A DNA stretch of 64,000 nt. Source: an uncultured Acidobacteriota bacterium. Its GTDB lineage: Bacteria > Acidobacteriota > Vicinamibacteria > Vicinamibacterales > 2-12-FULL-66-21. This document shows, one piece after another, positions 1 through 64,000 of the stretch. The notes beneath the pieces were generated by a model. The model saw only the letters and a list, made by a program, of their open reading frames with translations, was not told the DNA's origin and did no database searches. The DNA is taken from the NCBI GenBank assembly GCA_963774855.1, contig CAVZGT010000005.1:298714-362713 (forward strand). The letters run 5' to 3'. How positions within the stretch are numbered: the first letter of the stretch is position 1; each line of letters opens with the position of its first letter. The translations under genes and the position numbers were made by a program.

Positions 1-2076
1 GAGCGCGAGCGCCAATGCCGTGCCGCCGAGCACGCCGAGCAGCAGCGTGTTGAATCGCCGCGGCCGGATCGAATCGCTGAGCGCCTGTTCGAGCGTCATC
101 ACGTCGTACACGGATTGGGAGCGATCGAGGCCGGAAACAATCGTGCGGATCGCCGGCGCCAGGTCGCGCGGGTCGCCGTGGGTACGGACCAGTCCGCCGA
201 GGCGATACAGGCCGCCATCCGTATAGGGCACGAACACCTCTGGGGCGACAGGCACGCCGAGCTCGGTGAACGCCGCATTCGCGACCACGCCGACGATCGC
301 GCGCGGCCCGGCCTCATCGACCTCGACACGCCGGCCAATCGGATCGCTGCCCGGGAAATCGCGCCGCGCCACGGCGTCGTTGATGACGACTACGGGCGCG
401 GGTTCGTCATCTCGCAGCCAGCGTCCGCTCAGCGTTTCGAGGCCGAGCACGTCGGCCAGCCCGGCGGACGTCGACGTTATCAGCGTCGACGAGCGAGCCG
501 TCTGTTCTTCCGAGGTGGCCGGCGGCCCCCCTTCGACCTTCAGCACGCTGATCGAATCGCCGTGCGTGGAGAGCGAGACGCGGCGAACGCCGGGCAGGGC
601 CCGCAGCCCGTCGAGAAAGCTCGTGGCGTAGGCCTTGCGCTGCGCGGCCTCCTCGTAGCGAGGCCCCGACAGCTGGACGTTGAGGACGAGCACGCGATCG
701 GGGTGGAAGCCGGCTGGGTAGGCGTGCAAGCGCCAGAAGCTCTTGAGCAGCAGCCCGGCTCCCGCGAGCAGCACGAATGCGAGGGCAATCTGCGTACCGG
801 CCAGCCAGAGCGCCAGGCGCGGACTCCGCGTCGCGGTCGACTGCCGCCCGGATTCGCTCAACGCTTCGGCCGGGCGCGTGGTCCAGAGCGGCACGAGCGG
901 ACCGCACGCGAAGAGACAAGCGCTCGCGACGCCAATGGCGGCCATGCACACCACTACCCTCGTGTCGATCGTCGCTTCCGCGAGACGCGGGATCGCGTGC
1001 GGCACCAGCGCGATCGCGGCGCCAATGCCCCAGCGTGCGAGAACGAGCCCCGCGCCGGTGCCGAGCGCCGCGAGCACCAGGCTCTCGACAAGGAGCTGAC
1101 GCGCGAGCCGCGCGCGCGTCGCCCCGAGCGAGGTGCGAACCGCCATTTCGCCCCGCCGCCGCGCCGCTCGCCCGAGCAGAAGGCCGGCAATGTTGGCGCA
1201 GACGATCAGCAGGACGAACGTCACGGCCAGGAACAGCACGGCGAGACCGCGCCGCGCGCCGCCGACGAGCTCCTCCGCGAGCGGGGACAGGATCAGCTGC
1301 GCCGACTGCCCGCGGCGTTCGGGATTGGCCCGCGCGGCGCTGGCGCGCAGCACGTCGATCTCCGCTCGCGCCTGCTCGAGGCTCACGTCCGGCTGCAGGC
1401 GCGCGACAACATTCAGCAGCTGCATCTCACGGCCGGTCGTTTGGACGCGCATCACGGAGAACGCGTCGATGGGCTGGTGATCGGGCAGCCACGGCGACGG
1501 TGGAAAATGGAAACGGAAATCGCGCGCGAGCACGCCGACAATCGCCGCCGGGCGCCCGCCCACGGTGACCCGGCCGCCCAGCCGCGCCGGATCGCCCCCG
1601 AGGATGCCCTCGAAGAATCGGTGCGACACGACCAGCGCCGGTCCCTCGGTCGCGGTTGCCAGTCGACCGTGCTCGAGGCGCGCGCCCGACAGCGACCAGA
1701 AGTCGTCGGTCACCTGCGCGACGCGCGCTCTGGCGGCCGTGCCGGATGCGGCAATGGTCTCGTCGCCGATGCTGTAGGCGACCATCCGATCGAACGACCG
1801 CGCGTGCGCCTTCCAGTCGGCGAAATCGGGCCCGACGACCATCGCCATCGGAAAAGGCGATTGGTCGTCACGCGTGGCCACCCAGACCAGGCGATCCGGA
1901 TCCGGCGCCGCCAACGGGCGCAGCAGGACCGCGTTGACCAGGCTGAACACGACAGCGGTCAGGCCGAGACCGAGCGCCAGGGTCACGATTGCCGCCGTCG
2001 TCATGAGCGGCGTCTGACGGAGTATCCGCGCGCCGTGGCGCGCGTCCTGAGCCGCTTGGGAAAGCCACCTCATCAT
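1..2076 (-). CDS. ADOP-type MacB/FtsX-family orphan permease, 3' end cut by window edge
   Basis: Not in the ORF track because it has no stop inside the window. The reverse strand from ATGATG at 2076 reads MMRWLSQAAQDARHGARILRQTPLMTTAAIVTLALGLGLTAVVFSLVNAVLLRP. This is the same N-terminal signature as the other five permeases here. The frame is still open at base 1 (..RRFNTLLLGVLGGTALALAL). The plus ORF 115..2082 is its Arg-rich antisense shadow. Confidence 0.85.
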   Translation of the reverse strand, partial: MMRWLSQAAQDARHGARILRQTPLMTTAAIVTLALGLGLTAVVFSLVNAVLLRPLAAPDPDRLVWVATRDDQSPFPMAMVVGPDFADWKAHARSFDRMVAYSIGDETIAASGTAARARVAQVTDDFWSLSGARLEHGRLATATEGPALVVSHRFFEGILGGDPARLGGRVTVGGRPAAIVGVLARDFRFHFPPSPWLPDHQPIDAFSVMRVQTTGREMQLLNVVARLQPDVSLEQARAEIDVLRASAARANPERRGQSAQLILSPLAEELVGGARRGLAVLFLAVTFVLLIVCANIAGLLLGRAARRRGEMAVRTSLGATRARLARQLLVESLVLAALGTGAGLVLARWGIGAAIALVPHAIPRLAEATIDTRVVVCMAAIGVASACLFACGPLVPLWTTRPAEALSESGRQSTATRSPRLALWLAGTQIALAFVLLAGAGLLLKSFWRLHAYPAGFHPDRVLVLNVQLSGPRYEEAAQRKAYATSFLDGLRALPGVRRVSLSTHGDSISVLKVEGGPPATSEEQTARSSTLITSTSAGLADVLGLETLSGRWLRDDEPAPVVVINDAVARRDFPGSDPIGRRVEVDEAGPRAIVGVVANAAFTELGVPVAPEVFVPYTDGGLYRLGGLVRTHGDPRDLAPAIRTIVSGLDRSQSVYDVMTLEQALSDSIRPRRFNTLLLGVLGGTALALAL

Positions 2077-2314
2077 GCGTGAGATTGTAGCCCAGCCGTC
2101 CCGGGCCCATTGCCGGCTCCGAAGGCGAAGTGGTGGCTGCCATCACATCACCTCTCTTTGACAATCACCTCTCCTGAGCTTGACCGCCTCTCTGGAGGGG
2201 GTGTAGCTTGCTTCGACTTTGACGGCTGTTGGCCAGCGGCGGGAGACACTTCGCCGCGCGTGTTGCCCCTCGACGCGTGCGGCTGAGGGGATATCGATTC
2301 AAAGGGGGACGACC

Positions 2315-4102
2315 ATGTTCTCTGCAGGCTCTCGAGGCCCAGGCGGCCCCGATCTCCATCTCCTCCTCTCGCTCACTGCCACGATCCTGGCCTGCGCTGT
2401 TCCGAGCGAGGCCCAGACTCGGACCACGCCCGAGCAAATAGTGAGCTACTCCACCATCCACTCCATCGGTATCGAATGGGGCATCTCGGGCGACACCAAT
2501 CACAACGCCACCGTCAACGTGCACTATCGGGCCCAGGGCACGAGGAAGTGGAAGGCGGCGTTGCCGCTCGTCCGGGTCGACAACACCTACAACGGCAACG
2601 GCTTTGCGGGGAGCATCCTCTTTCTCGACCCCGACACGACCTACAAGGTCCTGCTCGAACTTTGCGACCCGGACGAAGAGGCACAACACCGCGGGCACGC
2701 ACGGGATTGCGGAGGCGAGCTCGGCGATGGCGACCAAGCCGAGGACTTTGCGCGCGGTGGCTCCGATGGCCGCCGGATGTTGACCGTCGCGACGCGGCCG
2801 CTGCCCAGGTTGCCGAACCACGGCAGGAGGTTCCACGTGGTGCCGGGGTCGGGCGGCGGTGACGGATCCTGGAGGAGACCTTTCCAGGGGATCGCGGCGG
2901 CCCAGGCCGTTGCTCGGCCGGGAGACATCTTCTTCGTCCATCCCGGCAGCTACGGGGGGCGACCGACCTTCAGCGTGCCGGGGGTCGCCGGCAAATACAT
3001 CGTCTGGATGGGGGTCGGCGATGGTGAGGCACTCTTCACCGAGGGCTTCAACCTTGGGGCCAGCCACGTCTGGGTTGAGGGCTTGACGGTCAGGGATCAG
3101 CCCTTCGCCACGTTCTCGCTGGATTGCCCGTCCGACGTGGTCGTGAGACGGAACTTCTTCTACAACAATCACTACAACATCTATCTCCAGCGCGGTGGCG
3201 AAGGCTGGTATATCGCGGACAACACGATCGTCGGGGATGAGGAGCCCGCCGGCGAGAGCTTCGACGGCGAAGGGATCGAGCTGAACGGGTCGTTCGCCGC
3301 GTGTGGCGCGAACAACCACACGGTCGCTCACAACAGCATTACCCGTGTCGCCGATGGGATCTCGACGCCGGGAACCAACGTCGACATCTTCGGCAACGAC
3401 ATCTTCGACACATCCGACGACGGCATCGAGACCGACGAGGGGCGGACCAACGTCCGGGTGTGGGGCAACCGCATCCATAATGCCGTGCACAACGCGTTCA
3501 GCTTTCAGCCTCAGATTGGGGCGCCCTGGTACTTCATCCGCAATCAGGTCATCAACAACCTGGAGGACATCGCCAAGTACCGCACGTGGGACCGCGCCGT
3601 GTTCCTGCACAACACCTTCGTCCACTGGACGGATGGCACCACCGGCGGGGCGCACGGCCAGCTCCTGTCGATCTCCCGCAACAACCTCTGGATCTCGGTC
3701 AACGGGGGGCAGCTCTGGTGGTTCTTCGGGACCATCGACTGGCGCACCGACCTGGACTACGACGGCTTCGACTGGGGTGAGTCCACCCGCCCCTTCTTCC
3801 ACAACGGCACGACCTACACCAGCCTCGAGAGCTTCAGCGCCGGCACCGGCCAGGAGGCGCATGGCATCCGGATCTCCCACCAGACCTGCATTCCGACGAT
3901 GGACGTTCCGGGCGACTCGCCGATGACCGTCCCGCCGCAGCATCTGGTTCTGGCGCGGCGCTGCCCGGCGATCGATGCCGGCGCGATCCTGCCCAACATC
4001 AACGATGGCTTTCGCGGACGCGCACCGGACCTGGGCGCCTACGAGCGCGGCCAACCGCTGCCGACCTATGGTCCGCGTCCGGGACGGTGGCGATTCGACT
4101 GA
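2315..4102 (+). CDS. secreted right-handed parallel beta-helix repeat protein (pectate-lyase-like fold)
   Basis: ORF 2219..4102. The likely start is ATG 2315 behind AAGGGGGA, giving a signal-like MFSAGSRGPGGPDLHLLLSLTATILACAVPSEAQ. Repeated beta-helix turns are present: NFFYNNHYNIYL, YIADNTIVGD, HTVAHNSITRVADGI, VDIFGNDIFDTSDDGIE, VRVWGNRIHNAVHNAF. Confidence 0.75.
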   Translation: MFSAGSRGPGGPDLHLLLSLTATILACAVPSEAQTRTTPEQIVSYSTIHSIGIEWGISGDTNHNATVNVHYRAQGTRKWKAALPLVRVDNTYNGNGFAGSILFLDPDTTYKVLLELCDPDEEAQHRGHARDCGGELGDGDQAEDFARGGSDGRRMLTVATRPLPRLPNHGRRFHVVPGSGGGDGSWRRPFQGIAAAQAVARPGDIFFVHPGSYGGRPTFSVPGVAGKYIVWMGVGDGEALFTEGFNLGASHVWVEGLTVRDQPFATFSLDCPSDVVVRRNFFYNNHYNIYLQRGGEGWYIADNTIVGDEEPAGESFDGEGIELNGSFAACGANNHTVAHNSITRVADGISTPGTNVDIFGNDIFDTSDDGIETDEGRTNVRVWGNRIHNAVHNAFSFQPQIGAPWYFIRNQVINNLEDIAKYRTWDRAVFLHNTFVHWTDGTTGGAHGQLLSISRNNLWISVNGGQLWWFFGTIDWRTDLDYDGFDWGESTRPFFHNGTTYTSLESFSAGTGQEAHGIRISHQTCIPTMDVPGDSPMTVPPQHLVLARRCPAIDAGAILPNINDGFRGRAPDLGAYERGQPLPTYGPRPGRWRFD

Positions 4103-4191
4103 GCGGCCACGCGTCTTCTAATATCCCCCGTTCGATGTCCGGAATCGCGGCCAACGCCGTTGCCGACGGGCGTCCCTCACGCTGACTCACC

Positions 4192-4236
4192 TTGACATTC
4201 TAGGTGAGCGAGGGTAACCTCGACACCTAGGATGTC
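4192..4236 (+). promoter_or_regulatory. sigma70-like promoter of the padR-permease operon overlapped by a 13-bp inverted repeat (candidate PadR operator)
   Basis: TTGACA (4192-4197), 17 nt, TAACCT (4215-4220). The ATG is at 4232, so the mRNA would be nearly leaderless. GACATTCTAGGTG (4194-4206) and CACCTAGGATGTC (4224-4236) are inverted repeats (12/13). They cover the -35 box and the start codon. Confidence 0.5.
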
Positions 4237-4588
4237 TACCAAAAGAACCGACCACGATCGCCTCGAGCTGCTGCAGGGCACGCTGGACCTGCTGGTGCTC
4301 AGGACGCTACGCCTCGGACCGGCGCACGGGCACGCGATCGCGAAAGCGATCGAGCGGGGTTCGGATGATGTGCTGCAGGTGGAGCAAGGGTCGCTGTACC
4401 CGGCCCTGCACCGCCTGATCAAGCGAGGATGGATTACGTTCGAGGACGGCACGTCGGAGAACAACCGCCGCGCCAAGTTCTATCGCCTGACCGCCAAGGG
4501 CCGCAAACAACTCGAGATTGAAGCCGGCCGGTGGGACAAGCTGGCTCACGCCATCGCCCGTATCCTCCGCCCGGCAGCACAGGAGTGA
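4232..4588 (+). CDS. PadR family transcriptional regulator
   Basis: 118 aa with the PadR winged-helix signature: [56 protein letters not shown]. It lies directly upstream of a permease, the usual PadR-ADOP pairing. Confidence 0.9.
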
Positions 4589-4595
4589 CAGCAGC

Positions 4596-7253
4596 ATGAT
4601 CCGCGGCAAACACGCACTGGACGGGCTCGACCAGGACATCCGCGAACACATCGAGCACGAAACTCAGGACAACATCGACCGGGGCATGACGCCCGCGGAG
4701 GCGCGCCGGCACGCGCTGCTCAAGTTCGGCAACATCGCGCTCGCCGCCGAGGACACGCGCGCCGTCTGGATGTGGCCACGGCTCGACGAGATGCGGCAGG
4801 ACATCGGCTATGCGTTCCGGACCCTGCGCAGGAATCCCGGGTTCGCGGCCGTCGCGGTCCTGACGCTGGCGCTCGGCATCGGCGCGACCACCGCGATCTT
4901 CAGCGTCGTGTATGCGACGCTTCTCAAACCGCTGCCCTACACGAACCCGGACGAGCTGGTAGCCATGTCCGTGTACATCCCGCAGTTGCAAGCGAAGTTC
5001 CCAAGCATGCCGGTCCGCCCGGTTGATTTCGAAGAGTTTCGTCAGTCGAACAGCGTGTTCTCCGGTATGGCGGCGATTCGCGAGCGGGATTTCAACCTCA
5101 CGGGGGGCGGCGAGCCGGAGCGATTGTACGGCGCCCGCGTCTCCGCGAGTCTGTTTCCGTTGCTGGGCGTGCAACCCCAGCTCGGACGCACCTTTCTGGC
5201 GGAGGAGGACACGCCGGGGCGCGATGCGGTCGTGCTGATCAGCCATCACTTGTGGACCAGCCGCTTCGGCGCCGACCAGGAGGTCGTGAACCGGACGCTT
5301 TCGCTGGATGGACAACCGCACGTCGTCGTCGGCGTCATGCCGGCGGGATTCCTGTTTCCGGCCGGAAAGCAGCTCCACAGCCACGTCGAGCTCGGCCCAC
5401 GCATCGACGTGTGGAAGCCCATGGCGTTCACCCAGAGCGAGCTGGCCCCCGAGAACATGAACCAGTTCAATCGGGGTGTGATGGCACGCCTGAAGCCTGG
5501 AATCTCACGTCAGGAGGCGCAGACCAACCTGGATGCGATCGCCCAACGCATCGGAAAAGGAATGCCCGCGACGATCCCTGGAGGGGTCGACGTCGATCTG
5601 CGCACGAGGATTGTGCCGATTCGCGACGTCTTTGCCCGCGACGTCCGACAGGGCCTGGTGATGCTCATGGGCGCGGTCGGATTGCTGCTCGTGATCGCCT
5701 GCGTCAATCTTGCGAACCTGCTGCTGGCGCGGCTGAGCAGCCGATCCCGGGAACTGGCCACGCGTGCGGCGGTAGGTGCATCTCGCGGCCGGCTGATGAG
5801 GCAATTGCTCACCGAGAGCGTGGTGCTGGCGACGCTCGGGGGTGCCGCCGGGCTCCCCGTTGCGATCTGGGGTACCGCCCTGCTCTTGTCGTTCGGCCCG
5901 GCCGATTTCTCGACGGCCGAGTCGATACCGCTCGGCCTTCCGGTGTTCCTGTTCGCGATGAGCGTGGTCCTCGGTGTCGGACTCGCGGTCGGGCTCATCC
6001 CGGCGCTCTCGATGGGCCGTGCCAACCTGCCGGGCAATCTCACAGAAGGCGGCCGTGGGATGAGCGCAGGCAGGCGAACGGGTCACCTGCGCCGGGCGCT
6101 CGTCACGGCTGAAGTGGCGCTGTGCGCATTCCTGCTGGTGGTCGCGGGTCTCTTGCTCCGCAGCTTTGTGAACCTGATGGATGTGAACACGGGATTCGGG
6201 GTCGAGCGAGTGCTTTCCGTCGATCTCGCGTTATCGGGAGAGCGGTACGGGGGCAGTCAAACCGTCGCCTTCTATCGAGATCTGCTCGACACCGTACGGG
6301 CACTGCCTGGCGTCACATCCGCGGGAGCCATCAATATCCTGCCACTGACGTCCCAGGCCGAAGGCAACGTCACACCGATCTATCTCGAGAGCGACACCGA
6401 GCAGCGGCTCGATGGGCCCGTCGCGCAGTATCGCATCGTGACCCAGGGATATTTCGCGTCCATGGGCATTTCACTCGCGGCGGGCCGATTGTTCGAGACG
6501 CAGGAGCCCGCATCCGTGATTATCGTCACCGAGGCGCTGGCACGGGGGCTCTGGCCGGGTGTCTCGATGCCGAGCGTTGTCGGCCGGCGCGTTCGGATAG
6601 GCGAGGTCACGGACGATCCCGTCGCCATCGCGGGCGTGGTTGGCGATATTCGGGCGGCCGCGCTCGACCGCGAACCCACGCCGGCGATCTACGTGCCGCA
6701 TACACGCAACCGAGTGCAGGCGATGACCCTCGTGATTCGCACGGCCCGCGAACCAGAGACGATCGCCGCGGCGGTCCGCGCCGAGGTGTGGAACCGCGAT
6801 ACTGCCGTTCCGGTCACCGTGAAGACGATGCGCGACATCGTGTCGGCTTCGGTCGCGCCGCGCAGGTTCCAGATGGTCATGGTGCTGCTGTTCGCGACGC
6901 TCGCGCTCGGTCTCGCGCTGATCGGCGTCTACGGTGTCACGAGCTACGCGGTGGCGCGTCAAACCAAAGAGATCGGCGTCCGTATCGCATTGGGCGCCCA
7001 ACGCCCGGTCCTGTTGCGGTCCGTGCTGGCGCAAGGGCTGCGACCGGTTGCGGCCGGCCTTTTCCTTGGCCTGCCGGCCGCCGTTGCGGCGGCGACCGCC
7101 ATGCGGAGTCTTCTGTTCGGGATTGGGCCGCTGGATCCCGTTGCTCTCTGCGTGACGTCGGTTGCGCTGCTGGTTACGGCGGCGATAGCGTGTTACCTGC
7201 CTGCTCGGCGTGCTGCACGGGTCGATGCTGTGGTCGCACTTCGCGCCGAGTAA
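4596..7253 (+). CDS. ADOP-type MacB/FtsX-family permease
   Basis: ORF 4518..7253. ATG 4596 lies 8 nt after the padR stop. Leader: MIRGKHALDGLDQDIREHIEHETQDNIDRGMTPAEARRHALLKFGN. TM1: AAVAVLTLALGIGATTAIFSV. A large periplasmic domain and two FtsX-type TM blocks follow (TKEIGVRIALGAQ .. VDAVVALRAE end). Confidence 0.9.
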   Translation: MIRGKHALDGLDQDIREHIEHETQDNIDRGMTPAEARRHALLKFGNIALAAEDTRAVWMWPRLDEMRQDIGYAFRTLRRNPGFAAVAVLTLALGIGATTAIFSVVYATLLKPLPYTNPDELVAMSVYIPQLQAKFPSMPVRPVDFEEFRQSNSVFSGMAAIRERDFNLTGGGEPERLYGARVSASLFPLLGVQPQLGRTFLAEEDTPGRDAVVLISHHLWTSRFGADQEVVNRTLSLDGQPHVVVGVMPAGFLFPAGKQLHSHVELGPRIDVWKPMAFTQSELAPENMNQFNRGVMARLKPGISRQEAQTNLDAIAQRIGKGMPATIPGGVDVDLRTRIVPIRDVFARDVRQGLVMLMGAVGLLLVIACVNLANLLLARLSSRSRELATRAAVGASRGRLMRQLLTESVVLATLGGAAGLPVAIWGTALLLSFGPADFSTAESIPLGLPVFLFAMSVVLGVGLAVGLIPALSMGRANLPGNLTEGGRGMSAGRRTGHLRRALVTAEVALCAFLLVVAGLLLRSFVNLMDVNTGFGVERVLSVDLALSGERYGGSQTVAFYRDLLDTVRALPGVTSAGAINILPLTSQAEGNVTPIYLESDTEQRLDGPVAQYRIVTQGYFASMGISLAAGRLFETQEPASVIIVTEALARGLWPGVSMPSVVGRRVRIGEVTDDPVAIAGVVGDIRAAALDREPTPAIYVPHTRNRVQAMTLVIRTAREPETIAAAVRAEVWNRDTAVPVTVKTMRDIVSASVAPRRFQMVMVLLFATLALGLALIGVYGVTSYAVARQTKEIGVRIALGAQRPVLLRSVLAQGLRPVAAGLFLGLPAAVAAATAMRSLLFGIGPLDPVALCVTSVALLVTAAIACYLPARRAARVDAVVALRAE

Positions 7254-7494
7254 CCACGAGGGCCCGGGCTGTCACCACCCTTCGCTCCGGTTCCGGGCGA
7301 AGGTTGTCCGCCATAGCTTTCAAAGCACTTCAATCATCGTCCTGGACATTCTTTGCGATTAACCGCGTGTCGCGCCATGTGTGCGTCACCGAGAGGCTCT
7401 GGATGGTGGAAGATAGAGGACAGCAACACCTTTGACCAACGACCACGCGTCTGTCCTGAAGAGGTTGCTCAGCACGATGGATCGTGAGGGCGCA

Positions 7495-9124
7495 ATGAAG
7501 TCGTTCAATCTGACTCTACTCTCCCTGATGCTGCTGGCTGCGTCCCCGGCCTCCGCCCAGCCGCATCAGCACCAGGCTGCGGCGCCGCTGCCGCCCGATG
7601 TTGCCCAACCGATTCACCTCTACAAGGCCGGGCTGGGCATCTTCTCGCGCAAGATCACGACGTCGAATCCCGAAGCGCAGGCGTTTTTCGATCAGGGGTT
7701 TCAGCTGATGTACTCGTTCGCCAGGCGCGAGGCGATCCGGTCCTTCCGGGAAGCGTGGCAGCGGGATGCCGGTTGTGCCATGTGCTACTGGGGTGAGGCG
7801 TGGGCCTGGGGGCCGAATCTCAACGAGCAGATGGTTGCGGAGCAGTCGGGCTTCGCCTACGCCGCCATCCAGAAAGCCCTCGCGGTCAAATCGACGGCGT
7901 CCCCCGTCGAGCAGGCGTTCATCGACGCCATGGCTGTGCGGTATGTCGAGACCTTCGATGCATCGCCACGGATCGATCGGGACAGGGCTTATGCCGGGGC
8001 GATGGGCCAGGTCTACGAGAAATATCCCAACGACCTCGACGCGGGAACGCTCTACGCCGACGCGTTGTTCCTCCTCGAGCCGCGCCCCGGGCCGGCCCCC
8101 GGACGGCGCCCACGGCTGTCGAACCTCGACGCGCCCAACACCAGGCGCATCCACGAAGTACTGGAAGCGCTGCTCGCTCGAGACCCGAGACACCCCGGGG
8201 CCTGCCACTGGTACATCCACGCGACCGAGGCGACGTCGAAGGTCGGCCAGGCACAAGCGTGTGCCGAGTACCTCGGCAAGAGCATTCCGGGCGCCAGCCA
8301 CATCAATCACATGCCGTCGCACACGTTCAACGAGGTCGGGCGCTGGGGTGATTCGGTGCGTGCCAACATCGAGGCGTGGCATTCGGATCTCAGGGCCGTT
8401 GCCGGCGAGGCCGTCGCGATTTACCCGACGCACAACCTCCACATGCTGGTCTACGCCGCGTCCATGGACGGACAAGGCGCCCTCGCGATGCAGGCAGGCA
8501 AGGACTACGCGAAGTTGACCGGCAATACCGGTTACCAGGCGCTCACGATGATCCGCTTCGGGCGTTTCGACGAGGTGCCGGAGGTCACGAAGCCGCCGCG
8601 AGGGGACATTGCCGGGGCGATGTGGGAATTTGCGCAGGGCTATGCCTCGCTTCGCGCCGGCCGTGAAAACCCGGCGCGGGAGTCACTGATGCGGCTGCGG
8701 AGCGCGGCGGAGACGTCGCAGGAGACTTTCTCGTCGGCGCGCCATCCGGCGCCGCGCCTTCTCGGCCTGCTCGCAGGCATTCTCGAAGGAGAAATCGCAC
8801 GCACCGCGGGCGAACATGGCGGCAGCACGTGCCGCGTTCGAACGCGCGGTGGCGTTGGACGATGCGCTCGACGTCGACGAACCCGAGCCGATTCCGTTTC
8901 CGGCGCGGCACTGGCTGGGCGCCCTGCTGCTCGAAACCGGCAGTCACGCGGACGCCGAGCGCGTGTACCGCGAGGATCTGAAGGAGCATCCACACAACGG
9001 GTGGGCGCTGCTCGGGTTGCAGAAAGCACTGGCCGCCCAGGGCAAGCCGATCGGCGATGTCGACGCCGATCTCGAGCGCAGCTGGAGCAGGTCGGATACG
9101 TGGATTCGCGCGTCGCGGTTCTAA
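7495..9124 (+). pseudogene. secreted helical-repeat (TPR-like) protein, one frame break near 8810
   Basis: Signal peptide from ATG 7495 (MKSFNLTLLSLMLLAASPASAQ). The sequence then reads AQAFFDQGFQLMYSFARREAIRSFREAWQRDAGCAMCYWGEAWAWGPNLN.. up to ..GEIARTAG. After that the listed ORF turns Arg/Gly-rich. The sensible continuation is ORF 8816..9124 in the next frame: MAAARAAFERAVALDDALDVDEPEPIPFPARHWLGALLLETGSHADAERVYREDLKEHPHNGWALLGLQKAL. The break sits at GGG 8808-8810. Confidence 0.7.
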
Positions 9125-9161
9125 ACGTCAATCCGGCCAATCCTGTAAGATCGCGTTGTCC

Positions 9162-9560
9162 ATGCGCCGGCTCTACGTCCGTCTGACGACCGTAATCTTG
9201 TGCGCGTCGGTCGCCGCGTGCGGATCGCGTCTGCTTCAGATCACGGCGATTCAGCTCGGCCGGGCGTTGAATCCTGACCGCTCCGTCTCCGAGTTCACCA
9301 CCGTCTTCACGCCGCAGGAGACCGTCTACTTGTCCGTCCTGACGACGGGCGGCGGATCCGGAACGATCAGCGTACGCTGGACGTACGGTGGAAAAGTCGT
9401 GGGTGAGCCAAAGAAGCACGTGGCGGACCGGGACGTCGCGGCGACCGAATTCCCGCTGCAAAGCGCCGGAGGACTTCCACCCGGGCCATACACCGCCGAA
9501 GTCTTTCTCGACGGGAAGTCCGTCGGCACGAAAACGTTCCGGGTTGAGGGAAGCCGCTGA
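9162..9560 (+). CDS. small lipoprotein, function unknown
   Basis: Within ORF 9057..9560. ATG 9162 gives MRRLYVRLTTVILCASVAACGS, a signal peptide with a lipobox Cys. About 130 aa, beta-rich. Confidence 0.6.
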   Translation: MRRLYVRLTTVILCASVAACGSRLLQITAIQLGRALNPDRSVSEFTTVFTPQETVYLSVLTTGGGSGTISVRWTYGGKVVGEPKKHVADRDVAATEFPLQSAGGLPPGPYTAEVFLDGKSVGTKTFRVEGSR

Positions 9561-9563
9561 GAT

Positions 9564-9661
9564 TGGGTTCCACTGGGTTCCGCTGGGTTCCACAGGGTTC
9601 CGCAAGGTTCTGTTCCGCACGGTTCTGTTCCGCTAGGTTCCAGGTTCGGTTCCGCGCGGAA
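9564..9661. repeat. 10-bp phased GGTTCC tandem array ending in a 12-bp palindrome
   Basis: tgGGTTCCac tgGGTTCCgc tgGGTTCCac agGGTTCCgc aaGGTTCTGTTCCgc acGGTTCTGTTCCgc taGGTTCC aGGTTC GGTTCCGCGCGGAA. Units are 10 bp or 15 bp. The terminal TTCCGCGCGGAA is a perfect palindrome. It lies between convergent genes. A second homologous array is at 28113-28225. Confidence 0.85.
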
Positions 9662-9672
9662 GCCGCAGCGAA

Positions 9673-11217
9673 TCAGGTTTCGGCGCCGTAGGAGATCTGC
9701 ATGCGCCGGACGGCGAGACTGGCGATCCACAGGACGAACGCGGTCAGGAGCAGCAACCCGAGAATCGCACCTGGCCGCGAGGCGGGAGCGGCGGGCGCCG
9801 CCAGCAGCCGGATCAGCATCGGGGCGTCATCCTCCATCGGCGCGGGCACGGGACACAGGGACTGCAGGTAGTACAGGATGCTCATCTTCTGCAGCACGTG
9901 CGGAAGGATGCCGTTGACCCCCTCCCAGGCGAGCAGCACGGCCGCCGGGATAATCGGATTGCGGACGTACAGCCCGACCGCGAGAAAGACGCTCCCGTAG
10001 CCGACGCAGCCGAGCACGGCAGCCGTCGCATACCAGAAAAAGTGTCCCATGCCGCCGGCATTCCAGTACGCCTGGACTTCGACCGCATCGTGCGGCCAGA
10101 CCATGGCCGCAAGCGCGAGCAGGGCGCCGCCGCCGAAGATCACGGAGGACGCAATCAGCCCGGCCGCGTACTTGCCGGCGAGGAGCACCTCGCGCCGGGC
10201 CGGCGCGAGAAACCAGAAGTGCAGCGTCCGGTTGCTCATCTCGCCCTGGAAGAGATACATGAAGATGCCGAGACAGCCGAAGAAGATCGCGAGCCGCAGG
10301 TAGAAGTACTGGAAGATCCCCGCGAAGATCATCCGGTCCTCTTCGAATACGAGCAGGGTGTTGATGTTCCTGCGCTCCAGCTTGCCGTCGGCGAACCGGA
10401 GCCGCGCCTCCCGCCGCCCGTCGAAGTAGACGATCTCGCGATACTCGGTCCGCTCCTCGGTGAACCCGGCGCCCGTAGACGAGGCCGCCGTGCTGAACAC
10501 TTTTCCGTCGCTGCTCACCTGGATGTTGAAGTCGCGGGTGTCGGAGTCCTCGTTTTCGCCTCCCGCACTGGCGTGCTTCACGACGAAGCGCGTCACCGGA
10601 CGAACCGCTCCCAGATCGACCTGCAGGAACAAGGGCCGGTCTTGAGCGCACCATCTGTCGAACTGGCCACCCGCCACGGTGCCGTTCACGGCCTTCTCCG
10701 GCCCCTGCTCCGGGCTGCACGGCGCACTTCCAGTGGCGGGACGATCGAGCGCGAGATTCACCCGTCCATCCGGGCCGTAGACCTCGAACTCGTAGATCCT
10801 GGCCACCGGCTCCCCGCTGTAGGAAGGACGGGTGATGTTCAGGCGGACGAAGCGGGCGTCGGCCTTCGGCTCGATCACGTGGGTCGTCGTCCCCGCATTC
10901 CCGGCGCGTTGCCGGACGCGGCGGACCCGCACCCCCGCCGAGTATTCCTCGGCCGGCTTTCCCAGCCGATTCTTCACGTCATCGGGCGTTTCTCCCTCCC
11001 GGACGCTGTCCATCAGCGCCGGGGGAATCACGCCGCGCCGGGTCAGCCGGTCGCTCCGGAACTTCGCATCGAGACCGTGCCCGAAGAAGATCACCGCGGG
11101 CAGGAGCGCCAGCGCGTAAACCCAGAGCGAGCGCTTGGCGAAGAAGGCTCGCCGGAGCTCGAGCTTCGCGATCGTCCACGCCTGCCTGGCCCTCCCCCGG
11201 AAAGAACTCGGGGTCAC
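9673..11217 (-). CDS. ABC-2 type transporter permease with an inserted extracytoplasmic discoidin (F5/8 type C) domain
   Basis: 514 aa, GTG start 3 nt after the upstream stop. N-terminal TM: SLWVYALALLPAVIFFG. Discoidin-like motifs: ARFVRLNITRPSYSGEPVARIYEFEVYG, then NLALDRPATGS..AVNGTVAGGQFDRWCAQDRPLFLQVDLGAVRPVTRFVVKHA..FNIQVSSDGKVF. A C-terminal polytopic ABC-2 block follows (IFQYFYLRLAIFFGCLGIFMYLF .. ILGLLLLTAFVLWIASL). Confidence 0.8.
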   Translation of the reverse strand: MTPSSFRGRARQAWTIAKLELRRAFFAKRSLWVYALALLPAVIFFGHGLDAKFRSDRLTRRGVIPPALMDSVREGETPDDVKNRLGKPAEEYSAGVRVRRVRQRAGNAGTTTHVIEPKADARFVRLNITRPSYSGEPVARIYEFEVYGPDGRVNLALDRPATGSAPCSPEQGPEKAVNGTVAGGQFDRWCAQDRPLFLQVDLGAVRPVTRFVVKHASAGGENEDSDTRDFNIQVSSDGKVFSTAASSTGAGFTEERTEYREIVYFDGRREARLRFADGKLERRNINTLLVFEEDRMIFAGIFQYFYLRLAIFFGCLGIFMYLFQGEMSNRTLHFWFLAPARREVLLAGKYAAGLIASSVIFGGGALLALAAMVWPHDAVEVQAYWNAGGMGHFFWYATAAVLGCVGYGSVFLAVGLYVRNPIIPAAVLLAWEGVNGILPHVLQKMSILYYLQSLCPVPAPMEDDAPMLIRLLAAPAAPASRPGAILGLLLLTAFVLWIASLAVRRMQISYGAET

Positions 11218-11220
11218 GAG

Positions 11221-12192
11221 TCACCGCCGATCAGATATTCGTACAAGCGCGTCGACGTTCTCGTCGGCCGGCACCACGCTCTCGATCCTGTGGCCGTCGA
11301 GCGCGATCCGTCCGAGCGCCCGGGCAAACTGCTCCCGGTCCCGTGTCATCACCAGCATCCCGAGGTGATCGCCGTGCAGCTTGATCTCGGTGATGTGGTC
11401 CTCACGGAACAGCTGCGCGGCCACGCCGGATGCGTTCCGATCGCGGCACCGGACGATGTACTGGCTGGGATGCTCATCGATCTCGTCGCGCACGTCGCGG
11501 ATCTTCCCTTCGGCCACGATCATCCCGTTGGCGATCAGCACGACCTGGTCGCTGATCAGATCCACCTCCTGCAGCACGTGGCTCGAGAGGATGACGTGCT
11601 TCCCGTCGGCTGCCCAGGCGCGGAACAGATCGATCGTCTCCGCGCGCACCAGCGGGTCGAGGCCGTTCAGCGGCTCGTCCAGCACCAGCACGGCCGGATC
11701 GTGCGCGACGGCCTGCGCCAGCCGCACCCGCTGCCGCATGCCCTTGGAATACGCCGCGACCTTGCGGTTCGCCGCGTCGGTCAGGCTCACGCGCTCGAGC
11801 GCCTTCCACGCCCGTTCCTCCGCTTCCGATCGCCCGTAGCCGAAAAGCAGCAGCCCCGTCGTGATGAAGGTGAACCCGGTGGCCCAGCGCGGCGCGGTGT
11901 CGTACTGCGTGGCGTATCCCGTTATCCGCATCAGCGTTTCGGGATCGCGCGGGGAGATCCCGCGCACGAGGATGCGGCCGTGGTCGGGGAAGATCAGCCC
12001 GGTCATCATGTTCATCAGCGTCGTCTTGCCGGAGCCGTTCGGCCCGACCAGGCTCGTGATTCCCGGGGGGATGTTCAACGTGACGCGGTTCACGCCGAGC
12101 ACCTCGCCGTAGAACTTCGAGACCTCGTCAAAAATTACTCCGGGGGGCTTTTGCTCGTGCGCGGCCGCCATCGGGAGATGGTCATTGCTCAT
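11221..12192 (-). CDS. ABC transporter ATP-binding protein
   Basis: The real start is ATG 12192 (MSNDHLP..), overlapping the upstream stop in an ATGA. Walker A GPNGSGKTT, signature YSKGMRQR, Walker B VLVLDEPLNGLD, H-loop SSHVL. The 591-aa listed ORF has a spurious N-terminal extension. Confidence 0.9.
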   Translation of the reverse strand: MSNDHLPMAAAHEQKPPGVIFDEVSKFYGEVLGVNRVTLNIPPGITSLVGPNGSGKTTLMNMMTGLIFPDHGRILVRGISPRDPETLMRITGYATQYDTAPRWATGFTFITTGLLLFGYGRSEAEERAWKALERVSLTDAANRKVAAYSKGMRQRVRLAQAVAHDPAVLVLDEPLNGLDPLVRAETIDLFRAWAADGKHVILSSHVLQEVDLISDQVVLIANGMIVAEGKIRDVRDEIDEHPSQYIVRCRDRNASGVAAQLFREDHITEIKLHGDHLGMLVMTRDREQFARALGRIALDGHRIESVVPADENVDALVRISDRR

Positions 12193-13049
12193 CGGACCAC
12201 CTCGACGGGCCGCAGCTTGCGTTCGATCACGAGGACGAGCAGGACAACGTAGACCGCCAGCGCCAGTATGGATGCCACCGCCCCCGGACCTTCGAGCGGG
12301 TCCACGCTCAGCAGCGCGGCCCACACCCGGTTGACCGCCCAGGCCGGATTCATAACGCGCCCCCACGTCACGCGGAAGACTTCGTCGATCATCGCGGACA
12401 TGCCGGCCAGGATGAAGAAGAAGGCGAGGCTGACCCCCCCGGCCACGACCCTCCACTTTACGTATGCGGAACTGGCCATCGCCACCAGGCCCAGAACCAG
12501 CAACCAGAGAAGGAATCCCACCACCATGCCGGCACCCAGCGTCCAGTTCGCCAGGAACCACCAGCCGCCGGCCAGGCCGACTTGCAGTCCGAAGAGAAGG
12601 AGGCCCGGGATCCACGTGACGACCGACAGCATGCCGATGATCACGGTCAGCCGCGCCAGGGCGTAGCTCCAGCGCGTAAGGGGCCGGCTGAAATAAAGAG
12701 GAAGCGCGTTGTTCGCGAGGTCCGGCGCCACCAGCCCGGGGCCCGCCAGCGCCGCGAGGAAGACCGCGCAGGCCCCCTGGACGTACATGAAGATCGAGAA
12801 GAACCTGCCGTCGACCTGGATGAACGCGCGAAACTCCGGTTCGAGCCCCTGGAGCAGATCCACATGATTGGTGAGATAGACGAAGCCGGCGCACAGGAGG
12901 GGCCAGACGAACGCCGCCATCGTGAGCAGCAGCACCAAACGCTGCTGATAGAGCCGGCGCCAGGCATAGCTCGGAAGGACCATGAACCGCGTCCACCGTC
13001 CCGTGAGCGGTCCGGCGTACCGCTGATATCCCCGCTTGTAAACAGCCAT
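12189..13049 (-). CDS. ABC-2 family-like polytopic membrane permease
   Basis: 286 aa with about six hydrophobic spans (LVLLLTMAAFVWPLLCAGFVYL, ACAVFLAALAGPGLV, LTVIIGMLSVVTWIPGLLLFGL, GMVVGFLLWLLVLGLVAMA, GVSLAFFFILAGM, ILALAVYVVLLVLVI). Translationally coupled to the downstream ATPase. Confidence 0.65.
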   Translation of the reverse strand: MAVYKRGYQRYAGPLTGRWTRFMVLPSYAWRRLYQQRLVLLLTMAAFVWPLLCAGFVYLTNHVDLLQGLEPEFRAFIQVDGRFFSIFMYVQGACAVFLAALAGPGLVAPDLANNALPLYFSRPLTRWSYALARLTVIIGMLSVVTWIPGLLLFGLQVGLAGGWWFLANWTLGAGMVVGFLLWLLVLGLVAMASSAYVKWRVVAGGVSLAFFFILAGMSAMIDEVFRVTWGRVMNPAWAVNRVWAALLSVDPLEGPGAVASILALAVYVVLLVLVIERKLRPVEVVR

Positions 13050-13053
13050 TAGT

Positions 13054-13140
13054 CAGCTTCCGGCTTCCAGCTTCCCATTTCCAAGTTCCAGGATTTCAGT
13101 TTCCGGCTTCCTGCGGGGAGCTGGGAGCTGGGGGCTGGGA
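13054..13140. repeat. heptad NNNTTCC tandem array followed by near-complementary GGGAGCT heptads
   Basis: cagcTTCC ggcTTCC agcTTCC catTTCC aagTTCC .. agtTTCC ggcTTCC, then GGGGAGCT GGGAGCT GGGGGCT GGGA. It spans the ATPase stop (13096) and the spacer before the permease start (13049). Confidence 0.7.
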
Positions 13141-14076
13141 GGTGGCTGACAGGTGGCCCATGGCTTTCAGGAAGATCTCCTCCAGCGTATCGCGGCGGTG
13201 CGTGAGCTTCCTCACCAACAGGTTCTGCTGCGCGGCGAGCCCCCAGACGGCTTCGACTTCGACTCCCGCCGGCAGGACGATACGCCAGCGCCCGCCGCCT
13301 TCGGAGACACCCTCGGCGCCGATCTCCGGCAGAGACGCCCTGAGGTTCCGATCGTCGCCCGTCACCTCGAGCTCGACGAAGTGCCTGTTCGACCGCCGCT
13401 CTTCTTCAAGGTTGCACTGGTGCACGATCGCGCCGTCCTTCATGATCACGGCCTCGTCGCACACCTGCTCGATGTCGCGCAGCAGGTGGGAGCAGACGAG
13501 CACGTTCATCCCCTGCTCCTTCTTCATGTCGACGATGAGCTTGAGCATCCGCCGGCGAGCGGCAGGATCGAGCCCGTTGGTCGGTTCGTCCAGCACGACC
13601 AGCTCCGGCCCGTGAACGATCGCCTGGGCGAGCTTGGCCATCTGCTTCATCCCGTACGAGTAGGTCCGCAGCTCGCGGTAGCGCGCCTCCCCCAACCCTA
13701 CGTGGAACAGGACCTCGTGCGCCTGCTCGAGCGCAGCCTTCGGCGGGAGGCCCGAGAGCTCGGCCATCTGGCGCAGGAAGGTGACCGCCGTCATCTCCCC
13801 AACGAACGAGTCGTTCTCGGGCATGTAGCCGATTCGCGACCGGGCCTCGCCCATGTTGCGCCGGCAGTCCAAGCCGAGGATACGGGCGCGTCCGGCGCTG
13901 GGCTTGAGAAACCCGAGCAGCGTCAGAATCAGGGTGGACTTGCCCGCCCCGTTGGGCCCCAGCAGGCCCACCGCGTTTCCGGTGCCCGAAACGCCGAGAC
14001 GGCAGGTGATCCCGTGGAGGATCTCCCGCCGTCCCAGTTTCACTTTCAGGTTCTCGAGTTCGATGACTGGTGTCAT
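13096..14076 (-). CDS. ABC transporter ATP-binding protein
   Basis: ORF 13096..14082 begins at a TTG. ATG 14076 gives MTPVIELENLKVKLG. Walker A GPNGAGKST, signature YSYGMKQM, Walker B LVVLDEPTNGLD, H-loop CSHLL. The last ~15 codons (PPAPSSPQEAGN) run into the heptad repeat, so the true stop is slightly uncertain. Confidence 0.9.
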   Translation of the reverse strand: MTPVIELENLKVKLGRREILHGITCRLGVSGTGNAVGLLGPNGAGKSTLILTLLGFLKPSAGRARILGLDCRRNMGEARSRIGYMPENDSFVGEMTAVTFLRQMAELSGLPPKAALEQAHEVLFHVGLGEARYRELRTYSYGMKQMAKLAQAIVHGPELVVLDEPTNGLDPAARRRMLKLIVDMKKEQGMNVLVCSHLLRDIEQVCDEAVIMKDGAIVHQCNLEEERRSNRHFVELEVTGDDRNLRASLPEIGAEGVSEGGGRWRIVLPAGVEVEAVWGLAAQQNLLVRKLTHRRDTLEEIFLKAMGHLSATSQPPAPSSPQEAGN

Positions 14077-14084
14077 TCTCAATC

Positions 14085-14105
14085 GAGGGGCTTCGCCCCT
14101 CGAGC
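14085..14105 (-). promoter_or_regulatory. intercistronic stem-loop between the anti-sigma and ABC genes
   Basis: TCGAGGGGC-TTC-GCCCCTCGA: a perfect 9-bp GC-rich stem with a 3-nt loop. It lies 4 nt after the anti-sigma stop and 8 nt before the ATPase ATG. No U-tract follows. Confidence 0.5.
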
Positions 14106-14109
14106 TCCC

Positions 14110-16708
14110 CTACACGCTCGCTCCCGCCTCCGCCAAGGCTACGGCGGGCAAGCGCGAGATCCTTTTCAAGTCTCGCCCCGCTCCGCCCTGGCCACCGTAG
14201 CGCGCTAGATAACTCGACAATCTTCCCGACACGGCCGTCACTGGCGTGGGACAGCGCCGGATGTGTCCCAGGGTCGCTCCGCCCAGGCTCTGGATCAGCA
14301 TCACGTCCATGATCAACCCGGTGATACGAGTACGGCTGGCCGCGTGGATCTGTTCCGCCGTTCCATCGAACACTACGAGAATCGGATCGTGCCCGGCCAC
14401 AAGTTTCTCGAGCGCCGGGCTGGGGGCCAGCACCGACAGGAATCCGAGGGCCCCCTTCGTGTTCAGCCAGCCGAAGGCGGACGGGTGGAGTCCGGCAGAC
14501 GACGGGAGCTGGCCGAGGAAGTCCGGCGACCAGACCAGTTGGGAGCCGCCGTTCCGAGTCGCGATGGCACGCGCCGCAACCGCGCGATCCGAGCCCGCCA
14601 CCATGTAGCCCCGATCGTACGTCCAGGTGATGGCGAGCGGAACCCCTCCTGGTTTGATCGTGCTCCACGTCTGTCCGCCCGCGGTCTCCTGCTCGATCAC
14701 GATCCGCTTGCCCTGCTCGTCGGGCCCAAGCTCCGCGTTGAACGTTTCCACCAGCTTCTGGAGGGAGCTGTCGATGACCAGCGGGTTGTTCGCCACGGCC
14801 GCCATGACCCATGCCGGGCCGGTGGCCGAGAGTCCCGTCACCGCCAGGGCCGCTTCGGTCCCCAACGCCGCGGTCAGGTTCTGGATGAAGCCGGCGCCGA
14901 GCTTCTCGTCCATCGAGGCCAGGCCGCGTTCGAAATCCGGCTCCGCCCTGGTGATTTGTGCGGTGAACTCCTCGAAGAGCTGCAAGGGCTCGCGGGTCGA
15001 CACGTAGCCGGCGAGGAGGGCATCGGCCGGCAGATACTCCGCCGCGCCGCCGGAGCCGGCGTCAGCCAGCCACGACCCCATTCCCTTTCGTGCCCCCTGG
15101 AACGCGAACGTGACCTCGTTCTCTTCCGCACCCGCAGGAGCACGCTGCTCGAGGAAAAGGTACTTCACCCCGATCATGCCGGCGAGCTCGACTCGGCTCG
15201 TCGTTGGACCCCATCGCGACCAGGGGGGGCGCATCGATCCCGATGAGCCAGCCCACGCCGCGCCGGTACCGCTCCCCGATGGCTGCCGCAAACGGTGACC
15301 CGGCGCCCTGCCCCACGTGAGCGAGGGCCCACGCCAGGTGCGACGGCGAGTTCGAAACGACCATCAGGTCGTCGGAAACCGAATACGGTGCGGAAGACTC
15401 GCCCGCCTCGGCGAAAAGCCCTTCCAGGGCGCTCGCGAGCTCCGCCCGCTTGCCGGGCTGCACCCGGGCCAGCACAATCGGCACAGGGCCGTCTATTCCA
15501 GCGGGCCCGAGGACGCTGGCAGAGAAGACGATCTCGTCGCCGAGCAGCGGGGTCACCGACTGGACGCGGTCGGCCATTTGCCTCATCAGCCGTCCCGTCT
15601 CGGAATTCAGCCAGGCCCCGAACGTCGCGTTCTGGGCCCCCTGCTCCTCGGCGAGGGCCAGGGCCCGGCCAATCGTGATGCCGGGATTCGGGACCGTGCC
15701 GTAGACGACCGCCCCTGCGGGAAGATACGGGAGCAGGGCCGAGGTGGTCCGCAGCTCGGCGGGGAAATTCGCAAGCTCGCGTTCGATCTTCACGAGCGAC
15801 CCGAGCAGCTCCAGGTAGTACTCCGCCTCGGGGCTCCAGGAGACCGCGGCCGCTGCCGAGCTCGCCAGCGCCGGGATAGAGGCGGCCTGCTGGCCGGGGC
15901 TGAGGACCACTGCCCTGCCGGGCTGGTTCACCAACACGGATCCCTCGACCACCGAGACCACCGAGCCGCCCATCCCGGACGACACCGCGAAGACGGTTCC
16001 TTTCACCGAGGCGATGGAATCGTGAGTCAGAACCCGCAGGCGGCCCCGGCGCTGCTTGGCGGCCTTGACGATGATGTCACCGCGCTGGAGGTGAATCGCC
16101 TGGCCGCTCCAGGCTGCGGTCACGAACAGCTCCGTTCCCTCGTTGACATCCACCATCGATCCGTCGGCGAGGCGCAACACGGCGTGGGCTCCCGGGCCCG
16201 TGCGGACCGACTCCCGTTCGCCGATGGCGGCGCCTGCTTCGAGAGAGCCCGCGGCCAGGCGGTACACGCCGCCGCCGGCGGAAACGACCGTGGCCCGCGG
16301 GCCGCCCGGCGCCATCATGGCGTCGATGGCGTCGCGTCCCAGATAAAGGACCGACAAGAGCACTGCGGCTGCCGCGGCCATCGCTCCCCATTGCCGGAGG
16401 ACCGGTTGCGCCCAGCGCGAAGAGGACCGCACTGGCATGGCGAGGACCGTCTTCTCACCCTTCATCTCGGCGATCCGGGTGCGACAGCCGGGGCAGCGGC
16501 TGAGATGGTCTTCCACCAGGGTGCGGCGGCCGACGCCCAGCTCCTTGGCCAGATACGCGCGGAAGTCCTGCCGGAACTCCACACAGGTGGCGCCGCCGGC
16601 GTTCGTCACGTTTTCCCAGACGCGCGCCCGCGCGGTCCCGAGCGTGCCGGCGTCCACGTCTTCATCTTTCATTTCCTGTAGCGCTCGTTCCAGATGCTCG
16701 TCGGACAT
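14110..16708 (-). pseudogene. anti-sigma factor (zf-HC2, TM, FecR domain, long C-terminal domain), one frame break near 15190-15229
   Basis: ORF 15062..16708 has CVEFRQDFRAYLAKELGVGRRTLVEDHLSRCPGCR (zf-HC2), a TM (WGAMAAAAAVLLSVLYL) and a FecR-like block (AVLRLADGSMVDVNEGTELFV..IASVKGTVFAVSS). It degenerates after ..LVAMGSNDEPS. ORF 14110..15291 continues sensibly from ..SRVELAGMIGVKYLFLEQRAPAGAEENEVTFAFQG. The two overlap by 230 nt in different frames, and a G7 run lies at 15223-15229. Confidence 0.7.
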
Positions 16709-16787
16709 CGCCGACCTCCTTCTTGACCGGGTGCGGCTTCCGTGTTTCGGGGAGCCAGCCTGGTGAATACCGACGGGTTACTGGTGT

Positions 16788-17315
16788 CTAGCGCTCCATC
16801 TCGGCTTGAAGCCGATGCCGGATCCGGTGGAGCCTGACGGCCACGTTGTTCTTCTCGATCTCGAACATCCCGGCCAGCTCTTCGAGCGACAGCCCTTCGA
16901 CGTGACGCAGCAGGAACAGGCTTGCGTCCTCGCTGTCCAGGGCGGCAATGGCGCGCCGAAGCCGCTCCTTCAGCAGAAAAGGTGACTGGACGGCGGCGTG
17001 CGGCGCCCGATCGTCGTAAACCGACTCCGCGTGAAGCTCCCGGCGGCGCAGCACGTCGACGGCCGCGTTGACGGCGGCGCGCCGGAAGTAGGCGGCCGGC
17101 AGCGCAACCTCCTCGACGTCTCCACCCCGGGCCAGCACGCGCAGGAAGACCGTCTGCAGGACGTCCTCGGCGTCGGCCGGACGCCCGGTGACGCGCAGCG
17201 CCGCGCGGAATACGGTCTCGTAATGGCGCTCGAACAGTTCGGCAAACCCCGCCAGCGGGGCCGTGGAAGTCACGGGAATCAGCAGTTCCTCGATTTGTGT
17301 GCTGGCTGTGGTCAC
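16788..17315 (-). CDS. ECF (sigma-24 type) RNA polymerase sigma factor
   Basis: 175 aa, GTG start. Region 2: FAELFERHYETVFRAALRVTGRPADAEDVLQTVFLRV. Region 4: LSLEELAGMFEIEKNNVAVRLHRIRHRL. The anti-sigma gene follows 80 nt downstream. Confidence 0.9.
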   Translation of the reverse strand: MTTASTQIEELLIPVTSTAPLAGFAELFERHYETVFRAALRVTGRPADAEDVLQTVFLRVLARGGDVEEVALPAAYFRRAAVNAAVDVLRRRELHAESVYDDRAPHAAVQSPFLLKERLRRAIAALDSEDASLFLLRHVEGLSLEELAGMFEIEKNNVAVRLHRIRHRLQAEMER

Positions 17316-17336
17316 CTCGTCCGCCTTACCAACCTA

Positions 17337-17363
17337 GACGCACGAGGAGGGCGACTATTACAC
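17337..17363 (-). promoter_or_regulatory. candidate ECF-type promoter (27-nt motif, copy 1)
   Basis: The minus strand reads GTGTAATAGTCGCCCTCCTCGTGCGTC, ending 21 nt before the sigma GTG. AAT..N16..CGTC spacing resembles the ECF AAC-N16/17-CGT architecture. It matches 20323-20349 at 23/27 positions. Confidence 0.4.
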
Positions 17364-17365
17364 CT

Positions 17366-17767
17366 TTATTTCGCTTTCGCGGCTTTCGCGGCGTCGACCC
17401 TGGCGTGGCCCCGCACGACGCCGTCGCGCTCGCCGGCCATGTCGCCCTGCAGACGTCCCTTGACGATCGTCAGCGTGAACTTGAACAGCGGGCCGTCAGG
17501 CTGTTGTACCTCGAACGTGGCCTTGCCGGCGTCGACAGCGCCCTTTTCGACCTTCCACTGTCTGTCGGGCGGGCCCGCGGTGCCGGTCAGCGCCTTCCCC
17601 TCCTGCGTCAGGTCGAACGCGACCGGGCGCGGATCGCCCTCGGTGCCATCGGTGCGCTGCATCTTGAATTCGCCCTCCCACTTGCCCGTGAAGTCGGCTG
17701 CAGTCTGGGCGGCGCCCGACGGTGCGAGCGCGAGGAGGACGATGGCGGCAACGACAAGTTTCTTCAT
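17366..17767 (-). CDS. small secreted protein, function unknown
   Basis: 133 aa. Signal peptide MKKLVVAAIVLLALAPSGAAQ, a beta-rich body and a Lys/Ala tail. GGAGAA RBS upstream. Confidence 0.6.
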   Translation of the reverse strand: MKKLVVAAIVLLALAPSGAAQTAADFTGKWEGEFKMQRTDGTEGDPRPVAFDLTQEGKALTGTAGPPDRQWKVEKGAVDAGKATFEVQQPDGPLFKFTLTIVKGRLQGDMAGERDGVVRGHARVDAAKAAKAK

Positions 17768-17822
17768 TACGGTTTTCTCCTAGGCCAGGAACTAGAGCCG
17801 GTTTCAAAACCGAAGGTGGCAT

Positions 17823-20261
17823 CTATTCACTGCGCAGTGCAACAAGAGGATCGACTCGCGAGGCGCGCCGCGCCGGTATGTAGCTCGCGACGAGCGCCAC
17901 CGCAAGCATCACGGCGGACATTCCGGCGAACGCCATCGGGTCCAGGCGCCCGACACCGAAGAGCAGCGTCTGGATATAACGAGTGAGGGCCACGGCAGCC
18001 AGCGCTCCCACGACCACGCCAACCAGCGCCACCCGGGTGCCTTGCCAGACGAACATCCGGCGCACGGTCTTTGCCTCGGCGCCCAGGGCCATGCGTACGC
18101 CGATCTCCTGCGTCCGTTGCGTCACGCCGTACCAGAGCACGCCGTACAGGCCGACCGCACCAAGGACCAGCGCGAGCACGGCGGCAATGCTGACCATGAC
18201 CATCGTGAACCACAGACTGGCCATGGCCTTGGCGGCCAGAGCCTCCATCGTGAAGATCCGATACATCGGGGAGTTCGGAACCACCTCCCGAATGATGGCG
18301 CGAACCTCCGGGGCCAGTTGGTCGGCACGGGCCGACTTCATCACGTAGGCCGGCGACGTGGACGCACCCGGCAGGTAGACCATCGGCTCCGGAGACTTGC
18401 GGCGGAGGTCGTCCACCAGGATGTCTTCGACCACGCCGATGACGGTGAACCACGTATCGGCGCCGGCGGTGGCCGGTCGCACCTTTTGACCAATCGGCTC
18501 TTCGCCAGGGAACAACGTCCTGGCGGCGGTCTCGCTGATGATCACGTTGCGAGTTCCCAGCTCTTCCTCCATCCGCTCGAAATAGCGGCCGCTCCTGAGT
18601 GCGATTCCCATCGTCTGGAAATATGCGCCGCCGGCGGCGGCGTTCCGAACGAGAGGTGCCTCCGCTCCACTCGCCTGAATCCTGGGGGTTGTGACGTTCG
18701 CGCTGCCCGCGCCCTCGTCCAGCGGCAGCGTGGAGATGAATCCAACCGATTCGACGCCGGGCAGGGCCTTCAGGCGATCCATGAACACGTACTGAAACCG
18801 CGAGATCGATGCACGATCGGTCAGATCGGGGCGGCCCGCCGCGATCTGGAACGTGAAGATTCCTTTCGTGTCATATCCGGCGTCGACTTGGCTGAGCTGC
18901 CAGACGCTGCGCATGAGCAGCGCCGCGCCAACCAGCAGGACGAGAGCCGAGGCGGTTTGCACCGCTACGAGCGCATCGCGCGCAAGGCTTCTGCGGCCGA
19001 CGATGCCTCGTCCGGCCTGCTGGAGGCTGCCGAGCCGCGAGCCCGACAGGCGGAAAGCGGGCAGCAGGCCGAACGCGCACGCGGCCAGGACCGAGAGGCC
19101 CGCGGTAACGAGCAAGGCCGTACAATCGAGGTGCGCGGCGGCGAGCCCGGCAATGGGTGCGCCGGCAAAGCCACCCGCGACCGCATCCGGCGCCGCGCGG
19201 ACCAGGAGTGGGACCCCGGCCCACGCGATGACCGCGCCAACCGCGCCTCCGGCTGCCGCGAGCAGGAGCGCGTCGGTCACTTGCGGGCGCACCAGGTCGG
19301 CTCGTCCCGCACCGAGAGCCCGGCGCACTGACAGTTCGACGCGCCGGTTCTCCGCTCTGACCGTGAACAAATTCGCCACGTTGACACAGGCGACGAGGAA
19401 GACGATGCCGACCGTGCCGAGCAGAATCCAGAGTGCCGTCGAGATCCGGCCCACGAGTTGCTCGCGCAGCGGCTTCACCACCGGCCGGTGACGTTCCATG
19501 ATCCGCACGTACGGCGCGGGTCCGCCCAGCCGCTGCTGCACCTGACGCGCGATCGGTTCGAGCTGCGCGACCAGTGCTGCGCGGTCCGTTCCCGGCTTCA
19601 TACGCGCCACCATGCGCGGCCCGAATCCGCCCGGCGTGACCTGAGCGGCGCGAATCGCCAGCGGCACCCAGAACGCGACGCGCTCGTCGGGGAAGCGGAA
19701 CTCCGGCTTCATGATGCCGATCACCTCCCGGTTCTGGCCCGCGAAGAAGTAGCTCTTGCCGATCACCTTCTCATCGGAGTTGAACCAGTTCTGCCAAAGC
19801 CAATAGCTGATGACGACGACGCGACCGTCGTCGGTAGCGGCAGGCAACCGGCCACGGAGAGGCACCGCGCCAAGCGTCGTAAAGAATGAGGGAGTGGCCT
19901 GAGTGACGAAGAGCTGGTCGACCTGCCCTTCCGCGCGTGTCGTGGACGAACCGATGCCATAAATGCCGGCGTCTTCGATCCCGGGCACGCTCTCGCGGTA
20001 CGCGAAGTAGAGCTCGTCCGGAACGCCGAACTCCTCGGGCTGATCGGTTCCCGGAGCGGTCCCTCCAATATGAACGAGCCGATCCGCATTCGGGAACGGC
20101 AGCGGCTCGAGGAGCACCGCCTTGACGACGCTGAAGATGGAGGCGTTCGCGCCGATGGCGAGCGCGAGCGTCGCCACGACGGTCAGCGTGAAGCCCGGCG
20201 TGCGGCCAAGACTGCGCGCCGAGTGCCTGAAGTCCCTGACCCACGATTCCACTGCCTTCAC
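17823..20261 (-). CDS. ADOP-type MacB/FtsX-family permease
   Basis: 812 aa, GTG start. MKAVESWVRDFRHSARSLGRTPGFTLTVVATLALAIGANASIFSVVKAVLLEPLPF.. TQEIGVRMALGAE .. VDPLVALRSE. Confidence 0.9.
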   Translation of the reverse strand: MKAVESWVRDFRHSARSLGRTPGFTLTVVATLALAIGANASIFSVVKAVLLEPLPFPNADRLVHIGGTAPGTDQPEEFGVPDELYFAYRESVPGIEDAGIYGIGSSTTRAEGQVDQLFVTQATPSFFTTLGAVPLRGRLPAATDDGRVVVISYWLWQNWFNSDEKVIGKSYFFAGQNREVIGIMKPEFRFPDERVAFWVPLAIRAAQVTPGGFGPRMVARMKPGTDRAALVAQLEPIARQVQQRLGGPAPYVRIMERHRPVVKPLREQLVGRISTALWILLGTVGIVFLVACVNVANLFTVRAENRRVELSVRRALGAGRADLVRPQVTDALLLAAAGGAVGAVIAWAGVPLLVRAAPDAVAGGFAGAPIAGLAAAHLDCTALLVTAGLSVLAACAFGLLPAFRLSGSRLGSLQQAGRGIVGRRSLARDALVAVQTASALVLLVGAALLMRSVWQLSQVDAGYDTKGIFTFQIAAGRPDLTDRASISRFQYVFMDRLKALPGVESVGFISTLPLDEGAGSANVTTPRIQASGAEAPLVRNAAAGGAYFQTMGIALRSGRYFERMEEELGTRNVIISETAARTLFPGEEPIGQKVRPATAGADTWFTVIGVVEDILVDDLRRKSPEPMVYLPGASTSPAYVMKSARADQLAPEVRAIIREVVPNSPMYRIFTMEALAAKAMASLWFTMVMVSIAAVLALVLGAVGLYGVLWYGVTQRTQEIGVRMALGAEAKTVRRMFVWQGTRVALVGVVVGALAAVALTRYIQTLLFGVGRLDPMAFAGMSAVMLAVALVASYIPARRASRVDPLVALRSE

Positions 20262-20322
20262 CTGCCACCTCGTTGATTCGCCGTTGATTCATCGGGAGAC
20301 TTCGTCCCGCCTCAACAGCCCT

Positions 20323-20349
20323 GACGCGCGAGGAGGCCGGTTATTACAC
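20323..20349 (-). promoter_or_regulatory. candidate ECF-type promoter (27-nt motif, copy 2)
   Basis: The minus strand reads GTGTAATAACCGGCCTCCTCGCGCGTC, 61 nt upstream of the GTG of permease 17823..20261. Confidence 0.35.
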
Positions 20350-20415
20350 GGTGTGCTGGAGAATTGTGGCGCCGCCGGCGGAGAGGACCGCGCTTTGCCA
20401 CGCCGAGGGCCGGAA

Positions 20416-23202
20416 CTATTCGTACTTCAGGGCGAGCATGGGATCGACGCGGACCGCGCGATATGCGGGCACGAACCCGGCTGCGAGAGCCACGAGCCCG
20501 AGCACGGCAATCGACGAGGCCAGCACGACAGGGTCGTGAAACTGCAGCCCGAACAGCAGGGTCTGTGCGGCACGCCCCACCAGGATGGCAAGCGCCAGGC
20601 CGATCGTGCCACCGGCCATCACGATCACGCCCACCTGACGGAGCACCATCCACCGCACGCCACCGCGCGTGGCGCCGAGCGCCATGCGCAGGCCGATCTC
20701 GGACGTGCGCTGCGCGACAGTGAAGGCGAGCAGCCCGTAGAGGCCGATGGCAGCCACGAGAGTCGCGAGCGTCGCGAAGGCGCCGGTCATCACGCTCATC
20801 AACCGTTGCGGCGTCGTCGCTCCACGCATCGCGTCGTCCATCGTCCGAAGCCCTTCGATCGGCAGGTTCTGGTCGAGCCGCCGCATCACCCCCCGGATCG
20901 CCATGATGGTCTGGCCGGCGTCGAGCGACGTCCGAACGTAGAAGGTCATGACGTTCGGCGTGTTGGTGCTCTGGCGGTGCGGGACGAAATACATCGGCGG
21001 CGCGGCGTCGCTGAGGTTGCTGTGCTTGAAGTCCCGCACCAGGCCGACAATCTCGACGTCGAGCGCCGGCGTTCCCCGAGACATCCGCTTGCCGGTCACA
21101 TCGCCCGAAAGGCCGAACTTCCTGGCAAACTGTTCGTTGACGATGGCGACCCTGGCCGCATTCTCCGAATCGGCAGCGGTGAACTCGCGGCCGGCAATCT
21201 GTGGAATTCCAAGTGTTCGAAAGTAGCCGGGACCGATTTCGTCGTACCGCGTGCCGCGGTCCGCGGCGCGTCCGGCATCGAAGCCCTCCACGAATACGTC
21301 CGTGACGCGGACGTCTCCCGAGAGCAGCGGCGTGGACGATGACGTGACGGCCGTCACACCGGGCAGCGCGGCCATCTCCTCCTCGAGACGATCGAACAGC
21401 GCCGCCGAGCGTGGACTGGTGTAGCCGTTGCGCTGGGGTGCGATCCCGAACATGACCATGCCATCGATCCTCAGTCCGGGATCGACACGGCTGATGTTGC
21501 CAAGGCTCTTCGTGAACAAACCTGCCAGAACGATGAGCACCATCGACAGCGCCACCTGCGCCATCGCGAGCGAGACGCGAAAGCGCGCCCCGGCGCGGCC
21601 TCCGGCCGGTTGCCCAGTCTGGGCTTTGAGCGCCGCGCGCACGTCCGGCCGTGCGGCGTGAAGCGAGGGGAGCAACCCGACCGCCACGCTCGCGCCAAGC
21701 GCCAACGCGCCCGTGATGATGAGCGTGGATGTGTCCAGCGGCAGGGCCAGCACCGACGCTTCGCCGCCGAGCGTCGCGCGAACCAGGTCCATCGTCCACT
21801 GCGCGACGAAGAGACTGGCCATCGCGGCGATCAACGCCAGCACCGAGGACTCGGTCAGGAGTTGAGCGATGAGACGCCCGCGAGTGGCCCCAAGAGACAA
21901 ACGCGTGGCCAGCTCCTTCGCGCGCGCGGCCGCGCGAGCAAGCAGGAGGTTCGCCACGTTGACACAGGCGATGAGCAGGACGAGCGTGGTGACGGCCAGC
22001 AGCAGGGTCAGCGGTACCCGAGCGTCCGTCGCGAAACGGCTCTGTCCGCGCGACCCGGGGTCGAGACGGATGCCCCTCGCTCTGAACTCCGCCATCATCG
22101 GATCGCTCATGCCCTCCTGGAGCGGCACCTCGACCTCGTTGGTGATGGCGCGATAGGGCACGTCAATCGCCGCGCGCGCCTGTTCCAGCGCGACGCCTGG
22201 CTTCAGACGGGCGAACAGGTAGACCCAATATCCGCGCCGGTTCTCAGGTGGGCTGCGCGGGTTGGGCGCCAGGCGCCAGCGCATCGTGATCGGCACGAAG
22301 ACGTCCGCCTTCAGCCCGACGGTCGTTCCGTCAAACCCCGGCGGCGCGACGCCGACGATGGCCATGGGGTGTCCGTTGACGGCGATCGTGTCGTCGAGGA
22401 TGTCCGCGCGCCCGCCCATGTGGCTCTGCCAGTAGGCGTGACTCAGCACGACGGCCTCGGGCCCGTCCACCGTGCGATCGTCGCTCGATCCCAGCAGGCG
22501 GCCGAGCGCGGGCCGCAGACCGAGCACGGGAAAGTAGCTGCCCGACACGAACAGGCCCTGGCTTTTCGTGGTCTGGTCGCGATAACCCAGATTGACGGCG
22601 AGGTCGCGGTGCGCGGCGATGCCGGTGAAGACCGTCTGGAGGCGCTCCAGGTCCCGGAACATGGGATAGCTGAACACCGCCGCGCATTCACCCATGCTGC
22701 CGCAGGACGTCGGTCCGGACCGCGCCCCGGGCGACACGAGATTCACCAGCCGGCGCGGCTCGGGAACCGGCAAGGGCTGGAGGAGCAGTTGGTTGAACAG
22801 GGAGAACATCGCCGTGTTGGCGCCGATGCCGAGCGCGAGCGTCAGCACGGCCACCGCGGTGAAGCCTGGCGCACGTCTCAACATGCGGAGGGCGTAACGG
22901 ATGTCGTGCCCCCGGTCGGTGAGGAACTCCATGCCCATCATGCGCCGCCTCCTCCGCTCGTCGATCGCCACACATTCGAGGCGCGAGCTCTCGACATCGC
23001 CGAAGCGGCGCAAGGTCAGCTCGCGGGCGCGCTCCGGAGATTCGCCGCGCTCGATCAGTTCGCGGATCCGCATGTCCAGGTGAAAGGACAATTCGGCCGC
23101 CACGTCACGGCCGGGATCGAGCCCGAAGAGCCCACGGAAACGCCTCCACCGCGCCGCCACGTCAGCCTCCGCCGCTCGAGGGTTGTGCGTCCAATGCGGC
23201 AA
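20416..23202 (-). CDS. ADOP-type MacB/FtsX-family permease
   Basis: 928 aa. AARWRRFRGLFGLDPGRDVAAELSFHLDMRIRELIERGESPERARELTLRRFGD .. GFTAVAVLTLALGIGANTAMFSLFNQ .. TSEIGLRMALGAT .. VDPMLALKYE. ATG 23202 overlaps padR by 41 nt. GTG 23160, just after the padR stop, is an equally plausible start. Confidence 0.9.
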   Translation of the reverse strand: MPHWTHNPRAAEADVAARWRRFRGLFGLDPGRDVAAELSFHLDMRIRELIERGESPERARELTLRRFGDVESSRLECVAIDERRRRRMMGMEFLTDRGHDIRYALRMLRRAPGFTAVAVLTLALGIGANTAMFSLFNQLLLQPLPVPEPRRLVNLVSPGARSGPTSCGSMGECAAVFSYPMFRDLERLQTVFTGIAAHRDLAVNLGYRDQTTKSQGLFVSGSYFPVLGLRPALGRLLGSSDDRTVDGPEAVVLSHAYWQSHMGGRADILDDTIAVNGHPMAIVGVAPPGFDGTTVGLKADVFVPITMRWRLAPNPRSPPENRRGYWVYLFARLKPGVALEQARAAIDVPYRAITNEVEVPLQEGMSDPMMAEFRARGIRLDPGSRGQSRFATDARVPLTLLLAVTTLVLLIACVNVANLLLARAAARAKELATRLSLGATRGRLIAQLLTESSVLALIAAMASLFVAQWTMDLVRATLGGEASVLALPLDTSTLIITGALALGASVAVGLLPSLHAARPDVRAALKAQTGQPAGGRAGARFRVSLAMAQVALSMVLIVLAGLFTKSLGNISRVDPGLRIDGMVMFGIAPQRNGYTSPRSAALFDRLEEEMAALPGVTAVTSSSTPLLSGDVRVTDVFVEGFDAGRAADRGTRYDEIGPGYFRTLGIPQIAGREFTAADSENAARVAIVNEQFARKFGLSGDVTGKRMSRGTPALDVEIVGLVRDFKHSNLSDAAPPMYFVPHRQSTNTPNVMTFYVRTSLDAGQTIMAIRGVMRRLDQNLPIEGLRTMDDAMRGATTPQRLMSVMTGAFATLATLVAAIGLYGLLAFTVAQRTSEIGLRMALGATRGGVRWMVLRQVGVIVMAGGTIGLALAILVGRAAQTLLFGLQFHDPVVLASSIAVLGLVALAAGFVPAYRAVRVDPMLALKYE

Positions 23203-23512
23203 AGACGGCCGCCGCGTAGCGGCGCCAGTTCGCTGTCTCCACGTTCAACTGCGTGCGTCCCCGCCTGGTGAGCGAATAGAACTTCGCCTGGCGATTGTTC
23301 TCCGAGACGCCCCAGCTGGCATCGATCCAGCCGCGTTCCTCGAGCCGGTGGAGGGCCGGATACAACGTCCCTTCGCCGACGGCCAGGACGTCGGACGTGG
23401 CCTGCTCGATCCACCGCGCGATGGCATAGCCATGCGCCGGGCCCCAGCTCAAGGCTCTCAGGATCAGTAAGTCGAACGTGCCTCGCAGAATCTCTGGTGG
23501 CGGCTGCGGCAT
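23162..23512 (-). CDS. PadR family transcriptional regulator
   Basis: 116 aa. [56 protein letters not shown]. Upstream lies a possible TTGCGT-17-TATCCT promoter. Confidence 0.9.
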   Translation of the reverse strand: MPQPPPEILRGTFDLLILRALSWGPAHGYAIARWIEQATSDVLAVGEGTLYPALHRLEERGWIDASWGVSENNRQAKFYSLTRRGRTQLNVETANWRRYAAAVFAALDAQPSSGGG

Positions 23513-23605
23513 CGTGCTCTCCCATCGGGTTCCAAGGGGAGGATATCAGGTGACCCATCGAAACGCAAGGGGGACGGCGCCGCGGGAGATGCGCGGGAGA
23601 GCTGG

Positions 23606-24425
23606 CTAATGGGCGGTTTGCCGCGCGTTGCGGTGTCGCGGACCGCCAACACGAACGACGAGCTTCGCCACCGCGGTGACGACACTCAGTGCCATGCGCA
23701 GCGGAAAGACGCCGGCGGCCTGATCCGCGCTCGGGGCTCGCGGCATACGACCGTGCCGCTTCGGCAGTCAATGCCATGGCCTGCGGCAGCGACGCACATG
23801 CGGTCAGAAAACTTGGCAGGCCCGCGGACCGATCCTCTGTGTAGTCCAAAACGTCGTCGACGATCTGGCACTGCATCACGATCCGGAAGAGCGTTTCCAC
23901 GTTGGGGTCGCAATGAGTCGCCCTGATGCCCTCTTCGAGGCGCTCGCCGTTCAGCGCGATCGCGGTAACCGCCGCCAGGGACACCCGCGCGACCGCTTCG
24001 CGGTACGAACGAACCTCGTCGAAACGCCGATGATCCCCGCCGATTGACGGGCGTCGTCTTTCCAGTTCCCGAAGCCGGCCGAGATATTCCTCCATCCACG
24101 ACTCCAGGCCGGCCTTCTCCAGCCGCTGCCGGATCGCCTGGTATTCCGCTTCGCACAGATCCTTGTCATCCCAGGCCGCATTCGTGCACGCTTGAAAATC
24201 CAGGAACGTTGCCAGCTCGCTGATTCTCTTTCGCGGCAATCGCTGCGAATTGCGAAGCACATGAAGCGTGTCGAGCGCAACGATGCACAGGACTCGCAAC
24301 GGCGTCTTGGGTGCGGCGTAGAACAAGAGCGGCAGGCCGCGGAGAAGGCAGGTGAGCGACACGAGGCTGGCCCGTAGCCGTCCGTAGCTCGCGCCGTGAC
24401 GCCGTGTTCGATCCACGTCAGACAT
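23606..24425 (-). CDS. hypothetical protein with two Asp-rich motifs (isoprenoid-synthase-like?); 3' end uncertain, probable frame break near 23733
   Basis: ORF 23055..24425. The first ~230 aa look coding (WDDKD at ~86; FRIVMQCQIVDDVLDYTEDRSAGLPSF resembles the second DDxxD motif of polyprenyl synthases). The tail is Arg-rich and overlaps padR, so it is spurious. A shift at the G4 run 23733-23736 gives ..SADQAAGVFPLRMALSVVTAVAKLVVRVGGPRHRNARQTAH, with a stop at 23606. Confidence 0.4.
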
Positions 24426-25308
24426 GACACAGCACGACTTCTCGAGGACACCTCCAGCGGATCGGCACGAGATCGCTGACCCCGCGGCTGACGATCAGGC
24501 GTGTCGGACCACGCTGATGACTCAAGAAGCAATACGGGTAGAAGATCGCCCCCGGAAACAGCCGGTCTCCGTATTCCCAGCCGACCAACTGGCAGCCATG
24601 CAGATGCCCCGCCAGGACGAGGTCGTAGCCGTCATGGCGGGACGTCTTCCAGATGCGCGGGTTGTGCGCGCAGAGGATGCGGACATGCCCATCGTCGTGC
24701 GGCGCGGCTTCAGGGCCGGAGACCGCGATCACTCGCGCCCCATGCATCACGCGTGCGATGCCATCATGGATCCATTGCCCGCCGCCGTGCACCACGGCCT
24801 CGCGGACGCGGTTCATGCCGATCCGCAGGTCGTGGTTGCCACCAATCGCAAGGACCCGAGCGACTTCGCGGAGGCTGGCAACCAGGTCACTCAGCTTGCT
24901 CAACTCGGAGGGACGGTCCACCAGGTCGCCCCCCAGCAGCACCACATCCGGACTGCAGCGAGTCACGCCGTCCATCACCTGCCGGCACAGCGTGTCGGAA
25001 CGACCGTTCCTGAGGTGAATGTCGCTGACATACAGCAGCCGGCACGCGTCGGGCCGCGCCGACAGCCGCTCTTCGCGGACGTGCAAGGCTTGATTCAGCC
25101 CGATTTGCAGCGGTCCGGCAAACCATGGGGATCCGCCGCCCGAGGGCCCTTCGACTCGCTCCCGCTCGCTCAGGGCACGCTGCTGGAAAGTCGGGCTCCT
25201 GATCAACGGACTGCGACCTCTGAAGTGGCCTTCATCGCGCGCCCTCGCCAAGGACGAGGACCGAGACCTCGCGGACGCGCGGCCCGTCGAGCTCCACCAG
25301 GAAGACAC
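24418..25308 (-). CDS. metallophosphoesterase (calcineurin-like)
   Basis: Motifs LLYVSDIHL, LLGGDLVD, AIGGNHD, LAGHLHG. ATG 25308 overlaps yjbQ by 77 nt, so the true start is probably internal (for example TTG 25206). Confidence 0.8.
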   Translation of the reverse strand: MSSWWSSTGRASARSRSSSLARARDEGHFRGRSPLIRSPTFQQRALSERERVEGPSGGGSPWFAGPLQIGLNQALHVREERLSARPDACRLLYVSDIHLRNGRSDTLCRQVMDGVTRCSPDVVLLGGDLVDRPSELSKLSDLVASLREVARVLAIGGNHDLRIGMNRVREAVVHGGGQWIHDGIARVMHGARVIAVSGPEAAPHDDGHVRILCAHNPRIWKTSRHDGYDLVLAGHLHGCQLVGWEYGDRLFPGAIFYPYCFLSHQRGPTRLIVSRGVSDLVPIRWRCPREVVLCHV

Positions 25309-25705
25309 GCTGCCAGCGCCCGAGCTGCAGGCGGCCTTCGGCGACGTTCAGCGACGCCGACGACCCGAGCAGCAGGGCGCGGCAATGCGCGTGGCCGTTC
25401 GACCGTTCGCCCGGGGCCAGGTTCACGGTCCGCACGTCCATGTCATCGTGGCGATAGGGCGCGTCCCTCGGCGCCGCCCGGGCGAGCAAGGCGTCGAAGT
25501 CCGCGAGCAGCAGCGGCTCGTGCTCGTTGACGACGATGGCCGTCGTGGTGTGCAGGCTCTGGATGTTGACGAGGCCGGCGCGGATGCCCGCCTCGGCGGC
25601 CAGCGCCTCGATCCGGGCCGTCAGGTCGATGAACTCCGTCGCGCGCCCGGTCGCGACGCGGATCCGGGTGTGGTGGCAGATTGCCGCGGGCACGAGTGTC
25701 TCCAT
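25232..25705 (-). CDS. yjbQ: YjbQ/UPF0047 family protein (secondary thiamine-phosphate synthase-like)
   Basis: 157 aa. SLHTTTAIVVNEHEP .. GHAHCRALLLGSSASLNVAEGRLQLGRWQRVFLVELDGPRVREV matches the YjbQ pattern. GGAGG RBS. Confidence 0.8.
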   Translation of the reverse strand: METLVPAAICHHTRIRVATGRATEFIDLTARIEALAAEAGIRAGLVNIQSLHTTTAIVVNEHEPLLLADFDALLARAAPRDAPYRHDDMDVRTVNLAPGERSNGHAHCRALLLGSSASLNVAEGRLQLGRWQRVFLVELDGPRVREVSVLVLGEGAR

Positions 25706-25724
25706 GGGCCGTCGTCCTCCTGTC

Positions 25725-25820
25725 GCGCACCGGCCGATTCGACCGGCGTGCGAGAGTATCGCCCGAATAACCCGTTGGCGTCGTGACGCGCCGGTGAGGG
25801 TTGCGTGAGATGTCTGTGAG
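25725..25820 (-). promoter_or_regulatory. conserved leader/promoter element, copy 1, with GTGAG repeats phased at 11 bp
   Basis: Plus-strand GTGAC/GTGAG pentamers start at 25783, 25794, 25805 and 25816, exactly 11 bp apart. Blocks CCGGCGTGCGAGAGTATCGCCCG (25743-25765) and GCGCACCGGCCGATTC (25725-25740) recur upstream of uppS. It ends 20 nt before the yjbQ ATG. Confidence 0.55.
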
Positions 25821-25852
25821 GCCGGACGCCACTAACGGTTTTGAAACCGGCT

Positions 25853-26674
25853 CTACGCTTCGCCGAGGCGGTGTCTCAACAATCGGGCGATCTCCCGGAA
25901 ACTCTGAAACGACAACCCCGCCTGGGCGAGGTGAAGGATGAGCGGGCGCCGGAACACCGAGGTGAAGCTCGCGGCCAGAACGCGCGTGACCGCGTCGTCG
26001 TCGTAGACGTCCAGGACGAGCTCGAGGGTTTCGGCGAGCTTACGTGGGCCGGTGCGGAGTAGACAAGTGGCCAGCAGGGCTCGCACGTCGTCGGCACGTC
26101 GCCAGATCAGTGGGCGGCTCGAGTCATGAACGGTCTCGAAGTCGAACCAGTTTGCGGCTCCGGCCTCGCCCTTCGACGAATGCTCAGGGCGCCCCGAGCC
26201 CCGCCGAGGGGCGAGGTCGACCAGCACGTTCTCGGCCATGGCGTCTCCGTGGGTGAATCCCAGGCGATGGAACTCCGCAAGTGCGACGACCGCCAGTTCG
26301 ATGGCCCTCTTCCGGACCGGCTCCTCCAGCTCCGGATTCTCCAGCAAGGACGCCAGCGTCTGTCCAGCGAGGCAGGGCAGGACGAGCACGCCGCCGGCAT
26401 CGATCCGAATCGAAGCAGCGCGGAGGTCTCGGTAGACGCGGCGCTCCCGCTCCTCCCAATCCCGCTGGGGGAGGACCCGCACACCGCCATCCAGGATCCT
26501 CACCAGCACACCGCCCATCCAGACCAGGAGAGGCGCGTAGAACGAGCGGTGCTTTCGTACCTGCGGCGTGCCGTCCTGGTCGGCGATCGAAACCTTCGAG
26601 TACCTCGCGGATCGGAGCAGCCGCCCCAGAGTCAGGCACAGGGCAAAGTAGGAACGCTCTGCCAGTTCCCGCAC
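25853..26674 (-). CDS. protein-kinase-like fold protein (Kdo/WaaP lipopolysaccharide-kinase-like)
   Basis: 273 aa. Catalytic-loop-like FTHGDAMAENVLVD, followed by WFDFET (DFG-equivalent). No Gly-rich P-loop was recognised. Confidence 0.6.
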   Translation of the reverse strand: MRELAERSYFALCLTLGRLLRSARYSKVSIADQDGTPQVRKHRSFYAPLLVWMGGVLVRILDGGVRVLPQRDWEERERRVYRDLRAASIRIDAGGVLVLPCLAGQTLASLLENPELEEPVRKRAIELAVVALAEFHRLGFTHGDAMAENVLVDLAPRRGSGRPEHSSKGEAGAANWFDFETVHDSSRPLIWRRADDVRALLATCLLRTGPRKLAETLELVLDVYDDDAVTRVLAASFTSVFRRPLILHLAQAGLSFQSFREIARLLRHRLGEA

Positions 26675-26678
26675 CCAC

Positions 26679-27041
26679 TCAATCTCCGGAGAGCACGCAG
26701 GCGATGCCGATGATGATCAGGACCATGCCGACGACGTGAGGGCGGCGCATCTGTTCGCCGAAGACGTAGACGCTCGCGAGGGGGATCAGCACGTAGTTGA
26801 GGCTGGTCAGCCCGTACGCAATCGACAACGGGGCGACTCGCAGAACGTAGAGCCAGCAGACCGTCGAAGCGATCCAGGCGGCGAACCCCGACAGGACATG
26901 CACGTTCCGGGCGGCGGCGAGCAGGAACTCGACGCGCCCGAGCGGCGCGAGGTGCTGGGCGCCTGACTTCAGAAAGAGCTGTCCGACCGCCGAGCACGCC
27001 ACCGTCGCCAGGAGCAGCCCGATCGTCTTTCCTTGGATCAT
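26679..27041 (-). CDS. small 4-TM EamA/SMR-like membrane protein (ArnE/ArnF-like)
   Basis: 120 aa with four hydrophobic spans (TIGLLLATVACSAVGQLFL, VLSGFAAWIASTVCWLYVL, AYGLTSLNYVLIPLASVYVF, VVGMVLIIIGIACVL). It lies 4 nt from uppS and 5 nt from the kinase-like gene. Confidence 0.7.
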   Translation of the reverse strand: MIQGKTIGLLLATVACSAVGQLFLKSGAQHLAPLGRVEFLLAAARNVHVLSGFAAWIASTVCWLYVLRVAPLSIAYGLTSLNYVLIPLASVYVFGEQMRRPHVVGMVLIIIGIACVLSGD

Positions 27042-27044
27042 CGA

Positions 27045-27896
27045 TTACCTGTCTCGTGTCGAATGCGATCGATGGGCGAGGTTCGCGTTGTCATGGACGC
27101 CTCCGTATCGCCGATCGCGACCGGCAAAAGCCTGAACGGCGGAGGCGAGATCGGCCTCGTTGAAGTCCGGCCACTGGACGTCGGTGAAGTAGAGCTCGGC
27201 GTAGGCCGACTCCCAAAGCAGGAAGTCACTCAGTCGTTGTTCTCCGCCGGTGCGGATGAGCAAATCCACGTCACGCGTCCCGCCCGGTGCGTGGATGGCC
27301 TCCCGCAGAGATCGCTCGAAGGCCTGCCGCGTCGGGGGTATCCCATTGACGAGACGGCCGGCCGCCGCCACCAGCGCCTCACGGGCCGAATAGTCGATCG
27401 CAACCCGGAGATGGAGCGAGGTTCCTTCGCGCGTACGCTCCTCGACGTGCTCGATGCTGCGTCGAAGGGAACCCGGGATCCGGTCCCGGCGCCCTATCGC
27501 GCTCCAGCGTACACCGCTGTCGGCCAGGTGGGCGCACTCGGAGTCCAGGTGGTGCTGGAGCAGCAGCATCAGGTTGTCCACTTCGCTCCGCGGACGGCGC
27601 CAATTGTCCGATGAAAACGCGTAGAGCGTAAGAGTGGTGATCCCCAACGCCGGCGCGGACTCCACCGTCCGTCGGACCGCCGCGGCTCCGGCGACGTGGC
27701 CCTCCTCCCTGGGTAGACCGCGCATGACCGCCCAGCGGCCGTTCCCGTCCATGTTGATCGCGACATGGAATCGGTCGCGATTGATCGCGACATGGAATCG
27801 GTCCCGGCCTCCGTCCATTGGCTCGGCGTACCGGGCTGGGTCCGATTGTTCGGGGTGCCGCGTCCGCGAATCCAGGTACTTCGTGTCACAGAGCAT
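27045..27896 (-). CDS. uppS: undecaprenyl/isoprenyl diphosphate synthase (cis-prenyltransferase)
   Basis: [54 protein letters not shown]. The start is taken at ATG 27896 (or 27818). The listed GTG 27971 lies inside a conserved non-coding leader and two hairpins. Confidence 0.9.
27754..27803 (-). repeat. in-frame 27-nt tandem duplication inside uppS
   Basis: TTGATCGCGACATGGAATCGGTC occurs at 27754-27776 and again at 27781-27803. This gives ..[24 protein letters not shown], which duplicates the residues just before the catalytic DGNGRW motif. Confidence 0.9.
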
Positions 27897-27920
27897 CTCC
27901 AGAAAAGTGTAGTGCCGACC

Positions 27921-27960
27921 TTCAGGTCGGCCCGGGGCTGGCCTAAAGGCCAGCGCTAGT
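27921..27960 (-). repeat. two adjacent tetraloop hairpins (REP-like) in the uppS leader
   Basis: GCCGACC-TTCA-GGTCGGC and CTGGCC-TAAA-GGCCAG, both perfect stems, separated by CCGGGG. Confidence 0.6.
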
Positions 27961-27965
27961 CTCGG

Positions 27966-28104
27966 GCGCACCGGCCGATTCCGCCTTCGCCCAGGCTTCG
28001 GCGCGACAAGTCGGCCGCCGGCGTTCGACAGGATCGCCCGGACGGCCCGCTGGAGTCTTCACGCACAGGTGAGGGTTACGTGAGATGTCGGTGAGATTGA
28101 CGTG
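27966..28104 (-). promoter_or_regulatory. conserved leader/promoter element, copy 2, with GTGAG repeats phased at 11 bp
   Basis: GTGAG at 28069, 28080 and 28091, plus GTGCG at 28102. GGTGAGGGTTACGTGAGATGTCGGTGAG matches 25793-25820 at 26/28. GCGCACCGGCCGATTC (27966-27981) is identical to copy 1. CCGGCGTTCGACAGGATCGCCCG (28018-28040) matches at 20/23. A ~34-nt insertion is present relative to copy 1. Confidence 0.55.
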
Positions 28105-28112
28105 CGATCAGC

Positions 28113-28225
28113 AGGGTTCCGCGAGGTTCCACGAGGTTCCTCGGGGTTCCACAGGGTTCTGTTCCGCAGGGTTCGGGCAGGTTCTCTGGGTTCTCTGTCC
28201 CAGGGCGCAGAACCCAGGACAGAAT
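28113..28225. repeat. 10-bp phased GGTTCC tandem array (second copy) with terminal inverted repeat
   Basis: aGGGTTCCgcg aGGTTCCacg aGGTTCCtcg gGGTTCCaca GGGTTCTGTTCCgca GGGTTCgggca GGTTCTCTGGGTTCT.. This is followed by CTGGGTTCT..AGAACCCAG and TCTGTCC..GGACAGA inverted repeats. It shares the GGTTCTGTTCCGC unit with 9564-9661. Confidence 0.85.
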
Positions 28226-28270
28226 TCCGGGTCCACGGGCTCCGGGCCAGCGGAACTTACCAGTGCTCGC

Positions 28271-29641
28271 TCAGGGCGGGCGGCGCATCAGGCCGAGCGC
28301 CAACCCCAGTCCGAACAGCGCCGTCTCGCCGAAGGCAATGATCGCCTGCGAAGTCCGGCCGAAATCCGGTTCCCCGATCAGCCGCCCCAACGGCTCGAGC
28401 GTCGCGCGAGAGCCGTCGGCGGCACGGGCAATCACGTGAATGGTGCCGCCGACGAGCGGCCGTCCGGCAAGCGACAGGACGAGCCCGGCCAGCCCGCACA
28501 CCGACGCGGTGATCGCGGCGGCGCGCAGCAACCGGCGGCCTCGAGGCGCCGCCATACCGCCCTGAACTCCCCGCGTGGCGATGGCATACCCGATCCCCGC
28601 GGCTCCGCCGATGACGAATCCCTCGAGCGTCCCGCCGATGCCGATGCGCAAGCCGACGAGCGCTTCGAGGCTCCATCGGGCGATCCATTGGACGGCGAGG
28701 CCGACGAGCCCGCCGCCGAGCGACGCGCCGGCGACGAGGGCGGCCGGCTTCGCGGAGCGCGCGCCCGCCTCGGCCAGCGACAGTCCGCCTCCAACCCCGG
28801 CGCCGCCGAGTGCGCCAAAGACGCCGCCGAGGACGGCCAGCACCGGCGCGATCGCAACCGTGGCGGCACTTCCCGGCGCGGCGGCGAGGATCAACCCTCC
28901 CGAAGCGCCGGCCGCGACGCCCGCGAGACCGCCGCCCGCCGCGGCGCCCGCCCATCGTCTGGCGGCGATTCGCGCGGCGCGGCGCAGCCGGAGCCGCAGC
29001 AGCTCGCGCGCGACGGCAAGCGGCGCCGGCGAGCCGAGCACCGGCACCTCTCCCGCGCCGGGCACGTCCCAGCGCGCATCGCGCAGCAGCGCGCGCGCGC
29101 CGGCATGACCGGGGCGGGTGCCGAGGCGGCTCAGCGCATCCGGCGTTCCCAGCGCATGCAGCAGCTCGGCCGCCTCGCGGCGGTCGTCGTCGGTGGCGCC
29201 GGCATGGGTGAGACGATCCAGCAGCGGTTCGTAGGCATCACCAGCCGGGGCTTCGATGGCCTGCGGCGCTCCGGCAGCCTGCGGCCGCGGCACCGTCACC
29301 CGCTCCGGCCACACGCCATCGTCCTCTTCTTCGATGACGTCCGCGAAGACGAACCGGTAGCCGTGGCGCGCGACGGTGCGGATGAAGCGCGGCTCGCGCG
29401 AATCGTCGGCGAGGGTGCGGCGGAGCGTCCTGACGGCCTGGCTCAGCGCGCTGTCGGAGACGATGACGTCCGTCCAGACGCGATCGAAGATGTCGCGGCG
29501 GTGCACCGCCTCGTGACGCCGCTCGACCAGCAGGACGAGCAGGTCGAAATAGCGCGGGATGATCGGCACCTCGCGCCCGTCGCGCAGGAGGAGCCGGCGC
29601 CGGGGCGAGAGCGTGAAATCACTGAAGCGGTATCGAATCAC
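28271..29641 (-). CDS. ToxR/CadC-like membrane-anchored transcriptional regulator (OmpR/PhoB-type winged helix plus Gly-rich membrane domain)
   Basis: GTG 29641 overlaps the upstream stop (GTGA). VIRYRFSDFTLSPRRRLLLRDGREVPIIPRYFDLLVLLVERRHEAVHRRDIFDRVWTDVIVSDSALSQAVRTLRRTL..RFIRTVARHGYRF. No receiver domain. The C-terminal ~200 aa are Gly/Ala-rich hydrophobic (GGLAGVAAGASGGLILAAA, VLAVLGGVFGALGGAGVGGG, GGGLVGLAVQW, GFVIGGAAGIGYAI). The 621-aa listed ORF is over-extended. Confidence 0.75.
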   Translation of the reverse strand: MIRYRFSDFTLSPRRRLLLRDGREVPIIPRYFDLLVLLVERRHEAVHRRDIFDRVWTDVIVSDSALSQAVRTLRRTLADDSREPRFIRTVARHGYRFVFADVIEEEDDGVWPERVTVPRPQAAGAPQAIEAPAGDAYEPLLDRLTHAGATDDDRREAAELLHALGTPDALSRLGTRPGHAGARALLRDARWDVPGAGEVPVLGSPAPLAVARELLRLRLRRAARIAARRWAGAAAGGGLAGVAAGASGGLILAAAPGSAATVAIAPVLAVLGGVFGALGGAGVGGGLSLAEAGARSAKPAALVAGASLGGGLVGLAVQWIARWSLEALVGLRIGIGGTLEGFVIGGAAGIGYAIATRGVQGGMAAPRGRRLLRAAAITASVCGLAGLVLSLAGRPLVGGTIHVIARAADGSRATLEPLGRLIGEPDFGRTSQAIIAFGETALFGLGLALGLMRRPP

Positions 29642-30549
29642 GACGGTTGGCTCTGGTGCAGCGAAGAAGCACCGGATAGCTCTCGACGCCTCGCCATCGG
29701 CCACTCGCGTGCGAGCGGCGGAAGCAGCCGCAGCGACGTGCGGAGCAGCGCCGTCCAGCGCGCGAACGCCCGCACGTCGCGCGCGCGCCACTCGAAGCCG
29801 TACGCCCGGCGGATCGGTGACGGAAGCGATCCGATCGTCAGCAGCTGCATCGCCCGGAACGCCGGCCAGGCCACGTACCACCGCGGCGGGTAGAGCACCG
29901 CTCGTGCGAGCGCCCGGCTGGTGTCGGTCACGACGATGCTCCCGCTCGCCAGCATCTCGCGCATGTAGGCGTCGAGCTGCGCCGAGTCGCGCGGGAGCCA
30001 TCCAGCCGGCATCGCCAGCAGCGGCTCCATGATCGCCGCCTCCGAGCAGTACCGATCCCGCTCGCGAAGGGTCAAGGGGCCTACGAGCAGCTCGTAGACG
30101 AGCGGAATCGACTCGAGCAGCGTGGAGTGCACCCACCGCTGGAGGTCAGGATGGTGAGCGGAGTAGGCCTCGCCCGCCCCATCATTACTTACTGACGGCG
30201 GGACGCGGCCGCGCACCCGGTCGTGAATCGCGTTGATGCCCGCAGCGGCGGCGATCATCTGGTCCGTCTCGCCGAACGTGAGCGACAGCATCGCGCGAAC
30301 GGTCGAGTGCAGCCGCCGGAAGCTGGAGAGAAGGCCGCCGGAGAAGGAACTGTGCTCATGCACGCCGGCGACAACCGCGGGATGCGCCAGCTGGAGCAGG
30401 ATGGCACGGCCCCAGCCGGCCACCACGATCACCTCGCGGTTGACCTTCCAGGTGATGCTTTCGGGCCCGGCCCGCACGTGGTCGGATCGGAGCAGGCGCG
30501 CGCGCACGGCGGCGCGATGGCGTTCGAGTGAATCTGTTGCCGAAGTCAT
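29638..30549 (-). CDS. DUF2236 / MpaB-like oxygenase family protein
   Basis: 303 aa. SITWKVNREVIVVAGWGRAILLQLAHPAVVAGVHEHSSF is the family-typical N-terminal block. Confidence 0.7.
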   Translation of the reverse strand: MTSATDSLERHRAAVRARLLRSDHVRAGPESITWKVNREVIVVAGWGRAILLQLAHPAVVAGVHEHSSFSGGLLSSFRRLHSTVRAMLSLTFGETDQMIAAAAGINAIHDRVRGRVPPSVSNDGAGEAYSAHHPDLQRWVHSTLLESIPLVYELLVGPLTLRERDRYCSEAAIMEPLLAMPAGWLPRDSAQLDAYMREMLASGSIVVTDTSRALARAVLYPPRWYVAWPAFRAMQLLTIGSLPSPIRRAYGFEWRARDVRAFARWTALLRTSLRLLPPLAREWPMARRRELSGASSLHQSQPS

Positions 30550-30652
30550 TCCGCTCCGTCGATTCTGTCATCGTTTCAGTTCCCGTTGCAGGAAGCGCCG
30601 GAGCGATGGCAATAAATGCGCGGATCGACGAGACTGTTGCGGCCGAGTTCTT

Positions 30653-32104
30653 ATGCGTAAACAACTCCTCCACATGGCCGCAATCGCGTGCTTTGGATTG
30701 GCCGGAGCGTCGAGTCTCGCGCAGACGCCAAGCGCGGACCTAGCGGCCCCCAACGGCCCCGATCCGCGCGAGATTCCGGTGCCGCGCATCGTGACATCGC
30801 TGGGAACTCTGCCTGGCGTCACAGAGCTGCCGGCGCGCACGGCAATGCCCGATGTCATGGTGATGAACGACGGCACGCGCGTCACGACGCGGCGCCAGTG
30901 GGAAGCACGGCGCCGGGAAATGCGGCGCATCCTGTCGTATTACGCCGTTGGGCAGATGCCGCCCGCGCCAGGGAACGTCAAGGGCCGCGAGATTCAATCC
31001 GAGCTCGTGCTGGACGGCACAGTCAAATACCGGCTCGTTCGCCTGACGTTCGGCCCCAAGTCCCAACTCAGTCTCGACATCGGCGTGTTCACGCCCGTCA
31101 AGGGAGGGCCGTTCCCCGCCGTGATTCTCCAGGGAGGGACGCCTCCTGGCGGAATGGTGCTGCCCCGCCTGCCGCAGGGCCCGAATCAGGGACGCGGCGA
31201 AAACGTGCTGTTGCTCGTGGGGCCGGCGCCTCCCGCTGCGGGCGATCCCGCGACGTCTGCGGCGCCGGTGGGAAGAGGCCGCGGTCCGGCCGCGCCGCCG
31301 ACGGCCGCGTCAGTGGCCACACAGCGCGCGGAAGTGTTGAAGAGCGGATACGCGCTGGTGCTGTTCAATCCCAACGACTGCGCCGAGGACACGACGCTGC
31401 GGAACATGGACGGCAGTTGGGCGTTCCGCAACACGCGTTTCTTTCCCGCCTACCCCGGCTACGACTGGGGCATTCTGGCGGGCTGGGCCTGGGGCGCCTC
31501 GCGCGTCGCCGACTATCTCGAGCACGACTCGTCCATCGACGCGGCCAAGCTCATCATCACGGGCGCCTCGCGCAACGGGAAGTCCGCGATGATCGCGGCG
31601 GCGTTCGATGATCGCCTGATGGGCGCGCCGGTGGTGACGGGCGGGGGTGGCGTCGGCGCGTACCGTTTCGCGGGACCGCGCGGAAGCGAGACGCTCGACA
31701 TCATGCAGAAGAAATACCCGAACTGGTTTTCCCCGAACCTGCATCAGTTCCGGGGCCAGCGGGAGAAGCTGCCGTTCGACGAGCACTGGTTCCTGGCACT
31801 CGCGGCGCCCCGGCCGTTCATCGCCCTCGAAGGCGATGCCGACAGGATCTCACTGCCTGAAGCCGTGCGGCAGTCGATACTCGGCGCCCGTCCTGCCTAT
31901 GCGCTCTTTGGCGCACCGGATCGCCTTGGCGTGAACTTCGCCCGCCACGGTCACGCCTTCACGCCTGAAGATTGGACGGCGATGCTGGAGTTCTTCGACA
32001 AGCATCTGCGAGGCAAGCCGACCGATCGGACGTTCGATCGTTTCCCCACGGAGCAGGAGCTCGACGCGGCCGCGGCGCGAGGCGCGGCGCCGGCGAGGCA
32101 GTAG
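30653..32104 (+). CDS. secreted carbohydrate esterase family 15-like glucuronoyl esterase
   Basis: ATG 30653 within ORF 30233..32104. Signal MRKQLLHMAAIACFGLAGASSLAQ. Nucleophile motif ITGASRNGKSAM (GxSRxGK). WGILAGWAWGASRVADYL. Confidence 0.75.
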   Translation: MRKQLLHMAAIACFGLAGASSLAQTPSADLAAPNGPDPREIPVPRIVTSLGTLPGVTELPARTAMPDVMVMNDGTRVTTRRQWEARRREMRRILSYYAVGQMPPAPGNVKGREIQSELVLDGTVKYRLVRLTFGPKSQLSLDIGVFTPVKGGPFPAVILQGGTPPGGMVLPRLPQGPNQGRGENVLLLVGPAPPAAGDPATSAAPVGRGRGPAAPPTAASVATQRAEVLKSGYALVLFNPNDCAEDTTLRNMDGSWAFRNTRFFPAYPGYDWGILAGWAWGASRVADYLEHDSSIDAAKLIITGASRNGKSAMIAAAFDDRLMGAPVVTGGGGVGAYRFAGPRGSETLDIMQKKYPNWFSPNLHQFRGQREKLPFDEHWFLALAAPRPFIALEGDADRISLPEAVRQSILGARPAYALFGAPDRLGVNFARHGHAFTPEDWTAMLEFFDKHLRGKPTDRTFDRFPTEQELDAAAARGAAPARQ

Positions 32105-32164
32105 CCGCTCATCGTGTTCAGCCCGTCACGAACAGGCCGGCGCCTCCAGTAGTAGGATGTCGGC

Positions 32165-33637
32165 ATGATTCCTTCTTCTCCCGCGAGACCCGCGACCGCG
32201 TCCTCCGAGTTCTTCGATCCGGTTGGCAACGGCAACCTGCCGCCGATGCCTTACCGGGACATGCCCGAGCCGCTGCCGCTCGGCAAGGTCCTCGGCCCGA
32301 GCGTCATCCTCGCGGGACTGGGCGTGGGGTCCGGGGAGTACATCATCTGGCCGTACATGGCCTCGACCGTGGGGCTCGGCTTTCTGTGGGCCGCGGTGCT
32401 CAGCGTCACCGTGCAGTACTTCCTCAACATGGAGATCGAGCGCTACACGCTGGCAACGGGCGAGACCGCCGTGGCAGGCTTCGTCCGCTTCTGGAAGCCG
32501 TGGGGCGTGCTGTTCTGCATCTTCACGATCGTGCCGAACATGTGGCCTGGATGGGCGACGAGCGGCGTGACGATCCTGACGTTCCTGATGGGCGGCGGCA
32601 ACGTCCCGTACATCACGATTGGCGTCCTCGTCGCCGCGGGCGTTGCGCTCACCGCCTCTCCGGTGGTCTATCAGACACTCGAGCGGGCGCAATTCTTCAA
32701 GGTCGGGTTGACGCTCGTCTTTCTCGCGTTTGCGATTGCGGTCGCGATCGGCCCGTCGGCATGGGCCGAGCTGCCCAAGATGGTCACGCAGTTCGGACAA
32801 TTCCCGGACACGAATGTCCTGCCGGTCTCCCTCGTGCTGAGCGGGCTGGTCTTCGCCGGGGCGGGCGGTGTCAACAATCTGGCGCAGAGCAACTGGATCC
32901 GCGACAAGGGGTTCGGCATGGGCGTATACATCCCGCGGATCGTGTCACCGATCACCGGCGAAGAAGTGGCCGCGCCCGCCACCGGTTCGATGGTGCGCCA
33001 GGACGCGGAGAACATCCGGCGCTTCCGCGGCTGGTGGGACGTGGCGAACAAGGAACAGCTCGTGTCGTTCTGGTTCATCTGCGTCTTCTCGATCACCATC
33101 TTCTCGACGCTCGCCTATTCCACGCTCTACGGCCGGACCATTTCCGGGGAGGCCAACCTCGCGTTCATCCGGGCCGAAGGAGAGGCGCTCAAGACGGTCG
33201 TCGCCCCCTGGTTCGGTACGTTCTTCTGGGTCTTCGGCGCGCTCTCGCTGGTGCTGGTGGCGCTGGGCGTGATCGACTACATCTCCCGCATCTTCGCCGA
33301 CGTCATCAAGACGGTGTACCTGCAGGACAGTCAGCGCTGGACGGAAAGCCGCATGTACTTTCTCGTGGTGTGGAGCACGATTGCCGCGGGCTCGACCATC
33401 CTGCTGTCCGGGTTCAACCAGCCGCTGTTCCTGCTGGTCGTCTCCGCCTGCCTGAACGGCATGGTGATGTTCGTCTACTCGATTCTGCTCATCCAGCTCA
33501 ATCGACGCGGGCTTCCACCGGCGCTCCGCGTGCGCGGCCTGCGGCTGGGCATGCTGGTGTTCGCCACGGTGTTCTACGGCTTCTTCTCGGGTTGGCTGGT
33601 CCTCGTCCAGGTGCGAAGCTACCTGGCTGGACTCTGA
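32165..33637 (+). CDS. Nramp-related divalent metal transporter family protein
   Basis: 490 aa, about 11 TM. VLGPSVILAGLGVGSGEYIIWPYMASTVGLGFLWAAVLSVTVQYFLNMEIERYTLATGET resembles the distant Nramp-family branch. The classical DPGN motif is absent. Confidence 0.65.
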   Translation: MIPSSPARPATASSEFFDPVGNGNLPPMPYRDMPEPLPLGKVLGPSVILAGLGVGSGEYIIWPYMASTVGLGFLWAAVLSVTVQYFLNMEIERYTLATGETAVAGFVRFWKPWGVLFCIFTIVPNMWPGWATSGVTILTFLMGGGNVPYITIGVLVAAGVALTASPVVYQTLERAQFFKVGLTLVFLAFAIAVAIGPSAWAELPKMVTQFGQFPDTNVLPVSLVLSGLVFAGAGGVNNLAQSNWIRDKGFGMGVYIPRIVSPITGEEVAAPATGSMVRQDAENIRRFRGWWDVANKEQLVSFWFICVFSITIFSTLAYSTLYGRTISGEANLAFIRAEGEALKTVVAPWFGTFFWVFGALSLVLVALGVIDYISRIFADVIKTVYLQDSQRWTESRMYFLVVWSTIAAGSTILLSGFNQPLFLLVVSACLNGMVMFVYSILLIQLNRRGLPPALRVRGLRLGMLVFATVFYGFFSGWLVLVQVRSYLAGL

Positions 33638-33695
33638 GCGCGGCAGGACATCGCAACGATCGATCGACTGTCGTGCGCCCAAAACGACCAACGAA

Positions 33696-33721
33696 CGCGG
33701 GCCGCTCGGCGTGAGCCCGCG
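33696..33721. terminator. hairpin between convergent genes (possible bidirectional terminator)
   Basis: CGCGGGC-12 nt-GCCCGCG, between the Nramp-like stop (33637) and the OMP stop (33728). There is no clear T-tract. Confidence 0.35.
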
Positions 33722-33727
33722 CCCGCC

Positions 33728-34621
33728 TTACTTGAGGTACCAGTGTCCGGCGATCGACACGCTCAGCGGATTCTCCTCGAATCCTGAGAACGTCGTCTGG
33801 AATCGACGGTATCCGAGCTCCGCGCTCAAGCCGAATCGCGGCACGCCCCCGAACGTCAGCTCGCTGCCACCGAAGACGCGAAATCCGATGCCGTTGTCCG
33901 ACACGGACTCCTGGCCGGCGGGCGCCGAGACCTTCAACGTCTGGTGACGAAGACTCAGCACGGACCCGACGTACGGACGGATCCAGACGTAATCGCTCAC
34001 GTGATCGAACAACGCGAACACCACGCCGGGCTCCAACCGGATCGAGGTCACGCGGCCGGCGGCGACGTCGCTCGTCATCGCATCTCGCGTGAACGCCAAC
34101 TGAATCCCGAGACGGTCGCTGGGCCACGCGCGCATCGTCGCCCCGAAGCTGCTCGGTGATCCGACCAGCCCGCCAACGCCGAAGATGTGAGTGACAGGGG
34201 TGTCGTCGAGTTCGCCGCGCACCGCGATGCGCTCGGTCCCCGGCCTGTGAATCGCCGGCGGAGTCGTGGCCGCCGCGGGCTCTGGCGCTGAGGTCGCGGA
34301 CGCCGGCGCCGAGGATGTTCGCGGCAGCACGCGCGCCGCGGACGCGGCTTCGTTGGCCGGACCGAGGCGTCCCATCGTCACGTGCACGTAGGCGATCCCC
34401 TCGGGTGCGTCGGGCCAGTCAATCCTGGCCCAGCTTCCAAGATTGCGCGACACGGGCAGAACAGTGCCGCGCGGCACATGGCCGATGACGGGAGCGGCGG
34501 TGCTCGGACCCTTGTGAACGTCAGCCGACGCAACCGTGACCGTGAGCACGGGGTTCTGGGCTCGGACCAACGCCGGATTGAGCGCGAGTGCGAGGATGAC
34601 GACCGCCATGCGACGAACCAT
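33728..34621 (-). CDS. SH3-domain plus beta-barrel outer membrane protein
   Basis: ATG 34621 (GGAGGGG RBS) gives signal MVRRMAVVILALALNPALVRAQ. SH3_3-like ADVHKGPSTAAPVIGHVPRGTVLPVSRNLGSWARIDW, a Pro/Ala linker, then alternating-pattern beta strands ending ..SVSIAGHWYLK. Confidence 0.6.
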   Translation of the reverse strand: MVRRMAVVILALALNPALVRAQNPVLTVTVASADVHKGPSTAAPVIGHVPRGTVLPVSRNLGSWARIDWPDAPEGIAYVHVTMGRLGPANEAASAARVLPRTSSAPASATSAPEPAAATTPPAIHRPGTERIAVRGELDDTPVTHIFGVGGLVGSPSSFGATMRAWPSDRLGIQLAFTRDAMTSDVAAGRVTSIRLEPGVVFALFDHVSDYVWIRPYVGSVLSLRHQTLKVSAPAGQESVSDNGIGFRVFGGSELTFGGVPRFGLSAELGYRRFQTTFSGFEENPLSVSIAGHWYLK

Positions 34622-34949
34622 TTTGATCCCCTCCTGCGGTTGTCCCGCCCGAACAGCGGTCGCACGCCGCCTTCGCCGCAAAACGGACTGCGCCGACAAT
34701 ACGCGCGGCGTCACGCACGAATCCGATTCGCGACTGACGATTTTGACGGACCTCGACCACGGAACGCGCCGAAATCCGCACCGATCGCGTTGCGATGGAA
34801 ATAACAGCAAAAAGCCTTCCGGCCCGGGCCCGGGACGTCATGTTGGGCCGTCTGGAGGAGTGCCCGGCTCAGCTGGGATACCGACCCGCGGTCAGCGCAA
34901 ACCCGCGCGGCCGAGAAGAGGTGATTACAAAATGCCCGTGGATTTCATT

Positions 34950-36634
34950 TCATCGCGCTTTCGCGACGGGCAAAGTGATCCTGGCTGTCTCACCCGCGAC
35001 AAGCGTGACCGGCGCCGCGAGCGGACGAAGTGCGTCGAACACGCCCGCCTCCGCCGGATCGCTGAGGCCAACGTCGTGGATTGCCGCTATCAGGTACTGT
35101 CCTGGAGGCAGTCGTGTCATCCGCGTCCTGGCAGGCCGGAGTGTTTCTCCGGCAGACAGGGGTAAAGCGTTCGTTCTGTCGTACCTGATGAACCGATGTT
35201 GCCACCGCTTCGGATCCTCCGGGAAGAGGATCACCATGACGGGTTCTGGCTCGCCCCTTTCGCTCGCACTCGTAACGTTCACGTCGACATGCGCCACCCG
35301 TTTCGTGAGCTCGACGACGACGTCGTCGAAGCGTTCCGTTCCGCCAAACATCAGCGTCTTCCCGGCGAGCTCCTCCCCGCGACGGCGAATCGATAGAAGG
35401 ACTCCGGCACCTTCCGCGAAAAGCACCATCGGTCCTCGAAAACCGGCCAAGTCGAAGCGGCCGTTTTCCTGCACCCGAGCCGACGGCACCAGCGGATAGT
35501 ACGGGCCGAGCGTCCCCGGCGGCGGAGTACAGGAGATCCAGAAATCTGCGGATCCTCCGGTGGCCGCAGGCCGGCCATCGACGACGACGCGGCCTGACAC
35601 CTTCGCGCCGGTGTTTGTCTGAACGCGCAGCGACACGTCCGCGTCGCCGATCGAGACGTTGACATAGGCTGCTTCCTTCATCCGCTCGCCCGGCGTCACC
35701 ACGACGTAGTAGTCACCAGGTTGAATGCCATCGAACCGGAAGGCTCCGTCTTCCCGGTGGCTCATCTCACTTGCGGATGAGCGCAAATAGACGTCGTCGC
35801 GCCTGGTGAGGGACATGTAGCGTGTCCCGGCCAAGCGGGACGCCGCGTGAATTGACGGCGGTGATCGAGAGTCGTGCCAACCGGCAACGCGCGAGCGTGA
35901 AGTTCACGCCCTCGCTGTCCCGGCCGGCGCGCACGACAACTGCTCGCGCGCCGCGAAGCGCCGGCGAACCAGGATAGTACGTGTTGGCATACCCGGCTTG
36001 CGGGACAGGGTCGCCGCGGTGTCGCGGGCGGCTGTAGGTCGCCAGGACGTAGGTACTCGCCGGCAGGCAAGTTGAAGAGACGGAATTCGCCCAGATCGTT
36101 GGTCGTTGCCGAAACTCCGGATGCAGCGAGGGTTGTGTAGCTGCCAAACGCCACCCGACGCACCGCGTGCACCTCCGCGGCGAGCATCCCGTCGCCGTTC
36201 TCGTCTTGAATGCGGCCCTCGATGGCACCCGATCGCTCCAGCCGAACCGTGACGTCCAACGTTCGCCTTGCGGCGACCGTCGCCTCCTTGCTTCGTTGAA
36301 GCGGCACGAACCCGCTCTTGGGGCTCACGGCGAGGTTGTACGAACCAGCCGGAAGATCCGCGAAATCGAAGCGGCCGTTGACATCTGTGTCGATTTGCCG
36401 CGAGACATGGACATACGGACGGTTCGGACCTTCCGTCCGCTGTGAATCCAGGCTGACCTTCACGAGCCTGACCGGCGTGCCGGTGTCGGCGGCGACCACG
36501 CGACCGGTGACCCGTGCCGAGCCGGACGGCTGTGGCTGGCCACCTGAGGGTTGTCGCCGCGCGGCCGCCGGATTTGTGATCGCGACCGCGCTCAACGCCG
36601 CAATGGACAGCAGGTAGCCGACTCGTCGGAGCAT
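34950..36634 (-). pseudogene. carboxypeptidase-regulatory-like (CarboxypepD_reg) repeat protein, two frame breaks (~36052, ~35831)
   Basis: Three ORF pieces join as follows. ..RVTGRVVAADTGTPVRLVKVSL..VNGRFDFADLPAGSYNL..FRLFNLPAGEY | YVLATYSRP..GYANTYYPGSPALRGARAVVVRAGRDSEGVNFTL..NSRGVPL | AGTRYMSLTRRDDVYL..FRFDGIQPGDYYVVV..KVSGRVVVDG.. Signal peptide MLRRVGYLLSIAALSAVAI. Confidence 0.7.
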
Positions 36635-36754
36635 TCATCCTCCAAGAGGGCGGTTGATCGAAAGAACTGACGGACTGCGATTTAGACGCGGCGTCCACAC
36701 AATTGGCTCGGCTCCCTGCTGCAATCGGGCCGCAACCTGTAACGGTCCAGTTCG

Positions 36755-37393
36755 ATGGACAATGGGCCACGTGGGCCAGGCGCTCACGCTATGAGAGTTG
36801 AAATCAGCGCGGGGTCGATCGATGAAGATGAGATCAATGCCTACGCGCGTATTCCGATCCGTTTCGAGGTGACCGAGGTTTTCGATGTCGTGACACCCGG
36901 GCACGACGCCCCTCGGTTCGAACTGTCCCTGCGTAAGCTCGGCGCCTCCTACCTGAAGGACTACGACGCGGTCGGCGAAGAGAACCCGGCCAGCTGGGCA
37001 ACGCGTTTCGATGTGTCGAAGTGGGGGCTCTTTACGGCCCGCGACGACGGTCAGCGCGTGGGCGGTGCGGTCGTTGCCTACGACACGCCTATGGTGGACA
37101 TGCTCGAGGGGCAATCCGACCTGGCGGTGCTGTGGGACATCCGGGTGGCGCCTTCAGCGCGCCGTCGAGGAGTGGGGTCGGCGCTCTTTGCCGCCGCGGA
37201 AGCCTGGGCGTCCGCTCGACAGTGCCAGCAGCTCAAGGTTGAAACCCAGAACATCAACGTGGCGGCCTGCAGGCTTTACTCGCGCCACGGGTGCGTCCTC
37301 AGAGCCGCTCGCCCGGGCGCTTACCCGGAATTCCCCGACGAAGTCCAGCTGCTGTGGTACAAGGATCTCGCTCGTCAACCAACGACCGGCTAA
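36755..37393 (+). CDS. GNAT family N-acetyltransferase
   Basis: 212 aa. AcCoA-binding motif IRVAPSARRRGVGSALFAAAEAWA. QNINVAACRLYSRHGC. An alternative start is ATG 36791. Confidence 0.8.
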   Translation: MDNGPRGPGAHAMRVEISAGSIDEDEINAYARIPIRFEVTEVFDVVTPGHDAPRFELSLRKLGASYLKDYDAVGEENPASWATRFDVSKWGLFTARDDGQRVGGAVVAYDTPMVDMLEGQSDLAVLWDIRVAPSARRRGVGSALFAAAEAWASARQCQQLKVETQNINVAACRLYSRHGCVLRAARPGAYPEFPDEVQLLWYKDLARQPTTG

Positions 37394-37399
37394 GCCGTC

Positions 37400-39871
37400 T
37401 TGACCGCCGAAAAACGGAGAGCTCGTCTCGACGCATTCGTGCAGGATGTCCGGTACGCCTTGCGGACGCTGCACAGTACCCCAGCTTCGCCCTCGCGGCG
37501 ATCATCACCCTCGGGTTGGGCATTGGCGTCAACACCGCTGTTTTCAGCGTGGTGAACGCCATCGTCCTGCGGCCCCTGCCTGTCAGGGACGGGGACCGTC
37601 TCGTCGTGATCGCGAGCCGGCAAACCTCCAGCCGGACCCTCCGCGGTGTTTCGTTCACCGATCTCCAGGATTACCGCCCGGCCACGATCGACGTGTTCGA
37701 GGACATCGCTGGTTACAGTGTCGGGTTCCTCGGCCTTGCCTCGCCCGGTGGCAAACCGGCACGCGTCCTCGCGACGTGGGTGACGGGCCACTACTTCCCG
37801 TTGCTCGACGTTCGGCCGGCTCTTGGACGGATGATCCGGGCCGACGAGGGGGCGCCCGGCCGAGTCGACGCGGTCGTAGTCCTTGGATACTCGACCTGGC
37901 AGCGCAGGTTCGCGGGCGATCCATCGGTGATCGGCCGAACCGTCATGGTGAACGGCCGCCCCTGCACGATCGTCGGCGTGGCACCTCCCGATTTCTCCGG
38001 GACGTTCGCGTTCTCTGAATCGGAGTTGTATTTGCCTTTGAACTGGCGCAGCGGCGCCGGTTTCGACGACCGGCAGGCTCGCGGCCTGCATGCCATCGCG
38101 AGGCTGCGGCCAGGTGTCACCATCGACAAGGCCCAGGCGGTGATGAACGTCCTCGCTCAGCGCCTCTCGCGACAGTACCCGGACTCGAACGCAAACCTGG
38201 GAATCAGGGTCCTGCCGGAACGCCTGGCTCGTCCCGAAGAAGATCAGTTTCGAACCAATGCGCTCGGCGCTGCGGTCATGATCACGATGGTCATCCTCGT
38301 CATGATCGTGGCCGCGGTGAATGTGACGAACCTGTTGCTGGCACGAGCAGCAAGCCGGCGCCGCGAGCTCGCGATCCGCTCCGCGCTCGGCGCCGGACGC
38401 GGCCGCCTCGTTCGACAGATGGTGACCGAGAGTCTGGTGCTCGCCATGCTTGGCGGAGGCGCCGGTGTCCTTCTGGGAACATGGGCGGTGCGTGCGCTCG
38501 CGGCGGTGCGCCTGCCGGGTGACCTCCCGGTGCGATTCGACTTCCGATTGGATGGCCGCGTTCTGGCGTACTCCGTGACTGTAGCGGTGATCACGGGGCT
38601 GCTCGTCGGCCTCGCCTCGGCGGTTCGCGTGTCGAGGGCAAATCCAGACGGCATGCTTCGCGGATCGCGGCAGGGCCCATCGGGCACGCATCGTCACGCC
38701 GTCCGCGGCTTCCTCGTGGTGGCCCAGATCTGCTTGTTGCTTCGTGCTTCTCTCGATGGCTGGATTGTTCGTGCGGAGCCTTGCCGAAGCCGAGCGCACG
38801 GACCTGGGCTTCCAACCGGAGGGAGTGCTCAACGTCCACATGGATGTCGGGCAACTTGACTACTCGGACACGCAAGGGCGGGCTTTTTTCGACGACGTCG
38901 AACGCCGGACACGGTCCATTCCAGGCGTCCACAACGTGAGCTTCGCGTTTACGATCCCGATGGGCTACATCCGGGTGAGCACCGCCGTCGAGGCCGAGGG
39001 CCAGCCGGGCGACCGCGACAGCCGCGTGTCCGCGGGACAGAACATCGTCAGTGCCGGATACTTCCAGACCATGGGGATTCAGATCGTTCGCGGGCGGAGC
39101 TTCGAGGACGCCGATGACGAGCAGTCGCGCCGGGTGGCGGTCGTCAACCAGCGCTTCGCGGACGTGCTGTGGCCCGGTCAGGACCCGATCGGCCGGCGCT
39201 TCAAATCGCCCGGGGCGGACGGGTACTTGATCGAAGTGGTGGGGGTTGCGAAGACCGGCAAGTATCAATTCCTCTTCGAAGATCCGCAGCCCTACTTCTT
39301 CGTCCCCATTGCACAGGAGTACACGGGACTTCGGGTGCTCCAGGTACGAGCGTCGATACCGGCCGACGCGCTCGCGCCGGCTATCGAACGAGCGATTAGA
39401 GACCTCGAGCCTGACTTGCCGCTGTACAACGTACAGACCATGACGCAGGCGCTCGGGAGCGGCCTCGGCTTCTTCCCCGTGCGCGTGGGTGCGATCGCCG
39501 TCGCGGCGTTTGGCGTGCTTGCGTTCGCGCTGGCGATCGTTGGCCTGTACGGTGTCACTTCGTACCTTGCCGGTCAGCGCACGCACGAAATCGGCGTGCG
39601 TCTCGCCGTCGGCGCCACGCCTCGGCACATTGTCCGGCTCGTCCTCGGGGATGGGTCGAAACTCGTGATGCTCGGTGTCGCTGCAGGAATGGTCATGACG
39701 TTGGTGTGTTCCCGAGTCGTTGGCCGGTTCCTGTTCGGCGTGTCGGCATACGACCCTCTCACCCTCGTGAGCGTGGTGCCGGTGCTCGGCGGTGTGGGCC
39801 TGATCGCGTGCGCCATTCCCGCCTGGCGCGCGGCCCGCGCGGACCCGACGATCGCCCTCCGTTCCGAGTGA
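37400..39871 (+). pseudogene. ADOP-type MacB/FtsX-family permease, two frame breaks (~37480, ~38742)
   Basis: TTG 37400 gives (M)TAEKRRARLDAFVQDVRYALRTL. A break follows at the C4 run 37479-37482. Then PSFALAAIITLGLGIGVNTAVFSVVNAIVLRPLPV.. (ORF 37291..38859) runs up to GFLVVAQICLLL. A second break follows, then VLLSMAGLFVRSLAEAERTDLGF .. THEIGVRLAVGAT .. ADPTIALRSE (ORF 38744..39871). Confidence 0.8.
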
Positions 39872-39910
39872 AGTCCGGCAGGCGGGCGTTCCGGGCGTGC
39901 CGCGTAACGT

Positions 39911-40516
39911 TCACTGCAACCCGGCGAGATACTCGGCGACCGCTCTGATCTCCTCGTCGGTGAGACGCCCGGCCACGGCGCGCATGACGCGCGCCCGGTC
40001 GTTGCTGCGCGCGCCGCTCTTGAAGTCTGCGAGCTGCTGCACGATGTAGGTTTGCGGCTGGCCTGACAGGCGCGGATAGCGCTGGTAGCCCGCCCCGTTG
40101 GGCAAGTGACAGCCGACACATCCCGGCACACCGGTGGCGCGGTTGCCTTCCTCGTACAGCACCTTGCCCCGGGCCGCCAGCTCCGGATTCTCGACCGCGC
40201 CCCGCGCCGGCGCCTGGCTGGCGAAATGCGCTGCCATGCCGGGAATCTGCTGCTTCTTCAACGCCCCGAGCAACGGGGCCATGACGGCGCTCTTGCGCTT
40301 GCCGGTCTTGTACTCGCGCAGCTGCTTGTCCAGGTACGCGGCGTGCTGCCCGTCCAGCTTGGGGAAGGCCGGTGCCCCCGGCGCCGCGGCCGTGCCGCCG
40401 CCATGACACGGGACGCACGCGGAGACGGTGATCGCCCCCGCTTCCTGCGCCCAGACCGGGGTCGCGGTCCCGAGCAGGCAGATGCCCATCACCACGAACG
40501 TCGACAATCTCCGCAC
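39911..40516 (-). CDS. dihaem c-type cytochrome (cytochrome c4-like)
   Basis: GTG 40516 behind GGAGG gives (M)RRLSTFVVMGICLLGTATPVWAQ. Two CxxCH motifs (CVPCH, CVGCH), each followed by a Met-containing segment. The two halves are homologous (FPKLDGQHAAYLDKQLREYKTGKR / YPRLSGQPQTYIVQQLADFKSGAR). Confidence 0.85.
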   Translation of the reverse strand: MRRLSTFVVMGICLLGTATPVWAQEAGAITVSACVPCHGGGTAAAPGAPAFPKLDGQHAAYLDKQLREYKTGKRKSAVMAPLLGALKKQQIPGMAAHFASQAPARGAVENPELAARGKVLYEEGNRATGVPGCVGCHLPNGAGYQRYPRLSGQPQTYIVQQLADFKSGARSNDRARVMRAVAGRLTDEEIRAVAEYLAGLQ

Positions 40517-40544
40517 GGTGATGCCTCCAAGGAACTGACGCTGA

Positions 40545-40661
40545 CAACTCCCAAAAAACCAACACCCAACTCCCAAAGTGTCTGGGGGTGAATCGCGGCG
40601 GATTGCACCCGGCAGTACGAGGCATGCGCCTTGGGAGTTGGTAGTTGGACGTTGGGAATTG
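40545..40661. repeat. CAACTCCCAA-type long imperfect hairpin element, copy 1
   Basis: Left arm CAACTCCCAAAAAACCAACACCCAACTCCCAAAG. A ~51-nt centre. Right arm CTTGGGAGTTGGTAGTTGGACGTTGGGAATTG. It sits between the MtrB/PioB-like stop and the cytochrome c4 start. Its left arm is near-identical to 56773-56806. Confidence 0.8.
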
Positions 40662-40778
40662 CACGGCCGAGTTCCTTTCAGTTCGGTGCTGCCGCGGCGG
40701 ACGCTCGGCCCCTAGTAAACAATGCCACCTGCCGAAGCGGAGCCTCGAGAGTCTCGGCGGCGCAGCCTCGCTAGATTG

Positions 40779-43518
40779 TCACAGCTCGTACCGGAACAAC
40801 GCCCCGAACAGGTGCACCTTGTAATCCCGCGGACCGAAGTCGAGATACGCCCCGTTGTTGGCCGGCATCGGATTCACGCTGACACCGTCGTAGTGCCAGT
40901 CGCGGATCTTGGCGTCCTCGAACCGGTAGAGCACGCGCAGGGACAGCCGCTTGTAGAGCGGCACCAGGGCGTTGGCTTCGAGGAGATTCTGGACGAAGAC
41001 GAGATCCTCCCACCCGTCGCCGGCGAGCGTGACCTGCACGGCATTCATTCCCAGCGCCGCGGGGTTGTACCCGTACCTGATTCTCGTACGGCCACTCGAA
41101 TAGGTGTATCCGACGTCCGTCAGGACCTTGCCCACCTCGTAGTGAAAGCCCAGGCCCGTGACGTGGTTGTGATCCTCTTGAGAAACGTCCCAGGCCCGGC
41201 TGATTGGAAAGAGCGGACTGACCGCCGAGGCCGCCCCGCAAACCGATCTGAAGTTCGCCGCCAGCACCTGCTGGGTCGCGACGACCACCGCCCCGGGCGG
41301 TGGAACTCCGGTCGCGTTCGTCTGAACCGAGCCGTCGCTCAAGAAGTAGTAGAAGTTCCCGATCACGCAGGCATTCGGCTGGATGCCGGCCTGATGTTGT
41401 GCGCCCTCCTGAAACGAGTAGAACCCGTACGCGCTCGTGGTCGGTGATGGCTGCCAGTTGAGCTCCACCGACGGGGACGTCTGCCTGTGATGGTCGTTGC
41501 GTCCGTACTCCGACGCTGGATACTCCACGTCTCTCACCTGCAGGCCGACGCTGGCGTCCAGCGCCGGGCCGATGCCGTAGTTGTACCGGGCATTGAAGAC
41601 GTTCTGGTTCCGGTCGGCCACGTCGAATCTGCGGAATTGCTCGACGTTGCGCAGCCACGTGGCGATGTTCGTCGTGTTAGCGGTCGGCACCGGTCCGAGC
41701 GAGATGCTGTAGAACTCGGCCAGATTGGCGGACAGGAAGTCGCTCCCGCGACGACGGCCGTACTCGTACGAAAGCCGGAGGGTGCCCGTCTCGGAATCGC
41801 GGTTGACGTAGCCGAGCCGAATCTTGTCTTCCCACGTCTCGTCGCGTTCGCGGTGCCGGCGGCGGAAATTCTCGCGCTCGTAGGCCGCTTCCAGGCTGTT
41901 GGTCCGGTTGACGCGGTAGTCGGCCGAGACGACCGAGCTCAGTTGGCGATACTCGTAGGGCACGCTGCGGATGGGAACGTCCCCCAGGCTCGGCGCCAGC
42001 CCGAGGGCCTGGGTCGCGGCGTAGTCACAGCGGGTGCCGTTGTAGCCGGTGTTCAGCGTGCCCACCGGGTTGTTGCCGACGGTCAGGTTCGGCGTCACGA
42101 AGGACCCTCCCGAGCCGTTGTTCAGCAGACGTCCCCACTGACCCGTCAGCGGATTGCACGCCAGATACTGCGTACTGTTGTCGGTGTCGAAGTAGCGGAC
42201 CTTGCCCTTCACGGCCAGCGCTCGCGCCGGGATTCAGGATGATGCCGACGTCGACGAGCGTCGTGTCGATGCGCGCATCGGCCGACAGCCTGCTCAGCGA
42301 GGCGGTCGTGTTCCACACATTGGCCGTCGAGACCCCGTTGATGGTGCCGCCCGTCAACGGCTCGATCGCGGACGGAATCAGGTTGTCGTTCTGCTGCGAA
42401 CGGGCGAACGACACGACGCCGGTTATCCGGCTCTTGAGAAACTTCGGGAGCTTCCTGGCGAACTCCCCCTTCACGTTGTAGTAGTCGTTGCTCGGGTACA
42501 GGTCGAACTGCCCTTGCGTAAAGGTCGTCGCCGGCACGCCCGCGATGGTGTTCGTCGTGATGAACAACGGGTTCTGGAACATCATCGTGTCGATGTCGTT
42601 CTCGAAGAACGACGCCGCGGCCTGCAGGCTGAGGTTCGTCACCGCGTTGGCGAACTGAAGCCCTGCCAGCACGTCCTGCGTGTTGTAGTCGATCGATTCC
42701 GGGATCTCGACGTTGCCGCCACCGCCGCCGCCGCCAAAGACGGCGCCGAAGGGCCGGCTGCCTTCTCGACGCTCGCGGGTATAGCTCGCGAAGGCTTTCC
42801 AGTTCGCAGGCAACGTGAGGTCGAACCGTGCGCGGCCCTTCTTCGCGGGTCAGCTCGACGTCGCCGTCCGTCGCGTTCGAGATGGCCAGGAGCATGTTCG
42901 CCTGGGTCGTATTCGCATCGGTCGTGCCTCCCGGGCGAAGTCCTCTCAACGTGAGCACGTCGCTGCCCGCCCCGTCCCACAGCGACCTGTAGGTCGTCGT
43001 GAACACATGGGGTGTTTCGCTGAAAGAGCCGCGCACCCTCCACGTGTTGTATCGGCCTACGTCCACGCCGTAGTACTGGTCGTCCTGGGCCACGCCACCG
43101 CCGACCGCGTCGAAGTGAAAGGCGCTTTGCGGTTTCTCGAACATCACGGTGAAGTTGTTCAGGTACGCGCCGCTGTCGAGGTCCTTGTATTCGCGGAACT
43201 TGGCGCTTCCCTGTCGCCGTTCAGGCCGATGGCGCCGAACTCGACCGTCGCCCGGTAGAGCAGGCCGCTCGCCGTCTTCGAGGGCTCCTTCACGAGCGGC
43301 GCGGGGACCGTGAGCAGTCCCGTGGGGCTGCGCGAATTCTCGGCGATGCCCAACCCCTCAGGGTCCCGTTCGACGATCGAGCTGATGGCGCGCGGATTCA
43401 AGGCGTTGCCGGGCGTGGCCTCCTGCCCGTCGCCAGGACCGGCATGCGCGAGGGAGGCCGTCAACCGCAGCACCCCGATACCGAGGGTGATGACTGAGGC
43501 ATACGAACGGATCTTCAT
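40779..43518 (-). pseudogene. MtrB/PioB-like decahaem-associated outer-membrane beta-barrel protein, three frame breaks (~43213, ~42848, ~42229)
   Basis: Four ORF pieces join into about 913 aa. Signal MKIRSYASVITLGIGVLRLTASLAHA. ..EFGAIGLNGD | GSAKFREYKDLDSGAYLNNFTVMFEKPQSAFHFDAVGG..GDVELT | AKKGRARFDLTLPANWKAFASYTRERREG..TLVDVGIILNP | ARALAVKGKVRYFDTDNSTQY .. HLFGALFRYEL. The composition is Y/G/N/D-rich and beta-strand-like. It starts 40 nt after a decahaem cytochrome gene. The family assignment rests on synteny and composition, not on a search. Confidence 0.65.
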
Positions 43519-43558
43519 CAAGGTCTCCCGCAGAGTTGTCCCGCGGCGCGGGTGTGGA

Positions 43559-44533
43559 TCAGCGCTGGAAGCGTGCCCCAGCCGGATGATTGCTGCCATG
43601 GATCTGCGAGTGGCAGTTCTGGCAGGTGCGCCCGATCACGCGTGGACTCTGTCCTCCACCCGACAGCGCCCCGGCAGCCGACTGCCCATCTCGATAGAAC
43701 GTGCCGTTATGGCCTATCGACAGGTTGTGGCATTGCTGACAAAGGTAGGGACGCGCCCCCACGAGCAACTTGTCATGGTTGGAACCATGAGGCTGATGAC
43801 AGTTGAGGCAACTCTCGCGGACAGGCGCGTGTTCCCAGAGGAACGGCCCCCGCTTTTCGGCGTGGCAGGTGTAGCAGACGTCGTTGACGGAATCCGCGTT
43901 CAGGAGGGAACGGGCCGACGAGCCATGCGGGTTGTGGCAGTCGACGCAGGACACCTTGCCTTCGGGCAGCGGCATGTGCGAGCGCCTGCGGAACTCGGCG
44001 CGTTGCTGCTGGTGGCACTGGAAGCAGGTCTCAGAGACGCTTTGCCGGGCCAATAGGCTGTTGGCCGACAGCTTCTGCATGGGATTGTGGCAATCGGCGC
44101 AGCCGAGATTGCTCTTCGCGTGCGTCGATCCCGGCCAGTGCAGGCGATTGCCACCCTCGTGGCAGGTCAGGCACTGGGCATTCTGCACGTCCACAGGCGT
44201 ACCCCAACGCCTGGTGAACCCGATCAGCGCGGTCTTGTCGAGGGCGTTCTTGGCGTGATCCGAGCCCGGTCCATGGCAGGCTTCGCACCCCTGCCGCTGC
44301 CGGTCGTCCTTGGGATTCAGGCGGAAGACCTTGGCGTGCAAGGTCTCTCCGAAATGCTTGTTCTCCTGGCCGTGGCATTCGATGCACCGCGCCTCGCCGA
44401 TGTATTCGGCTGGTTTCGCGGCAGGCTTCACGGGCGTGGCCTGCCCCCAGCACATCATCAGCACCGCGATGCCTATCCCGATCGTTCGCGTTCGCCACAC
44501 TCGGGGCGTAAGCTCGATCGACCGCATCCGCAT
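43559..44533 (-). CDS. periplasmic decahaem c-type cytochrome, MtrA/DmsE/PioA/MtoA-like
   Basis: 324 aa with signal/TM TIGIGIAVLMMCWGQA. Exactly ten CxxCH motifs: CIECH, CEACH, CLTCH, CADCH, CFQCH, CVDCH, CYTCH, CLNCH, CQQCH, CQNCH. Size and haem count match the MtrA family. Confidence 0.9.
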   Translation of the reverse strand: MRMRSIELTPRVWRTRTIGIGIAVLMMCWGQATPVKPAAKPAEYIGEARCIECHGQENKHFGETLHAKVFRLNPKDDRQRQGCEACHGPGSDHAKNALDKTALIGFTRRWGTPVDVQNAQCLTCHEGGNRLHWPGSTHAKSNLGCADCHNPMQKLSANSLLARQSVSETCFQCHQQQRAEFRRRSHMPLPEGKVSCVDCHNPHGSSARSLLNADSVNDVCYTCHAEKRGPFLWEHAPVRESCLNCHQPHGSNHDKLLVGARPYLCQQCHNLSIGHNGTFYRDGQSAAGALSGGGQSPRVIGRTCQNCHSQIHGSNHPAGARFQR

Positions 44534-44686
44534 CCGCGCTCTCTTCCTCTACCCCCTACCCCTCTTTTTCTACCCCCTTCTTGATCTCGACCAATCGTCG
44601 CGGTGACCGTTCGTTGTTTCGGGCACTTAGTTCCCGGACACGCAGAGAGAGTCAACGCATGTGGTTCGTACGATCGACCGTCGACA

Positions 44687-44715
44687 ATGTAGGCAGTTTG
44701 ATCGAGAGTGTCAAG
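44687..44715 (-). promoter_or_regulatory. sigma70-like promoter of the decahaem cytochrome operon
   Basis: Minus strand TTGACA (44715-44710), 17 nt, TACATT (44692-44687), in a lower-GC spacer. This predicts a ~145-nt leader. Confidence 0.5.
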
Positions 44716-44759
44716 ATAGATCGAGCGTGCGCGGACAAGAAAAATCCGAACGGATCAAC

Positions 44760-47258
44760 TCACGTCCGCCGAAGCGCGATGGCCGGATCGACGTGCATCG
44801 CGCGGAGGGCGGGAATCACCGACGCGGTGAGACCCGCAATCGCGAGCACGGCACATCCGCTGACAAACGTCAGCGGATCGGTTGCCGTCACGCCGAACAA
44901 CTGCGCTTCGATGTACCGCGTGCCCAGGAGCGCACCCGCGAGACCGAGTGCCAGGCCAATCCCGAGCAGTCGAAATCCCTGCCCCAACAGCAGGGTGACA
45001 ATCGACGCCGGTTGCGCACCCATGGCGAGGCGAATCCCGATTTCCCGTGTCCGCTGGGTCGCGGCGTGCGCCATCACGCCGTAGAGGCCAAACACCGCGA
45101 GGATCAACGCGACGGCGCCAAACAGGCCGACGAGTGTGGCCATCATCCGTTGCGTGCTCAGCGTTCGGTCGAGGACATCGCTGAGCAGCTGCGGACGCTC
45201 GACGGCAAGCTGGCTGTCGGCCTGCCGCACGGCTTCGCGAATCGCCGGCACGAGCGACATGGCGTGGCTCGCCGCGCGCACGTGCAACGCGACGCCCGAT
45301 TCGTAGTTCTGCGCCAGCAGCAAGTAATAGGCCGGCGGCCTCTCGCGCTCCAGCGTGGTGGTGTAGACCGTGTCGGGGACGACGCCGACGACGACCTGCA
45401 GCAGGCTGCGCTCGTCTCGCAGCGTTCGGCCGATCGGATCCTCGTGCGGCCAGAGCTGGTCCGCCAGGGACTTGGTCACGATTGTCACGCGCGGCGTCGT
45501 GGGACCGTCCGACGAATTGAAAAGGCGCCCATGGAGGATCGGGATGTTCATCGTTTCGAAGTAGCGATGGCTGACAACGTTGGCGCGAACGCCCAGGGCA
45601 TTGCTGTTGTCCTTCTCGAGGGGGCGGCCATCCGTGCTGACGGCGGTTGACCGCGCGCCGCCACTGAGAACCGTCATGCGCGCAGCGGCAGCAGCGGCAA
45701 CGCCCGGCAGGGCCTCGACACGGGAAAGAATCTGGTCGTACACCGCCAACCCGGCATCGGCTCCCCGTGACCCTCCTTCAAAGTAGCCGCGCGGTTCGAG
45801 ATTGAGGGAAGCGACCAGGGTCTGATCCACCTGGTAACCCAGTTCCACCGAGTACGCGTTCTCGAGCGTGCGGAGGAACAGGCCGGCTCCCACGAGGAGC
45901 ACCAGACTGACCGCGACCTGAAGGATGACGAAGGCTCCGCGCAGCCGGGTTGCGCGGGCGCCGGTCACGACGCTGCCTCCCTCCGCGCGAAGCGCCGTGG
46001 TCGTATTCCGTCGAAGCGCCTGAAGGACCGGAGCGAGGCCGAAGAGCAGCCCGCTGCCAACGCCGGCAACGAGCGTGAAGCCGAGGACGCGCGCGTTCAC
46101 GGACAGGTCAACGGCCTCCGGGATGACGAACGTGTGGAGCAGCGGCGTCGCGACGCGAACGACGAGCAGCGCCCCGATCGAGCCAAGGATCCCGAGGAGC
46201 ACGGATTCGGTGGTCCATTGACGGATGAGCCTTGCCCGGCTGGCGCCGATCGCGATCCGCACGGCGACCTCGCGCTCGCGCGACACGGACCGCGCGAGCA
46301 GCAGGCTCGCGACATTCACGCAGGCGACCAGGAGCACCATCAACACGGCCCCCGCGAGCTGCCGCAGCATCGGGCGCGTCGCGACGCGGAGGCTCCGGCC
46401 CTCGCCGAGCGGCGCCACGCTGAACCGCCGGGTGCTGTTCGAATCCGGGTACGCGGCCCGGAGGCGGCCGGCAACGACTTCGGCGCGTGCCGCCACCTGC
46501 TCGATACCGGCGCCGCTCGGCAACCGGCCCACCAGACTCAACCCTCTCGAACGGCGCAGGTCGAAGATCCGCGAATGACCGCGCGAGCGCCGCACGGCCG
46601 CCGACGGCGGATCGACCTCGGGCTGCAGCGCCGTCGGGACCCACGCGTCCGGCGCAACGCCGACGAGCGGGCCGACGAATCCCGGCGGAGCGACGCCGAT
46701 GAGCACATACGGGTTGCCGTTGAGGCGAATCGTCCGGCCGATCGACGACTGGTCGGCGTTGAACACCCGCTGCCAGAGCGCATGCGAGATGACCGCCACG
46801 CGAACCGGGGCCCCGAGTCGATCGTCGTCGGGCGTCAACGCGCGGCCGAATCGGGTTTTGATCCCAAGAACCTCGAAGTAGTTGCCGCTCACGAGCTGCC
46901 CGGCCAGAGGCTCCGGGTGACCGTTCGCGTCCATCGTGAGTGACACCGGCGTGTAGGCCGCCAGCGACGCGAACGTCCCACTGTCGCGCAAGTCGAAATA
47001 GTCCGGATAGGACGAGTTCGAGTAGGGGTTGTTGCCGGACGACGTGTAGACGTCAACGAGGCTGTCGGGATCGGCGACAAGGGCGTCGCGGAGAAGGACC
47101 GCGTCCACGGCGCTGAAGATGACCGCGTTCGCGCCTATGCCAAGCGCGAGAGTCGCGATGACCGTTACCGCGAAGGTCGGCGCGCGCAGCAGTGCCCGGA
47201 GCGCATACCGGACATCACGATCGAGATCGGACAGCATGACGACTCCCTTGTGAGACAC
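44760..47258 (-). CDS. ADOP-type MacB/FtsX-family permease
   Basis: 832 aa. MSHKGVVMLSDLDRDVRYALRALLRAPTFAVTVIATLALGIGANAVIFSAVDAVLL .. TREIGIRLAMGAQ .. VDPAIALRRT. Confidence 0.9.
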   Translation of the reverse strand: MSHKGVVMLSDLDRDVRYALRALLRAPTFAVTVIATLALGIGANAVIFSAVDAVLLRDALVADPDSLVDVYTSSGNNPYSNSSYPDYFDLRDSGTFASLAAYTPVSLTMDANGHPEPLAGQLVSGNYFEVLGIKTRFGRALTPDDDRLGAPVRVAVISHALWQRVFNADQSSIGRTIRLNGNPYVLIGVAPPGFVGPLVGVAPDAWVPTALQPEVDPPSAAVRRSRGHSRIFDLRRSRGLSLVGRLPSGAGIEQVAARAEVVAGRLRAAYPDSNSTRRFSVAPLGEGRSLRVATRPMLRQLAGAVLMVLLVACVNVASLLLARSVSREREVAVRIAIGASRARLIRQWTTESVLLGILGSIGALLVVRVATPLLHTFVIPEAVDLSVNARVLGFTLVAGVGSGLLFGLAPVLQALRRNTTTALRAEGGSVVTGARATRLRGAFVILQVAVSLVLLVGAGLFLRTLENAYSVELGYQVDQTLVASLNLEPRGYFEGGSRGADAGLAVYDQILSRVEALPGVAAAAAARMTVLSGGARSTAVSTDGRPLEKDNSNALGVRANVVSHRYFETMNIPILHGRLFNSSDGPTTPRVTIVTKSLADQLWPHEDPIGRTLRDERSLLQVVVGVVPDTVYTTTLERERPPAYYLLLAQNYESGVALHVRAASHAMSLVPAIREAVRQADSQLAVERPQLLSDVLDRTLSTQRMMATLVGLFGAVALILAVFGLYGVMAHAATQRTREIGIRLAMGAQPASIVTLLLGQGFRLLGIGLALGLAGALLGTRYIEAQLFGVTATDPLTFVSGCAVLAIAGLTASVIPALRAMHVDPAIALRRT

Positions 47259-47476
47259 GCGTGCCTTGGCAGGAGTTTAGACGGCGCAACGGGGGTTCAG
47301 TTAGCCGGACCCGCACGTAACACTACTCAGCTGGCCGCACGTCGTACGGTCATACAACTCGGCGATACTCGCGCGAATCCTCTTTTGTTTCTGGTTTCCC
47401 TGAGGCCAGCGGTTTGCAATGGCCGGGCCGCGCACCTCTGCCAGGAGCGCCCGATGAAACTCGAGGAGGACGAGTG

Positions 47477-50400
47477 ATGCGGATCCTGTGGAAGTTCGGC
47501 GGCCTGGTAGCCGCCTTGACGGCGATCGTCTCGCCCGCCTGGGCACAAACACTGACAATGCAGCGCGACGACCATCCCTCGACGAGCAGTGCGCGTGGTA
47601 TCGCGGCGGCCGATTTCAACCGCGACGGTTGGACCGACATCGTCACGGCGCACAACGATCCGGACGGCGTCGCGGTGCTGCTGAACCGCGGAGCAGCCGG
47701 GGGCTACACCCACGCATTCATATCTCTCCCAGGCGGACCGTTCGACCTGGTGACCGGCGACATCAACAAGGACGGCAGGCTGGACATCGCCGTCGCCAAC
47801 CCGGATGCGAACCTGATCAACGTGCTGTTCGGCAACGGCGACGGCACCTTCCGGACGCCCCTGAACGTCGGCGCGCGTTTCCAGCCGCGCAGCCTGGCGA
47901 TTGCCGACATCGACAGGGACAGCTACCCCGATATCGTCTTCACCGGTACTTCAACCGGAGCGTGACGATCTACTACGGTAACGGCGCTGGAGATTTTCTC
48001 AGCAGGCAGCCGGCATCGATGGGACCGGTCGGCGACAACCCGCAGGGCGTCGCCGTGGCCGACTTCAACGTCGACGGATGGCCGGATTTCGTCGTCGCGG
48101 GATCGGCCGGCGGCGGCCTCACGATGGTGCTGCAGACCCCGGGCCAGGACCCGCACTTCAATTTGTTCGCGCTGCGCCCCTTGAACGGGCCGCAGCAGCA
48201 GAACGTCGTCACCACCGGCGATTTCGATGGAGACGGACGGCCCGACGTCGCGGCGGCATCGACGGGCACCAGCGACGTGACGATTGTCCTGAACAGCCGC
48301 GCCGGCATGACGACGCGCGTCTACTCGACGAGCGGCAGCTCCGCCCGCGGAATCGTCGCGGTCGACCTCGACCGTGACGGCGCGCTCGATGTCGTCACCG
48401 CGAATCGCGGCACGAGCACGCTCGAGGTGCTCGACGGCCACGGTGACGGCACATTTGCCGCCGCCACCGGCTTCGCCGCCGGTACGGGAAGCCGCGCCGT
48501 TGCCGCGGGCGACTTCGACAACGACGGCCGGATCGATCTGGCGAGCGGCAACGAGTACTCCGCGACGATGACCGTCCTGTCGAACACGACGGCCTTTCCG
48601 CGGAGTGCATATGCATTTCGGCGGGAGCAGCTCGGTCCCCAGGACAACGGGTTCCTGGGGCCGGTAACCGTCGACGTGGCGGACTTCGACAATGACGGCA
48701 AGCTGGACGCGGTCACGGACAACGGCGGGTTGCTCGTGTTGTTCGGCAACGGGCGACGCACGCAGATCGCGGTCAGGGGAAGGAATGTGATCGCCGCGCG
48801 TCTCAACCGGGACGGCAACACGGATGTGCTCACGTTGCAGCGAGGCTTCGACCCCGGCAGCCGCACGCGCATCGAGGTGTTTCTCGGCGATGGCACCGGC
48901 GCCTTCCCGGGACGCCGGACGACGCAGACGTCACTGGTCGCCTTCAATGACGCGACGGCCGACTTCAACGGCGACGGCCTGGTCGATGTCGCGCTCGCGG
49001 GTGAAGGCCAGATTCAGGTGCTCCTGGGTAACGGCGACGGCGGGTTCGCGATGAGGGCCTCCCTGACCACGCCGGTCACGGCCAACGATCTGTCCCCCGG
49101 CGATCTGGATCGCGACGGAGACGCCGACTTGGTGGCCGGCGGGCCGGCGAGCGTCGTCGCCTGGCTGAACGACGGCACGGGACATTTCGGGCCCGCGCGG
49201 GCGACGACGGTCTACGCGATGGACGCCATTTACGGCGCGAGCCTGGGCGACGTCAACCACGACGGCTATCTCGATTACGCGGTCGCCGGCAGTCCCCGTG
49301 AGTTTTCGACGGCGCAGCGGGCCGCGCTGCTCCTCGGCGGCCCCTCGGGGTTCCAGCCGCCGGCCTACCTCGCGACACGGGAGAACATCGCCGACACGGT
49401 TGTGGCGGACATCACGCTGGATGGCAACCCGGACATCGTCTGCGATAACGGCGTCATCTTCCCGGGCCACGGCGACGGCACCTTCGGCGCACCGGAGCTC
49501 TTCGAGTGGTATGCGCCGGACATTCACGTCGTCGATTTCAACGGCGACGGCTTGCCCGACGTGGTCTCGCCGTACTCCGTCGGCAGCGTGCAGATCATCG
49601 TCAACCAACGCCGCGACGACAACACCGCACCGACGGTGGATCTCGGACCGGACCTCACGTACCAGGTCCGGCCCCCAGTTCGCCGACAGTAACGAGAGCG
49701 AGTTCTGGGCGCGCGGCACCGATGCGGAAATGCACAGGCTGACGGTCCGCTGGACGTATCCGGACGGGCGTGTCCTCGACACGGACACGTTCCCATTCCT
49801 CGACGTGCCGATTCTGAATCCGGGACGCTACGAGTTCTTCGTCGAGGTGAGCGACGGCCGCGGCGGTATTGCCAGGGACTCCATCGTCGTCACCGTGACG
49901 CCGTCAAAGGAGATCGTGCTGCACATCGGCGACATGTGGTCCACGTTTGTGCAAGGGAACTGGCAGCGGCTGGCCGACTCGACCGCGGGCAGCGGCATGG
50001 CCCTGCACGACGTCAACGCCGGCGCGCCCAAAGTGACCACGCCGCTGGCGAATCCGTCGAGCTACGCCGACATCGGATTCGCGGCCGACCCGACGCAGAC
50101 CTACAAGCTGTGGGTTCGCTTGAAGGCGGACGGCAACCAGCCTTCGAACGATTCGCTCTGGCTGCAGTTCAGCGACGCCGTCGACGCCGGCGGCAGGACG
50201 ATCGCCCCCGGATCGACGTCCGGCATCGAAGTCGTGCTCGAGGAGTGCTCGGGGTGCGGCGAGTCGGGCTGGGGCTGGCGCGATGAAGCCTGGGGCCAGC
50301 GGGACATGATCGGGACCCTGAGGTTGCGGTTCCCGAACGGTGGATGGCAGACGCTCAGGCTCCAGTCACGGGAGGACGGCGTGTCCGTCGATCAGGTCGT

Positions 50401-50482
50401 GCTCTCGTCTGAGAAGTACCTGACGACCCGGCCGGGGACGGTAAAGGACGACAACACCATCGTGCCAAGGCTGTTTTACTGA
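47477..50482 (+). pseudogene. secreted FG-GAP/VCBS repeat (integrin-alpha-like beta-propeller) protein with C-terminal beta-sandwich domains, two frame breaks (~47947, 49672-49676)
   Basis: ATG 47477 gives MRILWKFGGLVAALTAIVSPAWAQ. There are more than 12 FG-GAP units (DFNRDGWTDIV, GDINKDGRLDIAV, DIDRDSYPDIV | FNRSVTIYYGNGAGDF, DFNVDGWPDFV, GDFDGDGRPDVA, VDLDRDGALDVV, GDFDNDGRIDLA ..). The second break is at a C5 run (..LTYQVRP | QFADSNESEFWARG..). The sequence then continues to ..VVLSSEKYLTTRPGTVKDDNTIVPRLFY. Confidence 0.8.
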
Positions 50483-50994
50483 GCGGGTGGAACCCAACCC
50501 GGCGGATGTTCCGGCCACACGGGATCGGGACTCACGGGCATGGGCTGATCGGGGCCGAGCCGGTCGGCCGTGATGTCCGCGACCACGAAGTTCTCCGGAG
50601 GTACGGGCACGCCCGCGAGCCGGCGGAGCATCGTGAGCTGCCCTGCGTGCGTCATCGCATCTGCGAAAGGTCCCTGAAGCAGCTGCTCGGGACGGATATC
50701 GCGAAGCGCCGTGCCCTGCTCCAGATGCGCCGCCAAATCGGCGAGCATCTCATGGAACCGCTCGATCTCGGCGGCAAGGGTCGGCAGCGGTTCCGGGCGG
50801 TAGCGGCCACCGACGAAGTAAGTGCGCGCGTACCCGAGCACGCTGGTCATGTGCCGCACCAGCTCGGCCGGAGTTCGCACGTCGTGCCCCGCCTGGAACT
50901 CGGCAAAGGTGGGCGGCGCACCGCGCAGCGCCTTCTGCGTTCGGTAGGCCAGGGCCGCCAGAAAATGGCGGAGCATCGCCCGTTTCTCGTCCAT
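50476..50994 (-). CDS. DinB-like four-helix-bundle family protein
   Basis: ATG 50994 behind GGAGGG gives MDEKRAMLRHFLAALAYRTQKAL.. Conserved His positions (VRHMTSVLGY, AMTHAGQLTMLRR). 172 aa. The family call is tentative. Confidence 0.5.
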   Translation of the reverse strand: MDEKRAMLRHFLAALAYRTQKALRGAPPTFAEFQAGHDVRTPAELVRHMTSVLGYARTYFVGGRYRPEPLPTLAAEIERFHEMLADLAAHLEQGTALRDIRPEQLLQGPFADAMTHAGQLTMLRRLAGVPVPPENFVVADITADRLGPDQPMPVSPDPVWPEHPPGWVPPAQ

Positions 50995-51191
50995 GGTCGC
51001 TTGTCCCTCCGGGTCAACGATCGCGCGTCGCGCTTTACTTGACACTCAAGTGAAGATGTCACACGGTTCAGTCGAAGGTCAAGCATCGGGACCGAACACA
51101 TGGACGCGGAGTGACATGACGCTCGAGAAGGGCTAACGTGCACGCTGATTGGGCCGGCTGACGCACGCCGGTTGTGGCTCGAGGTGGATCG

Positions 51192-52358
51192 ATGAGACGA
51201 CGGACGTTTCTGGCGGCGGGCGGCGCGGCTCTCGGGGCCGCCCTCCTCCCCGTCACGGCGTGTTCGCGAACCGGCCGGGAATCGGCCGAATCGCCGGCGC
51301 CCTCCCGTGCCCTGATCGCGGACCTCGAGAAACAGCTTCCGCAGCTGATGGCCGACCACTTCGTGCCGGGACTGTCGATCGCTCTCGTCAGAGACGCGCG
51401 AGTCGTGTGGCGCCGCGGGTTCGGCGTGGCGGATCGCGCGTCCGGGAAGCCGGTCGATACCGACACGGTGTTTGCGGCGCAGTCCACGAGCAAGCCCGTG
51501 TTTGCATATGCCGTTCTGAAACTGTGCGAGAAAGGGGTACTCGATCTCGATACCCCGCTCACGAAGTACACCCCCGAGCGGGTGCTGGCGGGCGACGCGC
51601 GCCTCGATCTCATTACCGCGCGGCATGTGCTCTCTCACACCAGCGGTTTTCAGAACTGGCGCTCCGGGACCGAGCCCCTCGAGATTCATTTCGCTCCCGG
51701 CGAGCGCTGGCTGTACTCGGGCGAAGGCTACAGCTACCTGCAGTCGGTCGTGACGCACTTGACGGGTCACGTCACGGTCAACGCGTGCGGGAACTATGAG
51801 GCCGGCGTCAGGGTCTGCGCCACCGACATCGACGAGTACATGAAGGCCAACCTGCTCGTGCCGTTTGGCATGTCGTCGAGCGGGTACGTGTGGAACACGA
51901 CGTTCGAGGCCCGGGCGGCACGGCCACACGACTCGAAGGGCACGCCGCTCCCCACGAAAATGAATCCGACCGCCACGGATGCGGCGCGGTATGCCTCGGC
52001 GGGTGCTCTGCTCACAACGCCGACGGAGTACGCGCAGTTCCTCACCGAAGTCATCAACCCGAAGAAGAGCGACGCGTTTCGCCTGACGCGAGAGAGCCTC
52101 GATGAAATGGTTCGCCCGGTGGCCAGGGTTCCTGACGATCCACGGTCGAGCTCGTGGGCACTGGGATGGCAGGTCTTCGATACCGCCGCCGGTCCGGTGA
52201 TCGCGCACGGAGGAAACGGCCCGGGGTTCCACGCGTTCGTGGCCGCGTCGGTGCCGCTGAAGTCCGCCTTTGTCGTGATGACGAATGGCGACCTTGGCTG
52301 GCGGGTCATCGAGAAAATCACGTCCGGCGAAGCCATCACGCGGCTTCTTCGGGCCTAG
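51192..52358 (+). CDS. serine hydrolase, beta-lactamase/PBP fold (class C-like), Tat-type signal
   Basis: ATG 51192 gives MRRRTFLAAGGAALGAALLPVTAC. SxxK nucleophile in FAAQSTSKPVFAYAVL. HVLSHTSGF. YSGEGYSYL. HGGNGPGF near the C-terminus. Confidence 0.85.
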   Translation: MRRRTFLAAGGAALGAALLPVTACSRTGRESAESPAPSRALIADLEKQLPQLMADHFVPGLSIALVRDARVVWRRGFGVADRASGKPVDTDTVFAAQSTSKPVFAYAVLKLCEKGVLDLDTPLTKYTPERVLAGDARLDLITARHVLSHTSGFQNWRSGTEPLEIHFAPGERWLYSGEGYSYLQSVVTHLTGHVTVNACGNYEAGVRVCATDIDEYMKANLLVPFGMSSSGYVWNTTFEARAARPHDSKGTPLPTKMNPTATDAARYASAGALLTTPTEYAQFLTEVINPKKSDAFRLTRESLDEMVRPVARVPDDPRSSSWALGWQVFDTAAGPVIAHGGNGPGFHAFVAASVPLKSAFVVMTNGDLGWRVIEKITSGEAITRLLRA

Positions 52359-52449
52359 TGGCCTGCCTCCGCCATCGCGCGTGCTACACTGCGCGGCCGT
52401 GCGGGATCCAAATGGACAGGGTCACGTGTTCAGCTGCTAGGAGGTTCCG

Positions 52450-52590
52450 ATGCACAGCACCGGCAGTGGCGGCCTGGGGGCCGTTTCGTTTGGCATCAGC
52501 GAGGCCCTTCTCGGCCTGATCGTACTTGTCGCGATTCTGTTTGGCCTGTGGAAGCTGGTGCACGTGATCTGGGCAGCCCTTTCAAACTGA
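52450..52590 (+). CDS. 46-aa single-pass membrane protein (unlisted small ORF)
   Basis: AGGAGG (52439-52444), 5 nt, ATG. MHSTGSGGLGAVSFGISEALLGLIVLVAILFGLWKLVHVIWAALSN. Too short for the ORF track. It lies where the aldolase ORF tail is clearly spurious. Confidence 0.45.
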   Translation: MHSTGSGGLGAVSFGISEALLGLIVLVAILFGLWKLVHVIWAALSN

Positions 52591-52641
52591 CCCGCTCACG
52601 TTCCCCGAACCCTTCGAGCATCTCCGCGAGGGTCGCTGCGT

Positions 52642-53686
52642 CTATGGCCAGCAGGACGCCGGATCCCGGGCCGGCGCGGGGGCGGCCGGCGCCGTGGCCC
52701 GTGCGCCGGGCGCCAGGCCGATCACCGGCTCCTCGTCCGGTCCGGTCCCGCGGCCACGACCGCGAGCGGCCGGCCGCCAGCCGTCGCACGCGGGTCCGTT
52801 CTGGACCATGCGCGTGTCGGCGCTCACCGTATACCCCGTCAGGGTACTGCTCGCCGGCGTTCCCGTCGTACTTGCCGTACTTGAGCGCGGCGTCGTGGAC
52901 CTTGATGATCGCATCCTGATAGCGAGGGTCGTGCTGGGGCCAGCCGGAAAAGCTGGACAGATCGTTGTTGCCCAGGATGATGACGTCGACGCCGTGCGTG
53001 GCCGCGATCTCGTTGGCCATCGCCACGCCTTCCAGCGTTTCAATCATCACCGTCACGAGCATGTTGTCGTTGATCGTCGCGCGATAGTTCAGGCCCGGCG
53101 CGTTCCAGATCTCGCGATAGGCGCCGCCGCCGGCGCTGCGGCGTCCGAACGGGGGATAGCGGGAGAAGCGGGCCGCGTCACGCGCTTCCAGCGCATCGTC
53201 GACCGTGGGAACGATGATCCCGAGGGCGCCAAGGTCGGTGGCTTTCTGAATGCTCGACTCGAGCGCATCGGGCATGCGGACCATCGGCGCGGCGCCGACG
53301 CGAGGGCAGGCCATGATCATGCGCCGCACCTCGTCGTAGGACATCGTGCTGTGCTGCATCTCGAACCAGATGTAGTCGAAGTGCTTGCCGACCTCGCAGT
53401 ACAGCTCCGGGTCGAAGCTGGAGATGGTGTAGCTCGTGATCTGCTTGTCCTGCAGCAGCCGCTCTTTCGCCCGGTTGTAGAGGGGCCGCGGGGTCGCGGG
53501 ATTCATCATCGCCTTGACCTGCCAGCCCCAGCCGCGCTCGTCGGCTTTCGCCGGCGCCAGCGTGCCGCCAACCGGCGCGCCGGCAGGCCGGGCCGTTGCC
53601 TGCGGAGATGTCCCCTGCGCCGACGGCACGACCATCGCGACCATCGCCGCCGCGCCAACTGCCACTGCAAGATTTATCAGCCTCAT
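52642..53686 (-). pseudogene. HpcH/HpaI-family aldolase with N-terminal signal-like peptide, frame break near 52835; 3' end uncertain
   Basis: ATG 53686 gives MRLINLAVAVGAAAMVAMVVPSAQG. HFDYIWFEMQHSTMSYDEV, PMVRMPDALESSIQKATDLGALGIIVPTVDDALEARDAARFSRYPPFGRRS, MIETLEGV. After ..NAGEQYPDG the listed frame degenerates. A shift at the C4 run 52834-52837 gives ..YTVSADTRMVQNG.., with a stop at 52642. Confidence 0.65.
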
Positions 53687-53789
53687 GCCTGCCTCCGGCG
53701 ACGGCCCCGACGAGCGGGAACTGGTTCCAGTAAGATGGCGCAGCATCATTGCACAGAACGACGGTGAACCGCAGAGGGAGGTCAATCGG

Positions 53790-54875
53790 ATGCGGACTGT
53801 GACGATCATCGGCGCAGCGCTACTGCTCCTCGTTTCGACAAGAGAATCCCCCGCGCAGACGCCCCCGGCTCAAGCCACACCGCCGGCGGCGCCGGCGGGC
53901 GAACGCGGGCAGGCGCCGCAGCGCACGCCACTCTTGCCGACTCCCCCGCTGACGGCGCCGCCGACGCCTGGCACGGACGGAAACTTCGTGATTGGTCCGC
54001 CCTATACGCCGGCCCCCGAACTGACGGTGAGGGACGGCGTGCCAAAGGGCACGGTCCGTGAGTTCACCATGGACTCGAAGGACAGCAAGATCTACCCGGG
54101 CATCGCCCGCAGCCAGCCCGGTGCGGTCGTGCCGTACACCCGCCAGGTCGCCGTCTATGTGCCCGCGCAGTACGTCCCCGGCTCGCCGGCGCCGTTCATC
54201 GTCGTGCAGGACGGCATGTCGCCGAACTACCGGAACAACCTGCCGCCGATCCTCGACAACCTCATTCACGACAAGCGCGTGCCGCCGATGGTCGCCGTCC
54301 TGGTGCACAACGGCGGCGGCGACGCCCAGGGGAGTCAGCGCGGACTGGAATACGACACCGTCTCGGGCGTCTACACCGATTTCATCGAGACCGAAGTGCT
54401 CCCGCGAATCACGAAGGACTACGGGATCGCGTTCACGCGGGATCCCGAGGGGCGCGCGACCATGGGCGGCAGTTCCGGCGCTGCGTGCGCGTTCACCATG
54501 GCGTGGTTCCACCCGGAGCTCTATCGGCGCGTCCTCTCGTATTCCGGAACCTATGTGAACCAGCAGTCGCCGCTCAATCCCGCGTCGCCGCGCGGCGCGT
54601 GGGAGTATCACGCCACGTTGATCCCCAACAACCCGGCCAAGCCAATCCGCGTCTGGATGCACGTGAGCGAGTTCGACAACCGGTATTTCGATCAGGAGGA
54701 GACCTGGCACAACTGGGTGCTGGCGAACGACCGGATGGCGGCCGCGCTCAAGGCCAAGGGTTACAAGTATCAGTACGTCTATTCCCGAGACTCACGGCAC
54801 GTCGATCGCGCCGTGGTCGCGCAGACGCTGCCCGAAGCGCTCGAGTGGCTGTGGAGGGGATATCCGAATCACTAA
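53790..54875 (+). CDS. secreted esterase (esterase D / enterochelin-esterase-like alpha/beta hydrolase)
   Basis: ATG 53790 gives MRTVTIIGAALLLLVSTRESPAQ. A Pro-rich linker follows. GxSxG in RATMGGSSGAACAF. FIVVQDG..NLPPILDNL. Confidence 0.75.
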   Translation: MRTVTIIGAALLLLVSTRESPAQTPPAQATPPAAPAGERGQAPQRTPLLPTPPLTAPPTPGTDGNFVIGPPYTPAPELTVRDGVPKGTVREFTMDSKDSKIYPGIARSQPGAVVPYTRQVAVYVPAQYVPGSPAPFIVVQDGMSPNYRNNLPPILDNLIHDKRVPPMVAVLVHNGGGDAQGSQRGLEYDTVSGVYTDFIETEVLPRITKDYGIAFTRDPEGRATMGGSSGAACAFTMAWFHPELYRRVLSYSGTYVNQQSPLNPASPRGAWEYHATLIPNNPAKPIRVWMHVSEFDNRYFDQEETWHNWVLANDRMAAALKAKGYKYQYVYSRDSRHVDRAVVAQTLPEALEWLWRGYPNH

Positions 54876-54975
54876 TCACTAATCGCTCAATCCTTGAATC
54901 GATCAGCTTGAAACGCTGAGCCCTTGCATCCTTGAATCAATGATTCCAAGATTCAAGGATCCGTGATTAGTGATT
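54867..54975. terminator. AT-rich nested hairpin between convergent genes (candidate bidirectional terminator)
   Basis: Outer stem AATCACTAATCAC (54867-54879) pairs with GTGATTAGTGATT (54963-54975). An inner hairpin is formed by ATCCTTGAATC (54928-54938, also 54890-54900) and GATTCAAGGAT (54950-54960). It contains the esterase stop codon. Confidence 0.55.
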
Positions 54976-55001
54976 GTGTTTGGTCCGTGTTCATCCGCGG
55001 C

Positions 55002-56705
55002 CTACTTGGGCGGCAACACCGGCACCAGCGACGGGAACACATACGCGAACAGCATCGCGACGATCCCGACGACACACGCGAGGAAGATGCTGTGCGTGAG
55101 GGTGAACCGAAACAGCTTGCCTTCATCCTCGGAGGTCAGCCCCGTCGCCGCGACCGCCACGGCGATGCTCGGCAGCGCGATCATCTTGCCCATGACGCCG
55201 GCCGCGGAGTTCACCGACGCGGTGAGGACCGGATTGAGCCCGAGCTGGTTCGCCGTGATCACCTGCAGATTGCCGAACAAGGCGTTGGCCGACGTGTCGC
55301 TCCCGGTCAGGAACACACCGAGCCATCCCAGGATGGCGCTGAAGAACGGAAAGATGGTGCCGGTCGCCGCCAGCGCGATGCCCAGCGTCGACGTCATGCC
55401 CGAGTAGTTCATCAGGTACGCCAGCGCCAGCATCGACGCAATCGTCAGCATCGGCTTGGCGAGCTGGCCAAACGTCGCCTTGTAGACGCCGGCGAAGCGG
55501 CGCGGGCTCACGCGGAGACAGATCGCCGAGGCGATGGCAGCCAGAAAGCAGGCGGTTCCGGCGCTGCTCAACCAGTTGAGTGTGTAGACCGCGGGATAGG
55601 GCGCGGGCGCCAGCGTGACCGGGGGCACGCGCGTGACGAGGTTGTGCAGGCCCGGCACGGTCAACCCGTTCAGGACCGTCGAGCTCCTTGGAAGAGACGA
55701 CGGCAGCAGCCCGTTCGTGAACGTGTCGATCGCTCTCTTGACGGTGACCTCGCCCCAGGTGAGAACGAAGATCACGAGCAGCATGTACGGCAGCCACGCC
55801 AGGACGACCTGCCCTGTTGAATGGCGATGGGCCGCCACGATCGCGGGTGTGTCCCCTTCCAGCCGGAAGATGGTCCGCGGCTTCCAGAACTTCAACACCA
55901 GCACCATGGCGCCGATGCACGTGAGCGAGCTCAGGATGTCGGTCAGCTCGGGCCCCATGTAATTGGACACGTAGAACTGGACCGACGCGAACGACACGCC
56001 GCAGACGACCACGGCGGGCCAGACTTCAACGGTCTTCCGCCACCCCGCCATCACCAGCACCAGATACATCGGGATGATGATCGAGATCATCGCGCACAGG
56101 CGCCCGACCATGGCGCTCAACGGCATCACCGGCAGACCCGTAATGCCCGCCAGCGTCGTCACCGGAATGCCAATGGAGCCGAACGCGACCGGCGCGGTGT
56201 TGGCCATCAGGCAGATGCCGGCCGCATAGAACGGAGAAAAACCGAGGCCTGCCAGCATCGCGCCGGAGACGGCGACCGGCGCGCCGAAACCGGCGGCGCC
56301 TTCGATGAAGGCGCCGAACGAGAACGCGATGAACAGCGCCTGCAGCCGGCGATCGTTGGTCAAGCCGCCGACCGAGTCTTTGATGATTTCGAACTTGCCG
56401 GTCTCGACCACCAGGCGGTAGAGCATGATGGACGAGAACACAATCCAGGAGATGGGAAACAGGCCGTATGCCGCGCCGGTGAGGGCGGACATCATCGCCA
56501 GCTGCAGCGGCATGCCATACGCGGCCAGCGCCAGGACGAACGCGACGGCGAGCGCCGTCAGCGCCGCCATCCACGCGGGTTTGCGCCGCACCCCCAACAT
56601 CACGAACAGGACGGCGATCGGAATCGAGGCGACCAGCGCCGACAGGGCCAGGCTGGCGCCGACCGGTTCGTAGTTCTGCTGCCACATCGCGGGAGATGAT
56701 GTCAC
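55002..56705 (-). CDS. lctP: L-lactate permease (LctP/LldP family)
   Basis: 567 aa. MWQQNYEPVG.., GAFIEGAAGFGAPVAVSGAMLAGLGFSPFYAAGICLMANTAPVAFGSIGIPV, FLTGSDTSANALFGNLQ and GKMIALPSIAVAVAATG align by eye with E. coli LldP. The true start may be the second ATG (56687). Confidence 0.9.
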   Translation of the reverse strand: MTSSPAMWQQNYEPVGASLALSALVASIPIAVLFVMLGVRRKPAWMAALTALAVAFVLALAAYGMPLQLAMMSALTGAAYGLFPISWIVFSSIMLYRLVVETGKFEIIKDSVGGLTNDRRLQALFIAFSFGAFIEGAAGFGAPVAVSGAMLAGLGFSPFYAAGICLMANTAPVAFGSIGIPVTTLAGITGLPVMPLSAMVGRLCAMISIIIPMYLVLVMAGWRKTVEVWPAVVVCGVSFASVQFYVSNYMGPELTDILSSLTCIGAMVLVLKFWKPRTIFRLEGDTPAIVAAHRHSTGQVVLAWLPYMLLVIFVLTWGEVTVKRAIDTFTNGLLPSSLPRSSTVLNGLTVPGLHNLVTRVPPVTLAPAPYPAVYTLNWLSSAGTACFLAAIASAICLRVSPRRFAGVYKATFGQLAKPMLTIASMLALAYLMNYSGMTSTLGIALAATGTIFPFFSAILGWLGVFLTGSDTSANALFGNLQVITANQLGLNPVLTASVNSAAGVMGKMIALPSIAVAVAATGLTSEDEGKLFRFTLTHSIFLACVVGIVAMLFAYVFPSLVPVLPPK

Positions 56706-56772
56706 CTTTTCGCGTTGCGGTCTTCCCGTGAGTACGTCGCGCAGGCCTTCAGAGCTTGTGAAGAAAACGTGT

Positions 56773-56851
56773 CAACTCCCAAAAGGCCCAACTCCCAACT
56801 CCCAAACTGAGTCTCTTCGAAGAGATTTCTTTGGGAGTTGGAGTTGTTGAG
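56773..56851. repeat. CAACTCCCAA-type hairpin element, copy 2
   Basis: CAACTCCCAAAAGGCCCAACTCCCAACTCCCAAA, a loop containing the perfect palindrome TCTCTTCGAAGAGA, then TTTGGGAGTTGGAGTTGTTGAG. Confidence 0.8.
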
Positions 56852-56946
56852 GCGGTTTTCCACTCTCGGTGCCCGCGCGCCAGAAATGCAGGCCTCCAAG
56901 GCCGCGGCGCGCGCGTCAACGCAGTGAGCGACGGGGAGCGACGGGT

Positions 56947-57552
56947 TTAGTGGCTCAGCCCGTTGAATCCGTCGCACGACACGTCGGGATTCCAGTTCGT
57001 GAACGTGCCGGCGGGGTTGTCCTTCCATGCCCAGACGTGCAGCGTGTAGAACGCCGGGAGCCCGAAGCGATTGGGCGCCTCGAAGTAGTGAAAGAGCTGT
57101 CCGTTGAGCTCGGGCGCGCTCGTGTGGGTCTGGTCCCAGTCGGCCGCCAGAACCAGATAGTCCGCGCCGGTGATCCGCAGGCGCCCGTTCGATGCCGGCT
57201 CGTACAGGATGATCTCCGGTTTCGCGGCCTCGATCTTGCCGTCGGCGACAGCGCCAAGTTCACGAAGTGGAGTCCCATCGCCCCGTAGTCCCCGCCGCTG
57301 ACGCAGCCAAAGAGGAGACCATAGCCCGCATTCTGGGCGGCCGACACATTCCGGTATCGCTCGGTTGCGTCGCGGACGATCTGGACCAGCACGTTCTCCT
57401 GCTTCCTTTGCTCCGTGGTCTGTGGCTGTGTGCGACGCCGTCATGTGTCTGTCGTGATCCTGCGCGAGCGTGGCTGAGGGCGAAAAGCCCGCGAGAACGA
57501 GAGCACCGGCCAGGGAACACCCGAATTGCGCCGCGAATCGTCGTGCTTTCAT
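56947..57552 (-). pseudogene. secreted protein of unknown function, two frame breaks (~57420, ~57250)
   Basis: ATG 57552 behind AGGAGG gives MKARRFAAQFGCSLAGALVLAGFSPSATLAQ. The sensible path then runs ..EQRKQENVLVQIVRDATERYRNVSAAQNAGYGLLFGCVSGGDYGAMGLHFVNLAL (ORF 56955..57392 frame). It then returns to ..ADGKIEAAKPEIILYEPASNGRLRITGADYLVLAADWDQTH..FYTLHVWAWKDNPAGTFTNWNPDVSC. Confidence 0.55.
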
Positions 57553-57825
57553 AGAGCCTCCTGACATGAATGAATGAAGGGCGCCGCCCGGTCCGGCTGC
57601 AGCCGGACGCCACCGGAAATGCGTCTTCGGCCCGTCATGATCAGAAGCCGCAACGACCGCGAAAAAGGCTCAAACCGTACCTTCGGCTCATGCCCACGCC
57701 CGGCTTTTCGAGAAATGGGCATCCCGGCCCGGAGCCGAGTTAGAATCCCCGTGAGCCCGAAACCCCCGCGCGACAGCGAAGCCGAGCCGTCCCGAGGGCC
57801 GGCTCAGGATCTTCCGTGACGACTT

Positions 57826-58332
57826 ATGGAAGACATGTTTCCCCTGGTGTACGACGAGCTGCGGCGCATCGCTGCCCGCGCGATGCGCGGTGAGCGCTCC
57901 GATCACACGCTCTGCACGACGGCACTGGTCCACGAGGCGTGGCTCGAGCTGTCCAAGCTCACCCGCATCCAATGGCAGAACCGGTCGCACTTCCTGGCGA
58001 TCGCGGCACAGGCGATGCGCCGGGTCCTCATCGACTACGCGGTCGCGCGCCGCAGGCTGAAGCGCGGCGGCGGTCAGACGGTGCAGTCCCTGGACGATGA
58101 CGCCGACGCGGTCGCCGTCGCCGTGGACCAGGCAGACGACATGCTCGCGCTCGACGAAGCCTTGCAGCGGCTCACGGCGATGAACGCGCGCCTCGCGCGG
58201 ATCGTCGAGTGCCGCTTCTTCGGCGGCATGAGCGTCGAGGAGACGGCCGAGGCGCTGGACATCTCTCCGGCAACGGTGAAGCGGGATTGGACCCTCGCCC
58301 GCGCCTGGTTGAATCGGGAGCTTCAAGCGTGA
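57826..58332 (+). CDS. ECF-family sigma factor of the kinase-associated type
   Basis: 168 aa. FPLVYDELRRIAARAM, TALVHEAWLEL, RSHFLAIAAQAMRRVLIDYA, RIVECRFFGGMSVEETAEALDISPATVKRDWTLARAWL. No anti-sigma gene is adjacent. A Ser/Thr kinase gene follows 84 nt downstream. Confidence 0.85.
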   Translation: MEDMFPLVYDELRRIAARAMRGERSDHTLCTTALVHEAWLELSKLTRIQWQNRSHFLAIAAQAMRRVLIDYAVARRRLKRGGGQTVQSLDDDADAVAVAVDQADDMLALDEALQRLTAMNARLARIVECRFFGGMSVEETAEALDISPATVKRDWTLARAWLNRELQA

Positions 58333-58416
58333 CCGATCACGCCAGCGTCGCGTCGCCAGGAGAGCGCACGCCAGCTCCAGCCAGGAGATGGCGCACGGCG
58401 GCTCCGGCCGCCGGCG

Positions 58417-61400
58417 ATGTCGACCGAGCGCTGGGAGCGTGTGCAGCGGATCTTCGCCGCCGCGATCGAGTGCGACCCTGGAACGCTGAACGCCGTGCTC
58501 GATCGGGAGTGCGGCGGGGACCCCGATGTGCGCGGCCAGGTCGAATCGCTCCTCGATGCGCACAACAGCGCCGGGAAGGTGGACCGGCTTTTCGCCGACC
58601 TCGCCCCGATGATCTCGGAGGCGCGCGCATCGATGCTCGGGTGGGAAGGACAATCCGTCGGCCGGTACCGCGTGCTCGAAGCCCTCGGCTCCGGCGCGAT
58701 GGGGGTCGTCCACAAAGCGCTCGACGAGCGGCTCGGCCGCCACGTCGCCCTGAAGTTCCTGCCTCGCCACCTCGGCGTGCGGCCGGAGGCCAAACGCCGC
58801 TTTCTTCAGGAGGCCCGCGCGGCCGCGGCGCTGGATCATCCCAACGTCTGCACGATTCACGAGATCGGCGAGACACCCGAGGGGCAGCTGTTCATCGCGA
58901 TGCCGCTCTACAACGGCGAGACGCTGCAGACGCGCCTCGTGCGCGGCGCGCTGCCGTGCGAGGACGCTCTCGCGGTTGCCCTCCAGATCGCAGGCGGACT
59001 GCAACAGGCGCACGAGCACGGCGTCGTCCATCGGGACGTGAAGCCGTCGAACGTCATGCTGCTCTCCGACGGCACGGCGAAAGTTCTCGACTTCGGCGTG
59101 GCCAAGGTCGAAGACGCCGCCATCACCGAGGGGGACATCGTGCTCGGCACGCTTGCCTACATGAGCCCCGAGCAGGCGCTCGGCCGCCAGGTCGACCACA
59201 GGGCCGACGTCTGGTCGTTGGGCGTCGTGCTCTACGAGATGCTGACCGGCACCCGGCCATTTCATGGGAACGGCCGTCAGGCTCTCGTCGACGCCATCCT
59301 GTCCCGCGATCCCGAACCGATCACTGCCTGGCGACCCGATCTTCCCGCGGCCATCGACGACGTCGTGCGCAGAGCGATGGCGAAACGTCCGGACGACCGC
59401 TACGCGTCGATGTCGTCGATGGTGGCGGATCTCGCCGCGGTCGCCGATCCGTCGAAGTCTGCCGTCCGTCCGGCCGGATCCTGGACGTCGAGACGGTCAC
59501 CGCGCGCCGATGAGGCCGCCGCGATCGCCGCCGGCGCGGAGCGCCGATGGGCGGCCGTGGTCGTGTCAACCGTGTTCGACTACAGCGCCCTCGTCGAGCG
59601 GCTCTCTCCTGGAGAGCTCGAGACGCTGCTCGGCGACGTTCGGAAGGCGGCAGCGGAAGTCGTTCAGCGGCATGGGGGCATCGTCAATCAGGCGATCGGG
59701 GACGAGATCGTGTCGTTGTTCGGCGTCCCCATCGCCCACGAGGACGACGATCTCCGCGCCGTGCGCGCGGCGATCGAGCTGTGCCAGCGGGCCCGTGACG
59801 TGGGCGCGTCGGCCGGGCCCGCGCCCGGAACGCCGGTCCGGCTGCAGTGTGGCGTCCACGTCGGCCTCCTGGTCGCCCGGCAATTGACCGACGGTGCCGG
59901 GCGGTATGCCCTGAGCGGGGCGCCGGCACAGGTGGCAGCGCGGCTGGCCTCGCTCGCCGGCGCCGATCAGGTGCTCGTCAGCCCGGAGTGTCACCGGCTC
60001 GTTGCCCCGTTCGTCGACTCACAACCATGTGCTCCGCTGAGCATCCAGGCCAATGGCGGGACGGTGTCACCGTTCCGGGTACTCGGCGAATCAGGACTGC
60101 AGACACGGCTGGAAGCGGCGGAGCGCGCGGACCTGACGCCGTACACCGGCCGCGACGCCGAACTGGCGACGCTGGAGGGGCAGGTTCTGCAGGCGCGCGG
60201 TGGACAAGGACGCGTCACGACCGTGGTCGGCGAAGCGGGCGCCGGCAAGAGCCGGCTGCTCTTCGAACTCCGTGCGCGAGCGGGCCAGACCGGGGCAAAG
60301 ATCCTCCAGGGCCGCTGCCGCCCGCCCGGCAGAATGGCGCCGTACGTCCCCTTTGTCGAAATCCTCTACGACGCGCTGTCGCTTCGGGGGCGGGCGCCGC
60401 AGGAATACCGCGCCGACGACGTCGTCGCCCGGGCGCGCGCCGTTGATGCCGCCCTCGAGCCGTTCCTGCCTCTTTACTTGCACCTCCTGTCGATGCCAAG
60501 CGAGGCCTTCCCGCTTCCAAGCCATCTGCAGGGTGAGCACCTCAGGGTGGCGCTGTCGGAGGGGCTGACCGCGATCGTCGTGGCGCTGGCCCGTCGGGCC
60601 ACGACGCTCGTGCTGCTCGAAGATTGGCACTGGGCGGACGAGGCGTCGCGCGACGCGCTGCGCAGGCTTCTGGAGATCGTCGACGCGCATACCTTGATGA
60701 TCGTGGTGACGAGCCGGCCCGAGCCCGGTGCGCTCGCCGGGTGTGGAGAAGATGCCGCCCGCATTCAGCTCGCGCCGCTCGCGGGCGATGCCTCGGCCGC
60801 GATCATGCGGGCCGTGCTGTGCGTCGATCGGGTGTCGGACGCGCTGGCCGCGCGGCTGCACGAGCGGACGGGTGGCAACCCGTTCTTCCTCGAGCAGGTG
60901 TGCCGCACGCTGCTCGAGGAAGATGCGGTGACGACGCACGGTGGCGAAGCGGTGGCGGCCAGCGGCCTCGAAGTGCTGCGGCTGCCCGATACGGTGCAGG
61001 CCGTCATTCGCGCCCGGCTCGATCGCCTCGATCGGGATTCACGGGATGTGCTCCGTGTCGCCTCCGTGATCGGGCGTGAGTTCGGGCGGATCCTGCTCGG
61101 CGAAGTGCTGGGACCGGACGCCGACCCGGCGGCCACGCTCGACCGGCTCAAAGGCTCGGGACTGATCCAGCAGACCGCCGTCCTGCCCGAGCCCACCTAT
61201 CGCTTCAGGCATGTGCTGACGCAGGAGGTCGCCTACGACAGCCTGGTCGAACGGCAGCGCCGCTCGCTTCACGAGGTGGTGGGACGGACCATCGAGCGGT
61301 GTCACGCGAATCGCGGGTCCGGCCTCGCGCCCCTGCTCGCCCATCACTTTTCACACGCCGAGGCATGGCCCGAGGCGATCCACTACGGCAGCCGGGCGGC

Positions 61401-63147
61401 CGAGCTCGCGGCTTCGCTGACCCAGTTCGCCGATGCGCTGACGACGCTGGAGCGCGTCCGGGGCTGGATCGCGCACCTGCCCGATGGCGACGGCCGCACG
61501 GACGTGCTCGTGGATCTGCTGCTCCAGCAGGAGCGGCTCTGCGAGACGCTCGGCCTGCGCAGCCGTCAGCAGCAGATTGTCGAAGAGCTCATCGCCCTCC
61601 TGGCGCCCAGGGGCCCGTCTGCCAGACTGGCCCAGGCGTACCTGCGACAGGGAGACGTGGCCACGCTCCTCAAACGTTTCGATGCGGCGGAACGCACGCT
61701 GAGCACGGCGCTCCGGCTCAGCCGCGAGCTCGGAGAGGCTGCGCTCGAGAGCAATACGCTCCGCAGCATCGGCCTGCTGCACTGGCATCAAGGGCGGCAT
61801 GCGGATGCGCTCGCGAACGCCAGGAGCGCGCTCGCCATTGCGCGCGAGTCCGGCGACGACCTGATGGTCGCGGGCGATCTGGTCAACATCGGGATGATTC
61901 TGAAGAGCATGGGAGACTACCGGGACGCGCTGACCAGCCTCGAGGAAGCGCTGGCGATGCCGGCCCTCGGCCGGAACCCATCGAAGCTCCTGTACGCGCT
62001 GCACACCCTGGCCAACGTGCATCGCTCCCTCGGGGATCTCGACCACGCCCTCGTCTGCCTGCATCGATGCGACGAGATCGCACTGGCCAACCTCCTGCCC
62101 ATTCCACAGTCCTTTCACCTCACGTCGATCGCGCACATCTATCTCGAACAAGGACGCATCGACGACGCGCTCGGGACGTACCGACAGGGCGGTCGAGTTG
62201 AGCCAGCGCGCTCGCCACGCGGATGGATACGCCCAGTCACTGCGAGCCCTCGGAGACGTGCTCTTCGGCCTCGGCAGGGACACGGAAGCCTTGCCGTACG
62301 TCCGGCAGGCCGCGCAGCTCTTTGCGCAGCTGGAAGATCACGAGGCCGAGGCCGAGATGACGGGCCGCGCCGCGGCCATCCTCGAACGCCTGGCGTCCCC
62401 GGCCGAGGCGGCGGAAGCATGGCAGACAGTCGCAGTCTCTTCGCCGCGCGCTGGGAGACGGCAAGGGCGAGCTCGATGCGCTCGAGGGATTGGCACGGAC
62501 GGCGCGGGAGCGTGCGGCCTCGCCCGGCGACGCGATTCCCGCGTTTCAAGCCGCGCTGGCGCTCGCGGACGCGCTCGGCGACGGCGCCCGCGAGGTCGCG
62601 CTCCACAACACGCTCGGGATTCTCGAATGGCAAAGCGAGAGGTATCCCGAGGCGCTCCGGCACTACGAGGCCGCCCTGGCGCTGGTGCGCGACCAGGGCG
62701 ACCGCTCGCACGAGGGCCTGCTGCTGAACAGCCTCGGGGTGACGCTGAGCCGGCTCCACCGCTACGAAGAGGCGCGCACGGCTCTCGAAGAGAGCGTCGC
62801 GCTCAACCGTCAGCGCGGCGAACGGCTGCTCGAGGCGCACGCGCTCGCCGCGCCTCGGGGACATGTGGCGTGCCCGGGGCCTGCCCCGGACTGCCCTCAC
62901 ATGCTTCGAGCAGTCGCTCTCCGTCCGGAGCATGCTCGGCGATCGCAAGGGCGAGGGATGGATGCTGCTGCGCATCGCGGAGACGCTCGCGGCAACAGGC
63001 GACGAATCAAAGGCCAGGGAGACGGCAGCCGAGGCGATGGCGATCGCCGAGGTGTGCGGTGATAAACGGCTGGCCGACGCGTGCACGCAGATCCCGCACG
63101 CCGGCGCAGCCGAAGTCCGAAAGGAGTCGGAGTGCCACGATACCTGA
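58417..63147 (+). pseudogene. Ser/Thr protein kinase - class III cyclase homology domain - STAND/AAA ATPase - TPR protein (~1575 aa), three frame breaks (~62188, ~62433, ~62853)
   Basis: Kinase: GSGAMGVVHKA, HVALKFL, HRDVKPSNVML, DFGVAK, LAYMSPE. Cyclase-like: VVVSTVFDYSAL..IGDEIVSLFG. P-loop GEAGAGKSRL, Walker B LVLLEDWHWAD. TPR-like repeats run to the end. Joins: ..ALGTYRQ | AVELSQRARHADGYAQSLRALGDV..AWQTV | SLRRALGDGKGELDALEGLARTARE..EAHALAA | LGDMWRARGLPRTALTCFEQSL..KESECHDT. Confidence 0.85.
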
Positions 63148-63398
63148 TCGAACGGTCCGTGCCGGGGCTGTCGCCGGACATACTGAAGGCCGCGGGGCAG
63201 CGATCGATGGCGGCGCTCGCGACCATGCCCGACGTGCGCTGGATCCGCAGCTACGTGTCCGACGCCGAGGGCAAGATCTATTGCGAGTACGACGCGCCGA
63301 GCATCGAGGCGGTGCACGAGCATGCCCGGCGCGCCGGCCTGCCTGTCGACCGGATTACCGAGGTCAATCTGGAAATCAGTCCGGCGATGTTCGTGTAG
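63132..63398 (+). CDS. DUF4242-like small protein
   Basis: GTG 63132 behind AAGGAG gives (M)PRYLIERSVPGLSPDILKAAGQRSMAALATMPDVRWIRSYVSDAEGKIYCEYDAPSIEAVHEHARRAGLPVDRITEV. It overlaps the kinase 3' end by 16 nt. Confidence 0.65.
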   Translation: MPRYLIERSVPGLSPDILKAAGQRSMAALATMPDVRWIRSYVSDAEGKIYCEYDAPSIEAVHEHARRAGLPVDRITEVNLEISPAMFV

Positions 63399-63400
63399 AC

Positions 63401-63461
63401 CCGTGCGGGCGGACCTGCACGGACTAGCGCTGAACGCAGCACTGATCCGTAGTGCAGTGCT
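63401..63461. terminator. two hairpins between convergent genes
   Basis: CCGTGC-10 nt-GCACGG (63401-63422) and AGCACTG-10 nt-CAGTGCT (63438-63461). No strong T-tract. Confidence 0.3.
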
Positions 63462-63491
63462 CGCGCCCTAGCTCAGCCCGGCGCGACATGC

Positions 63492-64000
63492 CTAGCCCCA
63501 TCTCGGCGTCTCGTCCGGGCTGATCCCGAGCAGCGTCTTCGCCATGATCTCGTGCGTCAGCATCGAGTTCGCCGGGTGAATCCGGCCGAGCCGGGCGTCG
63601 CGGAACAGCTGTTCCAGGGGGCTGCGCCGGAAGATGCCGAATCCGCCCGCCACGTCGAGGGCCTGATCGACGATTCGCCAGGCGTCCTCCACCGCATGGT
63701 ACTTGGCCGCGAAGATCTTCGCCGGCCACGCGCCCCCGTGGTTCACGCCGGAAGACCAGTCGCCGGCGATCTTTTCGAGGTGCGGTTCGATCCCCTCGAG
63801 CGCCAGGCCCATGTCGGCGACCCGATGCTGCACTTCCGCGTGGTAGGCCATCGAGCGCGACAGCCCGATCGACTTCTTGCTCTTCACGGTCTCGACGGTG
63901 AGATCGAGCGCCTTGCGCGCGAGCGCGTAATAAATGTTGCCGAACCCGAGCAGCGCCCACGCGAAGACGCCGAGGATGAACGCGTCGATTCCGGCCGCTC
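63492..64000 (-). CDS. acyl-CoA dehydrogenase family protein, C-terminal part (5' end beyond window)
   Basis: The frame is open from 64000: ..IDAFILGVFAWALLGFGNIYYALARKALDLTVETVKSKKSIGLSRSMAYHAEVQHRVADM..LDVAGGFGIFRRSPLEQLFRDARLGRIHPANSMLTHEIMAKTLLGI. This is the typical ACAD C-terminal helical domain. Confidence 0.8.
   Translation of the reverse strand, partial: AAGIDAFILGVFAWALLGFGNIYYALARKALDLTVETVKSKKSIGLSRSMAYHAEVQHRVADMGLALEGIEPHLEKIAGDWSSGVNHGGAWPAKIFAAKYHAVEDAWRIVDQALDVAGGFGIFRRSPLEQLFRDARLGRIHPANSMLTHEIMAKTLLGISPDETPRWG

Follow-up and report, generated by a model that had tools for sequence, protein, structure and literature searches.

An ECF sigma/anti-sigma operon of soil Acidobacteria encoding two ABC-2 transporter modules, the last permease of which carries a putatively permuted discoidin domain

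The window analyzed here is a 64,000-nucleotide stretch of contig CAVZGT010000005.1 from an uncultured Acidobacteriota bacterium. Its minus strand carries six genes, which encode an ECF sigma factor, a zf-HC2/FecR anti-sigma factor, an ATPase, a permease, a second ATPase, and a further permease, 514 aa long, that contains an F5/8 type C domain (Table 1). A previous reading based on the sequence alone had counted seven genes; they are co-directional as claimed, but the set comprises six genes read as seven ORFs, with the anti-sigma gene split. The linkage that it had proposed between an ECF sigma/anti-sigma pair and a double ATPase-permease ABC-2 set was borne out. Gene junctions are tight or overlapping along the operon (the ATG of ATPase 2 overlaps the stop codon of permease 1, as ATGA in the junction sequence), and terminator-like sites within it are not above chance.

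Table 1. Features of the operon and its upstream flank (window coordinates).
Feature	Position	Strand	Evidence or remark
Permease 2, 514 aa	9673..11217	-	N-in amphipathic helix, TM1, ~248-aa periplasmic domain, TM2-6
Host periplasmic loop domain, residues 51-104 + 252-296	10330..11067	-	probably BamE/SmpA-like
Permuted discoidin, second piece, residues 150-251	10465..10770	-	N-terminal three quarters; Cys167/Cys190 conserved
Permuted discoidin, first piece, residues 105-149	10771..10905	-	last strands of canonical F5/8 type C
ABC ATPase 2, 323 aa	11221..12192	-	Pfam ABC_tran E 1.6e-26; motifs, signature YSKGM
Permease 1, 286 aa	12189..13049	-	hydropathy: six hydrophobic segments, short loops
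ABC ATPase 1, 326 aa	13096..14076	-	Pfam ABC_tran E 9.6e-27
REP-like intergenic repeat	14083..14204	-	read through by anti-sigma ORF; includes 9-bp hairpin
Anti-sigma C-terminal sensor part (weak DUF3352)	14262..15195	-	listed ORF 15291-14110
Anti-sigma frameshift site	15192..15197	-	net 5-nt deletion vs four relatives
Anti-sigma N-terminal part	15192..16708	-	zf-HC2, one TM, FecR, first half of periplasmic sensor
ECF (group IV) sigma factor, 175 aa	16788..17315	-	Pfam Sigma70_r2 + Sigma70_r4_2 above cut-off
ECF-type promoter motif TGTAAT-N16-CGTC	17337..17362	-	21 nt upstream of sigma start codon
Small secreted protein, 133 aa	17366..17767	-	signal peptide-like N-terminus; travels with ADOP gene
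ADOP-family (MacB-like, duplicated) permease	17823..20261	-	NCBIfam TIGR03434 735.5 vs 622.3
Second ECF promoter motif copy	20323..20348	-	motif match; upstream context as before sigma elsewhere

The operon is conserved in Acidobacteria of soil (Vicinamibacterales). All related Acidobacteriota loci whose flanking DNA reaches far enough have the same order of sigma, anti-sigma, ATPase, permease, ATPase, and permease, which is kept down to ~60% permease identity. Permease 2 has more than 3000 homologues, the best 120 of which are 81-100% identical, and the best 80 of its 334 genomic matches are all Acidobacteriota MAGs, many of them named Vicinamibacterales. Three loci depart from the common plan. 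L083 holds an orthologous six-gene operon without the discoidin domain, which makes the lectin module accessory; L084 has a different permease insert together with a different, 902-aa anti-sigma factor that gave no FecR or DUF3352 hits; and L086 retains the four-gene ABC core without sigma and anti-sigma. In the loci examined, glycan-synthesis genes are not consistent neighbours. As the sequence-only reading had held, no characterised counterpart emerged from family libraries and literature searches, and the operon, itself uncharacterised, combines familiar parts in a variant form and does not represent a new type of system.

The sigma factor scores 45.6 bits for Sigma70_r2 and 41.2 bits for Sigma70_r4_2, and in NCBIfam it belongs to the sigma70-ECF superfamily (79.9; cut-off 42.9) and reaches no equivalog. 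The TGTAAT element lies at an equal distance from the sigma start in 39 of 40 orthologous upstream regions. There is one promoter motif per locus, ahead of sigma; it never occurs in the anti-sigma/ATPase spacer, and no internal copies are present in the operon. The window contains two matches (0.10 expected), and comparison with L004, L005, L008, and L082 showed that the second copy has the upstream context that stands ahead of sigma in other genomes. An ADOP gene sits behind this duplicate in the window and likewise in L002 and L016. In 7 of 82 loci an ADOP orthologue accompanies the operon, either on its upstream or downstream side or within it. Orthologues of the small secreted protein, for which family searches found no match, adjoin the ADOP orthologue in L002, L016, L034, and L044. 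The ADOP gene was probably recruited to the sigma regulon in the lineage of the window.

The anti-sigma gene had been described as a single ORF of ~865 aa. Because of a frameshift, the window contains no such giant ORF, and the length was further inflated by read-through into a repeat: the final ~45 codons run into an element that is missing in relatives. Instead, two overlapping ORFs in different frames cover the gene (16708-15062, 548 aa; 15291-14110, 393 aa), the N-terminal one continuing out of frame to 15062. Using an intact 820-aa orthologue as tblastn query, we located the frame switch between positions 15197 and 15192, and DNA alignment placed the net 5-nt deletion near 15195. The N-terminal part is 77% identical to residues 1-506 of that orthologue and the C-terminal part 81% identical to residues 510-818, and 52 related loci have an intact single ORF of 805-880 aa, mostly ~817 aa. 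This copy may have lost its proper regulation, or the assembly may contain an error. That the cluster is a decaying pseudogene locus, in which a genuine frameshift kills the anti-sigma factor and leaves the system dead or constitutively on, seems to us somewhat unlikely. Homopolymer slippage does not account for a net 5-nt deletion, and the frame additionally runs into the repeat; however, the other five operon genes are undamaged and share 82-96% identity with relatives, an unrelated gene 6 kb away (7432-9124) also appears to be frameshifted, its codon-position GC phase switching at ~8780, and alignments are broken in several related MAG loci, all of which favours assembly indels.

The domains proposed for the anti-sigma factor, namely zf-HC2, a TM segment, and FecR, were confirmed (Pfam FecR E 1.2e-15; zf-HC2 23.1 bits vs a cut-off of 22.2). 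All 29 orthologues compared keep the motif H68-x3-C72-x2-C75 and C42, and the FecR part matches the anti-sigma structures 4m0h (BDI_1681) and 6ovk (PupR) with a Foldseek probability of 1.00. The remaining ~550 aa of the sensor had been called unassignable; the region is partly assignable, with a weak match to DUF3352 that is sub-threshold in the window (26.2 vs 26.8 bits) and reaches E<=0.01 in 17 of the 29 orthologues.

A perfect 9-bp stem-loop had been reported between the regulatory and transporter halves of the operon. It exists, at 14083-14103 rather than 14085-14105, and consists of TCGAGGGGC-GAA-GCCCCTCGA (9-bp stem, GAA loop) located 6 nt ahead of the ATPase start. Its single occurrence in the window compares with a chance expectation of 0.01 matches. 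The idea that it is a designed divider of the operon did not hold: the hairpin makes up one arm of a ~75-nt repeat with two hairpins that occurs at several junctions and other sites, and it is not conserved at this junction. Repeat sequence of ~45-120 nt was found in about 30 loci, at operon junctions (sigma/anti-sigma, anti-sigma/ATPase 1, ATPase 1/permease 1, and permease 1/ATPase 2) and elsewhere. It is missing from L001 at the anti-sigma/ATPase junction. The spacer at this junction varies among relatives between overlapping genes (-17) and a gap of 199 nt, and about half of the relatives have <=26 nt. Like REP/BIME elements, which in E. coli can change the relative expression of flanking genes, the repeat is made of short GC-rich hairpin units strewn between operon genes; unlike them, its sequence family is specific to these Acidobacteria and has no match in Rfam.

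Both ATPases have complete catalytic motifs; in ATPase 1 these comprise Walker A, Walker B with DE, the H-loop, and a signature YS[YL]GM. Its nearest solved relatives are the nucleotide-binding domains of the lipid exporters ABCA7, ABCA3, ABCA1, and ABCA4 (1e-49 to 1e-45), and NosF (1.5e-39). Permease 1 is weakly assignable to ABC-2: the window protein has no Pfam hit, and its orthologues in L083 and L086 show a weak ABC2_membrane_2 match. For permease 2, ABC-2 Pfam matches are sub-threshold in the window (20.6 vs 27.2) and pass in relatives (30.7 and 36.5); permeases of its family match PF12679, and one (P0038) is labelled NosY-like at source. We consider it unlikely that ATPase 1/permease 1 and ATPase 2/permease 2 are two independent homodimeric ABC-2 transporters that share an operon and form no hetero-complex. 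In line with such independence, each permease comes after an ATPase of its own, neither ATPase has lost a catalytic motif, and the two permease profiles lack significant similarity (hhalign E 0.19). Against it, the four ABC genes stay together in every locus, the distant core-only L086 included, and this co-retention argues for an obligate set.

The insert of ~250 aa predicted after TM1 of the last permease corresponds, by hydropathy, to a ~248-aa loop between TM1 (residues 30-50) and five further hydrophobic segments. In agreement with the discoidin fold proposed for it, residues 162-260 match Pfam F5_F8_type_C (E 1.3e-13, 51.6 bits; cut-off 28.2), the match in the second piece covering profile positions 3-94. 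The lone C-terminal discoidin strands noted upstream (ARFVRLNI...IYEFEVYG) are real, and the suspicion of a truncated or permuted tandem was well founded. Once moved behind the core, the first piece supplies profile positions ~95-126, and the match, which had scored 54.8 bits over profile 3-96, then scores 65.0 bits over 3-126 of the 127 positions and so runs end to end. BLASTP against the tandem discoidin protein P0128 gave a single alignment across the repeat boundary (51% identity over 131 aa, E 3e-40), in which the first piece aligns to the tail of one repeat. On sequence evidence, the domain was excised out of register from a tandem CBM32-like array, which left it circularly permuted. Its PDB sequence matches are CBM32/discoidin domains only, and its closest relatives reside on GH92, S8 subtilase, and CBM6 proteins. 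All 78 members examined have the domain, with Cys167 and Cys190 conserved in 77 and 78 of them, as would suit a disulfide in the periplasm. The discoidin domain is on average 72-75% identical to that of the window, compared with 58-65% for the flanking loop domain, and it is under purifying selection.

The discoidin domain is nested in a hairpin of the loop domain, and this host domain is probably BamE-like. Sub-threshold Pfam BamE matches came from the discoidin-less orthologue P0124 (E 0.0019) and from loop domains searched on their own (E 1.1e-4, 0.037, and 0.063), and several discoidin-less homologues share the motif G-M-x-x-x-x-V-x-x-L-G-x-P. The two predicted structures had low confidence (mean pLDDT 52.6 and 55.3) and gave no reliable picture of how the permuted strands pack or how the sensor domain folds.

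We lean, by a little, towards a conserved, apparently autoregulated operon that senses an envelope signal and responds to it. By family analogy, the single-pass anti-sigma factor would use its cytoplasmic zinc-finger domain to keep the ECF sigma tethered to the membrane, while its periplasmic part (FecR plus the ~530-aa DUF3352-like domain) would receive an extracytoplasmic cue. Freed sigma would then transcribe the whole operon from the single TGTAAT-N16-CGTC promoter. Induction would yield a two-module type-V (ABC-2) machine, ATPase 1-permease 1 plus ATPase 2-permease 2, most likely one hetero-complex acting as exporter or extractor, in which permease 2 presents its small, probably BamE-like domain in the periplasm between TM1 and TM2. 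In the discoidin-bearing lineage, mostly Vicinamibacterales, sequence comparison shows that this loop domain gained the nested permuted CBM32/discoidin module, and that the module came from a tandem array of the type carried by secreted glycosidases and proteases. Most likely, the module binds a sugar moiety, either on an emerging glycan-bearing amphiphile (a glycolipid or lipid-linked glycan) or on an envelope glycan that would position the pump. Our best reading is a type-V ABC exporter that is induced by a signal and has a periplasmic module for binding glycans, and the surface-glycan or envelope-stress export/sensing device suggested earlier is plausible. Several observations count against this reading: L083 has the operon without the discoidin, permease 1 is weakly assignable to ABC-2 and its profile does not match that of permease 2, glycan-synthesis genes are not consistently adjacent, the structure models are poor, and the anti-sigma gene of the window is frameshifted.

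Distinctly unlikely, in our view, is an antimicrobial detoxification or immunity pump, in which the sigma/anti-sigma pair would detect the damage that a membrane-active peptide or antibiotic does to the envelope and switch on efflux, the discoidin merely tethering or orienting the pump. Comparable ABC and MacB-like systems under ECF control are known from Firmicutes (for example, sigma-W and YknWXYZ). The MacB-like ADOP gene behind the duplicated promoter in three loci, ADOP orthologues inside or beside the operon in four further loci, and DrrA-type, lantibiotic-protection, and PmtA/C models among the better ones for the ATPases (all below cut-offs) would be consistent with efflux. However, the ADOP link is confined to those 7 loci, ADOP genes are abundant in the genome anyway (four in the window), and peptide efflux leaves a glycan-binding module under purifying selection unexplained. 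Very doubtful is a transporter-coupled scheme in which the anti-sigma factor reads the state of the permease 2 periplasmic domain instead of a free ligand and the pump is sensor and output at once, comparable to FecR with its TonB-dependent transducer or BceS with BceAB: FecR-type anti-sigmas normally require a transporter partner, no TonB-dependent receptor was called near the operon (L001, L002, L083, L084, and the window's ten largest ORFs), and the variant insert of L084 pairs with its different anti-sigma, but this co-variation is one case and the L086 core occurs without the regulators.

The preferred reading, an induced type-V exporter, shares parts with several known systems. FecI/FecR signalling (PupI/PupR and Bacteroides pairs) likewise couples an ECF sigma to a single-pass anti-sigma factor with a periplasmic FecR part, to which ours is structurally matched, and autoregulation via the ECF-type promoter is likely here. 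In contrast, no TonB-dependent transducer is nearby, the linked genes encode an ABC-2 transporter, the cytoplasmic domain is of zf-HC2 type, and there is the extra DUF3352-like domain. Tandem CBM32/discoidin arrays share 45-54% identity with the module (GH92, S8, and CBM6 repeats), as well as the Cys pair and core motifs, whereas here one domain-length, out-of-register segment is inserted in a membrane transporter loop. ABCA1/3/4/7 (type-V) transporters have the closest nucleotide-binding domains and also carry a large domain between TM1 and TM2; the proteins here are separate bacterial half-size subunits, lipid export is an analogy, and the loop, a small, probably BamE-like module plus lectin insert, is not homologous to the ABCA ECD. 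NosDFY resembles the system through NosF and as an ABC-2 machine acting through a periplasmic partner, but the operon and its conserved flanks lack nosZ, nosD, and nosL, and it has two ATPase-permease pairs under ECF sigma control. PmtABCD, the phenol-soluble-modulin exporter of Staphylococcus, has the same ATPase-permease-ATPase-permease order of ABC-2 components; it differs in phylum and regulator and has no loop domain, and the NCBIfam scores fall far below cut-off (PmtA 94 vs 350; PmtC 107 vs 375). Finally, the O-antigen exporter Wzm/Wzt is an ABC-2 system with a built-in carbohydrate-binding module that recognises its glycan substrate. That module is cytoplasmic, lies at the C-terminus of the ATPase, and has a fold unlike the permuted discoidin, whereas the module described here is periplasmic and sits within the permease.

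The operon comprises six genes on the minus strand, encoding an ECF sigma factor, an anti-sigma factor and two ATPases that alternate with two permeases (Table). The same six-gene order was found in every related locus with enough upstream DNA, identity across the loci being highest for the ATPases (73-96%) and lowest for the anti-sigma factor (41-94%). Database searches gave more than 3000 homologues of permease 2; the best 120 listed are 81-100% identical, and the names of the homologues listed are 'hypothetical' or 'F5/8 type C domain', with a COG-style NosY label as the one exception. Since clustering at 50% returned a single full-length representative, permease 2 forms one tight family. 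A scan of species-representative genomes gave 334 permease 2 matches, the best 80 of which are all from Acidobacteriota MAGs, many of them named Vicinamibacterales (59-88% identity). One MAG (CAWJKZ01) carries two discoidin-bearing permease copies (loci L057 and L058), each 67% identical to the window protein, and the pair possibly represents a second, paralogous operon.

Positions of the operon genes and of duplicated permease genes in the window
Feature	Position	Strand	Remarks
ECF sigma factor	17315-16788	-	175 aa; Sigma70_r2 and Sigma70_r4_2 above cut-off
Anti-sigma factor, first ORF	16708-15062	-	
Anti-sigma factor, second ORF	15291-14110	-	
ATPase 1	14076-13096	-	
Permease 1	13049-12189	-	
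ATPase 2	12192-11221	-	ATG overlaps permease 1 stop
Permease 2	11217-9673	-	start three bases past ATPase 2 stop
Small secreted-protein gene	17767-17366	-	
ADOP-family permease gene (MacB_PCD/FtsX)	20261-17823	-	TIGR03434 735.5 vs 622.3
MacB_PCD/FtsX permease gene	4518-7253	+	ADOP family (TIGR03434) confirmed
MacB_PCD/FtsX permease gene	20416-23202	-	
MacB_PCD/FtsX permease gene	44760-47258	-	

ECF sigma factors are commonly encoded with an anti-sigma factor and transcribed from an autoregulatory promoter of the AAC/AAT-N16-17-CGT type, the AAT-N16-CGT layout being typical. The sigma factor of the window scored 45.6 for Sigma70_r2 (cut-off 24) and 41.2 for Sigma70_r4_2 (cut-off 25.7) in Pfam, and 79.9 for the ECF superfamily model TIGR02937 (cut-off 42.9), with no equivalog reached. 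It contains only regions sigma-2 and sigma-4 within the length of about 170-200 aa that characterises ECF (group IV) factors, and the anti-sigma gene lies immediately 3' of it in all loci. About 20-25 nt 5' of the sigma start codon we found the promoter motif TGTAATAGTCGGCCTCCTCGTGCGTC (TGTAAT-N16-CGTC), whose TGTAAT hexamer is shared by 39 of 40 orthologous sigma upstream regions. The motif occurs once per locus before sigma and never before ATPase 1. This pattern and the close packing of the genes support one autoregulated operon under a predicted ECF promoter. Intrinsic-terminator-like and sigma-70-like sites did not rise above chance in a scan of the operon region, and Rfam gave no match in window 9000-21000. 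The spacer between ATPase 1 and permease 1 (13050-13095, minus strand) is a run of short GGAA-containing repeats (CTGGAACTTGGAAATGGGAAGCTGGAAGCCGGAAGCTGA).

In the loop domain of permease 2, PF00754 (F5_F8_type_C) matched residues 162-260 with 51.6 bits (E 1.3e-13; cut-off 28.2), which bears out the discoidin fold that the sequence-only reading had placed there. The native match covers only profile positions 3-94/96 of 127, and the missing last strands sit upstream, at about residues 111-148. When residues 105-149 were moved behind 150-251, the score rose from 54.8 to 65.0 bits with one match over profile 3-126; the native sequence after the core added nothing to the profile match. Likewise, P0128, which carries three discoidin repeats in tandem, gave a single BLASTP alignment that spans a repeat boundary (51% over 131 aa, E 3e-40), and the cut point falls in the canonical repeat's loop '...TVxxNTASVTTH...'. 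By its sequence, the domain belongs to the F5/8 type C family as a circular permutant, in agreement with the earlier suggestion of a truncated or permuted tandem.

Its closest discoidin relatives (45-54% identity) are carried by GH92 glycosidases, S8 subtilases and CBM6 proteins, on which such repeats would typically act as carbohydrate-binding modules, and sequence matches of the permease alignment in the PDB were to CBM32/discoidin domains only (e.g. 2xqx and 4zz5). We regard the permuted domain as a putative glycan-binding module at the periplasmic face. All 78 family members examined contain it, and the conservation of Cys167 and Cys190 among them fits a periplasmic disulfide. Identity to the window averages 72-75% in the discoidin module, which is higher than in the surrounding loop domain (58-65%) and lower than in the membrane domain (84%), and the module is evidently under purifying selection. 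An AlphaFold2 model of full-length permease 2 from a 26-row alignment had a mean pLDDT of 52.6, with only the discoidin part at 70-86; Foldseek of this model against the PDB returned nothing usable, the best relevant match being a galactanase with a discoidin module.

The discoidin domain is inserted in a hairpin of a host loop domain. In discoidin-less homologues of 348-374 aa, this loop domain spans ~100 aa and shows the motif G-M-x-x-x-x-V-x-x-L-G-x-P followed by strands. Four related loop domains scored 22.3, 18.4, 14.2 and 13.5 bits with BamE/SmpA_OmlA (PF04355; cut-off 23.2), and BamE matches of the discoidin-less homologues had E values from 1.1e-4 to 0.06, besides one DUF2845 match (E 0.005); the host loop domain is probably BamE-like. 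Three permease 2 homologues illustrate how the operon varies. P0124 (368 aa, 54% identical, without discoidin) lies in the same six-gene operon, with an anti-sigma factor that has FecR and a faint DUF3352 match (L083). P0148 (574 aa; L084, 8001-9725) has an unrelated ~220-aa beta-rich insert without Pfam match at the discoidin's loop site, and its operon encodes, in the anti-sigma position, a 902-aa protein without Pfam matches, FecR and DUF3352 included; from this single case, anti-sigma sensor and loop insert may co-vary. P0184 (348 aa, 37% identical), from a distant relative, belongs to a four-gene ABC core (ATPase-permease-ATPase-permease) that stands alone, adjoining dnaA, without sigma or anti-sigma factor (L086, 5290-9047). 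Taken together, these variants suggest that the ABC core is the oldest layer, that ECF control was added later and that the loop inserts came last.

Both ATPases contain Walker A, Walker B with the catalytic Glu and the H-loop, and their signature motifs are YS[YL]GM and YSKGM. Their nearest solved relatives are the NBDs of ABCA7, ABCA3, ABCA1 and ABCA4, then NosF, in line with ATPases of the DrrA/ABCA/NosF branch. Permease 2 of the window scored 20.6 with the ABC2_membrane model (cut-off 27.2) and its orthologues P0124 and P0130 scored 30.7 and 36.5; permease 1 had no ABC2_membrane match in the window and weak ones in L083 and L086. The ATPase motifs, the ABCA/NosF relatives and the PF12679 matches of related permeases place the system in the ABC-2 (type V) class on sequence grounds. 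We considered several known families. A gliding-motility exporter, which the sequence-only reading had named as an alternative, does not fit, as the ATPases scored 160.2 and 144.5 with GldA against a cut-off of 402.6, and GldF/GldG of GldAFG could not be identified in the neighbours' Pfam lists (L001, L002). PmtABCD was rejected on PmtA/PmtC scores of 94.1 and 107 against 350 and 375, and NosDFY because neither the operon nor its conserved flanks contain nosD, nosL or nosZ. The DrrA subfamily model gave 190.7 and 177.6 for the two ATPases (cut-off 312.45), and NodI scores are likewise far below cut-off. PADLOC defence models gave partial generic ATPase-fold matches for the two ATPases and none for the other five proteins. 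An ORF with right-handed beta-helix and NosD Pfam matches (28.7 bits vs 23.6) does lie at window 2219-4102 (+), ~5.5 kb from the NosY-like ABC-2 operon. As it is not conserved beside the operon in L001 or L002, this proximity is probably coincidental.

The anti-sigma gene starts 79 nt downstream of sigma, behind a GAAGGAGG ribosome-binding site, and encodes zf-HC2, one TM and FecR by Pfam. The zf-HC2 domain scored 23.1 in the window (cut-off 22.2) and matches 28 of 29 orthologues; H68, C72 and C75 as well as C42 are invariant, giving the class I HxxxCxxC arrangement followed by one TM. FecR (PF04773) has an E value of 1.2e-15 in the window and is present in all 29 orthologues, and Foldseek matched this part to PupR (6ovk) and a Bacteroides anti-sigma factor (4m0h) with probability 1.00. 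DUF3352 (PF11832) reached 26.2 bits against 26.8 in the window protein, covering only profile 36-213 of 536, and matched 17 of the 29 orthologues at E<=0.01. An AlphaFold2 model of an intact 817-aa orthologue (101 rows) had a mean pLDDT of 55.3, and in Foldseek only the FecR part matched the PDB, the remaining ~530 aa of the sensor giving no credible fold match. A PDB profile search with the anti-sigma alignment returned only weak FecR or anti-sigma-domain matches. Among the called genes within +/-8-10 kb of the operon in L001, L002, L083 and L084, there was no TonB_dep_Rec, Plug or STN match, and a TonB-dependent receptor was also absent among ten large ORFs of the window; with none encoded nearby, the classical FecR partner is missing.

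Gene content, synteny, the promoter motif, the domain identities, the permutation in sequence and purifying selection are established by these data. As the most likely mechanism, we infer a model in which the six genes would be co-transcribed and the ABC subunits would assemble into a hetero-complex. An extracytoplasmic cue would act on the anti-sigma factor, and sigma, once set free, would drive the whole operon. The product would be an ABC-2 exporter or extractor, in which the glycan-binding module of permease 2, at the periplasmic face, would bind either an envelope glycan or the sugar moiety of an amphiphilic substrate. Less probably, the operon could encode an antimicrobial detoxification pump. 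A further reading is transporter-coupled signalling, in which the FecR-type anti-sigma factor takes the lectin-bearing domain of permease 2 as signalling partner instead of a TonB-dependent transducer, so that glycan occupancy of the pump, or its transport activity, would be relayed directly to the ECF sigma factor. The lack of a nearby receptor leaves room for such a partner, and we nevertheless judge this reading improbable. If true, an abundant soil phylum that has been little studied would use a novel type of cell-surface signalling coupled to a transporter. Two independent pumps are another, less likely reading. An hhalign comparison of permease 1 with the membrane part of permease 2 was not significant, so paralogy of the permeases is not supported by profiles.

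In place of the single ~865-aa anti-sigma ORF of the sequence-only reading, the window has two ORFs that overlap in different frames. The first frame aligns with an intact 820-aa orthologue up to window 15197 and the second from 15192, and DNA alignment with four relatives revealed a net 5-nt deletion at the switch. The gene is uninterrupted in 52 related loci, as a single ORF of 805-880 aa. Over its final ~45 codons, the window ORF reads into inserted repeat DNA. An unrelated neighbour, the 584-aa ORF at 7432-9124 (+), shows a switch in codon-position GC phase at about 8780, after which an ORF at 8816-9124 carries on in the other frame; this second apparent frameshift suggests either indel errors in the assembly or several pseudogenes. 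Alignments of several related MAG loci are also broken. Given these alignments and the phase switch in the neighbouring gene, an assembly error is no less likely than a true pseudogene; a locally inactivated copy of the operon, to which the split itself would point, is a possible though less likely rival reading.

Six bases 5' of the ATPase 1 start lies a hairpin with a 9-bp stem and a GAA loop (14083-14103), which had been taken to separate the regulatory and transporter halves. It is the second arm of a ~75-nt GC-rich repeat with two hairpins, copies of which occur at other operon junctions and outside the operon in about 30 loci, mostly in sense orientation. Among relatives, the distance between the anti-sigma and ATPase 1 genes varies from an overlap (-17) to 199 nt, and about half of them have <=26 nt. 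In view of this variability and of the dispersed nature of the repeat, we rejected a conserved attenuator; the hairpin is a REP-like element and an inconstant part of the system, which may influence local expression in this genome. The repeat reads ...GAGCGTGTAGGGGAG-TCCGAGGGGC-GAA-GCCCCTCGG (window 14083-14204) and belongs to no Rfam family. It was also seen in L003, L004, L009, L017, L034, L081, L082 and other loci (at about 4500, 7000-7200 and 9030-9080), and in Vicinamibacterales MAGs its copies often end a few bases before a start codon.

A second promoter copy (20323-20348) lies 62 nt before the ADOP-family permease gene. It retains the upstream context that other genomes have before sigma, along with a degenerate version of the sigma 5' leader, so that the ADOP and small secreted-protein genes appear to have been inserted between promoter and sigma, the promoter being duplicated. 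In seven loci, orthologues of this gene pair lie upstream, within or downstream of the operon, which hints that the regulon can recruit MacB-like permeases. Promoter and leader copies of the window are at 20323-20348 and 17337-17362; similar duplications accompany insertions in L002, L016 and L034, and L015 has a second promoter copy too. The 64 kb contain four MacB_PCD/FtsX duplicated permease genes (Table), and no adjacent ATPase gene was seen beside them. Elsewhere in the window, 58417-62727 (+) encodes a 1436-aa protein combining a Ser/Thr kinase, an adenylate/guanylate cyclase domain, an AAA_16 ATPase and TPR repeats.

The arrangement is not described in family libraries, solved structures or searchable literature, and literature on DUF3352, permuted discoidin/CBM32, discoidin with ABC-2, Vicinamibacterales ECF factors and ADOP yielded no account of the system. 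The main text of the ECF reclassification paper (PMC7826278) mentions neither discoidin nor ABC-2. The operon is conserved in hundreds of related genomes and in thousands of metagenome proteins, none with a functional name.

Vicinamibacterales are a soil group that is hardly tractable. The operon is useful in three ways: its well-defined promoter motif allows a regulon to be predicted, the soluble ~250-aa loop domain lends itself to a ligand screen with glycan arrays, and a natural series (no insert, discoidin insert, different insert) may reveal what inserts add to an ABC-2 pump. The permease 2 insert is, in addition, a clear case in nature of a domain that was circularly permuted when it was excised from a tandem array and was then nested within another domain. 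Current views are not overturned: the components and logic of the operon are familiar, even if we did not find the arrangement itself described, and transporters under ECF control, like glycan transporters that carry lectin modules, are known themes. With FecR-type cell-surface signalling the operon shares the periplasmic FecR domain; a nearby TonB-dependent transducer with an N-terminal signalling domain was not found among the genes of the four loci and the ten large window ORFs covered.

Follow-up and report, generated by a model that had tools for sequence, protein, structure and literature searches.

Positions 23606 to 27971 of the window, as we term the whole 64,000-nt stretch of DNA analyzed here (from an uncultured Acidobacteriota bacterium), carry six co-directional genes, and the question raised by this locus is whether they constitute a module dedicated to a polyprenyl carrier or lipid, as proposed in the original prediction. 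All six genes were found on the minus strand with the domains claimed for them, but two upstream genes, mpaB and a CadC-like regulator, which extend the unit to position 30549, had been missed. The best reading of 23606-30549 is that of one regulated unit, comprising mpaB, a CadC/ToxR-like regulator and two operons, with the following features:

29638-30549, minus strand: mpaB, MpaB/Lcp-type oxygenase domain, 303 aa (PF09995, 6.8e-51)
28271-29641, minus strand: CadC/ToxR-like one-component regulator, ~456 aa (Trans_reg_C, 4.9e-16)
28055-28095, minus strand: control site 1, upstream of uppS
27045-27896, minus strand: uppS, cis-prenyltransferase (PF01255, 6.4e-70, 235.6 bits)
26679-27041, minus strand: eamA, EamA/SMR-type small membrane protein of 120 aa, candidate lipid flippase
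25853-26674, minus strand: atypical kinase, 273 aa, protein-kinase-like fold (APH, 3.1e-5)
25780-25820, minus strand: control site 2, ~90 nt upstream of yjbQ
25232-25705, minus strand: yjbQ (UPF0047), 157 aa (PF01894, 3.2e-32)
24418-25206, minus strand: metallophosphoesterase of the YaeI/LpxG type (PF00149, 1.7e-10)
23606-24425, minus strand: DDxxD gene, unnamed family, predicted structure all-helical and isoprenoid-synthase-like, frameshifted as assembled

The mpaB stop overlaps the regulator start, and the spacers of the first operon, predicted at 4-5 nt, are indeed 4 nt between eamA and the kinase gene but 3 nt between uppS and eamA. The identity of UppS is borne out by both PF01255 and TIGR00055 (223 bits, cutoff 110), and that of the YjbQ-fold protein by PF01894 and TIGR00149 (104.8 bits, cutoff 67.75). 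The uppS start is uncertain: as assembled, the in-frame start is ATG 27896, and comparison of N-termini places the start in relatives at a conserved GTG (TTGTGACACGAAG) that corresponds to 27889 here and is out of frame owing to a 1-nt deletion. GTG 27971 was rejected as a start because it falls within the conserved leader. The gene also harbors a tandem duplication of 27 nt (27750-27803). The 120-aa eamA product is EamA/SMR-like (EamA, 30.8 bits, cutoff 28.2), but the closer ArnE/ArnF-like assignment given to it earlier is not reached, since both ArnF (52.4 bits) and ArnE (42.8 bits) remain below their model cutoffs. Likewise, the putative Kdo/WaaP-like kinase, which carries HGDAMAENVLVD, is a kinase-fold protein, but matches no WaaP or Kdo family at E <= 0.01; it matches APH (24.3 bits, cutoff 23.2) and, by profile against the PDB, kinases of the Bud32 type and PknB (best E 4.8e-5), with K41, E77, H142-G-D144, N149 and D178-F-E invariant across two subfamilies. 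The calcineurin-like phosphoesterase scores well over the PF00149 cutoff (42.1 versus 21.5 bits) and presents the motifs DIH, GGDLVD, GNHD, AHNP and GHLH. Its best family matches, both below cutoff, are YaeI (9.8e-18; 64.5 bits versus 188), which we take to be the E. coli member of COG1408, and LpxG (1.1e-13; 51.3 bits versus 350). Its start is uncertain, TTG 25206 being the first past the yjbQ stop, and its stop overlaps the DDxxD start by 8 nt (ATGTCTGA).

The product of this last gene had been described as a ~270-aa protein with two Asp-rich motifs of the trans-prenyl synthase kind. Both IVDDVLDYTED and WDDKD are present, but the 820 nt of 23606-24425 do not hold an intact reading frame: the frame of ATG 24425 continues to 23055, and a protein of homologue length requires the removal of one C at ~23717-23718 (+1 frameshift), where the window reads GGCCGCC and L046, L047 and L050 read GG-CGCC. 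Among 85 family members, IVDDVLDYTED behaves as expected of a second Asp-rich motif, with QxxDDxxDxxxD invariant (Q188, D191, D192, D195 and D199) and a local alignment with the IspA motif, whereas WDDKD is not conserved as a first one, D87 being its sole invariant Asp, K89 being kept in at least 90% of members and the intervening residue varying. The invariant residues outside the motif are R45, N83, D87, E123, Y142 and R143. No Pfam model exists for the family; polyprenyl_synt matches 3 of the 85 members, at E >= 0.04 only, and hhalign assigns a 1.4% probability to the relationship with IspA. The AlphaFold model (pLDDT 91.5) supports isoprenoid synthases as the nearest structural neighbors, isoprenoid synthases or UbiA making up 48 of the best 50 Foldseek matches in the PDB, but these matches are weak (best E 0.08, none at E <= 0.001, TM 0.41-0.48). 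Like class I isoprenoid synthases (trans-prenyl diphosphate synthases and terpene cyclases), the protein is predicted to be an all-helical bundle, in which the invariant QxxDDxxDxxxD closes a helix on its C-terminal side; unlike them, it shows no significant sequence or profile similarity to that fold, lacks a conserved first DDxxD motif, is shorter (~270 aa), ends in a hydrophobic C-terminal helix and always has a phosphoesterase gene beside its own.

The two operons share a control site. Their leaders had been taken as paralogous, and this is confirmed: a 22-mer and a 16-mer are each present in two copies, no more, within the 64 kb, against expectations of ~0 and ~0.37, respectively. Control site 1 consists of CTCAC-N6-CTCAC-N6-CTCAC plus GTGAAGAC and control site 2 of three CTCAC plus GTCACGAC, both in 11-bp phase. 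A search with the pattern TCAC-N7-TCAC-N7-TCAC in 1.66 Mb of sequence (the two strands added together) yielded 22 matches including overlapping ones (18 distinct sites), all of them upstream of uppS, eamA, yjbQ or the phosphoesterase gene, and the site is present at all nine distinct regulator-bearing loci of the set, window included. The recurrence of the same CTCAC-repeat site before these genes in many relatives supports the co-regulation of both operons. Purifying selection is evident across the module genes (dN/dS 0.10-0.56); padR presents no non-synonymous change in the same comparison. The regulator, for which the best NCBIfam match is CadC (3e-15, under the family cutoff), combines an N-terminal winged-helix DNA-binding domain with a C-terminal multi-pass membrane region (4-5 hydrophobic segments within residues 249-452); alignment with its L049 homologue begins at residue 166 of the maximal ORF. 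The winged helix followed by a membrane region is shared with CadC/ToxR-type regulators, but these present one transmembrane helix and a periplasmic sensor, whereas here the C-terminal half is a Gly/Ala-rich multi-pass membrane domain and the gene follows one for an MpaB-type oxygenase in translational coupling. Direct repeats with 11-bp phasing would suit the binding mode of CadC/ToxR-type DNA-binding domains, and we infer that the CTCAC repeats are the putative binding site of the co-encoded regulator.

As a co-conserved set, the six genes do not withstand the neighborhood test. Outside the window's own clade, none of the 43 genome loci with the phosphoesterase–DDxxD pair has uppS inside 10 kb, and the six-gene order is confined to that narrow clade, in which eamA is missing (with clean boundaries in L046, the DNA of which is ~97% identical to the window). 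Four independent assemblies, those of the window, L046, L050 and L057, share the combination uppS–kinase–yjbQ–phosphoesterase, and L049 presents the order mpaB–regulator–yjbQ–uppS–…–kinase. The most conserved part of the system is the phosphoesterase paired with the unnamed DDxxD family: the phosphoesterase gene lies directly 5' of the DDxxD gene at 39 of 41 usable genome loci in three phyla, with 60-83% identity between phyla. This translationally coupled pair is best read as one core of the system, the other being an operon of the synthase–deacetylase–flippase type, (uppS)–DUF2334 deacetylase–methyltransferase–GT2–(eamA)–kinase. Either core can have as neighbors the kinase, eamA, yjbQ, mpaB and the regulator, and the kinase bridges both. 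At 14 of 43 genome loci its gene adjoins the pair, in Planctomycetota in the order kinase–phosphoesterase–DDxxD, and among 62 kinase-centred metagenome loci it is directly preceded by eamA in 35, GT2 in 17, the DDxxD gene in 8 and uppS in 1.

The window uppS has homologues 80-94% identical to it, and all nine sampled contexts of its clade correspond either to uppS–DUF2334–methyltransferase–GT2–(eamA)–kinase or to a window-like order, none of them lying beside frr or cdsA; this supports its assignment to a clade apparently known only from dedicated contexts. In the typical operon of this clade, uppS–DUF2334 deacetylase–methyltransferase–GT2–EamA–kinase, three genes separate uppS from eamA that are missing from the window, a gap that had gone unnoticed. 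The domain calls for the genes present were sound. Many GT2-type operons have no uppS in the 3-5 kb upstream, so that the lipid acceptor need not be polyprenyl phosphate, and neither a GT-C-type final transferase nor a PAP2 phosphatase was seen in any neighborhood.

The proposal of a dedicated carrier or lipid module is partly supported by the domains, the shared site and the dedicated uppS clade, but not as a co-conserved set of six. Our preferred reading, to which we tentatively assign a probability of about 0.45, is that of a regulated system which, on the cytoplasmic side of the inner membrane, handles a dedicated lipid linked to polyprenyl-(di)phosphate. In this scheme, UppS would supply a cis-polyprenyl diphosphate, the phosphoesterase would cleave a lipid-linked diphosphate, the membrane-tethered DDxxD partner would hold the prenyl diphosphate via its Asp-rich motif, the kinase would phosphorylate a small-molecule or lipid hydroxyl and EamA would flip the product; in fuller versions, the GT2 may add an amino sugar to the lipid, which the deacetylase and methyltransferase would then modify. 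Gene content, its conservation, the shared site and purifying selection are observed, whereas the substrates and steps are our inference. A calcineurin-like phosphoesterase of the same general type, as placed via the YaeI and LpxG models, is UpsH (YpbG) of B. subtilis, a COG1408 enzyme that releases undecaprenyl phosphate from diphosphate-linked intermediates; UpsH, which is under envelope-stress control, and LpxG both split lipid-linked diphosphates on the cytoplasmic side (PMC11898649), but lack the DDxxD protein with which the window enzyme is obligatorily paired. In C. difficile, the ordinary uppS lies between frr and cdsA and a second cis-prenyltransferase gene, uppS2 (CD2762), inside the PSII anionic-polymer surface locus (PMC4973711). 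Like uppS2, to which dedication to that locus is attributed, the window uppS would encode a dedicated cis-prenyltransferase, but the PSII locus is a large polysaccharide locus, whereas the partners here are a small flippase-like protein and an atypical kinase, to which relatives of the window add one GT2, a deacetylase and a methyltransferase.

We consider it unlikely that the locus is instead a stress regulon that maintains carrier-lipid homeostasis and makes no lipid product of its own, functionally analogous to the SigM response of B. subtilis. The membrane-embedded CadC-like sensor would then react to low free undecaprenyl phosphate by inducing additional UppS, a flippase, a hypothetical polyprenol kinase and, in the form of phosphoesterase and DDxxD protein, a cytoplasmic hydrolase of lipid diphosphates. 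The membrane-integrated regulator and the presence in the window of uppS, eamA and kinase without sugar-handling genes fit such a scheme, as do the SigM control of the COG1408 metallophosphoesterase UpsH, which works on the cytoplasmic side, and the prediction by its authors that UpsH homologues occur in envelope-stress regulons (PMC11898649). However, kinase and eamA come after GT2, deacetylase and methyltransferase genes in most relatives, pointing to a specific glycolipid, and the cross-phylum identities of uppS and the phosphoesterase resemble those of a transferable cassette more than of core homeostasis. Unlikelier still is a pathway for a terpenoid metabolite or signal, in which the DDxxD protein, as a class I-type synthase, would ionize the cis-prenyl diphosphate supplied by UppS, and the MpaB/Lcp-type oxygenase would cut an isoprenoid double bond to give a product sensed by, or controlling, the co-encoded membrane regulator. 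MpaB cleaves a farnesyl chain, and mpaB is both coupled to the regulator and recurrent beside the module. Lcp is described in PMC5522427 as a rubber oxygenase cleaving poly(cis-1,4-isoprene), and the isoprenoid-synthase-like fold, with its invariant DDxxDxxxD ending helix 8 and a further invariant N/D cluster ~100 residues before it, would also agree with this pathway. Against it, the DDxxD gene hardly ever has uppS as a neighbor (0/43 loci), the constant phosphoesterase would be superfluous for a terpene synthase, the fold match is weak and mpaB adjoins module genes only at 9 of the 43 genome loci, besides L046, L049, L050 and L051.

An absence of functional unity, with an ordinary uppS lying by chance beside unrelated hypothetical genes and the module decaying in the window, appears improbable. 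The loss of the sugar-handling genes, the DDxxD frameshift, the deletion that removes the usual uppS start, the 27-nt duplication and the lack of eamA in the closest relatives could all be read in this way, but single-base indels at other positions also split yjbQ (L001/L004), uppS (L046) and mpaB (L050) in sister long contigs, a scatter that looks like assembly error and not gene decay. The control site common to both operons and to many relatives, the dN/dS of 0.1-0.35 versus L046 and L050, the four independent assemblies and a uppS clade never observed beside frr or cdsA argue further against chance. The least probable option is a protein-phosphorylation switch, with kinase and phosphoesterase sharing a protein substrate, perhaps the DDxxD protein itself, and the lipid genes as regulated targets. 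The closest solved relatives of the kinase by profile are the protein kinases Bud32/TP53RK and PknB, and kinase–phosphoesterase–DDxxD forms a self-contained three-gene operon in Planctomycetota; but APH, which the kinase matches, is a family of small-molecule kinases, its metal site is of the DFE type, the pair lacks a kinase inside 10 kb at 27 of 43 genome loci, and the phosphoesterase has its best family matches among lipid and nucleotide diphosphatases, with motifs of the YaeI/LpxG type and not of PPP protein phosphatases.

For the dedicated-lipid reading, a lipid-linked-sugar logic is visible in the relatives that carry GT2, deacetylase and EamA genes, the DUF2334 protein having as its best match a GlcNAc-phosphatidylglycerol deacetylase model. 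The gpgSDF (P. aeruginosa) and hexSDF (C. difficile) operons encode synthase, deacetylase and flippase for amino-sugar lipids (PMC12713373), and the operon of the relatives, with its glycosyltransferase, GpgD-like DUF2334 deacetylase and small flippase-like protein, resembles both these and ArnC/D/E/F. It departs from gpgSDF/hexSDF in having a GT2 and not a GT4, an EamA/SMR-like flippase candidate instead of the AglD2/YbhN type, and an added methyltransferase, kinase and often uppS, while the window itself lacks synthase and deacetylase. The six genes of the window are a local assortment, and not a fixed unit, drawn from an uncharacterized and widely spread system that occurs in Acidobacteriota, Gemmatimonadota and Planctomycetota and is likely to produce or recycle a membrane lipid of the polyprenyl-phosphate kind.

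The arrangement around the DDxxD gene, which encodes an unnamed ~270-aa family with an Asp-rich motif, was analyzed in a scan centred on this gene that used one genome per species and yielded 43 loci from the Acidobacteriota (Vicinamibacterales, Polarisedimenticolia and Solibacteraceae), the Planctomycetota and the Gemmatimonadaceae. Neighbours were counted by iterated profile searches of these loci, which replaced an earlier all-against-all clustering of ORFs, in which the antisense ORFs of GC-rich DNA created noise.

Neighbours of the DDxxD gene (within 10 kb of it, unless a closer position is given)
Phosphoesterase gene directly upstream: 39 of the 41 loci with usable upstream sequence
Kinase gene adjacent to the DDxxD gene or to the phosphoesterase–DDxxD pair: 14/43
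mpaB: 9/43
yjbQ: 8/43
CadC-like regulator gene: 6/43
eamA: 5/43
uppS: 0/43
GT2, DUF2334 and methyltransferase genes: 0/43

What stays invariant is therefore the phosphoesterase–DDxxD pair. The six genes (uppS–eamA–kinase, here operon 1, and yjbQ–phosphoesterase–DDxxD, operon 2), which the original prediction had joined in one fixed module, do not form such a core, and with uppS in none of the 43 pair loci that proposal fails the neighbourhood test. The kinase gene lies downstream of the pair in the Acidobacteriota, and the order is kinase–phosphoesterase–DDxxD in the Planctomycetota. The phosphoesterases are 60-83% identical across phyla and the DDxxD proteins of Acidobacteriota and Planctomycetota 43-59% identical (L003-L045, homologous loci from other genomes and metagenomes). 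Identities between these two phyla are unusually high for both proteins, which suggests either horizontal spread or very strong constraint.

In the window the genes of interest are all on the minus strand, in a region of ~66-68% GC, and the unit reaches further upstream than the six genes first proposed, adding mpaB and the regulator gene. Family scans (Pfam and NCBIfam) upheld the domain calls made originally. The additional genes, the kinase gene and the downstream flank are as follows.

29638-30549, minus strand: mpaB, gene for an MpaB/Lcp-type oxygenase (PF09995, 6.8e-51), overlapping the start of the regulator gene
28271-29641, minus strand: regulator gene, its product with an N-terminal winged-helix, CadC as best match and four to five hydrophobic segments
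25853-26674, minus strand: kinase gene, product of 273 aa (APH, 3.1e-5, 24.3 bits against a cutoff of 23.2) containing HGDAMAENVLVD
17823-23512: padR, then a pair of long duplicated permease genes of the MacB/FtsX type (20416-23202 and 17823-20288)
15062-17333: ECF sigma factor and FecR/zf-HC2 anti-sigma pair, beyond the permeases, an unrelated flank

On the upstream side the flank is a glucuronyl-esterase-like gene, likewise unrelated to the unit. Membership of padR and the MacB/FtsX permeases was considered and rejected, their adjacency being confined to the closest relatives and permeases being very common in the loci. Several relatives do have similar padR–permease pairs close to the module, which may only mirror the abundance of permeases in Acidobacteriota.

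The phosphoesterase is calcineurin-like (PF00149, 42.1 bits against 21.5, 1.7e-10), and all five metal-binding motifs (DIH, GGDLVD, GNHD, AHNP and GHLH) can be read directly from it. It scores under the equivalog cutoffs of YaeI (64.5 against 188, 9.8e-18) and LpxG (51.3 against 350, 1.1e-13), and a PDB sequence search returned no match. The first gene of operon 2 encodes a YjbQ/UPF0047 protein above cutoffs (TIGR00149, 104.8 against 67.75; PF01894, 111.5 against 27). The end of the phosphoesterase gene overlaps the beginning of the DDxxD gene by 8 nt, and it is this translational coupling, together with the strict co-occurrence of the two genes, that leads us to favour a complex of the two proteins, in which the DDxxD subunit would supply a prenyl-diphosphate pocket.

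No Pfam or NCBIfam model matches the DDxxD protein, whose family falls into over 1000 clusters at the 90% identity level, and into 268 at 50% among 1.8 billion proteins. The predicted length of ~270 aa agrees with that of its homologues, but its gene carries a frameshift in the assembly: reading from ATG 24425 stays open to 23055, into padR, the TAG at 23606-23608 ends another frame, and the homologues align end to end only with a two-frame composite. DNA alignment traces the frameshift to one extra C at ~23717-23718 (GGCCGCC in the window, GG-CGCC in L046, L047 and L050). An assembly error is a plausible origin, since the sister assemblies carry similar single-base indels elsewhere on their long contigs, in other module genes.

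The AlphaFold model of the DDxxD protein, based on an alignment of 85 sequences, is confident (pLDDT 91.5, pTM 0.88) and has eleven helices. Searched against the PDB with Foldseek, it yielded nothing at E <= 0.001; among the weak matches, UbiA and class I isoprenoid enzymes account for 48 of the best 50 (E 0.08-1.2, TM 0.41-0.48, probability up to 0.96), with octaprenyl diphosphate synthase, aristolochene and pentalenene synthases and HpnC among those named. Residues L44, R45, N83, D87, E123, Y142, R143, Q188, D191, D192, D195 and D199 are invariant in the alignment. The second Asp-rich motif noticed originally is hence real, with D191, D192 and D195 (plus D199) invariant. WDDKD, put forward as the first such motif, does not hold up, D87 being its sole invariant Asp and K89 nearly invariant, and the family has only the second of the two conserved Asp-rich motifs of trans-prenyl synthases. 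No link to prenyl synthases was found at the sequence level in PDB, PF00348 and hhalign searches: PF00348 left the reference member unmatched and matched 3/85 members weakly (best E 0.042), hhalign of the family against E. coli IspA aligned the motif only, over 19 columns at 1.4% probability, and the family profile gave one chance match in the PDB (E 1.7). The protein ends in a hydrophobic helix, which may tether it to the membrane.

UppS passes its family models (PF01255, 235.6 bits against a cutoff of 27, 6.4e-70; TIGR00055, 223.4 against 109.55) and falls just under the cutoff of the best specific model (PRK14839, 328.3 bits against 334). Its catalytic motifs, read from the translation, are present (the Asp of DGNGRWA, FSxxNWxRP and RTGGExRxSxFLLW), the residue roles being those known for E. 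coli UppS. The gene does not lie in the housekeeping frr–uppS–cdsA neighbourhood, its context here being mpaB–regulator–uppS–eamA–kinase. The clade to which it belongs is tight (80-94% identical over the 120 best clusters), and all sampled contexts of the clade are dedicated operons, with frr or cdsA near none. The order is uppS–DUF2334–methyltransferase–GT2–eamA–kinase in L052 and L134, the same without eamA in L048 and L135, mpaB–regulator–yjbQ–uppS–DUF2334–methyltransferase–GT2–kinase in L049, and a window-like mpaB–regulator–uppS–kinase–yjbQ–phosphoesterase–DDxxD, without eamA, in L046, L050 and L057. Some proteins of the clade, ~85% identical, carry a Gemmatimonadota label, an identity across phyla so unusually high as to suggest, again, horizontal spread or very strong constraint.

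The uppS start had been placed at GTG 27971, a codon that turns out to lie inside the conserved leader. Relatives share a GTG start within TTGTGACACGAAG and a conserved N-terminal extension. Against L046 and L050, the window has a 1-nt deletion at ~27877, within 27870-27896 (AAGTAGCCTGG in those loci, AAGTACCTGG in the window); the GTG start of the clade (27889) is out of frame here, and ATG 27896, 7 nt upstream, is in frame. An RNA leader or upstream ORF was considered for the conserved sequence ahead of the uppS ATG and rejected, for it corresponds to the N-terminal coding extension of the clade, which is in frame in L048, L050, L052 and L133. Just ahead of the catalytic DGNGRWA, uppS also carries a perfect-frame 27-nt tandem duplication (27750-27803), which is shared by the database homologues P0274 and P0276, on other contigs, and absent from P0271, L046 and L050. 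Tandem Repeats Finder did not report it, there being two copies only, and it was confirmed by reading and by P0274 and P0276.

The second gene of operon 1 encodes a 120-aa membrane protein that is a generic EamA member (30.8 bits against a cutoff of 28.2). Its best NCBIfam models are ArnF (52.4 bits, cutoff 99) and ArnE (42.8, cutoff 92), and its proposed ArnE membership fails on both equivalog cutoffs. It is moreover a single gene, not one of two side-by-side paralogues accompanied by ArnC, ArnD and ArnT, and none of the neighbourhoods examined showed a GT-C transferase. The spacers of operon 1 measure 3 and 4 nt rather than 4-5 nt. In L046, at ~97% DNA identity, eamA is cleanly missing (window 26676-27046 against L046 7702-7715), and in L050 and L057, also without eamA, the kinase gene directly follows uppS; precisely one gene has thus been gained or lost recently.

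The kinase had been assigned to the WaaP/Kdo type, an assignment that we cannot retain: PF06293 does not match it at E <= 0.01, APH alone does, and a precomputed PF06293 match exists for 6/120 of the kinase homologues listed. It shows the features of the protein-kinase-like superfamily, with K41, E77, H142-G-D144, N149 and D178 invariant across two subfamilies that are ~22% identical and have in common the catalytic Lys, Glu, HGDxxxxN and DFE/DFD. Its AlphaFold model is poor (pLDDT 67, from a shallow alignment) and the Foldseek matches of that model are meaningless. Several homologues (P0404, P0411, P0425 and P0454) contain variable low-complexity insertions (PRR…GSGRPEHSSKGEAG; DPSTLREPQGRPE…) between the catalytic loop and the DFE motif (residues ~155-172) or near the N-terminus, at which AlphaFold confidence collapses. 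A library of anti-phage defence systems gave marginal kinase-domain matches only, and hence no link to a defence system.

A kinase-centred metagenome scan (62 informative loci) sets operon 1 in a wider frame. Immediately upstream of the kinase gene lies eamA in 35 of the 62, GT2 in 17, DDxxD in 8 and uppS in a single one; in the last locus no upstream gene could be recognised. Where more sequence is visible beyond eamA, the next gene is GT2, with a phosphoesterase–DDxxD pair as the single exception; not all of these operons have uppS ahead of the DUF2334 gene, several having no uppS over 3-5 kb upstream. Homologues of GT2, DUF2334 and the methyltransferase are absent from the whole 64-kb window, so that operon 1 represents the usual operon in reduced form, the GT2 and deacetylase partners being found only in relatives (L052, L049, L134 and many metagenome loci). 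The DUF2334 protein of these relatives is closest to the GlcNAc-phosphatidylglycerol deacetylase model.

The co-regulation of the two operons that had been proposed holds, since both leaders carry a shared control site. They can be aligned over ~120 nt, and two stretches taken from them, a 22-mer and a 16-mer, are present in the window in exactly two copies each. Their core is CTCAC-N6-CTCAC-N6-CTCAC, direct repeats with an 11-bp period, followed by GT(C/G)A(A/C)GAC. The pattern TCAC-N7-TCAC-N7-TCAC, searched in the related loci and the window (1.66 Mb, both strands counted), gave 22 matches including overlapping ones, or 18 distinct sites, against a rough chance estimate of ~0.1, and all 22 sit upstream of a uppS, eamA, yjbQ or phosphoesterase gene. 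Every distinct locus with the CadC-like regulator in the searched set has the site (9/9, the window counted); the CTCAC repeats are the putative binding site of this regulator. Some genomes have two copies of the regulator gene near the module (L004, identical to L001, and L013); the L004 operons eamA–kinase and yjbQ–phosphoesterase–DDxxD each have a regulator gene ahead of them and a CTCAC site of their own.

The leaders do not belong to a known RNA family, as Rfam gave no credible match for the whole window at gathering scores or for the region at E <= 5. A sigma-70 promoter scan found no promoter-like site, and a terminator scan found one terminator-like site, within the kinase gene, whereas shuffled sequences gave more. 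At 25720-25760 a conserved hairpin-like element (GCACGCCGG…GAATCGG…CCGGTGCGC), which could be a 5'-UTR structure, separates the CTCAC site from the ribosome-binding site of yjbQ; matching leaders exist in L003, L004, L013, L046, L049 and L050. The extra sequence of the operon-1 leader (27905-28010) consists of hairpin-forming repeats, comprising a 34-nt insertion, which falls in the loop of the hairpin-like element of this leader, and the GC-rich hairpins GCTGGCC-TTTA-GGCCAGC and GCCGACC-TGAA-GGTCGGC. In L050 (6790-6990) the unit CCGGGCCGGACCTGAAGGCCAGCT stands in about three tandem copies, and the repeat looks like a small repetitive palindromic element settled in the leader.

Among characterised systems, C. 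difficile uppS2 is likewise a dedicated uppS, located within a surface-polymer locus while the ordinary uppS lies between frr and cdsA (PMC4973711), but the remaining gene set differs. The gpgSDF and hexSDF operons combine synthase, deacetylase and flippase for amino-sugar lipids (PMC12713373), a logic shared by the Arn pathway; the window has no GT2 or deacetylase gene alongside its flippase-like gene, and relatives have all three. None of these systems, nor UpsH and Lcp considered below, has the gene set of the window, and the phosphoesterase–DDxxD pairing was not found in the literature searched for this gene set and for uppS paralogues.

The reading that we consider best supported, with a probability of roughly 0.45, is that of a single regulon that handles a dedicated polyprenyl-(di)phosphate-linked lipid and is built from exchangeable parts of a wider system. 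It keeps the theme and the co-regulation of the original prediction, and gives up the idea of six genes in one fixed module, the assignments to ArnE and WaaP and the first Asp-rich motif. A regulon for carrier-lipid stress, making no dedicated product, is a less probable alternative. B. subtilis UpsH, a cytoplasm-facing COG1408 metallophosphoesterase under stress control, is a known lipid-diphosphate hydrolase that frees undecaprenyl phosphate from diphosphate-linked intermediates (PMC11898649). Somewhat less probable again would be a terpenoid or signal pathway using the MpaB-type oxygenase. Lcp, the characterised member of the MpaB/Lcp family, cleaves the double bonds of poly(cis-1,4-isoprene) (PMC5522427), and mpaB itself accompanies a minority of the pair loci.

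Chance adjacency combined with gene decay appears improbable: although the uppS and DDxxD frames are disturbed in the window, all the genes are under purifying selection (dN/dS 0.10-0.56 for the module genes, padR being without non-synonymous change). Slightly more improbable still is a protein kinase/phosphatase switch, although the profile of the kinase reaches Bud32-type and PknB kinases.

A more specific proposal, less probable than the regulon reading but more so than any of these alternatives, is that the pair may form an unrecognised two-subunit enzyme, present in three phyla, that would act on polyprenyl diphosphate or intermediates linked to it at the cytoplasmic face. Its DDxxD subunit would then represent a new branch of the isoprenoid-synthase fold, far diverged and turned into a lipid-diphosphate binder. 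Along with the other products of the unit (a UppS dedicated to it, an atypical kinase acting on lipid, a small flippase, and a CadC-like sensor that sits in the membrane and is coupled to the MpaB-type oxygenase), this enzyme would constitute an undescribed inducible pathway that supplies or modifies a polyprenyl-phosphate envelope lipid.

Polyprenyl-phosphate carriers are limiting for the synthesis of nearly all surface polymers of bacteria. BacA and the PAP2 enzymes, the undecaprenyl-diphosphate phosphatases known so far, act at the outer face of the membrane; to our knowledge, the processing at the inner face of the diphosphate made there is still poorly understood. A phosphoesterase with a constant partner that resembles isoprenoid-diphosphate-binding proteins is a candidate for chemistry on these carriers at the cytoplasmic face, a candidacy strengthened where its gene is linked, as happens occasionally, to those of a dedicated UppS, of a kinase and of a flippase-like protein. 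A candidate regulator and a candidate binding site are now defined for the unit, and the DDxxD family, which has no Pfam model and is abundant in soil Acidobacteriota, a group of largely uncharted envelope biology, gains a first context and a fold-level hypothesis.

Follow-up and report, generated by a model that had tools for sequence, protein, structure and literature searches.

A probable MtrC-less porin-cytochrome operon with a cytochrome c4 partner in an uncultured soil acidobacterium

In this study, we examine a minus-strand locus found in a 64-kb stretch of DNA (hereafter the window) from an uncultured, Vicinamibacterales-like soil acidobacterium. This locus is likely to be a three-gene operon that encodes an MtrAB/MtoAB-type porin-cytochrome conduit devoid of MtrC, together with a soluble periplasmic cytochrome c4. 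This degree of confidence applies to the explanation as a whole, including the reading of the frame breaks of the barrel gene as errors; the inward direction of the electron flow is somewhat less certain. Of the ways in which electrons cross the Gram-negative outer membrane, the MtrAB, MtoAB and PioAB conduits are understood best. The mechanism itself is a known one: homologues from Acidobacteria already figure in comparative studies (PMC10654088, PMC8805035, PMC9671151), and the conduit modules of Acidobacteria are named automatically by the NCBI pipeline. The features of the locus are collected in Table 1.

Table 1. Coordinates of the features of the locus, numbered along the window.
Feature	Position	Strand	Description
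Candidate sigma-70-like promoter	44686..44714	-	TTGACA-17-TACATT, 10/12 matches, 153 nt 5' of the cytochrome ATG
mtrA/mtoA-like gene, predicted periplasmic decahaem c-type cytochrome	43559..44533	-	324 aa, signal peptide included; coordinates count the stop codon
mtrB/mtoB/pioB-like gene, predicted outer-membrane barrel	40779..43518	-	911 aa once repaired; four frame pieces as assembled
Structured intergenic insertion	40528..40777	-	~220 nt, REP-like hairpin, between the barrel and c4 genes
Dihaem cytochrome c4 gene	39911..40516	-	201 aa, signal peptide included, from a GTG start; coordinates count the stop codon

The first gene encodes the decahaem cytochrome. The preliminary description of this DNA had reported a protein of 324 residues with exactly ten CxxCH motifs, and this is what the open reading frame contains, behind an N-terminal signal-peptide-like segment. 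The family search that had been suggested for this protein gives 260.9 bits on the NCBIfam DmsE/MtrA model TIGR03508, above the curated cutoff of 192.2 and over model positions 1-257 of 258, and the MtrA chain of PDB 6R2Q (6r2q_A) is matched with an E value of 4.4e-64. Each of the ten CxxCH motifs lines up with its counterpart in MtrA; over 82 sequences, nine of them are invariant and the remaining one has a cysteine conserved at 99%, while ten further histidines are 89-100% conserved. The dN/dS ratio of the gene is 0.16 when compared with the related locus L073. These sequence comparisons place the protein in the DmsE/MtrA family.

The barrel gene starts at an ATG at position 43518, 40 nt past the cytochrome stop as had been described, and its stop codon lies at 40781-40779. 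Once repaired against its closest relative, it encodes 911 residues ending in ...LFGALFRYEL, which is the C-terminus announced previously for a protein of ~913 residues. Its assignment to MtrB/PioB had been proposed from synteny and composition, and it is now borne out by a full-length match to the Pfam model MtrB_PioB (PF11854; 309.7 bits, E 5.9e-92, cutoff 23; model positions 6-635 of 635). On the stricter NCBIfam model TIGR03509, the barrel reaches 232.5 bits (E 1e-68), under the cutoff of 240.05; since the intact relatives P0121, P0124 and L073 score alike (230.6-234.4 bits, likewise under 240.05), this slight shortfall is shared by the clade and does not stem from the frame repair. The prediction of the barrel proposed in the preliminary description was carried out on the single chain with AlphaFold (AF2), and the model has 26 long strands (pLDDT 78.4, pTM 0.75). 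Its best PDB match by far in Foldseek is MtrB (6r2q_B, E 9.1e-38, TM 0.88 normalised to the target), the next ones being 22-strand TonB receptors (E 1e-11, TM ~0.42). The profile and the model together identify the large protein as a predicted 26-strand barrel of the MtrB/PioB family.

The third gene carries two CxxCH motifs and two Cytochrom_C domains (Pfam), and its dN/dS is 0.13. Translation likely starts at the GTG at 40516, with GGAGG 7 nt upstream, which gives 201 residues, and not at the TTG of a 221-aa reading frame. The protein is matched over its full length by solved cytochromes c4, with 6q2u_A as the best one (E 1.5e-37, residues 26-200 against 6-180), together with 1etp_A (E 1.5e-31), 1h1o_A (E 7.4e-23) and 8uf3_A; 1h1o is the c4 of the Fe(II)-oxidation chain of Acidithiobacillus ferrooxidans. 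These alignments uphold the dihaem, c4-like nature attributed to the protein beforehand, and we assign it as a bona fide cytochrome c4. Upstream of it, the intergenic hairpin is built on CCAACTCCCAA / TTGGGAGTTGGG (MFE -116.7 kcal/mol, z -3.63), and L073 has only ~30 nt at the junction where the window has its insertion of ~220 nt. An Rfam scan of the whole window returned no match, so the structured insert is not a described RNA family; it may act in transcript processing or attenuation, or be a selfish repeat. A second hairpin with the CCAACTCCCAA / TTGGGAGTTGGG motif can be found at 56776-56850.

Upstream of the three genes, the candidate sigma70-like promoter pointed out previously is present (44714..44686 on the minus strand), and it is the sole such site in 39500-45000, versus 0.4 expected from shuffles. 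As it is retained only in L073 (with an 18-nt spacer) and partly in L004, and is absent from the other acidobacterial relatives, it is a weak candidate promoter for the clade as a whole. The relatives compared are the best 80 of 118, among which neither S. lithotrophicus nor R. palustris is found. The cytochrome and barrel genes are adjacent in 82/82 related loci. Among the matches listed, a c4 homologue lies directly downstream of the barrel in 13/13 Acidobacteriota loci, and likewise in most Burkholderiales/Rhodocyclales loci. A scan of 12 acidobacterial loci found no MtrC-type or other multihaem gene within ~6 kb, and the window has no further one either; in it, the decahaem and c4 genes are the only plausible coding reading frames bearing CxxCH motifs and no further credible c-type cytochrome gene is found (two other stretches with such motifs have a GC3 of ~0.5). 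The window likewise holds no inner-membrane partner (CymA/NapC-type, bc1 or oxidase), and no phototrophy genes were seen in it. The flanking genes vary among loci, with ADOP permeases in the window and genes for tannase and argininosuccinate synthase in L001, and a hidden partner was sought among the conserved flanking genes of related loci, where none was found.

The assembled barrel gene does contain the three frame breaks that had been described, at 43203-43202 (+2 nt with respect to L073), 42845 (+1 nt) and 42232 (+1 nt), and no other in-frame stop. If these indels were real, the barrel would be inactivated in the population, and the operon would be a decaying remnant with cytochromes that are either non-functional or repurposed. 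The breaks stand in the sequence as assembled, long homopolymers, the classic sites of long-read errors, are absent at the three indels, and three breaks in a 2.7-kb gene exceed the window average of about one per 5 kb. As homopolymers are absent, the argument for errors relies on the pattern of the whole window and on the relatives. However, the deletion of 4 nt restores a stop-free reading frame of 911 codons with no other lesions, and the dN/dS of the repaired gene is 0.23 overall and, past the first break, 0.14-0.30 depending on the segment. At least ten other frame breaks affect unrelated genes of the window. Among these, a paralogue confirms the break in an ADOP permease, and other junctions fall inside FG-GAP and TPR domains. 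The barrel is also in one frame in L073, a locus of the MAG MFD06742.bin.2.107 that is 95.8% identical at the nucleotide level, and in eight further acidobacterial loci; the intact loci include all four that do not come from MFD contig_-named assemblies, whereas in four other MFD contig_-named assemblies the barrel is broken at different positions. The three breaks are thus most likely long-read consensus or assembly errors in a gene that is intact in the organism, and the dead gene considered in the preliminary description is very improbable. This also bears on data quality, the apparent gene decay being here part of an assembly-wide pattern of consensus errors. One could also suppose that the cluster is not acidobacterial and comes from a mis-binned or chimeric proteobacterial fragment. 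For a neighbour-joining tree of the cytochrome, the root was set with the S. baltica MtrA sequence of the PDB alignment, and MAG homologues labelled Gallionella and Nitrosomonadales stood in for the MtoA/PioA references. In this tree, the acidobacterial sequences form one clade nested among beta- and gammaproteobacterial homologues; the closest non-acidobacterial ones, among the matches listed, belong to Burkholderiales/Rhodocyclales, with cytochromes 63-75% identical, and the GC3 of the cytochrome gene (0.80) is slightly under that of its neighbours. But the operon sits between two ADOP (acidobacterial MacB-like) permease genes, in a window that contains seven ADOP paralogues and has an even G+C, and the same trio, as a single clade, recurs in many samples on acidobacterial contigs as long as 1.7 Mb. 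The best-matching public loci are Acidobacteriota/Vicinamibacterales MAGs (at most 95.8% nucleotide identity), in agreement with the Acidobacteria-like genome perceived from the sequence. Contamination is therefore hardly conceivable, and the nested clade is consistent with an ancient horizontal transfer and vertical inheritance since then.

[quoted passage not shown] It differs from them by its partner, which is a dihaem c4 whereas MtoD is monohaem, by the lack, both in the cluster and in the whole window, of a CymA/MtoC-type inner-membrane cytochrome, by a barrel that is longer still (911 aa) and by its acidobacterial host. With regard to Shewanella MtrCAB (PDB 6R2Q), the cytochrome and S. 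baltica MtrA share 41% identity over 271 residues and have their ten haem motifs in register, and the barrel model superposes on MtrB (TM 0.88, 26 strands). The barrel is, however, ~215 aa longer than MtrB; its loops are long, and it has an extension at the N-terminus that is conserved. In sequence it resembles MtrB little: phmmer aligns 170 residues with an E value of 7.5e-08, and 17% of the positions are identical when the structures are aligned. There is no MtrC/OmcA surface cytochrome here, and the periplasmic partner is a c4, where the Shewanella Mtr pathway uses FccA/CctA. PioABC also associates, in three genes, a decahaem cytochrome, a barrel and a small soluble carrier of the high-potential type, and it takes up electrons from Fe(II) (PMC10654088); its carrier PioC is a HiPIP and not a c4, and PioA has an N-terminal extension of ~200 aa that the cytochrome described here lacks. 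Finally, the 'Group 5' MtrCAB of Acidobacteriia/Bryobacterales (Baker et al. 2022) is likewise an Mtr-family conduit of Acidobacteriota whose gene neighbourhood lacks an inner-membrane quinone oxidoreductase (PMC8805035), but its clusters have MtrC and, past mtrB, a tetrahaem cytochrome of the periplasm, whereas the present locus has no MtrC, has a dihaem c4 and finds its kin among Vicinamibacterales MAGs.

By analogy with the Shewanella Mtr complex, the decahaem chain would thread through the barrel, where its haems would make an insulated wire from one side of the outer membrane to the other, and the c4 would shuttle electrons between the periplasmic end of this wire and the respiratory complexes of the inner membrane. 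In the case of an inward flow, the c4 would hand electrons to a terminal oxidase. The direction cannot be read from the sequence; we lean towards a net inward flow, with oxidation of extracellular Fe(II) or of another external reductant, because the c4 partner and the absence of MtrC mildly favour uptake. Cytochromes c4 are usually high-potential donors to oxidases. An MtrC-less layout is that of MtoAB and PioAB (PMC3274759; PMC8805035). Phylogeny was rejected as a criterion for direction, given that MtoA and PioA form no function-specific clade and that trees do not part oxidising from reducing MtrA/B homologues (PMC8805035). The same conduit could work outwards. In that case, an MtrC-less MtrAB would deliver respiratory electrons to Fe(III) in soluble or chelated form, to Mn(IV), to humics or to redox shuttles. 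The dihaem protein would then be a PdsA-like periplasmic carrier fed by a quinol dehydrogenase of the inner membrane whose gene lies at another place in the genome. In favour of this reading are the membership of the cytochrome in the MtrA family, the partial rescue by MtoA of ferrihydrite reduction in an mtrA mutant of Shewanella (PMC3274759), the published trees just mentioned, the ability of MtrCAB to run either way (PMC8805035) and the use of Acidobacteriota Mtr genes as markers of iron reduction in metagenomic surveys (PMC9671151). PdsA, a dihaem periplasmic shuttle that serves a reductive Mtr pathway, is also the top NCBIfam match of the third protein (NF049874). This match is nevertheless weak, at 53.1 bits, far under its cutoff of 330, whereas those to classical c4 are strong and full-length, and no extracellular MtrC/OmcA-type cytochrome is found in the window or in the 12 related loci; together with the usual role of c4 as oxidase donors, this makes outward flow rather unlikely. 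The oxidising, Pio/Mto-like lean of the preliminary description is thus reasonable as regards the c4 and the missing MtrC, and it stays a matter of interpretation, considering that trees do not separate the directions and that PdsA is reductive.

Soil Acidobacteriota of the Vicinamibacterales type are generally seen as aerobic heterotrophs. The conduit is conserved and under purifying selection in this abundant, uncultured clade, which makes its members candidates for the cycling of iron, or for other extracellular redox cycling, in soils. We tentatively consider, as a possibility rather than a probability, that these bacteria acquired an MtoAB-c4 module anciently, kept it vertically and rely on it to draw electrons from Fe(II) outside the cell or from other reduced solids, the c4 passing them to a terminal oxidase without a quinone-level step. 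If this uptake reading were true, soils would host in them a widespread guild of iron oxidisers that has so far gone unrecognised.

The three genes at 39911-44715 on the minus strand are arranged head to tail, and their order, haem motifs, spacing (40 nt between the cytochrome TGA and the barrel ATG) and promoter-like site are all as the preliminary description had given them. The reading of the first product as an MtrA/DmsE-type decahaem cytochrome is borne out: it scores 260.9 bits against NCBIfam TIGR03508 (DmsE family decahaem c-type cytochrome), above the cutoff of 192.2, its residues 46-324 match MtrA in the solved Shewanella Mtr complex (PDB 6R2Q, chain A; E 4.4e-64), and when it is aligned with MtrA and 80 homologues, all ten of its CxxCH motifs fall in register and are almost without variation. 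It does not, then, belong with multihaem proteins of the nitrite- or sulfite-reductase type. A further ten histidines show 89-100% conservation in this alignment, which would be enough for bis-His ligation of the ten haems. The codon-usage frame model, trained on the long ORFs of the window, calls the gene (43559-44533) non-coding, and its GC3 is 0.80 versus 0.86-0.90 in the barrel pieces and the c4 gene; this may reflect only a Cys/His-rich composition, or a foreign origin.

Features of the three-gene operon and of the ADOP permease family (acidobacterial MacB-like permeases) in the window
Feature	Position	Strand	Description
Sigma-70-like site	44714-44686	-	TTGACA-17-TACATT; sole sigma-70-like match in 5.5 kb (shuffles give 0.4)
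Decahaem cytochrome ORF	44533..43559	-	324 aa; exactly ten CxxCH; N-terminal signal-peptide-like segment
Barrel gene	ATG 43518 to stop 40781-40779	-	coding signal in four frame pieces
Structured insertion	40528-40777	-	~220 nt; between barrel stop and c4 start
c4 gene	GTG 40516 to 39911	-	201 aa; two CxxCH motifs; GTG likely the true start, GGAGG 7 nt upstream
ADOP paralogues	1-2067, 4782-7244, 17832-20237, 20425-22935, 37480-39862, 44763-47258		six positions for seven paralogues

The large protein had been proposed, from synteny and composition, to be the MtrB/PioB-type barrel. Once its frame is repaired, it matches the whole of Pfam PF11854 (MtrB_PioB; 309.7 bits, E 5.9e-92, model positions 6-635 of 635), and its AlphaFold2 model, built with 55 sequences (pLDDT 78.4, pTM 0.75), has 26 long strands. 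The top Foldseek match of this model in the PDB is MtrB (6r2q_B; E 9.1e-38, TM 0.88), with 22-strand TonB-dependent receptors far behind (E ~1e-11, TM ~0.42). The protein is therefore a barrel, and one of the MtrB/PioB type. The stricter TIGR03509 gives 232.5 bits, below its cutoff of 240.05, but intact relatives score 230.6-234.4 bits, so that this near miss is a property of the clade and not of the repair. The core of the Pfam model covers neither a conserved N-terminal extension (residues 27-85 in 915-aa numbering; PGNALNP ... DPEGLGI.E.SR.PTGLL, several of its residues being invariant), where the confidence of the model is very low, nor Cys457, Cys500, Cys720 and Cys763, which are invariant in 55 homologues, lie in predicted loop regions and suggest two disulfides.

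The third product is indeed a dihaem cytochrome c4, with full-length matches to the solved structures 6q2u_A (E 1.5e-37), 1etp_A, 8uf3_A and 1h1o_A, the last of these being the c4 from the Fe(II)-oxidation chain of Acidithiobacillus. Cytochromes of this class are typically high-potential and donate to cbb3/aa3 oxidases.

The barrel gene carries three frame breaks as assembled. When the intact 911-aa homologue from the related locus L001 is searched against the window by tblastn, it aligns collinearly as a single match spread over four frames, with switches near 43208, 42841 and 42230 and no in-frame stop. In L073, the closest public locus (MAG MFD06742.bin.2.107, labelled uncultured Acidobacteriota; 95.8% identical over 3971 nt), the barrel lies in one frame; the window has two extra bases at 43203-43202, one at 42845 and one at 42232, and their removal restores a stop-free ORF of 911 codons. 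Most probably these breaks are consensus errors, since breaks occur throughout the window, L073 and other relatives are intact, and the repaired ORF has a dN/dS against L073 of 0.23 (segments 0.37, 0.15, 0.14 and 0.30; cytochrome 0.16, c4 0.13), which implies that, until very recently, the protein was under selection beyond the first break. Indeed, a codon-usage frame HMM finds many direct same-strand frame switches across the window; the ADOP permease gene at 37480-39862 is split at ~38740 while four paralogues are intact, an FG-GAP repeat spans the junction at ~47944 and a TPR repeat that at ~62181, and further breaks are probable at ~8830, 15192, 35820, 36052, 49669, 62437 and 62852. Of the 13 acidobacterial genome loci, 9 have an unbroken barrel frame, among them all four from assemblies without MFD contig_ names (L004, L006, L008, L013); the broken ones (L002, L003, L010, L012) all come from MFD contig_-named assemblies, and their breaks are always at different positions. 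A true and very recent inactivation in the population would agree with the three sites inspected, none of which has a long homopolymer, and with a density of three breaks in 2.7 kb, above the window average, but we consider it very improbable. The worry that the gene is dead is thus largely dispelled, save for this slight residual chance.

Probable single-base breaks affect genes for TPR-repeat, carboxypeptidase-regulatory-domain, ADOP permease and FG-GAP repeat proteins and, by eye, an anti-sigma/FecR-like protein and a Ser/Thr-kinase-like TPR protein (its kinase part by eye), at about one break per 5 kb in unrelated genes. Pseudogene calls anywhere in the window require read-level checks.

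The non-coding parts of the operon vary among relatives. The sigma-70-like site is absent from four acidobacterial loci (L009, L008, L003, L005), which have in common a conserved CTGGCATG(C/T)CTGATGC ~120 nt ahead of the cytochrome start (alignment A2). Its spacing agrees with the GG-N10-GC of sigma-54 promoters, and the promoter type seems to have been swapped inside the acidobacterial clade. The barrel and c4 genes are only ~30 nt apart in L073; gaps of 200-250 nt are found at this position in L002 and L005 as well. The insertion in the window consists of a long hairpin with imperfect pairing, based on CCAACTCCCAA / TTGGGAGTTGGG and with a T run at its end (MFE -116.7 kcal/mol, z -3.63), and the motif recurs in a second hairpin, located in a different intergenic region (56776-56850). 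The motif has six occurrences versus 0.18 expected, and the insertion, which has no Rfam match, looks like a REP/MITE-like palindromic element.

Homologues of the cytochrome number in the thousands, commonly named 'DmsE family decaheme c-type cytochrome', and the barrel has at least ~85 full-length homologues at 60% identity or more among the matches listed, mostly of ~910-915 aa, one being named 'MtrB/PioB family outer membrane beta-barrel protein [Vicinamibacterales bacterium]' at NCBI. In one-genome-per-species contigs, the 13 closest loci belong to Acidobacteriota MAGs (one labelled Vicinamibacterales, one Solibacteraceae), followed by Burkholderiales, Rhodocyclales and Chromatiales, and then Opitutaceae. 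The cytochrome and barrel genes are adjacent in 82 of 82 related loci, the scan covering the closest 80 of 118 relatives. A c4 homologue directly follows the barrel gene in 13 of 13 acidobacterial loci as well as most of those from Burkholderiales and Rhodocyclales, often as two tandem copies, and is absent there in Opitutaceae and Gallionella. In L014-L042 (Burkholderiales/Rhodocyclales), mostly two tandem c4-like dihaem genes lie ~100-1200 nt past the barrel gene, one product being 48-56% and the other 27-33% identical to the c4 of the window; only the former gene was retained in the acidobacterial clade. A Nitrosomonadales locus (L081) has two decahaem genes. In 12 acidobacterial loci, a scan out to ~6 kb found no MtrC-like or other multihaem gene, and the 64-kb window has no credible c-type cytochrome gene besides the decahaem and c4 genes. 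Flanking genes vary from locus to locus, and the picture is that of a self-contained three-gene module. With S. baltica MtrA as the root, a neighbour-joining tree groups the acidobacterial cytochromes in a single clade that is nested within beta- and gammaproteobacterial sequences (63-75% identity to these versus 41% to MtrA); the module was probably exchanged between Proteobacteria and Acidobacteriota in the distant past, with vertical inheritance in the lineage thereafter.

Two of the seven ADOP paralogues (830-aa duplicated MacB/FtsX-type permeases, an Acidobacteriota hallmark) flank the operon, and small ORFs just upstream of two of the seven (4247-4585 and 23165-23494) may be candidate regulators. 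Upstream of the operon, L073 1-5718 and window 44760-47258 have only the last 49 ADOP codons in common (98% identical); the remainder of the gene was not found in the 5.5 kb L073 flank, so that a rearrangement or insertion breakpoint lies within it in one of the two genomes.

The family, fold and c4 matches support the electron conduit initially proposed. By homology with the solved Mtr complex, the decahaem protein would undergo export and maturation and insert into the 26-strand barrel, as a haem wire spanning the outer membrane, and c4 would be the soluble periplasmic carrier between the inner end of this wire and inner-membrane complexes encoded elsewhere. The module would work like MtoAB, PioAB and MtrAB, to whose families its two core proteins belong, the TIGR03509 score being the marginal exception. 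We lean slightly towards a net inward flow of electrons, for Fe(II) oxidation or uptake from another external donor, because MtrC is absent, the layout parallels MtoAB and PioABC, and the partner is a classical c4. This call is not firm, since MtoA is roughly as close to PioA as to MtrA and partly complements Fe(III) reduction in a Shewanella mtrA mutant (PMC3274759), MtoA and PioA form no function-specific clade and electrons can also pass through MtrCAB in the reverse direction (PMC8805035), and the dihaem PdsA is a shuttle of a reductive pathway. On the most novel, and less probable, reading, the carriers of the module would form an unrecognised guild of soil iron oxidisers.

The module differs from MtrCAB because it has no MtrC, and it is neither a strict pioABC nor an mtoAB-mtoD-cymA, as c4 takes the place of the HiPIP or MtoD and CymA is absent. 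PioA/B homologues are 'widely found in Proteobacteria and Acidobacteria' (PMC10654088), and MtrCAB is present in five Acidobacteriia (PMC8805035) and MtrABC in Acidobacteriota MAGs (PMC9671151); our literature search found no paper tying Vicinamibacter-type lineages to MtoA, or describing the mtoAB-c4 trio as such. Mtr genes of Acidobacteria are thus already reported, and the operon is of a well-known kind, with a modest variation in its accessory gene.
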